50,014 nt of DNA from a virus (IMGVR_UViG_3300046719_000027:1-50014); one strand, 5' to 3'; counted from the stretch's first letter, positions 1 through 50,014 are shown. Translations and numbers: made by a program. The notes: a model not told the origin generated them from the letters alone.

Positions 1-572
1 TCAGTACTGGACGGCAAGTTAGCATTACTGGCGCCGTTCCAGTTAGAAAAATCATCCGCCCACACTATTTCTCTAGTACAGGATAGTGTTGTAATGATAT
101 CTGCTGCTTGATATGGAAGTGCACCAGAACTTGGAGCAGAGAGCACTTCGGTCGGAAGCATCTGCGATTGATCTAGCCACCACAGAGTATCCTTACCAGT
201 AATACCCCAATTATTTTGTAGGGAACGCGCTAACTCAGTTATAACTCCACTGAATCTAGGCTCTTCATGTCTAGAGTCAAGGAATGTATTGTTTGTGTCA
301 GAGCTAGAGGGCGTATCCGTAAGATATCCCTCTACTTTCTGGCCTACTTCTAGTAAAAAGTAGTCGCTTTGCGCAGCATAAAATTCATCTGAGTCAGGAT
401 GATGTAGTGGAATATGAAAATCACCCATCTGTGCTCCACCTGGCATCCCTTGCTGCATGGCCCTGACCGACCAGTTGCTTTGATGGGGGTGAGAGAGATC
501 TTCTATTAGAACGTCACCAGAATTCTGATTTAGAACTCTGTACCGAAGGTATCTTATTACCTCTTCTTCCAT
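1..572 (-). CDS. Tail protein downstream of tape measure (distal tail/baseplate hub-like), runs off window edge
   Basis: Open frame from ATG at 572 (MEEEVIRYLRYRVLNQNSGDVLIEDL...) to the window start; lies directly after the tape measure gene. Confidence 0.6.
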   Translation of the reverse strand, partial: MEEEVIRYLRYRVLNQNSGDVLIEDLSHPHQSNWSVRAMQQGMPGGAQMGDFHIPLHHPDSDEFYAAQSDYFLLEVGQKVEGYLTDTPSSSDTNNTFLDSRHEEPRFSGVITELARSLQNNWGITGKDTLWWLDQSQMLPTEVLSAPSSGALPYQAADIITTLSCTREIVWADDFSNWNGASNANLPSST

Positions 573-575
573 TTC

Positions 576-3272
576 CTAGTACAACCTATAGTTCTTAAAC
601 CAACGAGTCATTCTTTTATCTACTGCCTTAGCTAGAACATCATCATCTAGCATCAGGACTATTTCTGTGTTTTGATTGGCTGTCATGTTTGCAGAAACTG
701 ATCCCTGTGCCTTGCCTGCCCCGACGGGGAGAGCCGTAACCAGAGAATTCATTCCTTTCTGAGTATTATTTTGTTCGTTTTGCATACCGACAAGTATGCC
801 TTGAGAGATAGGGATACCGATAACTTCAGCCGCTAGCAACGATGGCGATCCAGATTTAATCGCCTGGCGCATACCATTTACAAGACCCTTAACAAATTCA
901 GCAGCCTCGCCTCTGATCCATCCTGCTAGCGAGAAGAGTCCGTTTCTTAATCCTCTGACTATGTCTTGACCAATGTTGTATACCTGACCGGGAAGCCTCT
1001 GTAGTTCATTCCATATTGCACTAACTATATTCTTAGCTTCCCTTGTTGCTGTATTATTTGCCTGAGATAAAAAGTTACCGATGATACCTGGAATTCTAGG
1101 CAACCAATAATTAACAGCAGCCACTGCGTTGCTCATTCCTTTATCTACGTAAGAAGTGAATCGTTTCCACTCTGTATTGGCTGTGATGCCTAGCCAATTA
1201 AAGAAGTTGCCAATCTCTTTAATAACATCTTTAGTCCACTTGACTATTGTTCCAAGCGCGTAACCTAGAGTATAGCTAGGGCGATCCATAAACTCATTCC
1301 AAACTTTAAATACTTCTCTCGTTAGATCGGAGAAGAATTTGGAAAGAACATTCCAGGCTGTTACCACAAATCCACCTATAGCACTGGCAAGATGCATTAA
1401 GTGGGCGGCGACCCACAGCGCAGCAACTGCTAGGCCCATAAAGATTGCCACTAAAGCGACAATTACTGTAATAACTATTCCAATTGCGATAGCAACCGCA
1501 ATTAATGTACCCATAATCCAGACTTTAATTATTGACCAAGCAGCACTAACGATCATTTCAATTTGAGTATGGTGTCGCTGCCACACGGCTAGGATATATC
1601 CCATCTCGACACTAATGATCTGCCTTATATATCCTACTGCTGTGGCCACATAGGGGGCAATCGTTCCCCAGGCCCTCATTGCCGCTGCCTTGACTTGGTC
1701 CCAATGAGTAACAAGTAGAATTGTTATTGCTATTAGAGCAGCGATTACCGCAATGGCGATACCGACAGGTCCACCAAATGCAGCGGTTATCACTTCTCCT
1801 GCTGTGCCAGCGGCAGCTCCAGTAGCGGTCATAGCGGTGGCGGCCACTTCAAGTTGAGCAGCAAATTCTATGACAAACTCAATAATTGGAATTAAGAAAG
1901 CAATTATCTTGCTTACTATGCCACCAAACCACATTATAGCGCCACCGACAGCCAAGAATACAGCTAGACTTTCTGTCATGTGCGCAACTAGATCTTGGTG
2001 CGTAGCGATCCACAGACCCATATTCTGAACCATGGGCAGGATCGTCTCAATAACTTTGAGGGCTACTGGCAAGAAGGAATATCCCAGAGTAATAACAAGG
2101 GAATTCCAGGATGCGTTAAGTTGCTTTAGCTGGAAAGTAGGATCAGATCCAGTGAAAGTTGTCCAAGTCTGCAACCACTCAGCGGTAGCATCTTTGGCAT
2201 CTTTCTCTTTTCTGACTAGACCTTCAAGATTATTGTAAAGAGTTACGATACCAGTACCGGACCGGATGCCACCGAAAGCCTTGTCCATGAGGGCACCGGC
2301 ATCTTGCGATGAAAGACCGGCTGCCTTCAGTTTCTTATCAAGCCAGGTAAGCGTATCTCCAAGACTTCCTGTTTTCTGGAGTTCCTTGGAAACGTCCGTT
2401 TGGTTAACTCCGGCCTTAACCAGCACTTTGCTGAACGTATCCACCTGTGACTTAGCATCATTAGCCGCTACACCAATAGCTTTAAGAGCATCAACGGCAG
2501 GGCCAGTAGGAATACTCATCTGGATAATAGCTGAACGCAGATAAGTAGCGGCCCTAGTGGCTGGAATACCCAGGTCAGTCATGGTGGCCAAAGCCGCGCC
2601 AACTGACTCTAATTTAATTCCAGCCTGCTCAGCAACGGGCAGAAGACCGGTAGCGAAAGCCTGGTTTAACTCTTGCAGACGCATGTTACCTTCACCGATT
2701 GTTTTGTTGAAGATAGCAGTGATCTGCTCGGCGCTATAACCATCTTTTTGATAGGCTACGAAAGCCTTGGTAACAGCGTTAACCGAATCCTCTAGATCAG
2801 CATGGCCGATTGCGGCAAGCTGAGCAGAACGATAAAGAATTTCCTCGTCAGTCTTTACGTTCTGCATTGCTGCCGGTAGGGAAGTTAGAGAAGACTGGAC
2901 GTGATAGACAGCCTCTGCTAGCGAGTCAGGATTGAATCCTAGCTGACCAGCCACTTTAAGGATGTATGTGCCTAACTCTTTCATGTCAGCGGAAGTGGCG
3001 CCGGCATGAGTTTGCAGAAGAACTAATTTAGATTGAAAGTCGGCTGCCGCCCTTGCAGCAGTAACCATACCCCCAACTAAAGCAGCGCTCCCGGCAATCA
3101 TGGCAGTGCCAAGACCGAGGGCGGCATCGCCAACTCTAGAGAATCCTTCAGCCATAGAAGTCGTCGTGCTACGCGACATTCCCATTAGGCCGTTAAGGGA
3201 ATTGCTGACATTATGCAAGACGCCACTTAGTAGGTCATAACCTACAAAGCGGAAGATTAGATCTTCACTCAC
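576..3272 (-). CDS. Tail tape measure protein
   Basis: 898 aa, Ala/Gly-rich helical; TP901-type core (TIGEGNMRLQEL...AALATMTDLGIPATRAATYLR); hydrophobic mid-section with periodic Trp/Phe; follows tail chaperone. Confidence 0.92.
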   Translation of the reverse strand: MSEDLIFRFVGYDLLSGVLHNVSNSLNGLMGMSRSTTTSMAEGFSRVGDAALGLGTAMIAGSAALVGGMVTAARAAADFQSKLVLLQTHAGATSADMKELGTYILKVAGQLGFNPDSLAEAVYHVQSSLTSLPAAMQNVKTDEEILYRSAQLAAIGHADLEDSVNAVTKAFVAYQKDGYSAEQITAIFNKTIGEGNMRLQELNQAFATGLLPVAEQAGIKLESVGAALATMTDLGIPATRAATYLRSAIIQMSIPTGPAVDALKAIGVAANDAKSQVDTFSKVLVKAGVNQTDVSKELQKTGSLGDTLTWLDKKLKAAGLSSQDAGALMDKAFGGIRSGTGIVTLYNNLEGLVRKEKDAKDATAEWLQTWTTFTGSDPTFQLKQLNASWNSLVITLGYSFLPVALKVIETILPMVQNMGLWIATHQDLVAHMTESLAVFLAVGGAIMWFGGIVSKIIAFLIPIIEFVIEFAAQLEVAATAMTATGAAAGTAGEVITAAFGGPVGIAIAVIAALIAITILLVTHWDQVKAAAMRAWGTIAPYVATAVGYIRQIISVEMGYILAVWQRHHTQIEMIVSAAWSIIKVWIMGTLIAVAIAIGIVITVIVALVAIFMGLAVAALWVAAHLMHLASAIGGFVVTAWNVLSKFFSDLTREVFKVWNEFMDRPSYTLGYALGTIVKWTKDVIKEIGNFFNWLGITANTEWKRFTSYVDKGMSNAVAAVNYWLPRIPGIIGNFLSQANNTATREAKNIVSAIWNELQRLPGQVYNIGQDIVRGLRNGLFSLAGWIRGEAAEFVKGLVNGMRQAIKSGSPSLLAAEVIGIPISQGILVGMQNEQNNTQKGMNSLVTALPVGAGKAQGSVSANMTANQNTEIVLMLDDDVLAKAVDKRMTRWFKNYRLY

Positions 3273-3520
3273 TAGTGTTGTCCATGTCTATTACGGATTC
3301 TTTGTTGCTCTTCTTCTAATTTCGTTCTTTCTTTTTCTTCGAGCTTACGCTTGTAATCTAGGGCGGCAATTATCAGCTCAATATCTCTGGGGTGAGTTAG
3401 ATACTGCTGGTATGCCTCGGAAGGAAATTTATTTAACTCTAGAGCTACGTAAGTTAGATTGGCGACGAGTCTTACTCCAGGAAAGACTGGCTGATTAAAC
3501 TCGTCTACGATATCAGCTAA
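3272..3520 (-). CDS. Frameshift-extended C-terminal part of tail assembly chaperone (gpGT-like)
   Basis: Stop-free frame with no start codon (LADIVDEFNQPVFPG...RHGQH*), +1 relative to the upstream chaperone; its TAG overlaps the tape measure GTG. Confidence 0.65.
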   Translation of the reverse strand, partial: LADIVDEFNQPVFPGVRLVANLTYVALELNKFPSEAYQQYLTHPRDIELIIAALDYKRKLEEKERTKLEEEQQRIRNRHGQH

Positions 3521-4085
3521 AGGAAAGAAAGGAGGATGCGGACTCGCTTCCCTCCTCCTTGTAACCAGAAATCTCTGTGATCTTAGTTACGATAGTTGTG
3601 ATCTCACCCGCTAGCTTATTATTCTTGATAATAGCATCGGCAGTGAGTTCATTAGGAGTACCCCAATAACCATAAGCCTTATTAAGACTAAAGGCTATTG
3701 TCCATAGACGCAATAGCTTCAGATTGATTTCTTTGCCTAGTTGTGGCTTCCCCGGGTTACGGGGCTTCTCGGCTGCCTTTCGAACGTTGTCATTTTCTGA
3801 CTCGGTCAGAGCTGCAATCTTAAGACGCCCTGCACGAGTAAGTACGTAATCAACAACTAGATTGTCTTCGTGCTGAAGCCACTGACGCGGATCAATATCT
3901 ACGGCATCTTCAGGAATCTCTCCCGCTTGCTGATTTATTAAGGATGCTCTAGCCTCTTCTTTACTAGGACGAGCAAGCTCAAAACTAGCAGTTGGAGTTC
4001 CTACAAAAGAACTCAGATCACCTGGATGTCCCTCGGCCACTTCTGGATTAGGACCATATTTTCTTGCGAGGTCTTCCATTGTCAT
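3513..4085 (-). CDS. Tail assembly chaperone (gpG/XkdN-like position)
   Basis: 190 aa between tail tube and tape measure, with an overlapping alternative-frame extension. Confidence 0.7.
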   Translation of the reverse strand: MTMEDLARKYGPNPEVAEGHPGDLSSFVGTPTASFELARPSKEEARASLINQQAGEIPEDAVDIDPRQWLQHEDNLVVDYVLTRAGRLKIAALTESENDNVRKAAEKPRNPGKPQLGKEINLKLLRLWTIAFSLNKAYGYWGTPNELTADAIIKNNKLAGEITTIVTKITEISGYKEEGSESASSFLSFS

Positions 4086-4471
4086 TATTCCTGTTCCTCA
4101 TTCTCATTAGTCTCTTGTGGCGCCTGTCTAATCTTCTGACCAACAAGCATTCTTGTCCTGTCTACTTGCTCGGTCATAACGCCCATAAGGATCTTACGTA
4201 TAATTGTCCACTGTCTATCAGAAGAGATTACAGCTTCAACGTGATCTAGAATTCTCTTTTGATACTCCCAATGCGTAGAATATATAATCTGAGCAACTTC
4301 CGCTCCTAGAGTGGGGGCGAAGCCCATAGAAGCTCCGGCAGGATAGTCTTCCTGCCGAATTTCATACTGCGGGGCTTCGCCCTCTCTGGAATCGCCTGAC
4401 TCTTCCCCTACGCTCAATATTTTTTTGAGTGTCTCTGGCGTAGGCGCTAATCCTGCGTATCTAATCTCCAT
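4085..4471 (-). CDS. Hypothetical protein
   Basis: 128 aa ORF, SD-like AAGGGG upstream, stop overlaps next start. Confidence 0.6.
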   Translation of the reverse strand: MEIRYAGLAPTPETLKKILSVGEESGDSREGEAPQYEIRQEDYPAGASMGFAPTLGAEVAQIIYSTHWEYQKRILDHVEAVISSDRQWTIIRKILMGVMTEQVDRTRMLVGQKIRQAPQETNENEEQE

Positions 4472-4501
4472 TTTTCCCCTTGTCTCTCTAAATTCTTCTT
4501 A

Positions 4502-4990
4502 CTATTGTCCGAACAAGTCCTCTGCCGTGAAAGCGATATCTTCCGTGGTGATCTTATCGGCATCCCACGTGACGGTATCCTTGGAGAATGTCACATTAAC
4601 GAAGACCAAGTAAGGATTAAGAATAACGTTGCCTGGCCAGTTAGAATTAAGTACAACCATCTGGTAGCGAGTAAATGGTGTCTGAGATAGATAGATCAGA
4701 GGGTTAGAGCCAGCAGAACCTGGAGTGGCATTACCTAGAACCATTGAGCGAGCGTACGAATTGAGCCAGTACGCTTTAATGGTCCCCTTAACGTCGTAAC
4801 GACCCCTACGATAGCCGTATCGGCGAGTGCCGAAGACCGGCATTTGCTCTAACTTCTGATCTGCGTCGTAAGTAAGGTTAAAGATTTCAGCAATAGTAAC
4901 ATACCCACCGCTGGGTCCAAGAGCCTGAAGTAGGATCTCTGATCCATGAGCTACGTTCTCTGGCTGAATCGTATTAAGGGAAGGGGACAT
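4502..4990 (-). CDS. Tail tube protein (XkdM-like)
   Basis: 162 aa, beta-rich; PVFGTRRYGYRRG..VKGTIKAYW and C-terminal TWDADKITTEDIAFTAED resemble XkdM-family tubes; SD AGGAGG. Confidence 0.7.
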   Translation of the reverse strand: MSPSLNTIQPENVAHGSEILLQALGPSGGYVTIAEIFNLTYDADQKLEQMPVFGTRRYGYRRGRYDVKGTIKAYWLNSYARSMVLGNATPGSAGSNPLIYLSQTPFTRYQMVVLNSNWPGNVILNPYLVFVNVTFSKDTVTWDADKITTEDIAFTAEDLFGQ

Positions 4991-5074
4991 TAAGTCCTGA
5001 ACCTCCTAAGCAACAATACCTCCTTAAGGTTTTTCAAGTAGAGTTTGCCCCACGATCTACCCGTGCCTCTACTT

Positions 5075-5593
5075 CTAGACATCGATAGTCATATGAACGT
5101 CACCTTCGAAGCTCATCAAATAAGCAAACATCTGAGGCTCATCGTAAAATATTTCCTGGTAGTGAGCAAGGTTAAAATGCCGGATGGTTGTCAGTCGGTT
5201 TCTATAATAGAACATAGCAGCAACCACCTGGCCAGCTAGTTTTCTGGACATAGTCATGCCTCCGAGTTGCTGATCAGTCCAGGTGGAAATCATGAATGGA
5301 TATGTAGTTCTTTTGCCAAGCCTAAGTGTTGTACCTGGTGCTTGACCTATGCCATAAATGTCAGAGAAAGTCTTTGTTCCGTAATCATGGCCAGGAAGAG
5401 ATTCTATATTAATGATCGGCTGCGTAAACTGACCGCCATTCGTAAAGATCTCAATCTGTTCGGCGAGCTGAAACATATTAGAAGGTGTAAAGATCGGCTG
5501 AGTTATACCAGCATATCCTGGAGGAAAAACGGAACTATAGTCCCACTTCTCCAGAGCATTCTGCATGATGTCATCAAAAACTTCCCAAATCAC
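5075..5593 (-). CDS. Putative tail terminator/completion protein
   Basis: 172 aa between gp10-like neck gene and tail tube; called from position. Confidence 0.5.
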   Translation of the reverse strand: MIWEVFDDIMQNALEKWDYSSVFPPGYAGITQPIFTPSNMFQLAEQIEIFTNGGQFTQPIINIESLPGHDYGTKTFSDIYGIGQAPGTTLRLGKRTTYPFMISTWTDQQLGGMTMSRKLAGQVVAAMFYYRNRLTTIRHFNLAHYQEIFYDEPQMFAYLMSFEGDVHMTIDV

Positions 5594-6045
5594 TTGTTCA
5601 TGATCTTCTTTGCTATCTCATTAGCATAAGGTTGCATACTTTTCCTAAACTCTATAACCGCTAGAGCCTTTCCCCTAGCCCAATAATGCCTACCTTTGTA
5701 ATTGGGCTTCTTCTTAAGACCGTGCTCTACCGTAGCAGGATAAAAGTATCCATTCGCTCCTTGAATAGCAGTATCCATGAAAATCTCGCCAGCACCCAAG
5801 CCCTTTGAGAAGTTTCTGGAGCGAACACCCTTTCTTAATGCGCCGGTCCTAGCGTAAGTACTTGGCGGAAGATCGTAGACAGATTTATCAATGGACTCTT
5901 GAAAGATCTTTTTGCTTTTGGTAACTATGTCGCCGACGATCCTGCTTCCATGTACGCGCATATTACCTTCGCCGGTGCGCATGTAGTAGACATCTTTTTC
6001 TACGCGAGTAAGATTCTGAATCTCTACATTGACCATGGATTGCAT
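5590..6045 (-). CDS. HK97 gp10-like neck/tail completion protein
   Basis: Basic 151 aa with YARTGALRKG and YPATVEHG motifs typical of the family. Confidence 0.7.
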   Translation of the reverse strand: MQSMVNVEIQNLTRVEKDVYYMRTGEGNMRVHGSRIVGDIVTKSKKIFQESIDKSVYDLPPSTYARTGALRKGVRSRNFSKGLGAGEIFMDTAIQGANGYFYPATVEHGLKKKPNYKGRHYWARGKALAVIEFRKSMQPYANEIAKKIMNK

Positions 6046-6050
6046 TCTAG

Positions 6051-6494
6051 TTACCTATGCCTTACACCTTCGAAAGTCCAGAAGCATCCATCAGGCGACA
6101 AAACTGGATTCTCGATTCTAAATCTATGACCTTGAGGATCAACGCCGAAATCGTCATCTTGCATAGTTATATTATTGCCGCCATCGTCTATGGCTGGGAC
6201 TTGACCGTTAAAGCGGAATACCCAGCCATGTGTAGCTTTGACGTCGCCACCATCAAAGCCAGTGCCCAAAACTCGCTTGGGAACCCAAGTCATCCATACG
6301 TTGACAGCGGCATCCATTGGGTTGTCTTGCGTTCTGGGATCAGGGTCTTGGAAATGAAGTGCATTAGGGTTGCCTGGAACGGGAATTATAGACCCTTCTT
6401 TGTGTCTGTGATAGAATTGTGATTGGCCAAAGTTATTACCTAGGCAAGTATTTCTTGCCACTGTCCAGGCAATTACCTGAGCCAAAGTAGCCAT
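6051..6494 (-). CDS. Putative head-tail stopper/joining protein
   Basis: 147 aa beta-rich; position in neck module. Confidence 0.5.
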   Translation of the reverse strand: MATLAQVIAWTVARNTCLGNNFGQSQFYHRHKEGSIIPVPGNPNALHFQDPDPRTQDNPMDAAVNVWMTWVPKRVLGTGFDGGDVKATHGWVFRFNGQVPAIDDGGNNITMQDDDFGVDPQGHRFRIENPVLSPDGCFWTFEGVRHR

Positions 6495-6745
6495 TAGACT
6501 ATCACTCCACCTCTAATATAATAGTGACAACCTCCAGGACATCTTATCGAAGGAGTAATATTAACTGGATCTACAGACTCTACTGTATGGCCACGAAGAA
6601 TTCCTCCGCTGCCACAGTAGCATCTTAACCACCAATCTCTTTCTATGGTACCTGGATGAGTGACCAATGCCAACTGCCCCTTTTCCAAGTAGAAATGTTG
6701 ACCATCTTCAAATTCTCCAACGAATTTGACGGTCAACCCCTTCAT
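6494..6745 (-). CDS. Small Cys/His protein (DUF6527-like)
   Basis: CYCG and ITPSIRCPGGCHYYIRGG motifs. Confidence 0.55.
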   Translation of the reverse strand: MKGLTVKFVGEFEDGQHFYLEKGQLALVTHPGTIERDWWLRCYCGSGGILRGHTVESVDPVNITPSIRCPGGCHYYIRGGVIV

Positions 6746-6752
6746 TCTTACT

Positions 6753-7613
6753 TTACCAAGAGATCAATGCTTGGCCGGTCATTCCGCCAACGGCCAGCCT
6801 GGCCTCATCTCTAATTCTGGCGCCCTCAGCTCTAATATCTCCAGGGCTACTCGTTTGCTGAATAATACCAGACTTTAGTGTTGTATATTTATATATATTG
6901 ATAGCTTCTTGATTCATCACTTCAGCTAGAAGAAATCTAGCGAAATGGAAAGTCATATCTTCTGGAACTGTTGGGTAAGTAGGATTACCAGACATGTCAG
7001 GAACTTGCTGATAGTAAGTTGTATATCTTACAAAGATCGGCAGGCCAGCAGTAACTGGTGGCGGATATAAATCCAAGGCTGGGTATCCAGTCGCTGGATC
7101 TCTAGCCCAACCCCAGTAACCAATTCCGTAATGATCTAGTTCTTGTAGATATTCATCTCGTATATGTCGAGATGAAGGCGAATTCAAAAGATCTTTATCG
7201 ATTCGGAACCAGTTAAGAGGGGAAACTGGCATCAGAGCTAAGTAAGCAATCTCGGATGCAGCCGTGAAGACACCAGAAGCCCTATAGAGAACATCTGTAA
7301 TTGTCTTGACTGGATAAGCGAATCCATTGGCTACGTTACAAACGTATCTACTTTGGAAGGCTACTGTATTTAATGGAGATGAGGGTGGGCTTCCAGAAGT
7401 TCCGGCAATGTTTCCCACTACAATATCACCAAGTGGCACGTATTGGGAGAATTCTTTCGCTGCTATATCGACATAGTCCAGTAAAGAGTTATCAGAAATA
7501 ATCGGCAAGCCAGGACCAGTAAAGGCAGGTGGGTTGGGATCTCCTACCTGTCCTCTTACATAACGAAAAGCATCAAAGGTTAAGGCTTGACCAATCTTAC
7601 AGGTTAAAGCCAT
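6753..7613 (-). CDS. Putative head-tail adaptor/neck protein
   Basis: 286 aa, first gene of neck block; LDLYPPP motif; called mainly from position. Confidence 0.55.
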   Translation of the reverse strand: MALTCKIGQALTFDAFRYVRGQVGDPNPPAFTGPGLPIISDNSLLDYVDIAAKEFSQYVPLGDIVVGNIAGTSGSPPSSPLNTVAFQSRYVCNVANGFAYPVKTITDVLYRASGVFTAASEIAYLALMPVSPLNWFRIDKDLLNSPSSRHIRDEYLQELDHYGIGYWGWARDPATGYPALDLYPPPVTAGLPIFVRYTTYYQQVPDMSGNPTYPTVPEDMTFHFARFLLAEVMNQEAINIYKYTTLKSGIIQQTSSPGDIRAEGARIRDEARLAVGGMTGQALISW

Positions 7614-7775
7614 TTACCAATCCTCGCAAGCGGGCGTTCCGAAGCAACCTGGCGGTCTGGTTCCATGTCTATTTTGCAACCAGATCTCACTGTGAGTAAT
7701 ATCACAGTACCAGTTCTCCCAATGTCCACCTTTATGTTTGCGATACCATCTAAAGCTTCCAAGAAGACACGTCAT
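7614..7775 (-). CDS. Small hypothetical protein (53 aa, not in ORF track)
   Basis: MTCLLGSFRWYRKHKGGHWENWYC...CEDW*; ATGA overlap with upstream GNAT stop and abuts next start. Confidence 0.55.
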   Translation of the reverse strand: MTCLLGSFRWYRKHKGGHWENWYCDITHSEIWLQNRHGTRPPGCFGTPACEDW

Positions 7776-8254
7776 TGTACTTTCTTCATAGTGATTATGG
7801 TTTCAACATGCTTCAGGGCTTGCCTTGACGTGGGCACGTATGGCCTTCGTCCGATTTCCAGGAATCCTAGCTTAGTATACAACTTGTGTGCGCGGAAGTT
7901 GGAGATAGGTACTTCTAGATAAACATCCATAGGCCAGTCACTAGACAAGAACTTAAAAAGGTCTTGCCCATAACCTTTACCCCTATGACCATCCAAGATA
8001 CCCCCACTAATCCATGGCTGCAAGTTTTCATCGTAAACAAGCAATCCATAGGCAATTGGCCTTTTATGTTCATCCTCACCTATATACAAGACTCTAAATC
8101 TATCCGAAGCATGATACTTAAAAAAGAATAATATCTGGCCAAAGATGCTAATATATTTCTGTTCTTGGGCCATATATCTTCGACAGTTATTTTTAATTCT
8201 TCTTACTATAAGGAAATCCTTAATTGTTCTAGCTGGTCTTATGCACAAACTCAC
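7772..8254 (-). CDS. GNAT-family acetyltransferase
   Basis: HRGKGYG acetyl-CoA motif A; LEVPISNFRAHKLYTKLGF motif B. Confidence 0.88.
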   Translation of the reverse strand: MSLCIRPARTIKDFLIVRRIKNNCRRYMAQEQKYISIFGQILFFFKYHASDRFRVLYIGEDEHKRPIAYGLLVYDENLQPWISGGILDGHRGKGYGQDLFKFLSSDWPMDVYLEVPISNFRAHKLYTKLGFLEIGRRPYVPTSRQALKHVETIITMKKVQ

Positions 8255-8260
8255 TATTAA

Positions 8261-8452
8261 TTAGAAAGCTATTTCTGAGTAGTTACATTCTAGGAAAATC
8301 TTATTAATTAGATCTGTCTGCATAAGGGCGTAGGTATTAAAGTTCGAACTTAAGGTTTCCGTGGGGGCGCTCGGAGGAGATCCCTTTCCCTCCACGCGAG
8401 TACGGTAATACCATTTTCCATCGCCACCTAAAAATGGGATGTATTGAGACAT
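8261..8452 (-). CDS. Hypothetical protein
   Basis: 63 aa, tightly packed, SD GGAGAGG upstream. Confidence 0.55.
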   Translation of the reverse strand: MSQYIPFLGGDGKWYYRTRVEGKGSPPSAPTETLSSNFNTYALMQTDLINKIFLECNYSEIAF

Positions 8453-9403
8453 TTAGATATTCCTCTCCCGATTGCGGGAAATTCCATCATACATAGCTGT
8501 GGCCCTAGCCAAATCTTCTCGTGTTTTAACTCGACAAGGGGCTACGGTTGCTACGAATCTAGCGCGGTCCTCATTTGACAAGTATATGTTACGCATGAAT
8601 AAGTAGAAAGTCTTAAATCTATCCCAATCTTCATCCGTCATGGAATACTGCTCAACGTAGCTAGGATTTTGTATGATCTGATGATAAGACTGTGATGGAG
8701 CTATAATATATTCTGGCGCACTTGGGTGCCAGCAAATATGACTACCATCAGCCTCGATAAATGGGGCCCTAAACCGCTGCCCCATATCGTAGATTTTAAG
8801 ACCAACTCCAAGAACTCTATCACCCCAGGCTTTCTGTCCATCAGTTTGAACTTGTCCGTAATACTCCATGGTATTTGGGTGATAAACAGCCGCCCCCGGC
8901 AAGTCAACTAACCTAGAAAGACAATCATTACTAGCTATGCCATTCATGACGGCTGGGTGAGGAACCCTTAACCCCCAGGCTAATTGACAAAGATAACCAC
9001 AATCACTTAGAGTCTCGAAATAACGCACCATTTCAATATCAAAATGGTTACGAACGAATACAAAATCATCTTCGAGGAAGATATAGTAATCATAGGTTCC
9101 GTCAGCCTTCCAAGCTGCATCAAAACTTCCATACGACATACCTATATCTGGTCTATCAATAACTTGATATTGCTTTCTGACCTCGTCTAGATATTTCAGA
9201 TAAACTGGTTCACCGCCAGTACTGACGAAAGTAACAGTAGTCCAGGGATGCTCAAATCTAGATAGACTATCTACCTGAAGCTTAAGATAGTGCGCCCTAT
9301 CTGATTCATACTGTGAGTCAGGAGTACGACGATCTCCTCCCCAACAAGCGATTACAAGGTTAACTCTGGGGTTCAATGCCGTTCCGCCTAAAAAAGATAT
9401 CAT
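8453..9403 (-). CDS. Putative glycosyltransferase (GT-A fold)
   Basis: YDYYIFLEDDF DxD-like motif; lies in sugar cluster. Confidence 0.6.
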   Translation of the reverse strand: MISFLGGTALNPRVNLVIACWGGDRRTPDSQYESDRAHYLKLQVDSLSRFEHPWTTVTFVSTGGEPVYLKYLDEVRKQYQVIDRPDIGMSYGSFDAAWKADGTYDYYIFLEDDFVFVRNHFDIEMVRYFETLSDCGYLCQLAWGLRVPHPAVMNGIASNDCLSRLVDLPGAAVYHPNTMEYYGQVQTDGQKAWGDRVLGVGLKIYDMGQRFRAPFIEADGSHICWHPSAPEYIIAPSQSYHQIIQNPSYVEQYSMTDEDWDRFKTFYLFMRNIYLSNEDRARFVATVAPCRVKTREDLARATAMYDGISRNRERNI

Positions 9404-10106
9404 TATGATCTTCTATCGGAGAAATTGGCTCAAAATCAGCTTGATCCAACCAATCGATAACTTGCTGAGCCGACGCCTCGCCATCGTACACTGGAACTCT
9501 GGAACATTCGACAACTAGAAAATCAAACATTCTTAAATAGATACCAAAGCCCTGAAGAACTTCTAACTCCATACCTTGAACGTCAATAACAACAACATTA
9601 AAAGGTGTCAGATCGATACCACCCTTATAAGCCCATACATCAAATCGAATCAGTGGAACTTCTACAGAGTTATTAACGGGAACCGAGGTCCATTCATGGC
9701 CTTCCGTTGGAATTGCCTTGTATTTGGATGACTTCTCCGTGTCACCATCTTCAGGAACAAAGAGACGTGTCTTGCCTGTTTCTGAACCCAGGGCAAGATT
9801 CCAAATTAGGGCATGATTCCAATATCTCTTCTTAAGTTCTTCGAAAGCTTGCGGGTGAGGCTCAAAAGCTAGAATTGGTCTATAGTTCTTTGTGACATAC
9901 CAAGCTAATTCTTGTCCATCATTAGCGCCGATATGTATAATTCCACGAATCTGGTAACCGCTAGTTGTTAGCCATTCTACATGAGCTTCAACGGGATCGT
10001 GCATATTTGCATAGGGATTATAGGTAACCCCTCCACCTCCTGGAGGCTGTACTAATGGCGCGCGAATACTAAAGATGCCATGAGGCGCCTCGTCAGGTTT
10101 CACCAC
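9360..10106 (-). CDS. FkbM-family SAM methyltransferase
   Basis: IHIGANDG, AFEPHP, IDVQGMELEVLQG motifs. Confidence 0.9.
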   Translation of the reverse strand: MVKPDEAPHGIFSIRAPLVQPPGGGGVTYNPYANMHDPVEAHVEWLTTSGYQIRGIIHIGANDGQELAWYVTKNYRPILAFEPHPQAFEELKKRYWNHALIWNLALGSETGKTRLFVPEDGDTEKSSKYKAIPTEGHEWTSVPVNNSVEVPLIRFDVWAYKGGIDLTPFNVVVIDVQGMELEVLQGFGIYLRMFDFLVVECSRVPVYDGEASAQQVIDWLDQADFEPISPIEDHNDIFFRRNGIEPQS

Positions 10107-10777
10107 GGCCGCCTCAAGAATAAAATATCATTATGTGAAAGAATCGGCGTCATCCTGTCGAATCCTCTTTTATCCAAGAAATCACATACCTCAATAGCCG
10201 ACGCTTCACCTTTATACATCGGCTCTTGCGAGCACTCTATTACTAGATATTTCAAGCATTGCAAGAAATCCCCAAAACCTTCGAGAACCTCTAGCTCCAT
10301 ACCCTGAACATCAACAACCAGAAGATCATATCTGGACATATCAAACGGACTAGGATCGATCAAAGATTTAGAATTATAGATAAGGTAGTCAAATCTATAA
10401 ATAGAACAGTACGGCCCTATTATAGATCTATACTCCTCATCTAAATTTAATTCTTCTAAGAAAGAGGCGCCTGGCGTTACCGGAATTCCATCAGCCTTTC
10501 TTATAGGAATATTAATGGGTGTCCAACCCTCGTTATTACTTAAAGCGCAATTATATATCCATATTTTGCCAGAAGTAATTTCTTCATTAAAGTCTCTAAC
10601 TGTTTGTCCAAATACCTCTGGAATCGGCTCGAACGCTAAAATAGGTACCTGACCTTCTTGTAAATACCAACCTAGTTCAGTGCCATCATTAATTCCAACG
10701 TGTATAGTTCCCGTTGGCTTTCCATGTCCATTGTCCGTAAACCACTTCTCTTTTCCTACGCCAAAAGGAGGCTTCAT
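10100..10777 (-). CDS. FkbM-family SAM methyltransferase (tandem paralog)
   Basis: IHVGINDG, AFEPIP, VDVQGMELEVLEG; C-terminus closely similar to neighbour. Confidence 0.9.
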   Translation of the reverse strand: MKPPFGVGKEKWFTDNGHGKPTGTIHVGINDGTELGWYLQEGQVPILAFEPIPEVFGQTVRDFNEEITSGKIWIYNCALSNNEGWTPINIPIRKADGIPVTPGASFLEELNLDEEYRSIIGPYCSIYRFDYLIYNSKSLIDPSPFDMSRYDLLVVDVQGMELEVLEGFGDFLQCLKYLVIECSQEPMYKGEASAIEVCDFLDKRGFDRMTPILSHNDILFLRRPW

Positions 10778-10810
10778 TTTTCTCTTTTTCTAATGTTACA
10801 GAACGACTAG

Positions 10811-11038
10811 TTACCTACTATCGACTCCAACAGCAGGTCCTCTACCACTTAATCTCTGTTGTCGAATCTGCTCACCGACAGGTGGTGTTGGATTCATAAA
10901 ATCGCCATTGCCAATTACTGGATATCCGGTCCAGCTATAGGAAATTTCGCCCTGATGATCGGCTGGATCGTCAACGAAACTCCCCACTCTCATACCAGGA
11001 ACTGGATCGTTTCGATCACATCCACAATAGGAGCACAT
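10811..11038 (-). CDS. Small protein with N-terminal CxxCxC
   Basis: Starts MCSYCGC; SD AAGGAG. Confidence 0.6.
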   Translation of the reverse strand: MCSYCGCDRNDPVPGMRVGSFVDDPADHQGEISYSWTGYPVIGNGDFMNPTPPVGEQIRQQRLSGRGPAVGVDSR

Positions 11039-11055
11039 ATGATTCTGTTTCTCCT

Positions 11056-11265
11056 TTAGTCTGGTTCGCTGTACTGAACAGGTTCGTCTACATCTTGGAA
11101 ATCATGATCGACAAATCCTGCGTATCCATTCTCAATATTATTTACGACATCGTCAGGATCAATTCCTGCTGCTTTGGCTGCATCGAGAATATTTTGTAGA
11201 GTAATATGTCCACCATAATTATCATGATTATCCCAAGCAACATTGCAACCGCACGACAAACACAT
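11056..11265 (-). CDS. Small acidic protein with N-terminal CxxCxC
   Basis: Starts MCLSCGC...H; SD AGGAG. Confidence 0.6.
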   Translation of the reverse strand: MCLSCGCNVAWDNHDNYGGHITLQNILDAAKAAGIDPDDVVNNIENGYAGFVDHDFQDVDEPVQYSEPD

Positions 11266-11526
11266 TTAGGTGTCTCTCCTAATGAATTGGGATATGTCTA
11301 CCTCTGGTTGTGGTTTAGTTACGACTTCCCTCGGCGTCCTGGGGGCCTCATGACGAGGCGGTAACAGAGGGATGGAACTCTTGGCCATCGCCTCCCTCAA
11401 TGGGACGCCTTGGCTGTCAGGGCCATCCATAGGGGCATCGTACAGCTTCCTCTCTGAGTCGGAAATGAAGATGTTGTGATACATAAGTCTATTGACTCTA
11501 AAAACTCTCCATTCTTCATCAGTCAT
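11266..11526 (-). CDS. Hypothetical protein
   Basis: 86 aa, tightly packed. Confidence 0.55.
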   Translation of the reverse strand: MTDEEWRVFRVNRLMYHNIFISDSERKLYDAPMDGPDSQGVPLREAMAKSSIPLLPPRHEAPRTPREVVTKPQPEVDISQFIRRDT

Positions 11527-11528
11527 AA

Positions 11529-11699
11529 CTACGGAGTTCTGCGCCAGAAAGCAGGCACCTCAATTGGCGCTAAAAGAATTGCTGCTGCTAATGCGAAGAC
11601 ACACCACCATATAGCATTGGCGCCAAGGTTAATAGCTCCTAGCGCTGAAAGAAACGCTACTATAGCAACTAGAAAAGCAACAAACCAACCGACACTCAT
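11529..11699 (-). CDS. Small two-TM membrane protein (56 aa, not in ORF track)
   Basis: MSVGWFVAFLVAIVAFLSALGAINLGANAIWWCVFALAAAILLAP...; SD GGGAG. Confidence 0.6.
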   Translation of the reverse strand: MSVGWFVAFLVAIVAFLSALGAINLGANAIWWCVFALAAAILLAPIEVPAFWRRTP

Positions 11700-11710
11700 T
11701 ATTTCTCTCC

Positions 11711-12169
11711 CTAGCTTATCCGTAACGTTCTAGTCATAACTATAATTACGGACCAATTACGCACCACTCTACCAACTTCACGGAACCCCAGGCTGTAGTA
11801 GAGATTTAGCGCCGGTAGATTATTCGCAAAAACCTCCAGAGCCGCCTCTTCAGAACATAACGAACAGAGCGCGGCGAATAACAACCTTCCATATCCCTGG
11901 CCTCTATATTTTTATCTTATACCACCACTTAACCAAGCCTGGCCTTCATCATCCTTACGTATTAACCCATAAGCAACGGCCTTGTTAGATTCTGTGCGCC
12001 CAATATAAAGCGTCAGGTCATTTCTACGAAAATTTTTAGCCCAGAATCTCATCTCGGAGAGTAAATCTATATGAGATTGATCATTGGTAAGATAGGTACG
12101 ACACTCGTTTCTAATTCTACGATTCAGATCGAAGCCCCAAGGCGTTCTGACAAGCTGAAGGTTTAACAT
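11711..12169 (-). pseudogene. GNAT acetyltransferase interrupted by in-frame TAA at 11912-11914
   Basis: Reads WLSGGIR*KYRGQGYGRLLF...LEVFANNLPALNLYYSLGF and aligns colinearly with GNAT at 7772-8254. Confidence 0.8.
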
Positions 12170-12999
12170 TATATCCGTGAAGGAATCTTTCCTATAGATC
12201 TACCATAAGCAAGAAATCTCCTCTCAGCCTCCAAATAAACTTCAAAGCTAGCCTTGCCTGGTTCATATTTAATTCTCTGGTGATCACACCAGCGCTCGCA
12301 AAATCTTTCAAATACTGCGCCAGTGGTCGTTAGACCGCCTTGATGATCAACATAAAGTCCTAGAACGCCAACCTGCCATCCAGCAGCTATAGTCATCAGT
12401 GGCCATATCTTATCGTAGAAATGACAGGGTGCTATGCTCTCGTTTATGCCGAGGGCTTTAATGACAGGCTGACGAACAGCGATAAACATAGAGTCTAAGA
12501 TCAACGCCAATTGAAGATCGGTAATCCTTCTGCCAGTATGTTCCTGAAGTTGACCTACTTGGCCTGCAAAGTTACACATAGTACCGCCGCCGCGCCCGCC
12601 ACGATCATCAACTTCATTAGATCCACAGACGCCGACCATTCCTAGTCGGGGAGATCTTAGGAAACTGTCAAGTAAAATACGATCCCAACCCTTTTCGTAG
12701 ATAAACAAATCATTATGCATAACACCAATGATATCTGCGCTAGTAGCACCTTCCGCTACACTTAGCAATGGAAAATAATAGCCTTGATTCTCATCAAGAC
12801 GAACGAGCCTCCAATCAAACTTAAATTCCCAATGCCTAGGATTGCTACTTATATAGTTATAGTAGGGAATCGTGGATTCATTATCAATAACGACTATCTC
12901 CACGGATTCAGGGATAGTACTATTTCTGCTTAAGTGCTGCAAGCATTCCAGAGTTATGCTATGTCCATCAACAACTGGGATACCAATTTTAATTCCCAT
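12169..12999 (-). CDS. Glycosyltransferase family 2
   Basis: IGIPVV, EIVVIDNES, MHND, HFYD motifs; start moved to ATG 12999. Confidence 0.85.
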   Translation of the reverse strand: MGIKIGIPVVDGHSITLECLQHLSRNSTIPESVEIVVIDNESTIPYYNYISSNPRHWEFKFDWRLVRLDENQGYYFPLLSVAEGATSADIIGVMHNDLFIYEKGWDRILLDSFLRSPRLGMVGVCGSNEVDDRGGRGGGTMCNFAGQVGQLQEHTGRRITDLQLALILDSMFIAVRQPVIKALGINESIAPCHFYDKIWPLMTIAAGWQVGVLGLYVDHQGGLTTTGAVFERFCERWCDHQRIKYEPGKASFEVYLEAERRFLAYGRSIGKIPSRI

Positions 13000-13001
13000 T
13001 A

Positions 13002-14135
13002 TTAAGCTGCGTAATCCTCGCAAGCCTGAATAATCGTATACTTCTCCAAAGTCGTCAATTTACCATGAACAGGTATACAGACCATACGCTCAGAGAATCT
13101 GTCAACACCAGGCAGCTCTCTAGTTTTAAATTCACGAAAAACTGTATGATTATCCGTTCTAGTATGGATCTGTGAGGCCCGGATCTCTTTCTCTTCCATA
13201 TGACGAATGAAATTCAAACGATCCTCACGATCTTTCATTAAAATGGTATATAACCAGAAAGCACTCTTTTCCAGGGCTTCGATCGGAAAGGCTGGAATGA
13301 ATCGTTTTCCATCCAAGGCATCCCAATATAATCCAGCATTAGCTCTGTGATTATTAAGAATATTGTCTGCATACTTTAATTGCTCAAGTCCGATAATGGC
13401 ATTTATATCATTCATGTGCCATTTCAGGCCCCAAACTTCTATATCTTCTTCGTGACGTGAGTCTTTATGCTTGCCTTCGCGATCTATACCATACCACCTA
13501 GCAAGCTTAGCTAGTTTATAGTCATCTTCATTTCGAATACTTAGTGCGCCACCATCAATAGTGGTGAGATGCTTGAGAGCTTGAAAAGAAAACATAGTAT
13601 AATCAGCACTATTATTTCCAATCTTGACGCCATTCCAATCGTATGCTCCGAAAGCATGTGCAGCATCTTCAATAATGGAAATTCCATAATTCTGGCCAAT
13701 TGTATGAAGTGCACCCATATTGCAAGGCGTACCTCCCCAATGTACGCACATGATAGCTCTACTATTTTCCGTAATCATCGACTGCGCATCAACTGGATCT
13801 AGAAGTCCACTGTAAGGATCTACATCTGCCCAAACTGGCCTAGCTCCAGCTCCGATAATTGGCATGATTGTGGCTGCGCAAGTCATTGGCGTAACGATCA
13901 CTTCATCGGAATTAGAGCCACCATTAACAGATCCAATTCCAGCAGTCCTGAGCGCTAATTGTAGTGCTATTGTTCCCGAGCAAGTTGTAAGAATTCTTGA
14001 AGAACCAATCCAGCCGCCAAGAGCCTTTTCGAACTCTTCAACACGCGGTCCTTGCCGAACATCTCCATGTAAAGCTTCTATCAATCTTTTATCGACTGAT
14101 ACTTCCACGTTATCGACTGGAAATAAGTTAATCAC
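13002..14135 (-). CDS. DegT/DnrJ/EryC1/StrS PLP-dependent sugar aminotransferase
   Basis: SGTIAL, IIEDAAHAFG, FSFQALKHLTTIDGG (PLP lysine). Confidence 0.95.
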   Translation of the reverse strand: MINLFPVDNVEVSVDKRLIEALHGDVRQGPRVEEFEKALGGWIGSSRILTTCSGTIALQLALRTAGIGSVNGGSNSDEVIVTPMTCAATIMPIIGAGARPVWADVDPYSGLLDPVDAQSMITENSRAIMCVHWGGTPCNMGALHTIGQNYGISIIEDAAHAFGAYDWNGVKIGNNSADYTMFSFQALKHLTTIDGGALSIRNEDDYKLAKLARWYGIDREGKHKDSRHEEDIEVWGLKWHMNDINAIIGLEQLKYADNILNNHRANAGLYWDALDGKRFIPAFPIEALEKSAFWLYTILMKDREDRLNFIRHMEEKEIRASQIHTRTDNHTVFREFKTRELPGVDRFSERMVCIPVHGKLTTLEKYTIIQACEDYAA

Positions 14136-14878
14136 TATACTGCTCCAAACGGAACGCTAAAAGTTTCTCTGCCGATCGGACTCTCCATATCATAAGGAGC
14201 GCCCCACTTTTGGCAATAATATCTTTTGCAATGCTCGAAGGAACTTTGTATTTCTCTTCTTCTCTCCGGACTGGCTCTGAATGACCCACTCCGAAAATGC
14301 CAGTAAGGAGCGAATGCCGCCCCTTCAAACCCAGCTAATTGAATGCGACGATGTGTATCGTTGTCTTCAAAATAAGCGGGATTAAACCCTTCATCAAATC
14401 TGCCTACTTCTTGTCCCAGGCGACGACTAACACAAAAACAAGAAAAGTCCGGGCCCGGTTGCCAGATCGGCCTAGCACTAACAAGCAACTCTTGATCAGG
14501 CACATCAGTACATGCATCTGACGGAGAAGCATGTCTCGCCGACAACAGCAAGATTTCCGGCCAAGACTCCGGAAGATAGCTTTCGTAGCCTCCCTGCTTC
14601 TCTTTTTCTTTGTTCTCAAACTGTCCGACTAAAATACCCCAGGCCAAGAGTTTCCCTGTATCTGGCCTTAACACAACATCATCATTCATAATAACAACAG
14701 CGTCATAAGCTTCTTCCCAAAGTAACTTATCGACTGCGTAATTCCAATTAGCTGCTAGCGCACATCTACGTTCTGTATTGTTTACTACTAGAACTCTCTC
14801 GCCTTCTGGTATAGAAGCTACTGCTCCATTCAGAAATGGAGAATTACTAAAAGTAACAATTGCATAGGCGTATCTCAT
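14135..14878 (-). CDS. Glycosyltransferase family 2
   Basis: MNDD; VGRFDEGFNPAYFEDND motifs. Confidence 0.85.
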   Translation of the reverse strand: MRYAYAIVTFSNSPFLNGAVASIPEGERVLVVNNTERRCALAANWNYAVDKLLWEEAYDAVVIMNDDVVLRPDTGKLLAWGILVGQFENKEKEKQGGYESYLPESWPEILLLSARHASPSDACTDVPDQELLVSARPIWQPGPDFSCFCVSRRLGQEVGRFDEGFNPAYFEDNDTHRRIQLAGFEGAAFAPYWHFRSGSFRASPERRREIQSSFEHCKRYYCQKWGAPYDMESPIGRETFSVPFGAV

Positions 14879-14890
14879 TCTTTTTGTCTT

Positions 14891-15634
14891 CTATACTAAT
14901 TCTAATCTGTTTCTCTTGAGCCAATCTAGCTTGCCTTGATTCCACATTTCATTCGCATAGAACCAATCGCTAATAGTGTTTACTGGCAACCAGAATCCTC
15001 TATGCTTATAAGCTGAAACTCTTCCTTGTTCAGTAAAATAAGGAACTGTCGCAACATCAAATTCTGCGTCATCTCCGTCAATACATTCAATAACTTGTGG
15101 ATTAACTACATAAATTCCCTCGTTGGCCCACATATTGCCAGGAGTCGGCTTTTGACTAAAGTGTTCAATGACGCCGTCGGCGTCCTGGTGGCCGATCTTA
15201 AATTGCGCTAATCCAAATGATAGTTTAGGATTAGCTAAAGCAAGTGTGATTGAGCTATTCCACTTATCGTTAATTTTAGCCAATGTTGATAAATTGATAT
15301 CAGACAGTATATCGCAATAACTTAAAAAGAATTTACTTCGTATATGTCCTGCATCGTAAATTCTTTTTAGGCGACCGGCCGAATAAACTGTATCAGAACT
15401 ACCTGTGTCTAAAAAAGTAACATTCCACCGACTCCATCCTGGAGCTTCTATAATTTCTTGAGATCTATCTCCAAGTCCAAGAATAAACTCATCGACTCCC
15501 TGAGAAGAATACCAATTTAAGATATGGTGGATCATTGGAGAGTCACCTATAGTCACCAATGGCTTGGGTAAAAATCCTGTCTCTACTGATTGGATTCTAC
15601 TACCCTTGCCACCACATAAAATAACCGCTTTCAC
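14891..15634 (-). CDS. Sugar-1-phosphate nucleotidyltransferase (glucose-1-P cytidylyltransferase-like)
   Basis: AVILCGGKGSRI...LPKPLV; YKHRGFW. Confidence 0.9.
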   Translation of the reverse strand: MKAVILCGGKGSRIQSVETGFLPKPLVTIGDSPMIHHILNWYSSQGVDEFILGLGDRSQEIIEAPGWSRWNVTFLDTGSSDTVYSAGRLKRIYDAGHIRSKFFLSYCDILSDINLSTLAKINDKWNSSITLALANPKLSFGLAQFKIGHQDADGVIEHFSQKPTPGNMWANEGIYVVNPQVIECIDGDDAEFDVATVPYFTEQGRVSAYKHRGFWLPVNTISDWFYANEMWNQGKLDWLKRNRLELV

Positions 15635-16599
15635 TTTAGATACGACTCAACCGTACTGGCAAGTGCATCTCCAAACTCGTAGGGCCTACGCCACCCTAAA
15701 CTAGCTAGTTTAGTCCCATCCAAACCATATCTTAAGTCGTGGCCTGGCCGAGTTGTATGGTAATCAACTGCGTACCAATCAGCTTTCTTTCCCAAGATAG
15801 CTTCAATACGATTCACCATTTCAAGACTATTCTGTTCTACTTCGCCGACAACATTGAATCTAGGAGGACATTCAGCGTCAGGAAAAATAGGTACTTTTTG
15901 GCTTAAAATAAATAACAGAGCATCGGCATGGTTTAAAACATAAGTCCAGTACCTACTACTAAACTGGCCGTCCTTGCCATGAATAAAAAACCTACGATCA
16001 TTCTTTACATTATCAATGATGTACGGAATGAGTTTTTCTGGATTCTGGCGAGGTCCGAAGTTATTCATCGTATTAGTAATAACTACTGGTACCCCGTAAG
16101 TTCTCCAGTAGGAGATAGCAATAGCCTCTTGGGCTGCCTTAGATGCACTATAAGGATTAGATGGCTTGACGGAACTCCACTCTGGATGATCGAATCCATT
16201 CAGGGCGGGACCATATACCTCATCTGTTGAAACTTGAATAACTACTTTCGGTTTAATTTTGCGTGCATATTCTAGAAGATTCAGGGTTACATTAACGTTA
16301 TTTTGAATGAACGGTACAGGCTCTTGAATCGAACGATCAACATGAGACTCTGCCGCTGCGTGAATTATATAATCTACTTCTCCGAGTTCTTCAATATTTC
16401 TTTCAGAGAACGGCCAATTCAGATCGTGATAGAAAAAAGTAGTACGATCATTATTAAACTCTTGAAGATTCTGTGAATCCCCTTTATGACGACAACTGAC
16501 CGGACAATGAATGCTCCAGTCAGTTTTGTCTAAAATATACTTAACCAGATGGTGGCCAATGAATCCTGCGGCTCCCGTTACCAGAACCTTACTACTCAT
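15631..16599 (-). CDS. NDP-glucose 4,6-dehydratase (RmlB/RfbB-like)
   Basis: VTGAAGFIG, AAESHVDRSI, STDEVYG, PYSASKA, RPGHDLRY. Confidence 0.93.
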   Translation of the reverse strand: MSSKVLVTGAAGFIGHHLVKYILDKTDWSIHCPVSCRHKGDSQNLQEFNNDRTTFFYHDLNWPFSERNIEELGEVDYIIHAAAESHVDRSIQEPVPFIQNNVNVTLNLLEYARKIKPKVVIQVSTDEVYGPALNGFDHPEWSSVKPSNPYSASKAAQEAIAISYWRTYGVPVVITNTMNNFGPRQNPEKLIPYIIDNVKNDRRFFIHGKDGQFSSRYWTYVLNHADALLFILSQKVPIFPDAECPPRFNVVGEVEQNSLEMVNRIEAILGKKADWYAVDYHTTRPGHDLRYGLDGTKLASLGWRRPYEFGDALASTVESYLK

Positions 16600-16895
16600 A
16601 TATGTAGACTCTCTTTTTTCTTTCTGTTGTTGTTTCTAACTACTTTTCGGTGACAAACTTCACAATACGGACGAAGATTGCCATTGTCATCAATACTCAC
16701 ACCTGTCTTTAGGTGTCCAGATGGACATAACTCTTTACTAATACTTTTCCTTCGATTTGTATCCTGTCCAAGATGATAACCTCGCCGCCTCTCCTTGCGA
16801 GCGCCACCGCCCCCACATTCTGGACAAATTACAGTTCTAGATCTACCCCTAAATCCTGATCCATTGCATAACTTGCATGGCTTAAATTCACTCAT
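16596..16895 (-). CDS. Zinc-finger protein
   Basis: Two DnaJ-type CxxCxGxG repeats plus CPSGH...CEVC. Confidence 0.65.
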   Translation of the reverse strand: MSEFKPCKLCNGSGFRGRSRTVICPECGGGGARKERRRGYHLGQDTNRRKSISKELCPSGHLKTGVSIDDNGNLRPYCEVCHRKVVRNNNRKKKESLHI

Positions 16896-18168
16896 ATCCT
16901 AAAAGAACTTGCAAAATAGAACTCGATTGATGTCTAAGGGTATGGTGATCTCTGACATATTTGGCAGCCTTTCTGCCCTTGCCCTTTCCTTCTCTCCAAT
17001 TGTCATAGCACTTCTGTAGCTGACTCACAGCATGCTTCTCGTCAGGAACCCACCATTCACCGACACTACCGAATGCTTCGATATACTCTTGACTAAAACC
17101 CTGTCCTGGTAGATCAGCAGGTTCCATATGGTCAGTTCGGATTGGATAACAATGACTGCTATCCACAAAATCTGCCATACCACTATTTTCAGAACTAACC
17201 AGCTCACCACCAGTAGACAACATCTCTAGTGGCGGCAGCCCCACCCCCTCACCCTTTGAAGGCCAGAGTAACACATCATTATTATAATAGTATTGTAGAA
17301 CTGAATCTGGATGACTATCTCCGACTATTACCTCGATCCTTGGATCGGCCGCTGCTATTTTTTCTATTTGCTGAACAGCGTCGGTACGTCTGGTCTTAAT
17401 GGTAAGTCGCCAGTCATGGCTGCCACCGCTTGCCATTTGGAATATTCTAATAGCGCCCAAGGGGTTCTTTCTCCCGGTAATCGCACCAAGGAGTAAGACC
17501 TTAAATTTACCATCAGGAATTCGATGTTTTTCTGCAAAGTACTCTGTATCAACCCCCGGTATCATAACGGAAATGGGAATCGTAACACCCGAGTCCTTCC
17601 ACACCTTTACTTGATAACGAGAAGTTACAATGAGGTGGTGACAGTTATTGACCTTAGCAACATGTTTCTCTGGGATTTTGTTAGTCTCAAACTGAGTGAC
17701 CACAATCTTATGAACTGACTGATGATTAAAAATATGATCATCGTAAGGCAGACTCATTGCGACACCGATCTTTGCCGGGACTCGATACATACCTTGGAAA
17801 CGTGCAGCTTCAATATCAGATGTTACAAAAAGCTTATCGACCCAATCAACATCTCTTAAAGTGGGCTCACAACCCAACATTCTAAATCCACGATAAATGG
17901 CCAAGGCATGTCTTCCATAACCATCAACCATACTGATTGGACACCACCAGTCGAAAGTGAATTTACCGTCGATACGGGTAGGCATACGATTTTGTAATGT
18001 AGTGAAATCAAAGATCAGGTCTTTATCCCAACCGTAAGAGTGCATAAAGGTGACTGGTACCATTTGCCAATCACCACCAGGAGTCAAATAAACTCCTCCG
18101 CACTGCTTGGGAGCCCGACCTCTATTCCTGACCGGAACGAGATCTTCCGAATGGATTCCGGGAATCAT
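16888..18168 (-). CDS. Glycosyltransferase family 4 (GT-B)
   Basis: RKNP, PSKGEGVGLPPLE (E-X7-E) motif. Confidence 0.9.
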   Translation of the reverse strand: MIPGIHSEDLVPVRNRGRAPKQCGGVYLTPGGDWQMVPVTFMHSYGWDKDLIFDFTTLQNRMPTRIDGKFTFDWWCPISMVDGYGRHALAIYRGFRMLGCEPTLRDVDWVDKLFVTSDIEAARFQGMYRVPAKIGVAMSLPYDDHIFNHQSVHKIVVTQFETNKIPEKHVAKVNNCHHLIVTSRYQVKVWKDSGVTIPISVMIPGVDTEYFAEKHRIPDGKFKVLLLGAITGRKNPLGAIRIFQMASGGSHDWRLTIKTRRTDAVQQIEKIAAADPRIEVIVGDSHPDSVLQYYYNNDVLLWPSKGEGVGLPPLEMLSTGGELVSSENSGMADFVDSSHCYPIRTDHMEPADLPGQGFSQEYIEAFGSVGEWWVPDEKHAVSQLQKCYDNWREGKGKGRKAAKYVRDHHTLRHQSSSILQVLLGYE

Positions 18169-18465
18169 TTACTTCCTATTGTATCGCTCATACTCTGGAA
18201 ATTTGCCGGAGCGCAAGCCGGTAATAAGATCGTCTCTCACCTCGCTTTCTTTGGAATAGTTACGTCCTTCCATGTCAGAAGGCCAGTGAACAATCTCCGC
18301 TGAATGAATATGCACTCCGGAACGCTTCATTCGACGAACAAGCTCCCTAACCATACAATCCGGACAACCATGTTGCTCGCAACCTATTACGTGGTCACCA
18401 GTTGCCTTTTCTCTTTGGCATCCGTGGCCACCCATGGCCGCGATAGAAATTCGAAAATCTCCCAT
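18169..18465 (-). CDS. Hypothetical Cys/His protein
   Basis: 98 aa, GGHGC...CxxxxCPDC; SD GGAG. Confidence 0.6.
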   Translation of the reverse strand: MGDFRISIAAMGGHGCQREKATGDHVIGCEQHGCPDCMVRELVRRMKRSGVHIHSAEIVHWPSDMEGRNYSKESEVRDDLITGLRSGKFPEYERYNRK

Positions 18466-18508
18466 TCTATTTTCTCCAATTCTTTCTAGTGTTTAGAAGT
18501 CTCTTTAT

Positions 18509-18545
18509 AAAAAATGAGGGGGCCAGGCTCTCGCCCGACCCCCTC
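18509..18545 (-). terminator. Rho-independent terminator after capsid block
   Basis: GAGGGGGTCGGGC-GAGA-GCCTGGCCCCCTC followed by ATTTTTT. Confidence 0.85.
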
Positions 18546-18582
18546 TAGATTCAGAAGAGAACCTAATTCGCCGACGCAATGA

Positions 18583-18921
18583 CTACCCTGTAGCCGCTGT
18601 CGCCTCTGCTGCATCGGCAACTAGATCGTTATGCGCCGAAGTAAGAGCCGCCACGGCAGCATCCAAATCGGCCTGGTTCTGCGGAGTAAATCCGTCAGCT
18701 CTAGCAGCATTTAGAGCTGCCACAAGTGCATCTAGAGCAGTCTTCAGTGCAGAATCATCTGCCGCCAACTGCTCGACGACACTTGTTAATTGGGTTAGAT
18801 CTGCCATTAAGCTCATCTCCTGAGTTGTGTTCTGATTTATTGCGATAGTATTTGTTGTTACAGCCTGAGTTAGTAACTGAACATGACTTGTGAGATTCGC
18901 AATAGCAGTTTCTAAACTCAA
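18583..18921 (-). CDS. Ala-rich coiled-coil protein after capsid (possible head decoration/fibre)
   Basis: 112 aa heptad pattern; directly downstream of major capsid and before the terminator. Confidence 0.55.
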   Translation of the reverse strand: MSLETAIANLTSHVQLLTQAVTTNTIAINQNTTQEMSLMADLTQLTSVVEQLAADDSALKTALDALVAALNAARADGFTPQNQADLDAAVAALTSAHNDLVADAAEATAATG

Positions 18922-18942
18922 TTAAATACCAGGTGCTAGAAA

Positions 18943-20280
18943 CTAGAAGCTAAGAGGCTGAGGACCGATCACCGGCATGAAGCCGTATGGCTTCGTAACG
19001 ATGTCAGCCGAGCGCTCACGGATGTTTCTCGTCCAAGCATCCTTGTTTTGGTAGTTACCAGTCGAAGGATCGTAGTCACCATAAATAGCAGGCATAACCT
19101 GTAGCGGAACATAAGGAGCGTAAATATGAGAAGCCCACAGCGGAGGTGGATTCTTTAGGTAAAGGAACGCCACATTATCCGGCATAAAGTCTGTACCCCA
19201 GATCTGCCACCTACCAGCGTAAGTGCCGTAATCTGTGATACCCACAGAGGCCAGGTTCATCTGAGACGGAGCCTGAGCCTGTGTAGCAGTATTCATCTTC
19301 TGTAGGAATCCAGCCATGCCGTAGCCTCCAAGAATGGAGTCTGTCGGCCGCCGATTCGCTCTCTGATAGTTTACGTCAGCATCGATTAGAGCGTTATAAA
19401 TAACCTGCTTGTAGTCAGTAATTCCAAGCGATAGCGACGCACGAGTCGCAACGGTTACCTGTGGGTTGGGGCCGGTCCATGGAGAAACAAGCTGCGAACC
19501 TACAGCAGGAACACCCTGAAGTCCAAGGGCGTTCTGTGTAATGTTCTTTAGATGCCGGCCAAAGAGATTTCTCGCGACCTCTTCAGCAAAGGCATTAATT
19601 AGCTCGTTCTCAATGTCCAATCCAAGCTGCGCACGGGCGTCTTCCTGGGCTTCCAGGGAGAATGTCGTACCCATGAGCTGCTTGACGACCTGCAATTGGA
19701 ATCTGTTGAGCTGAAGCTTACCCTTTGCTGGAACGCCCAGCTCTGGAGTCAGCAGCCAGTTGTACTCAACCGACAAAATATTTGTGTTGTCAGACTCTCT
19801 CAGGAAGTCCAGCCAGAAAACAAAGGCCGACGGCCCTGGTAGTGGCTGAATAACCGAGAAGTCTCTCTGCATTAGAATGGCATACGCACGCCTTACGATT
19901 GGCAGAGCAAACTTTGTCGGTAGAGCCTCGTCAGATGTAGCTGTATCCTGAACCAGATGGACCTGCTTCCTGCCGTCTGGGCCATCAATAACATCAATCC
20001 GACGACCGCGCTGGAATTGAGTCTGATTCTCCAGAAGCATTGCCATCGCCCGGCGCTGTCGATCATTCGTCAGCTTTGGAAAATCCATATTGCCATGGAA
20101 TTCCTGGACGACACCACGCATTTCCTTCTTGGCGTCATCTGGATTTAACCATCCAGAACGCGACCACTTCTCCAGAAGCATTTCCTCCTGATATCTGACG
20201 CGGTCAGATACAGGAATGTCCTGAACAAGTTCTAGCGCCTTCCTCTTCTCATCACTGAGCGTGCCAAGAGAAACTCTCAT
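18943..20280 (-). CDS. Major capsid protein (T4 gp23-like)
   Basis: LPIVRRAYA...VIQPLPGPSAFVFWL, FSLEAQED and YAPYVPLQ match gp23-family motifs. Confidence 0.9.
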   Translation of the reverse strand: MRVSLGTLSDEKRKALELVQDIPVSDRVRYQEEMLLEKWSRSGWLNPDDAKKEMRGVVQEFHGNMDFPKLTNDRQRRAMAMLLENQTQFQRGRRIDVIDGPDGRKQVHLVQDTATSDEALPTKFALPIVRRAYAILMQRDFSVIQPLPGPSAFVFWLDFLRESDNTNILSVEYNWLLTPELGVPAKGKLQLNRFQLQVVKQLMGTTFSLEAQEDARAQLGLDIENELINAFAEEVARNLFGRHLKNITQNALGLQGVPAVGSQLVSPWTGPNPQVTVATRASLSLGITDYKQVIYNALIDADVNYQRANRRPTDSILGGYGMAGFLQKMNTATQAQAPSQMNLASVGITDYGTYAGRWQIWGTDFMPDNVAFLYLKNPPPLWASHIYAPYVPLQVMPAIYGDYDPSTGNYQNKDAWTRNIRERSADIVTKPYGFMPVIGPQPLSF

Positions 20281-22187
20281 TAGCTAGGCCCTGAAGTGGA
20301 AGGAATCTCTAGTGGGCCGATTCTCTCCATACCGTCGTCTAGAGAGCCATCATCAGCAGGAACAGTCTCGGCAGTAACTGCCGCACCAGGCTGGCCCTTG
20401 CCAGTCTCAACACTAAACAGCTTGCGAAGCCGCTCCTCTTTTGTCTCTACTGGCTTCCGATTATGATCCAGTCCAAGCAGAATAATCGGCATAACCCGGT
20501 CATTAAACTCTGCCTTGGTCCGGCAGTCATTCATAATTTCGGCCAGAACCGCCCGTCTCTCATCCTTCAGATCGCCCGGTAGACCGTCTACGACCATCTG
20601 GAAATATTCCTTAAGCTCGCGCTGGGCTTCGCGCTGCTCGTACCCGCCAATGCGCGTATTAAGGACTGAGATTTCCTGAGTTAGCTCAGCAATCTTATCG
20701 TGGAAGGGAGCCTCGATCTCCTCCACAAGTGTCCTGTGCTGTGTCTTGAGAGACTCCAGTGTAAGAGTCATCGAATTACTACCTGTATCCTCCTCTAGAG
20801 AATTATCATTGGTCCTCGACTCGGCGGCAAGGAATTCGATGCCGTAAGTCTTCATTGCAGGAGAGTCGGGGGCAAAATCGACTCCGTCTAGCAATAACTT
20901 CGTCACCTTAAGCACATCTGGATTACCATCTTCCATAGTAATGCTTTCCATCTCAAATCGGCCTGGGCCAGATCTGAGAGAAATAGCATTTAGAAGTGGC
21001 TGAGGTCTGCCGTCAGATCCCTTGTGCTTCATAAGAGCAATTGCTTGCTCTCCCTTGCCCTTATTTACCACGTCGATAATAACGGAACCGACGCGGCCAT
21101 CCTGAACAAGATCGACTATACCGCCAATGGGTAGATCACTGCCGTCTAGTGCAGTCTTGTGTCGAGGATAAACGGTAAGTGGTTGCCGGCCATCCGAAAT
21201 TTGTGTCTTGGCCTCGGCAACAATAGCTGGAAGCAAAGCCGTCGGAAAAAGAATCTTACGATCAAATCCCGGAGCCTTACTAATGGAGTCTCCAACATAA
21301 AACGGAACCTTAATTCTTGCAAAACCACCAGACTCAGTAGTTTTGTCTTCAAGAATTAAAGGAAACGGAGCATTTTCAGAACCATCCAGAACAAGTATAC
21401 TGTGAAGCGCTTCCGCTGTCACAAACTTCTCGCCATGTCTCTGGGATGTTGCTGTAAGAGAATTATCAATTGCGAGATCTTCTGCCGTGACCCAGCCTTC
21501 GGGCAAATTAGCAATAGCCCCAAGAGCTTTGGCTCTCTTAACGATGTGTCGCTTCGCTCTTGTATAAGAGCCACCACGACCTACGGAGCGAACAGCTCTC
21601 CGCACCGAATCTTTATCTGGAATTGGAAAAGAACCATCAGGGAGGGCTACTCCCTGGCTTGCATATTTTCTTCTCTGACGAGCAGAGAAGAACCTACTAG
21701 CCTGAATAAGTTCGTCAGCCGTAAGTACCATATCATCGTCATTGACGATGTCAATGGACTCCAACATGACCTTTAAAGCACGATCTTCCTGTGCAACTCC
21801 CCAATTAATAGGAAGTGTTCCTGCCATCTGGAGATCGCGTGCCCTTTGAATAATATGTCGCTGAATCTCATCAGCACCATAAACAACAGAAAGAGCATCG
21901 GCACCGGGCGGATTTAGAAATCTAGCAACTGCGCCACGCAGTTCTTCTGCACTTCTAATCTGCCACTCACCATTAGGCATTGACTGACGACGCGCAACTC
22001 CTCTTGCCACACGCGAGCGCTCTAGATCTGCACGACCTAGAACATCTCTTTCTCGGTCGCGCATCTCGTTATCGTCAACGCCTCTATTCTTTCCACCTAT
22101 TCTCGACAGGGCTACATTTCCTGTTGGATCAGGAGGATTGATGCTTGTAGTCGTTGTATCTCCGATAAGAGGATGCTTACCTTTCAC
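20280..22187 (-). CDS. Prohead protease/scaffold fusion with duplicated N-terminal domain
   Basis: Upstream of MCP; central protease-like region (H, ISLRS, GVDF); coiled-coil C-terminus; two copies of a PxGxxxI...RHIxxRAxxL...LPxxW domain. Confidence 0.7.
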   Translation of the reverse strand: MKGKHPLIGDTTTTSINPPDPTGNVALSRIGGKNRGVDDNEMRDRERDVLGRADLERSRVARGVARRQSMPNGEWQIRSAEELRGAVARFLNPPGADALSVVYGADEIQRHIIQRARDLQMAGTLPINWGVAQEDRALKVMLESIDIVNDDDMVLTADELIQASRFFSARQRRKYASQGVALPDGSFPIPDKDSVRRAVRSVGRGGSYTRAKRHIVKRAKALGAIANLPEGWVTAEDLAIDNSLTATSQRHGEKFVTAEALHSILVLDGSENAPFPLILEDKTTESGGFARIKVPFYVGDSISKAPGFDRKILFPTALLPAIVAEAKTQISDGRQPLTVYPRHKTALDGSDLPIGGIVDLVQDGRVGSVIIDVVNKGKGEQAIALMKHKGSDGRPQPLLNAISLRSGPGRFEMESITMEDGNPDVLKVTKLLLDGVDFAPDSPAMKTYGIEFLAAESRTNDNSLEEDTGSNSMTLTLESLKTQHRTLVEEIEAPFHDKIAELTQEISVLNTRIGGYEQREAQRELKEYFQMVVDGLPGDLKDERRAVLAEIMNDCRTKAEFNDRVMPIILLGLDHNRKPVETKEERLRKLFSVETGKGQPGAAVTAETVPADDGSLDDGMERIGPLEIPSTSGPS

Positions 22188-22264
22188 TTCTTTGGCTTCT
22201 TAGGGGTCTTCTTCCCCTGGACCGGGGTCGGCGGAAGCGCCAACCCACCCGTAGTAGTGCTCAT

Positions 22265-22489
22265 TTACCTACTATTACCTCTGGCTCCTCGCCAGAATTC
22301 AGTAATACGGCACTCTGGATCACAACCATTCGGATCAGGATAGCTAGCACCTGGCTGGCCAGTAAATGGAGTTGTATTGCAGGGAACCTGCATCCAACCG
22401 CTCTGCATCACTCCGCCCGGCATTCCATTGTTTGGCTGATAGGAAAGGCCCGGAAGACTATCCGACCCTGCTCCAAATCTTTCTGCCAC
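22265..22489 (-). CDS. Hypothetical protein
   Basis: GTG start with SD GGAGG. Confidence 0.55.
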   Translation of the reverse strand: MAERFGAGSDSLPGLSYQPNNGMPGGVMQSGWMQVPCNTTPFTGQPGASYPDPNGCDPECRITEFWRGARGNSR

Positions 22490-22524
22490 TTGAAACGTCC
22501 TCCATAGTTATTATTTGATGCTAC

Positions 22525-23766
22525 CTAGTCTCGGTAACCGATCGCCTTTGGCAACTTCGCTTTGATGCGAGGCAGGTCGGCCTTCCATCCCGTATATCTT
22601 ACACCCTTATCATCAAAATAGAGGTCGGCGTGATCTTTCTCTGCAACTCTATCATAAGGGACAGACCACTGCTTAAGCCACCGTCTAATAGCAGCTAGTC
22701 TTCGGATGGAATCAACCTGAGAGTGGGTTTGTCGGTTCCAGCCAGCGCATGAGACTGTAATCGTCACCCCTTGCTCGTAAAGATTTCTCATCGTTTCTAC
22801 AGCATCTTCTCTCGGCGGAGCGACTCTCATAGAGGAGGATGCATTAGATAGAGTTCGATGCATATCTACGTCCAGACTAGGGCCGGAATATCCTCTGGGG
22901 TGATCGCGAAACATCTTAATATCTGGCCAGGTAGTTATTTCCTCGCCTACCCTCTTCTTTTCTTTGCGAGTCCATAACCCTGTCTCATCGAAGAAGAATC
23001 GCCGCTCCATCTCCTTCTCTGCCAATTCTCCGAGTTGATTCCAATCAGGAACTATACCAGGGCCGTCTTTTAATGCTGGATCTCCTGGAATTTCTATCAT
23101 ACGATCATCGTAGTAAACATTAGATGGGATCTTAGGTAAAATTAGATCTATCGGCAAACCGTATCTCATCGCCCAGCTTTTAACCATAGCCAGGCGCGCT
23201 TCAAAGACTTCTATTCCTTGGGGACCTTCATAGTAAAGTCCAGCCGTAGCAATATGCAAACAAGCTCCGAAAGCCTTCCATCTATCTAGCCATTTCTTTA
23301 CGTGTGGAAAAGGATCAGAATATTCATCGGTTAGGGGATAGTTGCCGCCAACCCCTCTACCAATTTGTGGCTTAAGCGTTCCGTCTAGATCTAAAGTCAG
23401 TACAGGATGTGGCTCATCTGGATCGTGCCAGTGTTCTTTTGGACGAGGAACTAGTTCAGCTACTTGCTCCATTAGAAGAATCTTTTCCTCTTCTATCCGA
23501 GTAAGTTGACCGATCTGCCACTCCACATCTTTAGCTCTAGCTTCCTTCTCTACTTGTAAAAGTTGGATTGATTCTATTCTTGTCCGATTATGACTTTCTC
23601 TTTCATCTCGCAAGCCGTTTTCTGCCGCCATTAATCTATAACGCAAAGTATCGACTTCGCTCTCTATTTCTACAAGGCGCCTCTTTAGGGGCCGTAGAAA
23701 TTTCTCGGCGATACTATCTCTAGGGGATGGATCAGTCTGGAGGATTATGGCCGTTTGGGTGTCCAT
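22525..23766 (-). CDS. Coiled-coil plus tandem HAD-like phosphatase domains
   Basis: LDLDGTL...YYDDR and LDVDMHRTL...YFDDK. Confidence 0.7.
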   Translation of the reverse strand: MDTQTAIILQTDPSPRDSIAEKFLRPLKRRLVEIESEVDTLRYRLMAAENGLRDERESHNRTRIESIQLLQVEKEARAKDVEWQIGQLTRIEEEKILLMEQVAELVPRPKEHWHDPDEPHPVLTLDLDGTLKPQIGRGVGGNYPLTDEYSDPFPHVKKWLDRWKAFGACLHIATAGLYYEGPQGIEVFEARLAMVKSWAMRYGLPIDLILPKIPSNVYYDDRMIEIPGDPALKDGPGIVPDWNQLGELAEKEMERRFFFDETGLWTRKEKKRVGEEITTWPDIKMFRDHPRGYSGPSLDVDMHRTLSNASSSMRVAPPREDAVETMRNLYEQGVTITVSCAGWNRQTHSQVDSIRRLAAIRRWLKQWSVPYDRVAEKDHADLYFDDKGVRYTGWKADLPRIKAKLPKAIGYRD

Positions 23767-25678
23767 TCTTTAGTCCTTGATGGATTTTATCCCCTATGCG
23801 TACAAGATCTTTTTCTACTGAGTCTGTCGTCTCGAATATAGCCTGAAGTAACGCTGCCGTAGCTAATTCTGTCGTAACTGATCTAACACCATCTGGACTT
23901 GGTGTCGGTGGAAGATCGTTTTCTCCTCGACCGTGACCTGAATAGCGAGATTGAGTCTGTTTCTGTGGCTTTGTTCTTCTGAATCCAGTTGGATTCGGCA
24001 GAGCCTTGCCCTTGGCGCCTGCCTTTGGAACTTTTGTTGGAGATTGAATTGCGCCGGGCGGTGATTGTCCACCACCAGATGCGGCAGGCCCGCCTGATTG
24101 ACCAGGCATAGGCTTTCTAATTCTCTCTCCAGGAATCATTGGCTGAACCATTGACAGAGCTTCAAGGTTTGCCTGGTCTTCCTTATAGATAGCAACCCGC
24201 TCGTCAACTTCATCCATCTCTTCGTCTGACATATTAAATACGTGCTGCTGGACCCAACGTCCATCAATCGCATCGAACGGAGCATTTGCATAAATAGCAT
24301 GAGCCTGGGCTCTAAACAGTTCAGATGAAGCCGCGTTCATCTGGTCGGTAGCATTCAATGCTGGCCAGCTAATCTCGTATTCGATCTTCTCGGGATCTAG
24401 ATCTTGAAGAACTAGAGCAATATCAAAAAGCTGCTTAAGACCATGACCTACGACCTGTTGAATATCTCGGAGGAAACGAACATACTGGACATCTTGAATC
24501 GTCAGTGTACTCTTAGAGTTAACATCTTTCTCGAACCCGAGATGCGCTCTTGGTACTCGGAGGCACGCTGTAAATTTACGATGAAGATACTCTATGTCCG
24601 TGATGTCATGGATGCCGACATTCTTCGGATCGATGATATCTACTTTTGTCTGCATGGGCTGGACTTGTTGGCCAAGTTTAATCCAGCCGCTACTGACGAA
24701 GAAATCTGTCATTACGCTAAAAGGATTCTCGCGTCTACCGTCAACGTGCATCCTCTGCATAACACTAAATTGAAAATCTTGCAGAGCACGACGCCTCTGA
24801 TCAGGAGAGAGGCCAGTAGTATCCACATAGAATACGAGCTTAAGAATGTCTCTGGTTAGGCGACCGACGATAAGTGACTCTTCAAGCGCCTTAAGTTTCT
24901 TATAAGTAATTCTAGCAACTCTTAAATGGCTCCTGCCGTAAGGAGAGAAGCCATCATGATTAAGTCGCATATGAATAATCTGCCAGGGCCAGAAAGTAGC
25001 GAGCATAGCGCCGGTAGCTTCTGCTTTCTGTTCGAAAGCACACTCTTCACTACCGTTTAAAACAACTCCAGACCTTTTATCATATCTGGGCTCGCCTAGT
25101 AGCAAGTTGCCGGAAAGATCTTCGTTCCGGAACATGGTGATTGGAGGTAATTGTTTAACATCAACAATTTCCCATCCATCATTTACCACGATCTCGCCGA
25201 ACATATCGCCATACTTGACGAGGTTGCGTACTACCGGACGAACTTTCTCATGAAGCTTACATACTGCTACTACTTGATCCAGTATCTTTTTGACCTTGAC
25301 ATCACGAGAGAATACCTGAAAGGACATCTGAACGCCATCATCAGAAGTAGTGACGTTGTTTGTAATTGTATCAAGAGCGATCGACGCCTCTTCAGAGGAC
25401 TGATCGATCTCTTCTACGTCCTTGTATGTTGCGCGACGTGTAATATCAAACTTGAACTGGCGATCGTAAAGAGAAACTAACCCTTCAGAAACAATACCCG
25501 TCTGAGTGGTATTTTGATCTTCTGGCTGCGGGCCAGTAGTTGGATTAGCATGAAAGAAAAGCTCTGATATCCGACGGATAAGCCCCGGGTTTCTTTTCGG
25601 CATCAACTGTGCCGGAGTTAAGGCTTGACCTCCCGGTCTACCAGCATTAGGAGTGGGACCTGGGGCAGCGATTGCCAT
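23732..25678 (-). CDS. Portal protein (T4 gp20-like)
   Basis: PYGRSHL, LEESLIVGRLTR..VFYVDTTGL, DITDIEYL...LRVPRAHLG; low-complexity C-terminal tail. Confidence 0.9.
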   Translation of the reverse strand: MAIAAPGPTPNAGRPGGQALTPAQLMPKRNPGLIRRISELFFHANPTTGPQPEDQNTTQTGIVSEGLVSLYDRQFKFDITRRATYKDVEEIDQSSEEASIALDTITNNVTTSDDGVQMSFQVFSRDVKVKKILDQVVAVCKLHEKVRPVVRNLVKYGDMFGEIVVNDGWEIVDVKQLPPITMFRNEDLSGNLLLGEPRYDKRSGVVLNGSEECAFEQKAEATGAMLATFWPWQIIHMRLNHDGFSPYGRSHLRVARITYKKLKALEESLIVGRLTRDILKLVFYVDTTGLSPDQRRRALQDFQFSVMQRMHVDGRRENPFSVMTDFFVSSGWIKLGQQVQPMQTKVDIIDPKNVGIHDITDIEYLHRKFTACLRVPRAHLGFEKDVNSKSTLTIQDVQYVRFLRDIQQVVGHGLKQLFDIALVLQDLDPEKIEYEISWPALNATDQMNAASSELFRAQAHAIYANAPFDAIDGRWVQQHVFNMSDEEMDEVDERVAIYKEDQANLEALSMVQPMIPGERIRKPMPGQSGGPAASGGGQSPPGAIQSPTKVPKAGAKGKALPNPTGFRRTKPQKQTQSRYSGHGRGENDLPPTPSPDGVRSVTTELATAALLQAIFETTDSVEKDLVRIGDKIHQGLKNGHPNGHNPPD

Positions 25679-25702
25679 TTTACGGGATTATCACCTCCTT
25701 AA

Positions 25703-26002
25703 TTATCTATCAGCTACAAAATGTATAAATGCTGCTACTGCCGCAGCCACCAACGCCAAGCCAATGATTGTTGCAATAATTCCATGTTGATTTGTCCAGG
25801 TCCGAATAACCGGAGTTATCGGTGGCTGCTGCTGAAAATACAAAACACCTTCAAGGACAAACCACAGACCTAAAATAATTAGGATTATTCCGGCACCGAC
25901 CCAAATACATCCAGCCACAAACCATGAAGGTAGCGGCACCATCTCCGCAACGGCCCAGATGCCATTATGAGTTGCGGTCTTTACTTCTGAAATAGCATTC
26001 AT
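25703..26002 (-). CDS. Two-TM membrane protein
   Basis: Two hydrophobic segments. Confidence 0.55.
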   Translation of the reverse strand: MNAISEVKTATHNGIWAVAEMVPLPSWFVAGCIWVGAGIILIILGLWFVLEGVLYFQQQPPITPVIRTWTNQHGIIATIIGLALVAAAVAAFIHFVADR

Positions 26003-26379
26003 ATATCCCTACGCTCAGAATTATAATAGATAGTACCGACCCCGAAAAGCCTAGTCAGTATCTCATCGTCGTCAGCTTCGTATCTTGGCAGTCTTCCTGT
26101 TTGAGGATCAGTCCGAGAAAGGATTCCAGATGGATATCTTGGCGGTACATTAGAAGCTGCTAACGCTACCGGATAGCTTGTAGTTTCTGGATCAGGTAGA
26201 CTCCGATCAATTATAACTCTATCTACGCCCTTGGGACGACTTCTCTGATCCTGTGAGTTATCGATAATAGATATACCACGGAATCCGGGGAAGTTTCCGG
26301 GGCGAATCTTATTAAGAGTTGTAACAATAATATTACCCTTCGGCACTATAAGCCTCCCTTGGCTCTCTCGCCTCTTCAA
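25999..26379 (-). CDS. Hypothetical protein
   Basis: 126 aa ORF in operon; start uncertain. Confidence 0.5.
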   Translation of the reverse strand: MKRRESQGRLIVPKGNIIVTTLNKIRPGNFPGFRGISIIDNSQDQRSRPKGVDRVIIDRSLPDPETTSYPVALAASNVPPRYPSGILSRTDPQTGRLPRYEADDDEILTRLFGVGTIYYNSERRDI

Positions 26380-26767
26380 TTAAAGTATTACGAATAGAGA
26401 TTCTATCATACTGATTCAAGGTCTGCGTCACAACAATCATTGTCTGCACTGCCGAGGCCAGCACAACAAAGCCTATGATTAGAATTTCTCTAGTAACATC
26501 TGGAGTAACTCTTACTTGCGAAGTTAAACCAAGCAATCCCAAGGAAAAGAATACTAAATGAGTAAAGACTATAGAGACTGCATCCCTATAGCTAATTCTT
26601 CCCGTGCGCTCGACTAGACTGTTTATTTTAGCTAAACGTAATCGTTTTAGATCCTGGTAGCTATCTCTAGCTGCCCAAACATTCATCACAATACCAATAA
26701 CACTTATAATTGTATAATAAACCTGAAAGAACCTTGTTATATCTACAACAAAATCAGTCCAGCTCAC
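26333..26767 (-). CDS. Three-TM membrane protein (holin candidate)
   Basis: Three hydrophobic helices, charged C-terminus. Confidence 0.5.
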   Translation of the reverse strand: MSWTDFVVDITRFFQVYYTIISVIGIVMNVWAARDSYQDLKRLRLAKINSLVERTGRISYRDAVSIVFTHLVFFSLGLLGLTSQVRVTPDVTREILIIGFVVLASAVQTMIVVTQTLNQYDRISIRNTLIEEAREPREAYSAEG

Positions 26768-27054
26768 CTTCTGCGACTTCCATCATTACGAGGAGCCAGG
26801 GCATTGAGTTGCGTGTGCAAGAACTTAATTCTTGCTTGTGCCTCCTCTAATTCGCGTTTCTGTTGCTTGGCCCTTAATTCTTGTTCGTTTAATCTCTTAT
26901 CATCAGTATCAGTTCTTCTTTCTAGATACTGATCTGTTACTTCTTCCGGTAGATTCTTATCTTCGCGACGATTGCGCCATTCCCTAAAGTTGTCAATTAC
27001 AGACTTAAATTTCAGTAAAACCTTGCCGGTACAACTCCGGAGAAGCTCTCGCAC
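26764..27054 (-). CDS. Charged coiled-coil protein
   Basis: 96 aa, overlapping stop/start junction. Confidence 0.5.
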   Translation of the reverse strand: MRELLRSCTGKVLLKFKSVIDNFREWRNRREDKNLPEEVTDQYLERRTDTDDKRLNEQELRAKQQKRELEEAQARIKFLHTQLNALAPRNDGSRRR

Positions 27055-27056
27055 AA

Positions 27057-27380
27057 TTATCTATTGCTCCCCGTATTTCTCAGTTCCGATATAGCTCTAT
27101 CGATTAGAGGTAACATATCTTCTCTTATGCTTTTCAATGCGACTTCGAAATTGTCTTGCAGTCGATCGATTTGAGAGGATTGTCTTTCTATGTGTTCCTC
27201 TCTGCGAGCGATGATCTCATCACGATATTTTAACTCTTCTATTCTCCGTTCTTTTTCATTGGTGACTTCATCTGGAAATCTTAATCTACGAGTTACGAAC
27301 AATGCAATACCCAACGACAATATTATAATAACTGAGGGCCCGCCCTGTTTTATTGAATTGATAAAGTCATCCCAATTCAT
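27057..27380 (-). CDS. Single-TM plus coiled-coil protein (holin-like)
   Basis: N-terminal TM followed by heptad repeats. Confidence 0.5.
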   Translation of the reverse strand: MNWDDFINSIKQGGPSVIIILSLGIALFVTRRLRFPDEVTNEKERRIEELKYRDEIIARREEHIERQSSQIDRLQDNFEVALKSIREDMLPLIDRAISELRNTGSNR

Positions 27381-27402
27381 TGTCGTTCCCGTAGTCCGAA
27401 GA

Positions 27403-27726
27403 CTATCCGAGCAGACTTACTACCTGCGACCACGAATCAAACTTAACTGCACGCTTCTCTATATAGTAAGCTGCTGAAGGGCGCTTATTAGTAACTTCAA
27501 ACGTGAAATAACGGCCGCCACGATTCCTGATAACCCAATCAGAGATTGCTTCATGCATGGATACAGGAGCCGATGTACAGATAATCAGTCGATACTTTCT
27601 ATGTAGCTCTTGAAGGGCATCCATAGCTCCATCAATGGAAGCGTGGCCACTACTAAATTCACCGAGCGAGCCGTCTGAAAGTGTACCTTCGAAGGCAATG
27701 GAAATGGCTGGCTTAGTTGGGTCCAT
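27403..27726 (-). CDS. HAD-like protein lacking catalytic aspartates
   Basis: IAFEGTL and YYIEKRAVKF correspond to DFDGT and YIDDRA motifs. Confidence 0.6.
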   Translation of the reverse strand: MDPTKPAISIAFEGTLSDGSLGEFSSGHASIDGAMDALQELHRKYRLIICTSAPVSMHEAISDWVIRNRGGRYFTFEVTNKRPSAAYYIEKRAVKFDSWSQVVSLLG

Positions 27727-27919
27727 ACTTCTCCTTAAATAAGGATTCGTTTAGTGAGTTAAATTGCTCTATGGAAATAGAGAGGGCGCGAGCTGCGCAG
27801 ACAAAAGAGAATTCTACCAATTCATCCTTATGATCTTGCAATTGAGGATACACCCTAATAACAAGATCAACTTCTTCGCGCATTGCATCAGCAACTTTAT
27901 TTTTAGCCATTATTCCCAA
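27713..27919 (-). CDS. Hypothetical protein
   Basis: 68 aa in operon. Confidence 0.5.
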   Translation of the reverse strand: MGIMAKNKVADAMREEVDLVIRVYPQLQDHKDELVEFSFVCAARALSISIEQFNSLNESLFKEKYGPN

Positions 27920-28185
27920 TCTGTCTCAACGACGTACCCACAATGGAATCCATCTTGAGCAATGCTTCCCGCTTTATCTAGTCGAAGCAATAAGCGATCA
28001 CCGCTGTCGTCATGAACTTTAACAACGTATTGCTCATTGCCTATATATGAATAAAATGCGGCGCCTGGCAACGCTACTAAAGTATGCTCGCAACCAGCCA
28101 AGCACTTCAATCTAGAGGTTTTAACTCTATTCATAATTATACCAAAAGTCCTCTGATAAATAGAACTAGCATCTTCATCAACCAT
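27910..28185 (-). CDS. Hypothetical protein
   Basis: 91 aa, overlaps end of terminase. Confidence 0.5.
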   Translation of the reverse strand: MVDEDASSIYQRTFGIIMNRVKTSRLKCLAGCEHTLVALPGAAFYSYIGNEQYVVKVHDDSGDRLLLRLDKAGSIAQDGFHCGYVVETDWE

Positions 28186-29482
28186 AGTGAGTTTGGATCA
28201 TTTTCCTTCGGACCGAAACGACCGGCCCTCTTTCTTCTAGAGTCATAAAATTCTCTTGAAGGCCAATTACCAGATATCTCAACGCATCCATAATATGTCT
28301 AGCTGGCTGAGGATTAGCTGGGCGATCAAGCAATTCATCTTCTTCATTAGCATTCTTCGCCCAAACATATTGCTCGCGATAGTCTATCAGAGCTTTACAA
28401 TTTGGGAATATCCTTAAGCGGCCAGTTTTGAAACGATCATACACTAAGTCAATCCCTGCAAGTATATCATTGTTTGATTTAAGGATTGGATAACCTAATT
28501 CATCCGCAGTCGCCATCTGATCGGCACCAGAAGGATCACCAAAAGCTGCATCTACTTCTAAACCAGCTCTTTTCCAACGATCAATATGACCACGCATAGT
28601 CATAGAAGGTGCTTCATATTCGGCAACCACATAAAGAACATCACTATTTATATCGTATCTAGCCCAGAGAGCTGCGTTCGGATCGTTCATACCGAAGTCA
28701 TGACCAGAGAAACAAGGCCAGTGTGAAGGAATTCCTCTAGGAAACTCTTTCTCTGGATCAATAATTAAATCGACGGTCGAAGGGTCATCGTAAATAAGAC
28801 CGTAGGGCTTAGCAAAATTACCTTCAAAGAAGATGGAGAAATATTCTGGGCGGCGTCGTGCTTTGATTTCCTCCAAAAGCACAGGATCGAAAGAGAGATT
28901 ATCCAACGAACGACAATGAACCCACTCCACGTCCATGCGACTACCATCCATATATGGATTGTAGACATCTGTTTTTAGCCAATTGTTAAAGTACGGAACT
29001 GAGGTCAGGAGGATTGGAGACTTGTGTAGGTTAGTACGGCGCTCGGCCACGTCATAAGCGACTCTAGCCATCTGACCACACTCATCAATCCAGACTCCTC
29101 CCTCCAAGTGGGAACCCTCCAGCGATAGAGCGTTCTCGCTAGATCCGAAAAGAATCTGGCTATTATTGTTTTTGAGAGTCAGAGTGGCAGTCGAAAGATT
29201 CATAACATATGGAACTTTATAGGATTTAAGGAAATCCTCAATGCGCTTAATCATAACACGAACCACGTGACGCTGATAAGAAAGACCAATAGCCAAGCAC
29301 TGCGCATTAGGTTTGCTTAGCCATTTCATTATGATATAAGGAGCTAACCATGTTTTACCCGAGCCAGTTCCTCCGATCAAAGCAATAATACGTTTATCGG
29401 AATTGTACGCCTTAATCTGGTGATGGAAAAATTGGGCGGGGCCTTGGCCCTCTGGGACCTTCTGGTTAGGTTCCTGGATCAT
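28178..29482 (-). CDS. terL: Terminase large subunit
   Basis: Walker A GGTGSGKT, Walker B WIDE, nuclease HDFG and HIMDALRY. Confidence 0.95.
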   Translation of the reverse strand: MIQEPNQKVPEGQGPAQFFHHQIKAYNSDKRIIALIGGTGSGKTWLAPYIIMKWLSKPNAQCLAIGLSYQRHVVRVMIKRIEDFLKSYKVPYVMNLSTATLTLKNNNSQILFGSSENALSLEGSHLEGGVWIDECGQMARVAYDVAERRTNLHKSPILLTSVPYFNNWLKTDVYNPYMDGSRMDVEWVHCRSLDNLSFDPVLLEEIKARRRPEYFSIFFEGNFAKPYGLIYDDPSTVDLIIDPEKEFPRGIPSHWPCFSGHDFGMNDPNAALWARYDINSDVLYVVAEYEAPSMTMRGHIDRWKRAGLEVDAAFGDPSGADQMATADELGYPILKSNNDILAGIDLVYDRFKTGRLRIFPNCKALIDYREQYVWAKNANEEDELLDRPANPQPARHIMDALRYLVIGLQENFMTLEERGPVVSVRRKMIQTHYG

Positions 29483-30101
29483 TCTTTGGTGTTAATGCTG
29501 CGATTGGGCGAGGAGCATGGTCAATTACCATGGCTTGGGCTTGTGGATCATTAGGATGAGGCATAATATTAATCTGAATTGCCTGATTTGTAACTTTATC
29601 AGCCGGCTGATCCGCCGCATCAATGCCTTGCAAGCGAGCTTGGCGTTCTAGGACCTTCATAGCTACCTCTACGGCACGTTCTCGCCCCTGAATTACTTTA
29701 GGAGCCAGTCCTCGCCAGGCCATTTCTAGTCTTTCGTTTTGAAGTTCTCGTAGACTTTCTATACTCTCTTTTTCATGCTTATCCATTAATCTCTGATAAG
29801 CTGATCGAGCATGTCTACCACTTTTATAGTCTAATTCTGCGGCGATCTCGTCAAAAGATAGACCTTGAACCCTTAATTCCAGGATTCTAAGTGCTTTAGC
29901 GCGTGTCCAATCAGAGTTTGCGCCTCTTTTTTTAGGTTTTACAGGTAAGGGTCGCAGATTTGTGTTCTTGTCTTCATCAACAATTGTTAGAGCCTGGGCT
30001 TCAGCTATAGCTGGTTTCTTAGTAGGCCCGGCGAGAATGATGTCAACTAGATCAGCAACTTTCTTATCTAAGTCGTCACTCTGGCGTCCAGGAAGCATCA
30101 T
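29466..30101 (-). CDS. terS: Terminase small subunit
   Basis: HTH (LRVQGLSFDEIAAEL) plus helical oligomerisation region, directly upstream of terL. Confidence 0.75.
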   Translation of the reverse strand: MMLPGRQSDDLDKKVADLVDIILAGPTKKPAIAEAQALTIVDEDKNTNLRPLPVKPKKRGANSDWTRAKALRILELRVQGLSFDEIAAELDYKSGRHARSAYQRLMDKHEKESIESLRELQNERLEMAWRGLAPKVIQGRERAVEVAMKVLERQARLQGIDAADQPADKVTNQAIQINIMPHPNDPQAQAMVIDHAPRPIAALTPKNDPGT

Positions 30102-30370
30102 ATACGTCTGGAAGATTTAGGCCGTTGGGGATGTCTAAAATTTTCGGTTCTAGGCCGGGCGGAATTAAAGATTCGTCTACGACCGCCTCAACACGCGTCG
30201 GAAAAACCACGATGTGGTCACTTTTAGGCAGTTCTCTAGATTCCATAGGTATCCTCTTTTTCTGATCTTGGCTCCTCGGCCAGAAACTTGTACTGTAGCT
30301 GTCTCTGTAAGTGGCTCCAGAGAATCACTGGTGCCTCTACTTGGCGTCTCTGGGCTGGCGCTTCTTTCCT

Positions 30371-30655
30371 CTATAGCCATCCGCGACTCCTCTCAAAAAT
30401 TCCATCCAAAACTTCGGGTGGGATACGTTCGCAAGCATTCTGGAGCGGACCCTCTTCTTCATAATCAGTAGACAGGTTGATAAACCGGCCAACACCCATT
30501 GTGGCGATATGATAATCAATAGGATCATCAGTTGCTTGAGATTCAAGTATAGCATTGAAGTGTTTTGGACACCAAAAATTACCAATATTTATCAACTTCG
30601 GAGTCCAAAAACGCTTTTTTAGACGCTTTTGGACCTTTTTTAACCACAAAATCAC
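30371..30655 (-). CDS. Hypothetical protein
   Basis: 94 aa ORF in minus-strand run. Confidence 0.45.
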   Translation of the reverse strand: MILWLKKVQKRLKKRFWTPKLINIGNFWCPKHFNAILESQATDDPIDYHIATMGVGRFINLSTDYEEEGPLQNACERIPPEVLDGIFERSRGWL

Positions 30656-30668
30656 TTTTCTAGTACTT

Positions 30669-30851
30669 CTATTCTTCTTTGCGAGGTAAATTGTTATGAC
30701 GAGGATCGTAAAATAAATGATCGACTAATAACTTTAGATCAATCGTGTAGTAAGCACATTCCTCATCGCCGCAGAACATCACTTGATTAGAAGAGAACTT
30801 TTTATTTATATCAAAACTATTTGGAACTTCGAAAACCAGGAACTTGCTCAT
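30669..30851 (-). CDS. Hypothetical protein
   Basis: 60 aa, SD-like GGTAGGAG. Confidence 0.5.
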   Translation of the reverse strand: MSKFLVFEVPNSFDINKKFSSNQVMFCGDEECAYYTIDLKLLVDHLFYDPRHNNLPRKEE

Positions 30852-30957
30852 CTCCTACCACCTATTAAGAGCTTTAAGTAGGTCAACGACCAATTTTACT
30901 GAGCAAAGAACGATACCAGCTACACAAAAAGTTAGTATCCAGGCGGCGAGGGTGTAA

Positions 30958-31290
30958 TCAAGTGTCACCGGGTACGATCTCTAAGGTAATAATAGGATTC
31001 CCGGGGTTAGATACAACTTTAATCTTGGCCTTACTGCAAAGATTTATCACTGAGGCCATGTCAGAAACCTGAATGAAGGGGTCAATTTTCTCTGCCAACG
31101 GCTTTACTTGAATCTGAACTCGAATGCTCATCGCTGCCGGGCGAGGCTTGTAATTATGTTCGAACCAATTGCCCCCGTCCGGCGGAGCTTCTTCGTCCTT
31201 GGGCTTGAACAAGTACCGCCTCTCTACTACGCTATCCGCTATCCTCTCGGCAGCGCCGGGATCGAGGATGTCGCCGCCTGGGTCAATCAT
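30958..31290 (-). CDS. Hypothetical protein, first gene of the leftward operon
   Basis: 110 aa, SD GGGGAG, just downstream of extended -10 promoter. Confidence 0.6.
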   Translation of the reverse strand: MIDPGGDILDPGAAERIADSVVERRYLFKPKDEEAPPDGGNWFEHNYKPRPAAMSIRVQIQVKPLAEKIDPFIQVSDMASVINLCSKAKIKVVSNPGNPIITLEIVPGDT

Positions 31291-31324
31291 ACTTACGTTT
31301 TCTCCCCATTAGGTATCTCTACTC

Positions 31325-31333
31325 ATTATATCA
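31325..31333 (-). promoter_or_regulatory. Extended -10 promoter element (TGnTATAAT) for leftward operon
   Basis: Perfect TGATATAAT at the strand switch, ~35 nt upstream of ATG 31290; no well-spaced -35. Confidence 0.6.
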
Positions 31334-31464
31334 AGGCTATCACCCTCGCAGGTGCAATACCCCTAATACAAGAATCTAGCACAAAACCCTTAGTTGTGTT
31401 AGGATCGCAAGGGTTCTTGGGCGTTGGCCGGGTTGTCCATTAGACAGCCCGGCCTTTTCTGTCC

Positions 31465-31650
31465 ATGGAGATTGGAATGAGAGTTAAGGTTCAGAATAAG
31501 AAACAGTTTGCGTATGATGGCACTTTACTAGGACTAAAGAAAGTTCTTAAGATGATCGAAGAGAATAAAATTCCAGATGACGCTTGCATTTATTTTAGAG
31601 GCAGAGTCGTTGAAGTCATGTGGAGTAGCTTAAATGATAGTAGCGTATGA
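31465..31650 (+). CDS. Hypothetical protein
   Basis: First gene of rightward run; true start may be 31477 (SD GGAG). Confidence 0.5.
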   Translation: MEIGMRVKVQNKKQFAYDGTLLGLKKVLKMIEENKIPDDACIYFRGRVVEVMWSSLNDSSV

Positions 31651-31903
31651 AGATCCAGTGCAGCGAGGGGATGGGTGGTGGTTCAAGCGAGTAACTGACA
31701 CCTTTGAGGTCTGGTTTGGACCTTATCCTGACGAAAATAACTGTTACTACAATCTACAAAGACTGCGCAAAGGTGATATCGGCAATTTAAATCCTGCCGT
31801 ACATCAAAATCTCTTCGAGGCTCCGTCTTGGCGTCAAACTGTTAGAGATATTTTCGGAGACAGCGGCGTCGAAGCTTACCCTCCCAGAGGCTCTAGAGGA
31901 TAA
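31634..31903 (+). CDS. Hypothetical protein (paralog of 32193-32486 C-terminus)
   Basis: RGDGWWFKR...WFGPYPDENNC motif. Confidence 0.6.
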   Translation: MIVAYEDPVQRGDGWWFKRVTDTFEVWFGPYPDENNCYYNLQRLRKGDIGNLNPAVHQNLFEAPSWRQTVRDIFGDSGVEAYPPRGSRG

Positions 31904-32098
31904 ATGTCGGGCCGTTCAGTAATTTACCTACGTCGAGGCGGCAAGAAACGCCATATCTTCACCAAGGAAGGTACATTCTGGGTGGCGATCTGTGACATTA
32001 AGATAATTTTTAGGAATACACATCCCGGGGCCATTAAAGACGTGGACTGTAAAAACTGTCAACGTCTCTACGACCCAAAGAAACATTTATATATTTAG
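31904..32098 (+). CDS. Small Zn-binding protein
   Basis: H..C..CKNC; SD GAGG. Confidence 0.55.
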   Translation: MSGRSVIYLRRGGKKRHIFTKEGTFWVAICDIKIIFRNTHPGAIKDVDCKNCQRLYDPKKHLYI

Positions 32099-32192
32099 AT
32101 GTCTCTTTACACTCTATTAGAAAATGTATTCTTCTTTGTTATAATTATCGCCTGGTTCGCTGACGTATGTATATCAGCCAGGGAGCAAGGCT

Positions 32193-32486
32193 ATGAGCAA
32201 ACACATACGGATCTTTGTGCGGGGGATTCAAGGGATTCCTTACGGGGAGAGGATTATGCCCGGATACATCTTTGCCAATCGAGAGCAAAGAGGAACATCA
32301 AGCATATATTACCGACCAGAAGCGCGGGGCGATAAATGGTGGTACGAACGTACAGTAATAATTACCAGACCTAATGCTACTGATGAAGTTCATACGCAGT
32401 GGTTTGGTAGCTACGATGATGAGCGAGAGTGTCTAGAAAGAATTAAACGCGCCAAGCAAATGGATAACGAATTTTCCAATCTCTAG
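32193..32486 (+). CDS. Hypothetical protein
   Basis: RGDKWWYER...WFGSYDDEREC; SD GGGAG. Confidence 0.6.
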   Translation: MSKHIRIFVRGIQGIPYGERIMPGYIFANREQRGTSSIYYRPEARGDKWWYERTVIITRPNATDEVHTQWFGSYDDERECLERIKRAKQMDNEFSNL

Positions 32487-32618
32487 CAGCGCAGGTCGTG
32501 CTAGGGAACAGTTGTTCGCTTGACTGCTAGTACGCAACGTGTTAGCATAGCATGTGTAGTGGTCGTATAGAGGGTGGCCCCGGCGGGCTGCCCTCTTTCT
32601 TTTTACCAAGGATTAGCA

Positions 32619-32804
32619 ATGGAAACTTGCAATACATGCAAAGAGATTCTACAACTGGTGAATCATGGGTGGGCGACAGGTCTATGGGAGCATTCTCACG
32701 ATTGTGGCCGACTAGGACCGAATACCTCAACTCGTGCTTGCACTTGTGGGCTTACTTTTTTCTACCAATTAATCGACAAGATGGAAAAAGATGAAAGTAA
32801 CTAG
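32619..32804 (+). CDS. Small Cys/His-rich protein
   Basis: METCNTC...HSHDC...CTCG; SD AAGGA. Confidence 0.5.
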   Translation: METCNTCKEILQLVNHGWATGLWEHSHDCGRLGPNTSTRACTCGLTFFYQLIDKMEKDESN

Positions 32805-33099
32805 CTCAGTCGGCGAGTATGTCCGTCGAGAAGCTTACTACTACATGACCAATGGGTGGGTACCCGATATTTACTTACATACTTTCGTGCATGTCAATCG
32901 TTGCGCTCTTAACGAAGTCGCTAAAATAATCAGGAGCGAAGAGGACAAAGGATATTTAGTTAATGCTAGCCCACTAAGATTTTCTGAATTCCATGCAGTT
33001 CTTTCCTATAAGATGACACCAGCAGTACCTGCCGATTCTGAGTTTCAAAAGAAGATCGGTGAGGCTGGTGCTCATCTAAGAAACATTATTACGAGGTAA
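32791..33099 (+). CDS. Hypothetical protein
   Basis: 102 aa in packed run. Confidence 0.55.
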   Translation: MKVTSSVGEYVRREAYYYMTNGWVPDIYLHTFVHVNRCALNEVAKIIRSEEDKGYLVNASPLRFSEFHAVLSYKMTPAVPADSEFQKKIGEAGAHLRNIITR

Positions 33100-33101
33100 A
33101 A

Positions 33102-33344
33102 ATGGAATTAGCAATACCCCGCACAATTATTGTCGATGACTTGGCTCGGAGCATTATTACTCTGGCTCATGTGCACGGACCTTTTCAATTGGGACGCACC
33201 CCAATTCACGACAAGGGCTTGGAGTCATATTACTTAGCCTTGGCTGAGCTAGATAAGAGAACTCTGGATGACGAGTACAGAACTCAGATCACTCAGGAAG
33301 CGCTACGAAGATTCGGTCTAGCCTTAGCGTTTACATCGCTGTGA
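33102..33344 (+). CDS. Hypothetical protein
   Basis: 80 aa, SD GAGGT. Confidence 0.55.
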   Translation: MELAIPRTIIVDDLARSIITLAHVHGPFQLGRTPIHDKGLESYYLALAELDKRTLDDEYRTQITQEALRRFGLALAFTSL

Positions 33345-33550
33345 TTATTATCTCTTGCTCAGGAAGTCATCTTTACTATAACCCAGACGAGTCACAAGAT
33401 AATCCCAGCTATGATAGAATTATCGCTGTAGGGTTCAATAGTGATCCCTCAGGTGAACTACCAGAGATGCTTGTCTATTACGACGAGAAAACTAATACCA
33501 TAAAGCGGGCGACTGACGGCAACGGATTTAAAGGGAGAATCGAATCGTAG
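33341..33550 (+). CDS. Hypothetical protein
   Basis: 69 aa, GTGA overlap. Confidence 0.5.
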   Translation: MIIISCSGSHLYYNPDESQDNPSYDRIIAVGFNSDPSGELPEMLVYYDEKTNTIKRATDGNGFKGRIES

Positions 33551-33573
33551 AATTTCTATTAGAAAACAGAAGA

Positions 33574-33834
33574 ATGTTATGTCCGCGTTGTGGGTATCCA
33601 TTGAAAGCCCGAGAGAATTCTAAAACTGGATCAGCCTTTCTTGGCTGTTCAATATGGCCAGCTTGTAGTTATTCCTCAGATTTAAAAGAGTGGAATCGAC
33701 ATCCAGACAAGCTTAGGGCCGAGTTCTATATCTCACCGAGCCAGCGCAAAGAGCTAGCGTTCGCGGAGGCTAGCGGAATTGATACTAGTCCTAGAAAACT
33801 AGTTAACAGAGTCAACGGGAGATTAACTGAGTGA
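33574..33834 (+). CDS. Topoisomerase I-type C4 zinc-ribbon protein
   Basis: CPRCG.....FLGCSIWPAC. Confidence 0.7.
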   Translation: MLCPRCGYPLKARENSKTGSAFLGCSIWPACSYSSDLKEWNRHPDKLRAEFYISPSQRKELAFAEASGIDTSPRKLVNRVNGRLTE

Positions 33835-34133
33835 CTATGGAATCTGAAGCGCCGACACTGAGAGAGCTACTTGATCCAGAGCTAATTCCAATGATGGAGG
33901 ATCTAGAGAGGGAGAGAGATAGTTGGAAGTGGCTTTATAAAGATGCACAGGAACAGATCAAGTATTATGAGAAATTAGTGGGTGCCACGGAAGAATTAAT
34001 GACTACCATGAACGAGTGGTTAGCCGCACAGGAACGAGGCTATAAACAGGATATCAATAACTCTGAAACAGCTATGGCTATAAAGCTTGAGTCAATCAAA
34101 GAGCTAGTAAAGTCGAAGAAGACTAGTGGGTAG
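33831..34133 (+). CDS. Coiled-coil hypothetical protein
   Basis: 100 aa acidic helical. Confidence 0.55.
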   Translation: MTMESEAPTLRELLDPELIPMMEDLERERDSWKWLYKDAQEQIKYYEKLVGATEELMTTMNEWLAAQERGYKQDINNSETAMAIKLESIKELVKSKKTSG

Positions 34134-34392
34134 TTGGCGCACAGGCAGTGATCGGGGAGATGTTCCCGGGCCAAGACAAAGAACTCTCTATGGCCCAGAT
34201 GGGGAACTCCGGGGAGTTATGTTTTCCTCCGAGGATGCACTTCTAGTTATTAGAGCTTTACAAAATCAGGAGTATTGCGAGAAATTAAAGGAAGAGGCTC
34301 GATTAGCTTGTAAAGATATTAGTATAAATGAACCTCGTGCTGCGCTAATTAGACTTGGAGAAATCTTAACCAAGAAGGATCTTAGTGAGTAG
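34126..34392 (+). CDS. Hypothetical protein
   Basis: 88 aa in packed run. Confidence 0.5.
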   Translation: MGSWRTGSDRGDVPGPRQRTLYGPDGELRGVMFSSEDALLVIRALQNQEYCEKLKEEARLACKDISINEPRAALIRLGEILTKKDLSE

Positions 34393-34589
34393 TGATGGAA
34401 GAAATTAAGTACGAGGTTATAGAGACAGATAGTAATGGGTCAGCAGGTCCGGGATGGTTCATTGCTCACATTGTTGGATATTGGCCCAAGGGATATAGTA
34501 AGAAATTAGGTGTGCCGTGGGACGAAGAAGAGGAAAAAGATCATCTAGAGTTTGTAGTGGAAACATTAAATATAGGCAGAGATATATAG
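34392..34589 (+). CDS. Hypothetical protein
   Basis: 65 aa in packed run. Confidence 0.5.
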   Translation: MMEEIKYEVIETDSNGSAGPGWFIAHIVGYWPKGYSKKLGVPWDEEEEKDHLEFVVETLNIGRDI

Positions 34590-34590
34590 G

Positions 34591-34884
34591 TTGTCACAGT
34601 TCTTAGTAGTCTTTCAGGCTATTATCACTATCTACGGAACTTCTATGGCTCTGGGTCCAATTATTCAAGCTTATAAGATATATAGAGCCAAGTCTTCGAA
34701 GAATGTCTCCAGGTTTATGTTTTCTTATGTAGGCTTCGGATGTTTCTTATGGTTAGTCTGGGGACTATTAAGTAGTAATGCTCCACTAATTGTAGCTAAT
34801 ATAGTAGGAACTATAGGGTATGCAATGTGTGTAGCTTCTATATTTATCTGGAACGAGGAGGGAGGAGCTACCTCTCTATCTTAA
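34591..34884 (+). CDS. SemiSWEET/PQ-loop (MtN3-like) three-TM transporter
   Basis: QAYKIYRAKSSKNVS, LWLVWGLL and PLIVANIVG match SemiSWEET signatures, including the conserved W and N. Confidence 0.8.
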   Translation: MSQFLVVFQAIITIYGTSMALGPIIQAYKIYRAKSSKNVSRFMFSYVGFGCFLWLVWGLLSSNAPLIVANIVGTIGYAMCVASIFIWNEEGGATSLS

Positions 34885-34921
34885 TGGTTAGGTTACAGTC
34901 TAGGTATCAGCTTCTGGGCTC

Positions 34922-34952
34922 TTGACGAGAAGATGGGTGGATGTGATATGCT
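34922..34952 (+). promoter_or_regulatory. Sigma70-type promoter candidate
   Basis: TTGACG-N19-TATGCT with TGn extension; spacer is long. Confidence 0.4.
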
Positions 34953-34957
34953 CTCTC

Positions 34958-35200
34958 ACGGTACGGGTACTGCGAGACAGTTCTCCTCCCACTCTCCGGA
35001 AGGGCAGGCCGCCACCAGGGGCGAAGCTGAGCGTTCCGGGGCCAGGAATCAGGCTCCCAGCGATGGGTCGCCGCCCTGGCCCTCGGGATAGATTCACCAG
35101 GCGCCGGGGACGATGGAGCAGCAGAATGGGCCACTCTCTTAGAGAGTGAGCGGCTGATGAGACATCTCGTTTAGTAAAGGGTTCGAATCCCTCTACTATA
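34958..35200 (+). ncRNA. Candidate GC-rich structured RNA of unknown family
   Basis: GC-rich island with nested stems; ends in a hairpin capped by a T-loop (GGTTCGAATCC); ORFs here look spurious. Confidence 0.35.
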
Positions 35201-35451
35201 AATAAAAAAATACCCCTGCGTCTACTCTCAAATTTAAACGTCGTTTCCACCTTCTTCCCCGAGCCGTGCGAGGGAACTAGTTGTAGAGAAAGATCCCAAC
35301 CTTATGTCTCTTCCTTTTCTTTATTCGCATCTGTACATTCTGTTTTGGCATCTAGGAGCACTGACCACAGTCGTAACTATCGCAACCGGGGCATGGCTTC
35401 TAGCAAGTAACGTGCAGCCGATAACATTCTTCCTGGCGCAGGGAGATACTT

Positions 35452-35655
35452 TTGACAGAGCAAGAAATTATCAATACCCTTCGGGCTCGAAGGCTAGAGA
35501 AGGGTATAAAGTTGAGGGAGGCCGCGGAGTTATCAGGACTACCTCCCTCAACTATATGGAGAATAGAATCAGGAACCAGTGGGCCTCGCATAAGTACGAT
35601 TCTAGCTTATGCAAGGATTCTAGATACTACTCTGACGCTGTCTAACAGAGACTAA
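35452..35655 (+). CDS. XRE-family HTH regulator
   Basis: LRARRLEKGIKLREAAELSGLPPSTIWRIESG; SD GGGAG. Confidence 0.9.
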   Translation: MTEQEIINTLRARRLEKGIKLREAAELSGLPPSTIWRIESGTSGPRISTILAYARILDTTLTLSNRD

Positions 35656-35662
35656 TTAACTA

Positions 35663-35691
35663 GGGAGGTCCAACTAGGATCTCCCTTTTTT
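35663..35691 (+). terminator. Rho-independent terminator
   Basis: GGGAGGTCC-AACTA-GGATCTCCC followed by TTTTTT. Confidence 0.85.
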
Positions 35692-35882
35692 ATTGCTCTA
35701 CTGACTGCGTGTTAGCATTCAACCTCGCACATATATATCTATTTTTTCTTCTCAAGATATTATGATTTTTAGTCGTAGTTTTTTTGGTATCAGACACGAG
35801 TTGGATTGATAGTATGGAGTATATTTATGCTAGTTTGCAATCGTAGTTTTTTTGATTTCTGGAGCGAGTTGGAGCCTCTCCT

Positions 35883-35896
35883 CGAACACCTGTTCG
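35883..35896. promoter_or_regulatory. Gram-positive-type LexA (SOS/Cheo) box candidate
   Basis: CGAAC-ACCT-GTTCG palindrome in intergenic DNA. Confidence 0.5.
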
Positions 35897-36004
35897 CCTA
35901 CCAATAGTAAGAAAGCCACGGGGGGTTGCCAGTCAACCATCACTTAACATCCAGTTTAGTCTGACTTTACTCATTACTATGAATCAATAGTTTTACTATT
36001 CATT

Positions 36005-36443
36005 CATAGTAGTAGTATGTATAGTAGATATATACATATATACTATGTATATATAGTATGTATGTATACCTATATATAATATAGTATTAACATATACACA
36101 TATAGTATTAACATATATACATAATAGCCTATATATATCTACATATACACATATCTACATGGGTATGCACCGGTATTAACATTCCTACATAGAAATACCT
36201 ACTAGTTCATGTTAATAAGAATGAACATGAATATCATTGACATACACGTATGTGTGTGGTATACGCACGCGTACGTGCGTGTGTACGCGTACGCGTGCGT
36301 CCTATCTACCTACCCTGCCCCAGTTCCTTCTCTTCAGTAGGTAGGCTACCTTAAGTAGGTAGGCTACCCTATGAATATAGGTAGGCACTGCACATGTGCA
36401 GTCGTTATAGTTAGCACCAATGAGATTGACTACTGAGATTGAC
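36005..36443. repeat. AT-rich/RY-alternating tract with direct repeats (origin- or terminus-like)
   Basis: 18-mer ATATAGTATTAACATATA x2, AGTAGGTAGGCTACC x2 plus a partial copy, TGAGATTGAC x2, 42-nt perfect RY run. Confidence 0.6.
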
Positions 36444-36649
36444 CGGCGGAGCTAACTCAGCTCCTCTCGATTAAATCAGAATTCATTCTTAATTAGTTCA
36501 GACCGTACGTACCTTTACAAAATCCCATAGCTCGCGATCCTCTCTATGTGAGGGGGCGCATATGAGTAAGAGAAACCCCACTTGCTTACGGGAACATCCC
36601 GCGCATTTGTTCGGATCTCTTGCTAGCCTTGGTGTTACATACTTCTATC

Positions 36650-37605
36650 GCAGTGAACCGGCCCGGTTCTGGCGGTAGTCACGTACTAGCAACGGTCTAG
36701 TGAAGCTATCGAAGATGTAGAGGGTGCTGTGTGGAAGGGTAAAACACCTGCGGCGTGCCAGGAAAAGGCAACTCGTCTGTGGTCAGAAATCGCAATGTGC
36801 GACCGAAAACCTCATTCGGGGCGTTCGTCGGCTAGCAATTACCACAGTGGTGCAGATTCGGCCCCGAAAGGGGAGATGCGCAAAACCGGCATTCGTCGGA
36901 AGTACCCTAGGAACGTTCAATGCAATCTGAACGCATACCGTAGTGGCCGAGAAGTCAAAACGAACTGCCAGAGTTCGTATCGACTCGGTACCTTGCTCAT
37001 AGATGGGATTCAATCGACTAGCGGCGTTTCTACCGCTAGAACCGAAAAACTGAGAGGCAACTCAGCTAGGAGTCGAAAGACTAAGTAGCCAGAACCCAAG
37101 CGAGTAGCGTTAGCGCTCGTGCGTGACACGTTCGTAGTTGGGACCGGTGACGTATCCACGGCGAAGTGAGATCACATCAAACAGTCGCTACCAGGGAACG
37201 CGCCAAGAGTCTGAGAAACCTCCCTAAAGCTCTGAGATCGATTCTCCGGGCTAAGAACTGGCGAGACGAGCTAGAACACCACCTAGCGCTTAACGAGGCT
37301 TAGATAGCCTCCGAGAGCGCTAGAGACGGTTCTAGCGGGAATCTCGGCTAGTTCCCTACATCGGTTCTAGACCACCGCTAGGGTTCGTGCCAGTCACCAT
37401 AGAACTGGCCTACGAACTCAGAACCAACCAACTACCAGCCTAGTAAGTAGAGTGCCAAGGAAGTTAGTAGTTTGAACTCACTCAGTGAGAAAGCGAACAC
37501 TTCCAACGGTCTGCTGAATTCCCGGTAGCGTTCTGAGTTCACATCAGTTAGTCGAGCTGAGAGCTACGGGCGGGCACAAAATCCGTACCGCGTTCTCAGT
37601 TCCTA
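36650..37605 (+). ncRNA. Candidate large (~950 nt) structured non-coding RNA
   Basis: No convincing CDS; dense hairpins, GNRA loops and long-range complementarities; ends at the first twister ribozyme. Confidence 0.6.
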
Positions 37606-37677
37606 CTGTTGTAACCGTTCATAGTCAGATATCCAAAAGACTGACCTACTGCCTTAGTAGAACCGGGATGGCAACAG
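37606..37677 (+). ncRNA. Twister ribozyme T1 (expanded-L4 variant), predicted cut 37612^37613
   Basis: P1 CTGTTG/CAACAG, TAA..GATGG, P2 CCG/CGG, P4 GTCAG/CTGAC, pseudoknots CCA:TGG and TC:GA, P5 present. Confidence 0.8.
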
Positions 37678-37689
37678 AGAGATAAACCA

Positions 37690-37842
37690 ATGACCTACAT
37701 AGTCAAGTGGGAAACGCTGAACGGAAACGTTCTGTGCAAGCGCTTCACTGATTCCGCTCTGGCAGAGAAGTTCTATCAGCGCAAGCTCGATACCTCCGCC
37801 ACCTACGGCACTCAGTGGGTCGATATGGAGGCCATCAGCTAA
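37690..37842 (+). CDS. Small hypothetical protein (50 aa, not in ORF track)
   Basis: MTYIVKWETLNGNVLCKRF...; starts 12 nt after T1. Confidence 0.65.
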   Translation: MTYIVKWETLNGNVLCKRFTDSALAEKFYQRKLDTSATYGTQWVDMEAIS

Positions 37843-37986
37843 ATGAACTACATCATCACCTACACCAAGTACGGATGTGTTTTTCGTGCTCGGCGCGGTA
37901 CCAAGAGTGCCGCTGCTGAGCTAGCTCGTGATCTCAAGTCAAGCAACAATCTTCGCCCGGTTGACGTTTCGATCTATAAGGTGTGA
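37843..37986 (+). CDS. Small hypothetical protein (47 aa, not in ORF track)
   Basis: MNYIITYTKYGCVF...; SD GGAGG, TAAATG junction. Confidence 0.65.
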   Translation: MNYIITYTKYGCVFRARRGTKSAAAELARDLKSSNNLRPVDVSIYKV

Positions 37987-38020
37987 GACGATGTGAGAGT
38001 TCACATCGTCTCATCGATAG

Positions 38021-38090
38021 AGTTGTAACTAGTCACTGCGAGACATCCAAAAGACTCGCCCACCATTTAAGTGGAACTAGGATGGCAACT
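38021..38090 (+). ncRNA. Twister ribozyme T2 (expanded-L4 variant), cut 38026^38027
   Basis: P1 AGTTG/CAACT, P2 CTA/TAG, P4 GCGAG/CTCGC, CCA:TGG, TC:GA. Confidence 0.8.
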
Positions 38091-38105
38091 GAATCGGAGT
38101 TAGAC

Positions 38106-38312
38106 ATGGCACGTATCATCCGTACTTCTGCAATCGTGGCCGCTCTGTTCGTTGTTGGTGTTGGTCTCAACGCCGCTGCGGTCAGTGACGAGCGTCAGGT
38201 AGGAGTCCACGTCTACCATACCGCTTCCCGTACGGGCGTGTTCGTCGGCAACTGCTACGATTTCAGTTTCGGCGTGGACACTCAGAATGGCATCTACCGT
38301 GATGCCTGCTGA
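38106..38312 (+). CDS. Small secreted/membrane protein
   Basis: MARIIRTSAIVAALFVVG signal-like start; SD GGAG; start corrected from track. Confidence 0.65.
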   Translation: MARIIRTSAIVAALFVVGVGLNAAAVSDERQVGVHVYHTASRTGVFVGNCYDFSFGVDTQNGIYRDAC

Positions 38313-38318
38313 GTGTCC

Positions 38319-38389
38319 GAACTGTAAATGGTCAATGTGAGATATTCCAAAGACTCACCTAGCACTAGCTAGTACCATGAGGACAGTTC
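38319..38389 (+). ncRNA. Twister ribozyme T3 (expanded-L4 variant), cut 38325^38326
   Basis: P1 GAACTG/CAGTTC, P2 ATG/CAT, P4 GTGAG/CTCAC, TCC:GGA, TC:GA. Confidence 0.8.
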
Positions 38390-38406
38390 CTAGAAAGGAA
38401 ATAGAA

Positions 38407-38667
38407 ATGGCTCAGTTTGTTATCCGTGAGAAGTCCACCAAGCCCTCTTTCGCCGATCAGCTCCCGAACGCGACTGAGTTCGCCAAGGATCATCCGTTTG
38501 GAACTGAGGCCGACTTCGGCGATGGTGTCGTCTACGTTCTGACCGCTCCTCGTGACTGTTCGTGGCAGCCGAAGCGTGGTCGGGCCGCTGGTTCCACCAA
38601 CAGCACCAAGGCAACTGCTGGGCCGGAGACGGCTCCCGAGTCCAAGCCTGAGAAGCCTGCCAAGTAG
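38407..38667 (+). CDS. Hypothetical protein
   Basis: MAQFVIREK...; SD AAGGA. Confidence 0.7.
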   Translation: MAQFVIREKSTKPSFADQLPNATEFAKDHPFGTEADFGDGVVYVLTAPRDCSWQPKRGRAAGSTNSTKATAGPETAPESKPEKPAK

Positions 38668-38712
38668 CCCAGACCTGAGAGTGGGAAATCAATTCCCACT
38701 CTCACTGATTCG

Positions 38713-38776
38713 TACTGTAAAGCTACCTAGCTCATGCTAGCTGGTCTAAAGTCCAGATAAAATGCTGATAGCAGTA
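38713..38776 (+). ncRNA. Twister ribozyme T4, cut 38718^38719
   Basis: TACTG TAA AGC TAC [P3] CTGG TCTAAAGT CCAG .. GCT GATAG CAGTA. Confidence 0.9.
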
Positions 38777-38788
38777 AGGAGTTAGACA

Positions 38789-39007
38789 TTGGGATTGAAG
38801 CCAGGTTCGCTAGCCTTTCGTCGGATCGTCAACTACGATCCTGTTACTCGCATCGCAACTCTTTCTTGCGATCATACCGTCACTGGTATTTGGCCTGACA
38901 CTGCTACCAAATCACATCTGGCTTGTGTGAAGTGTGAGCGTCCACACCGAACCACCCGACCACGTCAGCGCAAACCATTTTGGCTGACTGGTGTACCAGT
39001 CGCCTAG
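38789..39007 (+). CDS. Small Zn-binding protein
   Basis: LSCDH...CVKC; SD AAGGAG, TTG start. Confidence 0.6.
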   Translation: MGLKPGSLAFRRIVNYDPVTRIATLSCDHTVTGIWPDTATKSHLACVKCERPHRTTRPRQRKPFWLTGVPVA

Positions 39008-39025
39008 AACTCTGGAGACAACCTC

Positions 39026-39157
39026 ATGTGTGATTTTCACCGTGCCATGAACATTCCCGCTGATTGGTGGGCGCGCAAGGATCGCAAGATGTTGCGCCGT
39101 ATTGCCAAGCGGCGCTTGCGGCACACTCTCCGTTGCCGCATCTCCAACTACCGTTAG
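39026..39157 (+). CDS. Small Arg-rich protein (43 aa, not in ORF track)
   Basis: MCDFHRAMNIPADWWARKDRKMLRRIAKRRLR...; SD GGAG. Confidence 0.55.
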   Translation: MCDFHRAMNIPADWWARKDRKMLRRIAKRRLRHTLRCRISNYR

Positions 39158-39159
39158 AA

Positions 39160-39221
39160 GCGTTAACCTCTCTAGTCAGAGTCATACACTCTGCTACACA
39201 TCTAAAGAGAGTGATAGGCGC
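39160..39221 (+). ncRNA. Degenerate/minimal twister-like element
   Basis: GCGT TAA .. TCTAAAGA .. GATAG GCGC retained, but P4 reduced to ~1 bp. Confidence 0.45.
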
Positions 39222-39231
39222 AGGTTTTTAT

Positions 39232-39396
39232 ATGCTTTCTATCACGGTTAAGCTCACCAATGGCGATGCCATCGAATTCTCTGCCCCAAACGAGTACACA
39301 GAGTTCAAAATGGTCGGCTCTGACGCATCCCTGCCCACGGATGTCGCTCTTTACCTCGACAATCTCTATTCGTTCGCCGACCATGTCAACTCTTAA
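39232..39396 (+). CDS. Small hypothetical protein
   Basis: MLSITVKLTNGDAIEF...; start corrected from track. Confidence 0.6.
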   Translation: MLSITVKLTNGDAIEFSAPNEYTEFKMVGSDASLPTDVALYLDNLYSFADHVNS

Positions 39397-39404
39397 CGCT
39401 TTGC

Positions 39405-39473
39405 AACTGTAAACCTACCAAGCCGGTCTAAAGTCCGGAACCTACTATTTAGTAGGAAATGGTGATAGCAGTT
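39405..39473 (+). ncRNA. Twister ribozyme T5, cut 39410^39411
   Basis: AACTG TAA ACC TAC .. CCGG TCTAAAGT CCGG [P5] GGT GATAG CAGTT. Confidence 0.92.
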
Positions 39474-39492
39474 CACAAAAAGGAATACATAA

Positions 39493-39762
39493 ATGAGCAT
39501 TTTTGATAACGTCACTGTTGGCGATGACAACCGCAGGCCAGTCAAGGCTCACGGTGCCTATACTGATAGGGATTTCATCATCACCAACCTGCGCGCGTCA
39601 GTAGATTTCGCGCGGAACTACGCTGGTGATCGATCCCTGGCCATGGCCATGCTGCTGGGATCTCTGGGAACGATCGTTTCCGGACTTTCTGGAATCCCTC
39701 ACAATGAAATTCAAGATCTGATTACTCAGCTCTGGGAGGATAATCCCAATTGGAACCGTTGA
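39493..39762 (+). CDS. Hypothetical protein (paralog of 42796-42993)
   Basis: SD AAGGA; VSGLSGIPHNEIQDLI motif. Confidence 0.7.
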   Translation: MSIFDNVTVGDDNRRPVKAHGAYTDRDFIITNLRASVDFARNYAGDRSLAMAMLLGSLGTIVSGLSGIPHNEIQDLITQLWEDNPNWNR

Positions 39763-39768
39763 TTGGTA

Positions 39769-39831
39769 GCTGTAACCTGGCCAGTTCACTGAACTGAGAG
39801 TCTAAAGCCTCTATAAACTAGTGATAGCAGT
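39769..39831 (+). ncRNA. Twister ribozyme T6, cut 39773^39774
   Basis: GCTG TAA CCT GGC [P3] AGAG TCTAAAGC CTCT .. AGT GATAG CAGT (one P2 mismatch). Confidence 0.8.
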
Positions 39832-39852
39832 GAGTTGGGAGACTACATCTTT

Positions 39853-40092
39853 ATGTATCACTTCTTTGTTATGGCCGCGTGTCTGGTTGGACTTGTAATC
39901 AACAGCATTTTCGGTTGGGTTCATTTTTCCAACAACGATCTAGCCTGCCTCGTGTTCGCAGTCGCACTCGTCATCATGATCGATCTTCGGATCATCACCA
40001 ACGGACTCAGTAGCGCTTTTCAGACCATCTACGATAACCACACTGTTATCGCTCGTGGTCTGGACATCATCAACGCTAAGCTAGCCAAGTAA
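39853..40092 (+). CDS. Two-TM membrane protein
   Basis: Hydrophobic N-terminal half; SD GGGAG. Confidence 0.65.
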   Translation: MYHFFVMAACLVGLVINSIFGWVHFSNNDLACLVFAVALVIMIDLRIITNGLSSAFQTIYDNHTVIARGLDIINAKLAK

Positions 40093-40110
40093 CTAGCTTA
40101 GTCAGTTCGA

Positions 40111-40171
40111 AACTGTAAACCTACCCTTATGGGCCGTCTAAAGTCGGCATGAGAAAATGGTGATAGCAGTT
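40111..40171 (+). ncRNA. Twister ribozyme T7, cut 40116^40117
   Basis: AACTG TAA ACC TAC .. GCCG TCTAAAGT CGGC .. GGT GATAG CAGTT. Confidence 0.92.
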
Positions 40172-40189
40172 GCATGGGAGAAAAATCCT

Positions 40190-40648
40190 ATGGTGCATGA
40201 GCACACTGACTTTCTAGATTGTCAGTGTTCCTACATGGAAAAGATCGTTCTCAATCCTTCTCAAGTTGCCTTGGATGCTTTGGACAACTTGCAAGGTATT
40301 GAGTTCGATACCATGGTCGGGCGCGGACTCAGTGGCGCATTGGTGATTCCAAAGCTTGCCGATCACTTCGGAGTTCACTGGTACATCGTGAGAAAGCCTA
40401 CCGATTCATCACATAGCACTCTTCTTGGAGAGGGTAGGATGGGCCGCAAGTGGCTTTTCGTGGACGATCTCATTTCCAGTGGCACTACTCTGCACCATAC
40501 AACTCTAGCCATAGAAGAACTCTGCAAAAGGATGAATTGGCAAACCGAATTTGCGGGAGCATACCTGTTCGGAGAATTTCTGGACAGTGAGCCTGTGTAC
40601 CGATCGCCAGAATGGGTCAAATCGTTCATGGCCTATAAGATTTTCTAG
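40190..40648 (+). CDS. Type I phosphoribosyltransferase-like protein
   Basis: VGRGLSG, IVRK, PRPP loop LFVDDLISSGTT. Confidence 0.85.
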   Translation: MVHEHTDFLDCQCSYMEKIVLNPSQVALDALDNLQGIEFDTMVGRGLSGALVIPKLADHFGVHWYIVRKPTDSSHSTLLGEGRMGRKWLFVDDLISSGTTLHHTTLAIEELCKRMNWQTEFAGAYLFGEFLDSEPVYRSPEWVKSFMAYKIF

Positions 40649-40698
40649 CTCCGCCGTTGCCTGTCCAGTGAATGACAATCACTGTCCAGGCAACTGGC

Positions 40699-40763
40699 CC
40701 GTAAACCTACTTATATCCGTCTAAAGTCGGAGACTGGCAAATAGTCAGGAATGGTGATAGCGG
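40699..40763 (+). ncRNA. Twister ribozyme T8, cut 40702^40703
   Basis: CCG TAA ACC TAC .. TCCG TCTAAAGT CGGA [P5] GGT GATAG CGG. Confidence 0.88.
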
Positions 40764-40786
40764 TACCTGAAAAAAGGAACATTGAT

Positions 40787-40978
40787 ATGGCCAAGAATTC
40801 CAAGCGCGTCAGCACCACTGCCCGCCGCCGTCCCAATCGCACGGAAACCAAGGCTACTTGCCTCACCCGTACCGTGGGACGCTCTGAGGCGGCCGCTACG
40901 GCGCCGAACCTGCCCGGGTTGGCGTGGAAGCTCTCGCCGGCAGGAACGTGGTCCTACGTGGTTCTGAGCGGCTCCTAG
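40787..40978 (+). CDS. Small basic protein
   Basis: MAKNSKRVSTTARRR...; SD AAGGA. Confidence 0.65.
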   Translation: MAKNSKRVSTTARRRPNRTETKATCLTRTVGRSEAAATAPNLPGLAWKLSPAGTWSYVVLSGS

Positions 40979-41107
40979 CCATGGTCAGAAACTATCAAGA
41001 CTATCGTAGGTTGGGCTGGAGTCGATACCGTTCGTTCATGCTGGCCTTTTACGATCTTCCGATCTTCAATTAGTGGAGTGAGATATCTCACTCCACTTCT
41101 GTTCCAA

Positions 41108-41163
41108 ACCGTAAAGCTGCTGATACTGGTCTAAAGCCCAGATGAAAAAATGCTGATAGCGGT
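41108..41163 (+). ncRNA. Twister ribozyme T9, cut 41112^41113
   Basis: ACCG TAA AGC TGC .. CTGG TCTAAAGC CCAG .. GCT GATAG CGGT. Confidence 0.92.
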
Positions 41164-41182
41164 AATTGAAAAAGGAAAGGTT

Positions 41183-41575
41183 ATGAGGTATTCGGTTCTC
41201 GATTCTGACATCACGGCAGAATCAAGAGTTGGCGCCGATGGAAAGCGCTACACCGTTAGGGTTTGGCAGAATGCCGGGCGATATCAGTCGGAACTGATTC
41301 TCTGCGCAGCATTCGACTCGGCTAGTCAACTCTGCGATGCCAGTGTTAGCGATTCGGATTCTGGAGAGACGTTCGCTGACTATTTCAAGGCTCCATTTGG
41401 ACTGGATACTTTGGAGTGCGGCCCAGAGCTGACAGAGTCAGAGATCGCCTACGCCAATACGTTTTTTGGTGCCAAGCTGTACTACTCTGGCGACGGTTTC
41501 GTATTCCTTCGGTTTTTGTATTCGGAGCGCGAATACGAACTCAACTACAGTCATAGCGTCGAGAGTGCAGGTTAA
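41183..41575 (+). CDS. Hypothetical protein
   Basis: MRYSVLDSD...; SD AAGGA. Confidence 0.7.
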   Translation: MRYSVLDSDITAESRVGADGKRYTVRVWQNAGRYQSELILCAAFDSASQLCDASVSDSDSGETFADYFKAPFGLDTLECGPELTESEIAYANTFFGAKLYYSGDGFVFLRFLYSEREYELNYSHSVESAG

Positions 41576-41596
41576 TTCCTGCACTCTCTCTCTTCT

Positions 41597-41656
41597 GGAA
41601 AGTAAAGCCGCTAAAACCCGTCTAAAGCCGGGATGCAAAAGTGCTGATAGCTTTTC
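41597..41656 (+). ncRNA. Twister ribozyme T10, cut 41603^41604
   Basis: GGAAAG TAA AGC CGC .. CCCG TCTAAAGC CGGG .. GCT GATAG CTTTTC (P1 fully covaried). Confidence 0.9.
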
Positions 41657-41678
41657 AATGCTCATCGGGAGAAGAAAT

Positions 41679-42041
41679 ATGAGCAAGTACGCGCGGGAAA
41701 TGGAATTGGCTGTTGAGGCTGGTCTCTCGGCATGGATCGCTCCCGACGGTACTTTTCACGCCGTCCCTGAATGCGGACACGAGAGATACTGTCGCGAGCA
41801 TATCTTCGGTCTGCAACCTAATTCCTATGACTTCTGGCAGCACGATGGCGCCAGCAAGCTGGAGAGTCAGGGTTGGCTGCATATCAGTGGTGGCCATGTC
41901 TACCGTAAGGCATCCGTCACTCAGAGTCAGGTAGATATCCTTTTCGACTTCGCTTGTATAGTCGAAAAGAGAGGATATCGTCCTTACGGATTCAAGGCCC
42001 TACAGGAAGGCTTGCATAATCTGATTGAACTTATGTCGTGA
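41679..42041 (+). CDS. Hypothetical protein
   Basis: MSKYAREMEL...WIAPDGTFH..H; SD GGGAG. Confidence 0.7.
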   Translation: MSKYAREMELAVEAGLSAWIAPDGTFHAVPECGHERYCREHIFGLQPNSYDFWQHDGASKLESQGWLHISGGHVYRKASVTQSQVDILFDFACIVEKRGYRPYGFKALQEGLHNLIELMS

Positions 42042-42047
42042 CTTCGC

Positions 42048-42108
42048 ACTGTAAACCTGCCTAGAATATCTAGCCTGTCTAAAGCCAGGATAAAAAGGTG
42101 ATAGCAGT
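42048..42108 (+). ncRNA. Twister ribozyme T11, cut 42052^42053
   Basis: ACTG TAA ACC TGC [P3] CCTG TCTAAAGC CAGG .. GGT GATAG CAGT. Confidence 0.92.
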
Positions 42109-42128
42109 TTTGGAAAAGGAACATAGTT

Positions 42129-42389
42129 ATGTATGTGGATGTTCGCTGGAGTATGGCTGGTCACGAGGGTGAGTATGTTGTGCATCTGCCAGCGACGTTG
42201 GAGTCTGTGAGAATCCCCGGATTTCAGAACGATCCTAGGTATCATCATCTTAAGGAGCTACTGGTTCCAAGACTTTCGGACTATATGATTCTCGACAGAG
42301 GTACTCGCATCGAAATCGTTGGCGAGAGAAATGACGATCTCGTGCACGATGCCTTCTTTGGGCTCGGCTATATCGTTAATAGTGAGTAA
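42129..42389 (+). CDS. Hypothetical protein
   Basis: SD AAGGA. Confidence 0.7.
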   Translation: MYVDVRWSMAGHEGEYVVHLPATLESVRIPGFQNDPRYHHLKELLVPRLSDYMILDRGTRIEIVGERNDDLVHDAFFGLGYIVNSE

Positions 42390-42395
42390 GAATTA

Positions 42396-42614
42396 ATGAG
42401 TTATCGTAGTCAGAAACTGGCGCTAGCCTTGAGTCTAGCAATCGTCTGGATCGGCGGTTTTGGCTTTGGCATGACCTACATGTCATCGTTTCACCCGCAT
42501 TTCTACGGATCATCAGAGACTGCCAACACTGGTGTGGTTATCATGGATTGTGGTCTCGGATTCGAGTTTCGAGGATCTCCAGGATTCTTCATTGAGACTG
42601 AGTGCAACACCTAA
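42396..42614 (+). CDS. Small membrane/secreted protein
   Basis: N-terminal TM, two Cys. Confidence 0.6.
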   Translation: MSYRSQKLALALSLAIVWIGGFGFGMTYMSSFHPHFYGSSETANTGVVIMDCGLGFEFRGSPGFFIETECNT

Positions 42615-42719
42615 CACGTACTCAATGGACGGCAATAGGTATAATCTGGGTTGGTGGATTGGTTATGGGATGGGGAATTGGATTCATTATGGGTTCGCTA
42701 ATCCATCTACTTTAGGTTC

Positions 42720-42779
42720 GTAGTTGTAATGACACCGTAGGCCGTCTAAAGTCGGCATGAGAAAGTCAGATAGCACTAC
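42720..42779 (+). ncRNA. Twister ribozyme T12, cut 42727^42728
   Basis: GTAGTTG TAA TGA CAC .. GCCG TCTAAAGT CGGC .. TCA GATAG CACTAC. Confidence 0.88.
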
Positions 42780-42795
42780 AAACTAGGAGCATCCA

Positions 42796-42993
42796 ATGAT
42801 TATCAATCTCACGATGAGCAAGGAAAGTGTACTCAAGTCAATCAGGGATGACGTGAATAGTTCTCTGATTTATCCAGATGTGAAGATGCGTGCGGCTACA
42901 ATGCTTTCTAATCTCACTTTCACTGTTTCTGACGTCACCGGCATACCTCAGTCAGAGATATCTGATATCGTCAAGCAGATTTTTAATGAGTGA
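42796..42993 (+). CDS. Hypothetical protein (paralog of 39493-39762)
   Basis: SD AGGAG; VSDVTGIPQSEISDIV. Confidence 0.7.
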   Translation: MIINLTMSKESVLKSIRDDVNSSLIYPDVKMRAATMLSNLTFTVSDVTGIPQSEISDIVKQIFNE

Positions 42994-42999
42994 TTCGGA

Positions 43000-43055
43000 A
43001 CTGTAAAACCGCCATAGCCCGTTCAAAGCCGGGATGAAAAAGTGTTGATGACAGT
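43000..43055 (+). ncRNA. Twister ribozyme T13, cut 43004^43005
   Basis: ACTG TAA AAC CGC .. CCCG TTCAAAGC CGGG .. GTT GATGA CAGT (TCA:TGA covariant). Confidence 0.92.
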
Positions 43056-43076
43056 CTAAGGGGAGAAAAAAGCCTC

Positions 43077-43571
43077 ATGTCTGAGAATGTTGCGGTTTAT
43101 GATACTGCGGCAAAATACGCTACCAAATGGCTTAGCATCAATTGCGATTGGCCTACTCGAATTGGGTCAATGGAATTCCTGGGATGTGGTAGTGTTCGTG
43201 CAGCCTACAGCATTCCCGGCGGAGCAACAGTTCTTAAGGTTTCCGGTGAAATTGATAATGAGCAACACGATGCGGAAATCATGATTTGGGAATCGGCCCC
43301 GCCAAGGTTGCGCGAGCATTTGGCTGCGATCCATTTCTATGGCGAGGGCTGGATCATCGCCGAACGCGCTACGATAGTGGAAAAATCAGAATTTGACTCT
43401 AGCGACGAAATCTATTACTGGACGCGGCACATGGAAGATTATTGGGGAATTACGGATCTCCGATTCAACCGCTGCAATGTCGGTCGTAAGGCCAATGGCA
43501 AGCTTTGCGCGGTTGATTACTCCGGTGGCTACAATCTCCCAAATATGAGCAATTGGGCCGCTATGGCCTAG
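43077..43571 (+). CDS. Minimal protein-kinase-like fold protein
   Basis: G-loop LGCGSVRAAY, VLKV Lys, alphaC Glu, catalytic DLRFNRCN, VDY. Confidence 0.7.
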   Translation: MSENVAVYDTAAKYATKWLSINCDWPTRIGSMEFLGCGSVRAAYSIPGGATVLKVSGEIDNEQHDAEIMIWESAPPRLREHLAAIHFYGEGWIIAERATIVEKSEFDSSDEIYYWTRHMEDYWGITDLRFNRCNVGRKANGKLCAVDYSGGYNLPNMSNWAAMA

Positions 43572-43584
43572 TTCATGGGTTCGG

Positions 43585-43648
43585 AACTGTAAACCTGCCT
43601 AGCTTAGCTAGAGAGTCTAAAGCCTCTGAAAAAATGGTGATAGCAGTT
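43585..43648 (+). ncRNA. Twister ribozyme T14, cut 43590^43591
   Basis: AACTG TAA ACC TGC [P3] AGAG TCTAAAGC CTCT .. GGT GATAG CAGTT. Confidence 0.92.
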
Positions 43649-43666
43649 GATACAAAAGGAATTTAC

Positions 43667-43981
43667 ATGGCGGACTACAATCCGTGGGTCACAGTGGGTT
43701 GGGTAAATATTGACGAGTACCTTTATAAGGTGCGCGTCAATGGTTACCAGATTCTCCACCAAGATGAGCAAATTCTGGTTGTGAGAATTCCGCCCGATGC
43801 TGGCAGAATTGTTCATTGGCACATCTTGGAATGGTCTAATTCCGATCCTGTACATCGGATGATGTGGCTTAGCCAGACGATTCGTAGGGCGCGGATGCGT
43901 GAGGTGCTCGTGCATCGATTGGGTGCCGAAAAGGGTAACTCAATCATTGATGACGCTTCAAAGATGGAGGCAAGCGGTTAA
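43667..43981 (+). CDS. Hypothetical protein
   Basis: MADYNPWVTVG...; SD AAGGA; start corrected. Confidence 0.7.
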   Translation: MADYNPWVTVGWVNIDEYLYKVRVNGYQILHQDEQILVVRIPPDAGRIVHWHILEWSNSDPVHRMMWLSQTIRRARMREVLVHRLGAEKGNSIIDDASKMEASG

Positions 43982-43983
43982 AA

Positions 43984-44172
43984 ATGCTAAATGATGTCGA
44001 CATTAGGGGGGTTGCTACCAATCTTCGCAAGTTGGCAAGCGATCCACTTCTAAAGAAGAGATTCACTTCAGAAACGCGCAAGGATATGAATGATCTTGCC
44101 AATACGATCATGGCTGCATATCCTAGTTCTGATGTGCCGCTGGTTTCTTACCAGAGTGAGCGTCCTAAGTAA
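43984..44172 (+). CDS. Hypothetical protein
   Basis: 62 aa, starts 2 nt after previous stop. Confidence 0.6.
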   Translation: MLNDVDIRGVATNLRKLASDPLLKKRFTSETRKDMNDLANTIMAAYPSSDVPLVSYQSERPK

Positions 44173-44192
44173 CACTCACTCTTGGATCTTAG

Positions 44193-44250
44193 CCGTAAAC
44201 CTGCTAAACCCGTCTAAAGCCGGGGACCAAATTGGGAATGGTGATAGCGG
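44193..44250 (+). ncRNA. Twister ribozyme T15, cut 44196^44197
   Basis: CCG TAA ACC TGC .. CCCG TCTAAAGC CGGG .. GGT GATAG CGG. Confidence 0.88.
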
Positions 44251-44269
44251 AAAATGAAAAGGAATAACT

Positions 44270-44560
44270 ATGGTTTATTGGGTTGTTGGTGGTTTTTTCC
44301 TCTGTTATACTGTTGGCATGTTCGTGGGATTTTTATTCTTCTATCCCATGGGCCGAGAGCGTGAACGTATGGACGTACGCACAAGGAAGGCAGCCGAATA
44401 TATCAATGAGAAGTATCGGCAGTACCTGATTTCTCTTGCTATCAATCTATTTCCAAACGACAATGCCAGAATTAACTCATTGAGTATTGATAGACTAGAG
44501 CATCTTCTCAATCACTATAGCGTTTCCTTCAATTCTGATTTGAAGATCACAAAGGTATAA
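44270..44560 (+). CDS. Single-TM membrane protein
   Basis: N-terminal TM; SD AAGGA. Confidence 0.65.
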   Translation: MVYWVVGGFFLCYTVGMFVGFLFFYPMGRERERMDVRTRKAAEYINEKYRQYLISLAINLFPNDNARINSLSIDRLEHLLNHYSVSFNSDLKITKV

Positions 44561-44563
44561 GTA

Positions 44564-44728
44564 ATGGTTTGGATCGTTCTTATTGGAATTCTATTTTCTA
44601 TTGGTTGCTTTTATCTTGGTGTGATAGCTGGATCTAATCATGTAACCAAGGTAATCGCAGCTTGGATGATTAGAAATAACTATCACAATGTTCTGAGAGA
44701 GTTCAATAACCACTTCTCTCGACGTTAA
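44564..44728 (+). CDS. Small single-TM protein (54 aa, not in ORF track)
   Basis: MVWIVLIGILFSIGCFYLGVIAG...; stop 2 nt before T16. Confidence 0.6.
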   Translation: MVWIVLIGILFSIGCFYLGVIAGSNHVTKVIAAWMIRNNYHNVLREFNNHFSRR

Positions 44729-44730
44729 TA

Positions 44731-44802
44731 GCTGTAAACCTACAATCTCCCGTCTAAAGTCGGGGACTAATTTCAATGGGAATTAGGAATGGTGATAGCA
44801 GC
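44731..44802 (+). ncRNA. Twister ribozyme T16, cut 44735^44736
   Basis: GCTG TAA ACC TAC .. CCCG TCTAAAGT CGGG [P5] GGT GATAG CAGC. Confidence 0.9.
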
Positions 44803-44815
44803 AAAAAAGGAAAAT

Positions 44816-46183
44816 ATGAGTATGGCACCTTATCACTATGGACCGGGCAAGGGCCGAACTGTTGAATGTACGTTCTGTAACGCCACGGGACTTCGTTGGG
44901 ACCGTGCCTATATGGAACAGACTAGGTCATCATTCAACAAAAGCGGTCATCATCGGCTTTGGAATCCGACCACTGGTAAGGTCCATGCTTGCTCGGATTG
45001 GATGCGCAAGCTTGAAAGGTGGCCGGGCGGATTGGAACCTGCTACTCAGAACTATAATTCTGAGTCTCAGGAAGAAGATCCTAAGCCAGAGATCACGGCG
45101 CCCGAACCTGTGTCTTCGATAATCGAAAAGGCTATCGGAGGCAGTGCGGTCACGCTGGCAACTGTGACCAACATGGTAAATGCTTCCTATTCCAGGCTGA
45201 AGAGAGAAGCTAGCGAAGCGGATGCGGATATGCTGAGAAGTCTCACTGAGACGGATAAGGGTATCCTGGCCCGCCTCACAGCTAGTGAGACAATTCTCTT
45301 GGATGAGATTAGCAAAGTCTCTGCAAGGGTGGAATTGGCCCGGCCAATTGAAGTCATCATGCCTGATGGCGAAAAGCGTAATGTTGGCCGTCAGCATAAG
45401 CTTTTTCCGGATCTTATGGAGTACGTAAAGCTTCGCCTTAATGTGCTCTTGGTAGGTCCCGCTGGCGGTGGAAAGACTACCGCCACGGAAAAGGCTGCCG
45501 AAGCTATGGGCATGAAATTCTACCTACAGCCAATGGGACCGTCAGTGACGGAATCTAGGTTGCTGGGATGGGTTGATGCCAATGGCAAATTGGTTCGAAC
45601 TCTGTTTCGTGATGCCTACGAACATGGCGGATTGTTCATGGCAGACGAAATGGACAATTCGAATGCGTCAGCGCTAACCACTCTTAACGGCGCACTTGCC
45701 AATGGAATGGTTGGATTCCCTGACGGTATGGTTATGCGACATCCTGACTTTGTGTTTGTTGGTGGAGCTAATACATACGGTCGTGGTGCTGACCGCGTTT
45801 ATGTCGGACGTCAGCAGTTGGACGGCGCTACGCTCGATAGATTCGTAACCGTCGATTGGGATTACGATGAGGATTTCGAGCGGTACTTGGCAGGTACCGA
45901 TACCCATGGTTGGGTCAATTACGTGCAGCAAGTTCGGAAGATCGCTTTCGCTAATAAGTTGCGCGTGCTTGTGAGTCCCCGATCCAGTATTGACGGACTC
46001 ACTATGCTTCGAGCGGGAATTGCCCGTGATAAGGTTGAACTTGTCAGAATCTGGGCGTCTATGCCAGATGATGCTAGGACAACTATCAAAAGCAATCTAA
46101 ATAGGCCAAACAATAGTTACAGTGACAATTCACTCCCAAAGCCTGTGTATAAGGTGCCTTCCAATAGAGAGAAGATATGGTAA
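44816..46183 (+). CDS. MoxR/CbbQ/CobS-like AAA+ ATPase with N-terminal Zn-finger and coiled coil
   Basis: GPAGGGKT, MADEMD, GGANTYG, LDGATLDRF, SPR. Confidence 0.9.
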   Translation: MSMAPYHYGPGKGRTVECTFCNATGLRWDRAYMEQTRSSFNKSGHHRLWNPTTGKVHACSDWMRKLERWPGGLEPATQNYNSESQEEDPKPEITAPEPVSSIIEKAIGGSAVTLATVTNMVNASYSRLKREASEADADMLRSLTETDKGILARLTASETILLDEISKVSARVELARPIEVIMPDGEKRNVGRQHKLFPDLMEYVKLRLNVLLVGPAGGGKTTATEKAAEAMGMKFYLQPMGPSVTESRLLGWVDANGKLVRTLFRDAYEHGGLFMADEMDNSNASALTTLNGALANGMVGFPDGMVMRHPDFVFVGGANTYGRGADRVYVGRQQLDGATLDRFVTVDWDYDEDFERYLAGTDTHGWVNYVQQVRKIAFANKLRVLVSPRSSIDGLTMLRAGIARDKVELVRIWASMPDDARTTIKSNLNRPNNSYSDNSLPKPVYKVPSNREKIW

Positions 46184-46218
46184 GCGGTATCAAATACCGC
46201 TTACCATATAGCCTTAAA

Positions 46219-46273
46219 ACTGTAAAGTAGCCATAGCCTGTCTAAAGCCAGGATGAGAAATACTGATAGCAGT
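46219..46273 (+). ncRNA. Twister ribozyme T17, cut 46223^46224
   Basis: ACTG TAA AGT AGC .. CCTG TCTAAAGC CAGG .. ACT GATAG CAGT. Confidence 0.92.
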
Positions 46274-46292
46274 CATCTAAAAGGAAATACAT

Positions 46293-47138
46293 ATGTTCCA
46301 CAAAGAAGAATTCTCTAGCTTTGCTGAATTTGCAGACAAATCAGCTAACGGACAAAGCCAACTAAATCATGGGGATCGCCATTCACGTACGGGTGATGCT
46401 GGTTGGGCTGGCTGCACTTGGGATGAGGCTGTAAAGCTTTCTAAGTATGGTTGGGCCGAGGGCGCCAAGCGTATAGAGAAAATGGCCTTGCCTTTGCTTG
46501 ACCAGATTTCTACTACTATGCGTAAGCCTGAGATTGTTCTAGATATTGAGGGTGCTGATATTGATGTCGGCGCTTTCATGACTGGCAATCCTGAATGTTT
46601 CATCCGTTGGGATGAAACAGAAGTCAAGGCAACTGCATCCGGTCGATTTGTTCATATCATCTGCAACATCGCGGCTAGCTCTTTCTTCTCCACGGAAGAG
46701 TTGTTCGCCAAGGGCGCAGCGGTTTCTATTCTGGTAGATGCTCTAGAAATGAGTGGACATCGGGTGACTGTAGATGTAATGGAGGCAGTAGGGCCGAGTA
46801 GTTATTGGGGCGAGAAGAACAACAAAAATCGTTACCAACTTACAATCAGGATTAAGAATCCTGAAGATCCTCTCAATATGGAGTCAATCGCTTTCGCTTG
46901 TGCACACTCAGGTATGTTGCGGCGGATGACTTTCAGCGTACAGGAACAGACTCCACCGGAAGTACGTAATACTTTCGGGTTTGGTGGATATGGCAGCTAC
47001 GGAATTCCGGAAGATCCGAAAGAGTTGCCGGAATGCGATATCTATATTGGTTCCACCAACTCGGCCCTAATCAAAAATCCATTGGAGTGGGCAAGAAAGC
47101 AGCTTATAGCGCAAGGCATAGAATTCAACAATGAGTAG
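46293..47138 (+). CDS. Putative VWA-like partner of the AAA ATPase
   Basis: Follows MoxR-type ATPase; DVGAFMTGNPECF and alternating beta/alpha core; canonical MIDAS motif not evident. Confidence 0.55.
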   Translation: MFHKEEFSSFAEFADKSANGQSQLNHGDRHSRTGDAGWAGCTWDEAVKLSKYGWAEGAKRIEKMALPLLDQISTTMRKPEIVLDIEGADIDVGAFMTGNPECFIRWDETEVKATASGRFVHIICNIAASSFFSTEELFAKGAAVSILVDALEMSGHRVTVDVMEAVGPSSYWGEKNNKNRYQLTIRIKNPEDPLNMESIAFACAHSGMLRRMTFSVQEQTPPEVRNTFGFGGYGSYGIPEDPKELPECDIYIGSTNSALIKNPLEWARKQLIAQGIEFNNE

Positions 47139-47162
47139 GGATTAAATTCCCTACTCATATAT

Positions 47163-47221
47163 AGCGTTAAACTGCCTATGTCCTGTTCAAAGTCAGGAAT
47201 GAAAGAACAGTGATGAACGCT
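47163..47221 (+). ncRNA. Twister ribozyme T18, cut 47168^47169
   Basis: AGCGT TAA ACT GCC .. TCCTG TTCAAAGT CAGGA .. AGT GATGA ACGCT (second pseudoknot irregular). Confidence 0.82.
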
Positions 47222-47239
47222 TTAAAAGGGAGCATCGAA

Positions 47240-47542
47240 ATGAAAGAAGCTGAATTTATCGTTGGGTCAGTGGACGGAAAGTATTTCAACAATTCTCTTG
47301 GCGAAATTACTAATGTTTGTCCCAGCTCAGAGTATTTCGATGTTGATACTTGTGAGAATGCTGATATTGGCCTATATGACGAGAATTGTCCGGATTGTGG
47401 CGCACGCCTTATGGTTGCGTGGATGCACGCAACCAATGACGATACTAGACCATTAAAGAGAGGAAAGGCAATAGAGGATTTGAATGACATTATAAGAAAG
47501 GCAAACGAGTCCATTGAAGCACTCAAAAAGGCAAAGACGTGA
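47240..47542 (+). CDS. Hypothetical Zn-ribbon protein
   Basis: CP..C..CPDCG; SD GGGAG. Confidence 0.65.
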   Translation: MKEAEFIVGSVDGKYFNNSLGEITNVCPSSEYFDVDTCENADIGLYDENCPDCGARLMVAWMHATNDDTRPLKRGKAIEDLNDIIRKANESIEALKKAKT

Positions 47543-47549
47543 TTTTTGA

Positions 47550-47608
47550 GCTGTAACCCTACCATTGGCACTGTCTAAAGTCAGTGATGAGAAAATGGGG
47601 ATAGCAGT
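47550..47608 (+). ncRNA. Twister ribozyme T19, cut 47554^47555
   Basis: GCTG TAA CCC TAC .. CACTG TCTAAAGT CAGTG .. GGG GATAG CAGT. Confidence 0.92.
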
Positions 47609-47628
47609 ACAGAAAAGAGTAAAGGTGT

Positions 47629-47826
47629 ATGTACGTATACGATACTAAGATCCGAGTTCGCAAAATGGATAGTGATACTATCCATACTCTCCTCAACAAT
47701 CCTAAGAACGACAATGACCAGCTTACTGCATGTGGCTTGGTTGTCATTTCCAATAACTGGCTTGTGTCTCTTCGTGATGCTGATTGCGAAGAGTGCAATA
47801 CTCGATACCCAACCAAGAGAGGTTAG
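47629..47826 (+). CDS. Small Zn-binding protein
   Basis: H..TACG..CEEC. Confidence 0.6.
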   Translation: MYVYDTKIRVRKMDSDTIHTLLNNPKNDNDQLTACGLVVISNNWLVSLRDADCEECNTRYPTKRG

Positions 47827-47830
47827 TATA

Positions 47831-48178
47831 GTGAATTCAGATCAAGTTCAACAGATTATCGACATGTTCAAGGGTGCTAGTCCAGTACTCTGGAGTGCAG
47901 CTCAGCATCAAGTCCAGGCAGATATCATCTCTGATTATCTGCTAGGTGGAATCTTTTTGCTGTTGACCTGCATTTGTATCGTAGCTTCGGTTATGTTTTT
48001 TAGAATTTACCGAAGATCCGGTATGAGCGGTGAGGCTGCGGTCGTAGGAATTACCATTGCAACTGTTGTCGGAATCTGCACATTCATCTGTGTGTTGGTT
48101 TGCGCCAACGATCTTATCTATAAGTTGGGTGCGCCTGACTATGCGGCGATTCAGCACCTTTCAGAGCTTGTACCTTAA
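47831..48178 (+). CDS. Two-TM membrane protein
   Basis: GTG start with SD GAGG; start corrected from track. Confidence 0.6.
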   Translation: MNSDQVQQIIDMFKGASPVLWSAAQHQVQADIISDYLLGGIFLLLTCICIVASVMFFRIYRRSGMSGEAAVVGITIATVVGICTFICVLVCANDLIYKLGAPDYAAIQHLSELVP

Positions 48179-48187
48179 TATTTCGGA

Positions 48188-48245
48188 GCTGTAACCCTAC
48201 TATGATCCGGTCTAAAGTCCGGAGTGTGAAAATGGGGATAGCAGT
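48188..48245 (+). ncRNA. Twister ribozyme T20, cut 48192^48193
   Basis: GCTG TAA CCC TAC .. TCCGG TCTAAAGT CCGGA .. GGG GATAG CAGT. Confidence 0.92.
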
Positions 48246-48261
48246 AAATGAGGATCTGTAA

Positions 48262-48600
48262 ATGTACGTAGTGTTCGGAGAAGTAATCGACTACGATAAT
48301 ACTCGATGGTGGCTAGTGCATGGATTCCTGGAAAAGGATGATGCAGAAAGGCTCAGGCTAGAGTATCAGAGCGCTCACGAAAGAATTTATCGTGAGTGGA
48401 ACGGTCTATTTCAGAATTTCATGGCAGAAACCGATGCTCTGAGAAAACTCAAATATAGCAAGCGAGGGCCTATCGAGAGGGAAATTGATGATAGGTATAA
48501 ACTTTTGTTCAATGATATCAAGGTTAAACATCCCGATAAGCAATGGGTTCCTGATGAGTGCCTAGCTTACGGGATCATTGAGTTGGAGCTGACACTGTAA
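48262..48600 (+). CDS. Hypothetical protein
   Basis: SD GAGG. Confidence 0.7.
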   Translation: MYVVFGEVIDYDNTRWWLVHGFLEKDDAERLRLEYQSAHERIYREWNGLFQNFMAETDALRKLKYSKRGPIEREIDDRYKLLFNDIKVKHPDKQWVPDECLAYGIIELELTL

Positions 48601-48818
48601 TGGCAAATAGCGAAGCGCTGGATTTTCTTCGCAAAGTTGAACCTCAGCTACATCATTTTGTGGTTCGGCATTGCCCGGGATATCGGGATGATGGACTGAT
48701 AAGCCATTCTTTTTATCCTGTGCATAAACTTATCCAAACCACTCCAGGTGCTGACAGATTTTGGGAAGAGTGTCTAGGATGCACTGCTCAAGAGATTATC
48801 TTGAGAGAATCTGAGTAG
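48600..48818 (+). CDS. Hypothetical protein
   Basis: TAATG overlap; C..H..CLGC. Confidence 0.6.
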   Translation: MANSEALDFLRKVEPQLHHFVVRHCPGYRDDGLISHSFYPVHKLIQTTPGADRFWEECLGCTAQEIILRESE

Positions 48819-48824
48819 TTTGGA

Positions 48825-48882
48825 ACTGTAAAGCTACCTTTAGCCGAGTTCAAAGTCTCGGATGAGAAAAGCTGATGACAGT
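48825..48882 (+). ncRNA. Twister ribozyme T21, cut 48829^48830
   Basis: ACTG TAA AGC TAC .. CCGAG TTCAAAGT CTCGG .. GCT GATGA CAGT. Confidence 0.92.
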
Positions 48883-48897
48883 CAAACGGGAGATGTT

Positions 48898-49125
48898 ATG
48901 ACAAATAAATATAACTCAGTAGCTACTGAATTCAAAGCTACAATAACAGAGGCTTTGATTTTTGGTGAGAAGAAGCGAGCAACTGTACGCCTTGTTGTTA
49001 CAGTAGAGGATGAAAGCAGGCAAGAATTTTCTACTGCGCTGACTCGCGCCATTCTTCATGGAGAAAAGGACCTCGCTGATAAATTCGACGAAAATGTAGT
49101 AAAGGTACGGTTTGATCTGTACTAG
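48898..49125 (+). CDS. Hypothetical protein
   Basis: MTNKYNSV...; SD GGGAG. Confidence 0.65.
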   Translation: MTNKYNSVATEFKATITEALIFGEKKRATVRLVVTVEDESRQEFSTALTRAILHGEKDLADKFDENVVKVRFDLY

Positions 49126-49140
49126 ACTTGCGGCCCTTAA

Positions 49141-49203
49141 GCTGTAAACACACCTAGCAACCTGCTAGCTCGTCTAAAGTCGAGATAAAGTGGTGATAGC
49201 AGT
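49141..49203 (+). ncRNA. Twister ribozyme T22, cut 49145^49146
   Basis: GCTG TAA ACA CAC [P3] CTCG TCTAAAGT CGAG .. GGT GATAG CAGT. Confidence 0.85.
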
Positions 49204-49222
49204 ATTAAAATGGGAGTACTTA

Positions 49223-49387
49223 ATGAATTACTTTTTGCTTTTGATTCTGGCAGTTGCTAGTTTTATAAATTCTCAGTACCATTTGTGGCAGGTTGGCAAT
49301 GGCGACCTTGAACTGCTAATCCTCGTTGTGGGTGCTATTATTATTCGTGAGATCAGAAAGAATAAGGCTCCCAGGATTGGCGGCTAG
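49223..49387 (+). CDS. Small two-TM membrane protein
   Basis: MNYFLLLILAV...; SD GGGAG. Confidence 0.6.
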   Translation: MNYFLLLILAVASFINSQYHLWQVGNGDLELLILVVGAIIIREIRKNKAPRIGG

Positions 49388-49388
49388 C

Positions 49389-49700
49389 ATGTTCCTTTGT
49401 CAGCCGTGTCATACAAAGTCTACAGGCCACGATTTTTGTTTTGGAGCGCCAAGCTTCGGGCCATGTGAAATTTGTAAGTTGGCGGCAGATTGCTCTGACT
49501 GTCGTTGCAAGTCGAAACAGAAACCTAATCTGGATGCTCAAACCCTATTCGATAGCGCTATTTCCGAAACGGACTGGAGTTGCACTGTTCAGGTAGAAAC
49601 TCTACTTGAATTCATCATTGCTGAGTCAGACAACGATCCTAGCTTGCTTGAAAAGTTTAAGCATTACCTACAAGAGGCCGTGGAGGCTGAGAATAGCTAG
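49389..49700 (+). CDS. Cys-rich hypothetical protein
   Basis: MFLCQPCH...GPCEIC...CSDC. Confidence 0.65.
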   Translation: MFLCQPCHTKSTGHDFCFGAPSFGPCEICKLAADCSDCRCKSKQKPNLDAQTLFDSAISETDWSCTVQVETLLEFIIAESDNDPSLLEKFKHYLQEAVEAENS

Positions 49701-49784
49701 GACAGTACAGAGGGAGGCCGTTTCTGAGGCGCTACGGCGCGCGGAGGCGGCCCGTAATGTGCAGAGACGGTCCCAAGTCCGCCT
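49699..49784 (+). ncRNA. Candidate circularly permuted (type P5-like) twister ribozyme, cut 49755^49756
   Basis: ACA GAGGG [long P1 hairpin] TAA TGT GC .. CGG TCCCAAGT CCG; CCC:GGG pseudoknot. Confidence 0.55.
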
Positions 49785-49835
49785 CTCCCATGGCGTGCCA
49801 TGGTGACCGTCTCAGACGATTAGGAGTGAGGCTTT

Positions 49836-50014
49836 ATGGAAACTTACATTATTCAAATTTTGGACTATGAGGGCCGCGTCATCCGTTGCGAAACTGTTGA
49901 CGTTCACGAATTGGGCGTTGATGGTATTGTTCAGGATGCCTACCGGGAATTCAGTCTCCAGTCGGATCAATTCCTAAAGGTTATTGGTCCTGCTGGAGAT
50001 GTCGTTTACGATGA
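49836..50014 (+). CDS. Hypothetical protein, runs off window edge
   Basis: METYIIQIFGL...; SD AGGAG/GAGG. Confidence 0.55.
   Translation, partial: METYIIQILDYEGRVIRCETVDVHELGVDGIVQDAYREFSLQSDQFLKVIGPAGDVVYD

Follow-up and report, generated by a model that had tools for sequence, protein, structure and literature searches.

Why should a phage place a self-cleaving ribozyme in front of almost every gene in one region of its genome? A 50,014-nt stretch of DNA from an uncultured tailed phage (the window) carries 22 type-P1 twister folds, all on the + strand and all intergenic, and one type-P5 twister, giving 23 over ~12 kb (Table 1). This is almost one ribozyme per gene among small, likely early genes, with nearly all positioned directly before a ribosome-binding site. 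The type-P1 elements are 55-72 nt long, none is inside a called ORF, and all 22 precede a Shine-Dalgarno (SD) sequence and a start codon. The preceding stop codon is 7-113 nt from the ribozyme, and P1′ is separated from the start codon by 13-24 nt, with an SD-like word in 22/22, such a word having also been a criterion by which the script picked start codons. The original prediction of 22 folds near start codons is confirmed by a descriptor scan and by reading. The array is, however, larger than predicted, as it also includes the type-P5 copy and an element that lacks stem P4.

Table 1. Features of the twister array and its surroundings; all Rfam scores given for type-P1 copies are below the gathering score.
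Feature	Position	Strand	Predicted cut	Remarks
Terminator-like hairpin and U-run	35662..35686	+		closes preceding + strand gene block; consensus scan only
Candidate sigma-70-type promoter	36237..36265	+		TTGACA-17-TATACG, TG extension
Hairpin-rich leader, ~1.3 kb	36270..37607	+		no convincing gene; precedes first ribozyme
32 short ORFs (our own calls)	37690..49700	+		mostly 43-164 aa; hardly any with a family assignment
Twister P1 copy 1	37608..37675	+	37612/37613	12-nt L4 variant
Twister P1 copy 2	38022..38089	+	38026/38027	12-nt L4 variant
Twister P1 copy 3	38321..38387	+	38325/38326	12-nt L4 variant
Twister P1 copy 4	38714..38775	+	38718/38719	P3 hairpin; Rfam 42.3 bits
Twister-like element without P4	39160..39222	+		also in one relative
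Twister P1 copy 5	39406..39472	+	39410/39411	P5 hairpin; Rfam match
Twister P1 copy 6	39769..39831	+	39773/39774	Rfam 38.0 bits
Twister P1 copy 7	40112..40170	+	40116/40117	
Phosphoribosyltransferase-like gene	40190-40648			after copy 7; phrog_2068, E 2e-32
Twister P1 copy 8	40698..40764	+	40702/40703	
Twister P1 copy 9	41108..41163	+	41112/41113	Rfam match
Twister P1 copy 10	41599..41654	+	41603/41604	Rfam match
Twister P1 copy 11	42048..42108	+	42052/42053	best Rfam match, 45.9 bits, E 1.1e-7
Twister P1 copy 12	42723..42777	+	42727/42728	
Twister P1 copy 13	43000..43055	+	43004/43005	Rfam match
Twister P1 copy 14	43586..43647	+	43590/43591	Rfam 40.8 bits
Twister P1 copy 15	44192..44251	+	44196/44197	
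Twister P1 copy 16	44731..44802	+	44735/44736	
AAA_5 ATPase gene	44816-46183			after copy 16; PF07728, E 2.4e-11
Twister P1 copy 17	46219..46273	+	46223/46224	Rfam match
DUF7192 gene	46293-47138			after copy 17; PF23822, E 5.4e-35
Twister P1 copy 18	47164..47220	+	47168/47169	one mismatch in two-pair pseudoknot
Twister P1 copy 19	47550..47608	+	47554/47555	
Twister P1 copy 20	48188..48245	+	48192/48193	Rfam match
Twister P1 copy 21	48825..48882	+	48829/48830	
Twister P1 copy 22	49141..49203	+	49145/49146	bulged P2
Type-P5 (circularly permuted) twister	49706..49782	+	49755/49756	

The descriptor scan, run on both strands of the whole window, returned 18 copies, all on the + strand and within 38714-48882, whereas 30 dinucleotide-shuffled versions of the 13-kb region gave 0.1 hits on average; copies 1, 2, 3 and 22 were identified by reading the sequence. 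A model built from the 22 copies and searched on the window found exactly these and no others at E≤1, a result in which their recovery is by construction and the absence of others is the informative part. The U, A and A at the cut site and the G and A of the partner strand are invariant in 22/22. Stems P1, P2 and P4 are likewise present in every copy (96%, 81% and 92% of cells paired, with two-sided changes) and stay paired overall as predicted, except that 15/22 have a mismatch at the fourth pair of P2. By reading, the three-pair pseudoknot is intact in 22/22 (CUA:UAG in 16, UCA:UGA in 3, CCA:UGG in 2 and UCC:GGA in 1) and the two-pair pseudoknot in 21/22 (AC:GU in 10, GC:GC in 8, UC:GA in 3, mismatched in copy 18), in agreement with every count given originally. 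The 8-nt L4 loop quoted there, with its closing G-C pair, is present in 19/22, copies 1-3 having a 12-nt loop.

In a MAFFT alignment of the 22 copies, 91.3% of 345 cells pair, with both-sided changes in 13 of 16 pairs. Copies 1-3 are misregistered in P4 of this alignment; by reading, their P4 pairs 5 bp. No shuffle of 500 equals the observed pairing and slid partners pair at 20-47%, a comparison biased in favour of the structure, which was itself set from these same sequences. When relatives are added, 54 distinct sequences are 94.1% paired, which 0/500 shuffles reach, in an alignment guided by the model at P1, P2 and P4 but not at the pseudoknots. Both pseudoknots covary which, together with the shuffle result, supports the proposal that selection acts on RNA structure; twister identity is supported by the fold, this covariation and the invariant catalytic A and G.

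The window copies share with the twister class (consensus reviewed in PMC5408937, as far as its available text; type P1 is RF03160 and type P5 is RF02684) the stems P1, P2 and P4, optional P3 and P5, two pseudoknots, the U/A cut site, the conserved A and the general-base G. They differ in their three-pair pseudoknot, mostly CUA:UAG rather than the CCC:GGG of the model, in that all are sub-gathering, three have a 12-nt L4 and one element lacks P4, and in their number, with 23 diverged copies packed into 12 kb of a single phage. In the proposed check with the Rfam twister-P1 model, the gathering score (67.2 bits) is reached by 0/22, and 10/22 are listed below it, at E 1.1e-7 to 0.2. The Rfam alignments of these copies score compensated pseudoknot letters as mismatches. 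Judged by structure, the 22 copies are predicted members of the twister class and not curated members of RF03160. As sub-threshold twisters escape standard annotation, with 0 hits here at the gathering score, such arrays may be common. Of 2625 natural twister candidates assayed in vitro, about 94% showed cleavage according to the available text of PMC11662667, which also reports that P1, P2 and P4 defects were tolerated, with L4 insertions and pseudoknot mismatches lowering average cleavage; defects of the latter types are present in copies 1-3 and copy 18, respectively.

These features most likely reflect self-processing, as had been proposed: the 23 twisters would cut a long, probably early, transcript into ~22 mRNAs, each with one to three genes, making each gene an independent expression unit. 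The predicted fragments contain one ORF in 13/22 cases, two in 8/22 and three in 1/22. The transcript likely starts at the candidate promoter near 36.2 kb. The -10 of this promoter matches at only 4/6 positions and it is absent from the list of a consensus promoter scan, which found 16 promoters where 20.9 are expected by chance. Its hexamers, spacing and TG recur upstream of the array in a related contig, WNGH01000641.1 (L192:1011). There may also be internal promoters, and in another relative (G024) there is a good promoter match inside the array, at 23653. Relatives have similarly long leaders, with only short blocks in common with the window leader. Cleavage would occur while the transcript is being made and without host nucleases, and each piece would open with a 5′-OH and a structured leader, short and constant in length (68-84 nt in the window and, in P5-type arrays, 40-50 nt for the most part), that leads straight into the piece's own SD. 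Its 3′-end would be a 2′,3′-cyclic phosphate, often just after a hairpin; a hairpin is present just upstream of 12 of the 22 window cuts (z<-2) and only 4 of 13 in WNGH01000641.1. The purpose is probably to uncouple the translation and decay of each cistron from those of adjacent ones, in the manner of the synthetic RiboJ insulator, and with such independence ribozyme-SD-ORF units could also be gained, lost and reordered without constraint.

The arrangement recurs in relatives. In the 15.5 kb examined of WNGH01000641.1 there are at least 13 P1-type model matches, each before a start codon, and this array also opens with the 12-nt-L4 variant, although homologs of only 3 of the 31 window ORFs are present in it. 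Core identity is 67% among window copies versus 68% between window and WNGH01000641.1 copies, with a median longest shared word of 9 nt; since window copies are no more alike than they are to these, each copy is kept by selection and does not result from recent duplication. G006, a relative whose capsid is 73% identical, carries at the syntenic place four type-P5 twisters that exceed the Rfam cut-off, after which its contig ends, and the complete genome G024 (capsid 68%) has, by the union of several searches, 12 P5 and one P1 at 15.2-23.8 kb, with four twisters over the cut-off. P1 and P5 permutations thus interchange among relatives' arrays and, given the use of P5 at the syntenic place, it is apparently the cut and not the leader fold that is kept. 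This goes against the pseudoknotted leader as the point of the arrangement, as the downstream product of a type-P5 twister would keep only a hairpin. Three complete genomes of more distant relatives (G027, G030, G031; capsid 46-59%) yielded neither a twister nor any further Rfam ribozyme at the gathering score, so the array is dispensable at the family level.

Cleavage could, alternatively, mark the mRNAs for fast decay, as in glmS, and so limit the early genes to a short pulse. In the available text of PMC3997798, B. subtilis RNase J1 degrades the 5′-OH glmS fragment, which contradicts the earlier argument that a 5′-OH end protects against RNase J and is in favour of such a shut-off, as is the expectation that P5-type products would start with a few unpaired bases and then a hairpin. 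P1-type products, however, would start with only two unpaired bases before the ribozyme fold, a strong SD follows every cut, and upstream pieces often end in the hairpins noted above or, in P5 types, would retain P1 as a hairpin. As one or a few cuts would presumably suffice for decay, one per gene would be unneeded, and we regard timed shut-off as unlikely.

Rho acts by following the transcript to RNA polymerase. Cuts that detach the polymerase from upstream RNA would prevent Rho, or RNA-targeting defences, from following it through the 13-kb region, and this could be the main benefit of self-processing, with which it is compatible. Short ORFs that follow one another over 13 kb, separated by long structured gaps and with a single candidate promoter, fit such anti-polarity, as does conservation across relatives of the cut alone, but this role does not require the fixed 13-24 nt closeness to the SD and, as the explanation of the array, is rather improbable.

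5′-OH and 2′,3′-cyclic phosphate ends are substrates of RtcB, and both would be present on each predicted piece, so that ligation into circular mRNAs is conceivable. P1 strands are mostly alike, and four pairs are possible in 10 of 21 neighbouring pairs of copies, but P1′ of a copy forms 3.24 of 4 pairs with the 5′ P1 strand of the copy that follows, compared with 3.23 for random copies and 3.86 for its own partner. A Pfam scan of 41 larger G024 ORFs found no RNA ligase family, and the available text of Perreault 2011 (PMC3088659) reports that circular or spliced products were not detected for hammerhead arrays; circularisation is very unlikely. Slightly less credible still is that the elements are mainly DNA recombination anchors or selfish cassettes, with catalysis incidental. 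Near-identical 55-nt copies do bound cassettes in phages of an unrelated family (L340, L141, L150, L169, L196, L203, L216), where these are gained, lost and reordered (A-B-C-D, A-E-C-D, A-C-E-D), and gene content differs strongly between the window and WNGH01000641.1. The window copies are, however, too diverged (≥20 nt shared by only 2 of 231 pairs) and have retained the two pseudoknots along with the catalytic bases, and P1 forms give way to permuted P5 forms in relatives. Least likely of all, a translation switch in which the 5′ flank masks the SD until cleavage is not supported as a general rule, as single copies have sizeable flank-SD complementarity (copy 10, -9 to -10 kcal/mol) but own flanks in the window pair with the SD no better than shuffled ones (p 0.32, 0.62 and 0.74 for 10, 15 and 25 nt flanks; 0.18, 0.11 and 0.41 in WNGH01000641.1).

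Processing of a long early transcript has precedents. In T7, RNase III cuts the long early transcript between genes into short mRNAs and leaves 5′-phosphate ends, a process that needs a host protein, whereas in the window the RNA itself would cut. The original prediction knew of no phage using ribozymes in this way on such a scale; the idea of such processing is already published for triple hammerhead clusters in prophages, and what appears unreported in the searchable literature is the scale. In the available text of Perreault 2011 (PMC3088659), several same-strand ribozymes flank single genes or short blocks, the identity of the genes is not constant, and the same role, processing into operon- or single-gene mRNAs, was proposed. 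Three-hammerhead prophage arrays cleaved in vitro, that of Agrobacterium also in E. coli. The tested arrays had three hammerheads on ~2 kb, although larger clusters may be described there, compared with 23 twisters over 12 kb in the window, which differs also in its fixed SD spacing, conservation across a phage group and permutation swaps. The HHphage hammerhead of haloviruses HF1 and HF2 (same source) lies, like the window copies, shortly before a start codon (13 nt) in the early region, and a transcript 5′-end maps within three nucleotides of the cut; it is a single ribozyme of an archaeal virus. Gut phages have theta (HDV-like) ribozymes, self-cleaving RNAs that process phage transcripts, as proposed here, but these are tied to tRNA genes and not to protein-coding cistrons (PMC10879173, available text). 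RiboJ likewise places a self-cleaving ribozyme and its structured remainder before a ribosome-binding site and standardises the 5′-end, but it is synthetic, hammerhead-derived and used once per construct; it raised protein 2-10-fold and mRNA ~2-fold (PMC6206723, available text).

What most self-cleaving ribozymes of bacteria and phages do is described as an open question (PMC6765202, PMC10085705, in the available text). As the array provides 23 copies and relatives swap permutations and genes, the 2011 processing hypothesis becomes directly testable even for an uncultured phage, by means of cloned pieces and point mutants of the catalytic bases. The array also supplies diverged natural insulator parts with little shared sequence. 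More tentatively, this may be a recurring, undescribed phage architecture: whole early regions composed of ribozyme-SD-ORF cassettes that are natural analogues of RiboJ and work with any twister permutation. Such regions would free the expression of each gene from host RNases and neighbours, let genes swap as units, and house new twister forms, possibly including an active single-pseudoknot twister without P4.

The type-P5 element matches RF02684 over its full length at 33.7 bits (E 1.6e-5; gathering score 37.6 not reached) and has the canonical CCC:GGG pseudoknot with an imperfect P1. As the contig ends at 50014, further copies may follow. The P4-less element has P1, UAA, a P2 that runs straight into the two-pair pseudoknot helix, a P3 hairpin and an intact three-pair pseudoknot. 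With stem P4 missing, it was not filed as a member of the twister class, the other twister features being present. Its counterpart in a relative (L218:176-236) has the same core and a different but still paired P3 hairpin, and stands before an SD and an ATG.

A structure descriptor run over both strands matched 18 type-P1 twister folds, all on the plus strand and all inside the range of the original prediction, with 0.1 matches per 13 kb in shuffled controls. Four further copies were recognized by eye, giving the 22 that had been predicted, and a covariance model built from these 22 (designated the own model) detected no additional P1 copy in the window. The copies are 55-72 nt long, and their 3′-ends are separated from a start codon by 13-24 nt that include a Shine-Dalgarno (SD)-like word; the predicted cut positions are 7-113 nt downstream of a stop codon. 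In the 22-copy alignment the U, A and A at the cut site and the G and A of the partner strand show no variation, so that the catalytic bases are indeed retained in all copies, and the predicted tallies of pseudoknot letters are also correct. The claimed covariation within this one genome is confirmed by two-sided changes in all five helices, both pseudoknots included, with 91.3% of cells paired, a value equaled in none of 500 shuffles; with relatives added, 94.1% are paired over 54 distinct sequences. P2 covaries, as stated, but its fourth pair, overlooked in the prediction, is mismatched in 15 of the 22 copies. Similarly, the uniform L4 layout described applies to 19 copies, whereas copies 1-3 have a 12-nt L4. 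No Rfam model matched the window at its gathering score. The twister-P1 model (RF03160, gathering score 67.2 bits), proposed as a check, matched 10 of the 22 copies below that score, the best at 45.9 bits (E 1.1e-7); compensated pseudoknot letters are scored as mismatches in the Rfam alignments, which we consider chiefly responsible for the low scores.

Table. Features of the array region and its setting
Feature	Coordinates	Strand	Remarks
Terminase, portal, Gp23-type capsid, neck, tail and tape-measure genes	576-30101	minus	
Terminator-like hairpin	35662	+	precedes array
Promoter-like site	36237	+	precedes array
32 short ORFs (own calls)	37.7 kb to contig end	plus	nearly all family-less
P4-less twister-like element	39160-39222	+	keeps P1, cut-site triplet, P2, P3 hairpin and three-pair pseudoknot
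Type-P5 twister	49706-49782	+	33.7 bits; gathering score 37.6

In addition to the P1 copies, the window has a type-P5 twister, scoring below the Rfam threshold, and a twister-like element that lacks P4 (Table), in which the two-pair pseudoknot is a plain extension of P2. An element with an identical core and a different, yet paired, P3 is present in a comparison locus (L218:176-236), upstream of an SD and ATG, with homologs of window genes on either side in conserved order. A search of viral contigs with the P4-less pattern found none. If active, the P4-less element would represent a twister with a single pseudoknot; two identical-core instances do not prove activity.

Related arrays were identified in several viral genomes. 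In the metagenome contig WNGH01000641.1 (WNGH; 99 kb, of which 15.5 kb were examined), the own model has 13 matches, all of the same subtype and every one before a start codon, a lower bound as the model missed an additional twister-like copy whose L4 is altered (L192:3110-3185). The 15.5-kb stretch encodes homologs of only 3 of 31 window ORFs and shows no structural genes, and kinship with the window therefore rests on shared genes and motifs. The window copies are as unlike one another as they are unlike the WNGH copies, and concerted evolution among them was not seen; each copy is thus maintained individually. In both contigs the first array positions are held by the variant with the 12-nt L4 (window, 37608-38387; WNGH, L192:2706-2772), which may point to kinetics that differ in the first part of the transcript; a search with this pattern returned the full fold in none of 63 loci.

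In genome G006 (capsid 73% identical), four type-P5 twisters score above the cut-off between the start of the corresponding region and the contig end. In the complete genome G024 (capsid 68%, same gene order), model and descriptor matches combined give 12 P5 copies and a single P1 copy within 15.2-23.8 kb; 4 of these exceed the cut-off. Several of the G024 P5 twisters (L374:16994-17800; L375:2668-2777 and 3730-3870) have a repeated three-way junction inside the P1 arm, with fixed joining strands UG, GUUAAAU and AG, and others have inserts of 90-230 nt; neither junctions nor inserts match Rfam at gathering score. No twister, and no other Rfam ribozyme at gathering score, was found in the complete genomes of three more remote relatives (capsid 46-59%, GC 62-72%). 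No array was seen in six further fragments, which lack the region or were not screened for it, and the array-region AAA ATPase, used as a probe, found no relatives.

Outside this group, scanning with a P5 pattern identified 19 loci, with at least 3 P5 matches in 7 of the 14 records searched (G010, 5; G012, 3; G015, 5; G018, 6; G020, 4; G021, 9; G022, 10; weak matches included, irrespective of kinship), counts that give no frequency estimate as the records were chosen by twister pattern. In three P5 records inspected, most copies precede a start codon by ~40-50 nt. A separate phage family (L340, L141, L150, L169, L196, L203, L216) has four P1 copies in 1.4-1.5 kb, and its ribozyme-SD-ORF cassettes have been gained, lost and reordered at near-identical twister copies. 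Three ribozyme copies used as blastn queries against cultured phages returned only short chance matches, and a scan of a genome collection gave 31 pattern matches, all at 22 bits or less with the own model, and no array. With a loose P1 pattern in viral contigs, 100 of the 119 matches listed (of ~160) were scored, with 18 loci left unscored and L065 duplicating L010; 26 had one model match and none a second within 3 kb.

The predicted transcript pieces are 277-1488 nt long and contain one ORF in 13 of 22 cases, two in 8 and three in 1. Promoter-like sites inside the array are not more frequent than expected by chance, and the promoter hexamers upstream of the window array are also present upstream of the WNGH array. 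The array transcript probably cuts itself co-transcriptionally into independent expression units, an interpretation we favor given the conserved cut-SD spacing, the content of the pieces, the promoter and terminator layout and the individually maintained copies. The feature kept is a predicted cut at a short fixed distance upstream of the SD, whereas the leader differs: only a hairpin would remain on P5-type products, and the pseudoknotted body on P1-type products. The glmS ribozyme (PMC3997798), whose 5′-OH product is degraded by B. subtilis RNase J1, weakens the proposal that a 5′-OH leader protects these mRNAs from RNase J. Timed decay of the cleaved mRNAs may instead be the function, or the cuts may have an anti-polarity role. 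An anti-SD switch and self-circularization by P1 swaps between copies are not supported, given negative results for flank/SD pairing and in a register test, respectively. A hairpin lies just upstream of the cut in 12 of 22 cases in the window and 4 of 13 in WNGH.

As reported in PMC11662667, ~94% of 2625 natural twister candidates cleaved when tested, with defects in P1, P2 and P4 tolerated and cleavage lowered by pseudoknot mismatches and L4 insertions. By these criteria, the cleavage-sensitive parts are intact in 18 of the 22 P1 copies; copies 1-3 and 18 may be slower at the predicted cleavage, as they have L4 insertions or a pseudoknot mismatch.

As a structure the array is real and well supported; both the ribozyme class and the kind of arrangement are known. 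Perreault et al. 2011 (PMC3088659) described prophages in which single genes or short gene blocks lie between several hammerheads and proposed the same processing; three triple arrays cleaved in vitro and one in E. coli, and no circles were found. The window array differs in pushing this arrangement to approximately one ribozyme per gene, conserved across a phage group. Reviews (PMC6765202, PMC10085705) note clustering of bacterial twisters, of unknown purpose, in the vicinity of phage genes and of other ribozymes, and RiboJ (PMC6206723) is a synthetic analogue of the ribozyme-before-SD arrangement. No account of an array of this size, of fixed SD spacing or of permutation swaps between related phages was found in the literature covered, most subscription papers and all figures and supplements being outside its scope.

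The window is the whole IMG/VR record of a tailed phage, with a completeness estimate of 74%, and its terminase is ~26% identical to those of the nearest cultured phages in an isolate comparison. Array-region products assigned to families are a phosphoribosyltransferase-like protein, an AAA_5 ATPase and a DUF7192 protein. From ORF size, position and the candidate host-type promoter, we infer that the array-region ORFs are early genes. A hairpin-rich leader of ~1.3 kb without a clear gene (36270-37607) separates the candidate promoter from the first ribozyme, and an antitermination RNA or non-coding RNAs of another kind may be located in it; the leaders of relatives are also long, with only short blocks in common with it. 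At 35990-36310, the candidate promoter lies in low-complexity sequence rich in AT and AC/GT, possibly an origin or genome end region; sequence of this type is also present before the WNGH promoter (L192:840-980). Two array genes (39493-39762 and 42796-42993) are paralogs (27.6% over 58 aa, E 1e-6) with a third member in L218. Although labeled 'RNase E' in PHROG (phrog_645, E 5e-23), the minus-strand gene 29466-30101 probably encodes the small terminase, as it directly precedes the large terminase gene, a placement kept in relatives. Directly after the capsid gene, a minus-strand block (9360-18168), partly conserved in relatives, encodes glycosyltransferases, a nucleotide-sugar epimerase, an aminotransferase and methyltransferases, which suggests virion glycosylation.
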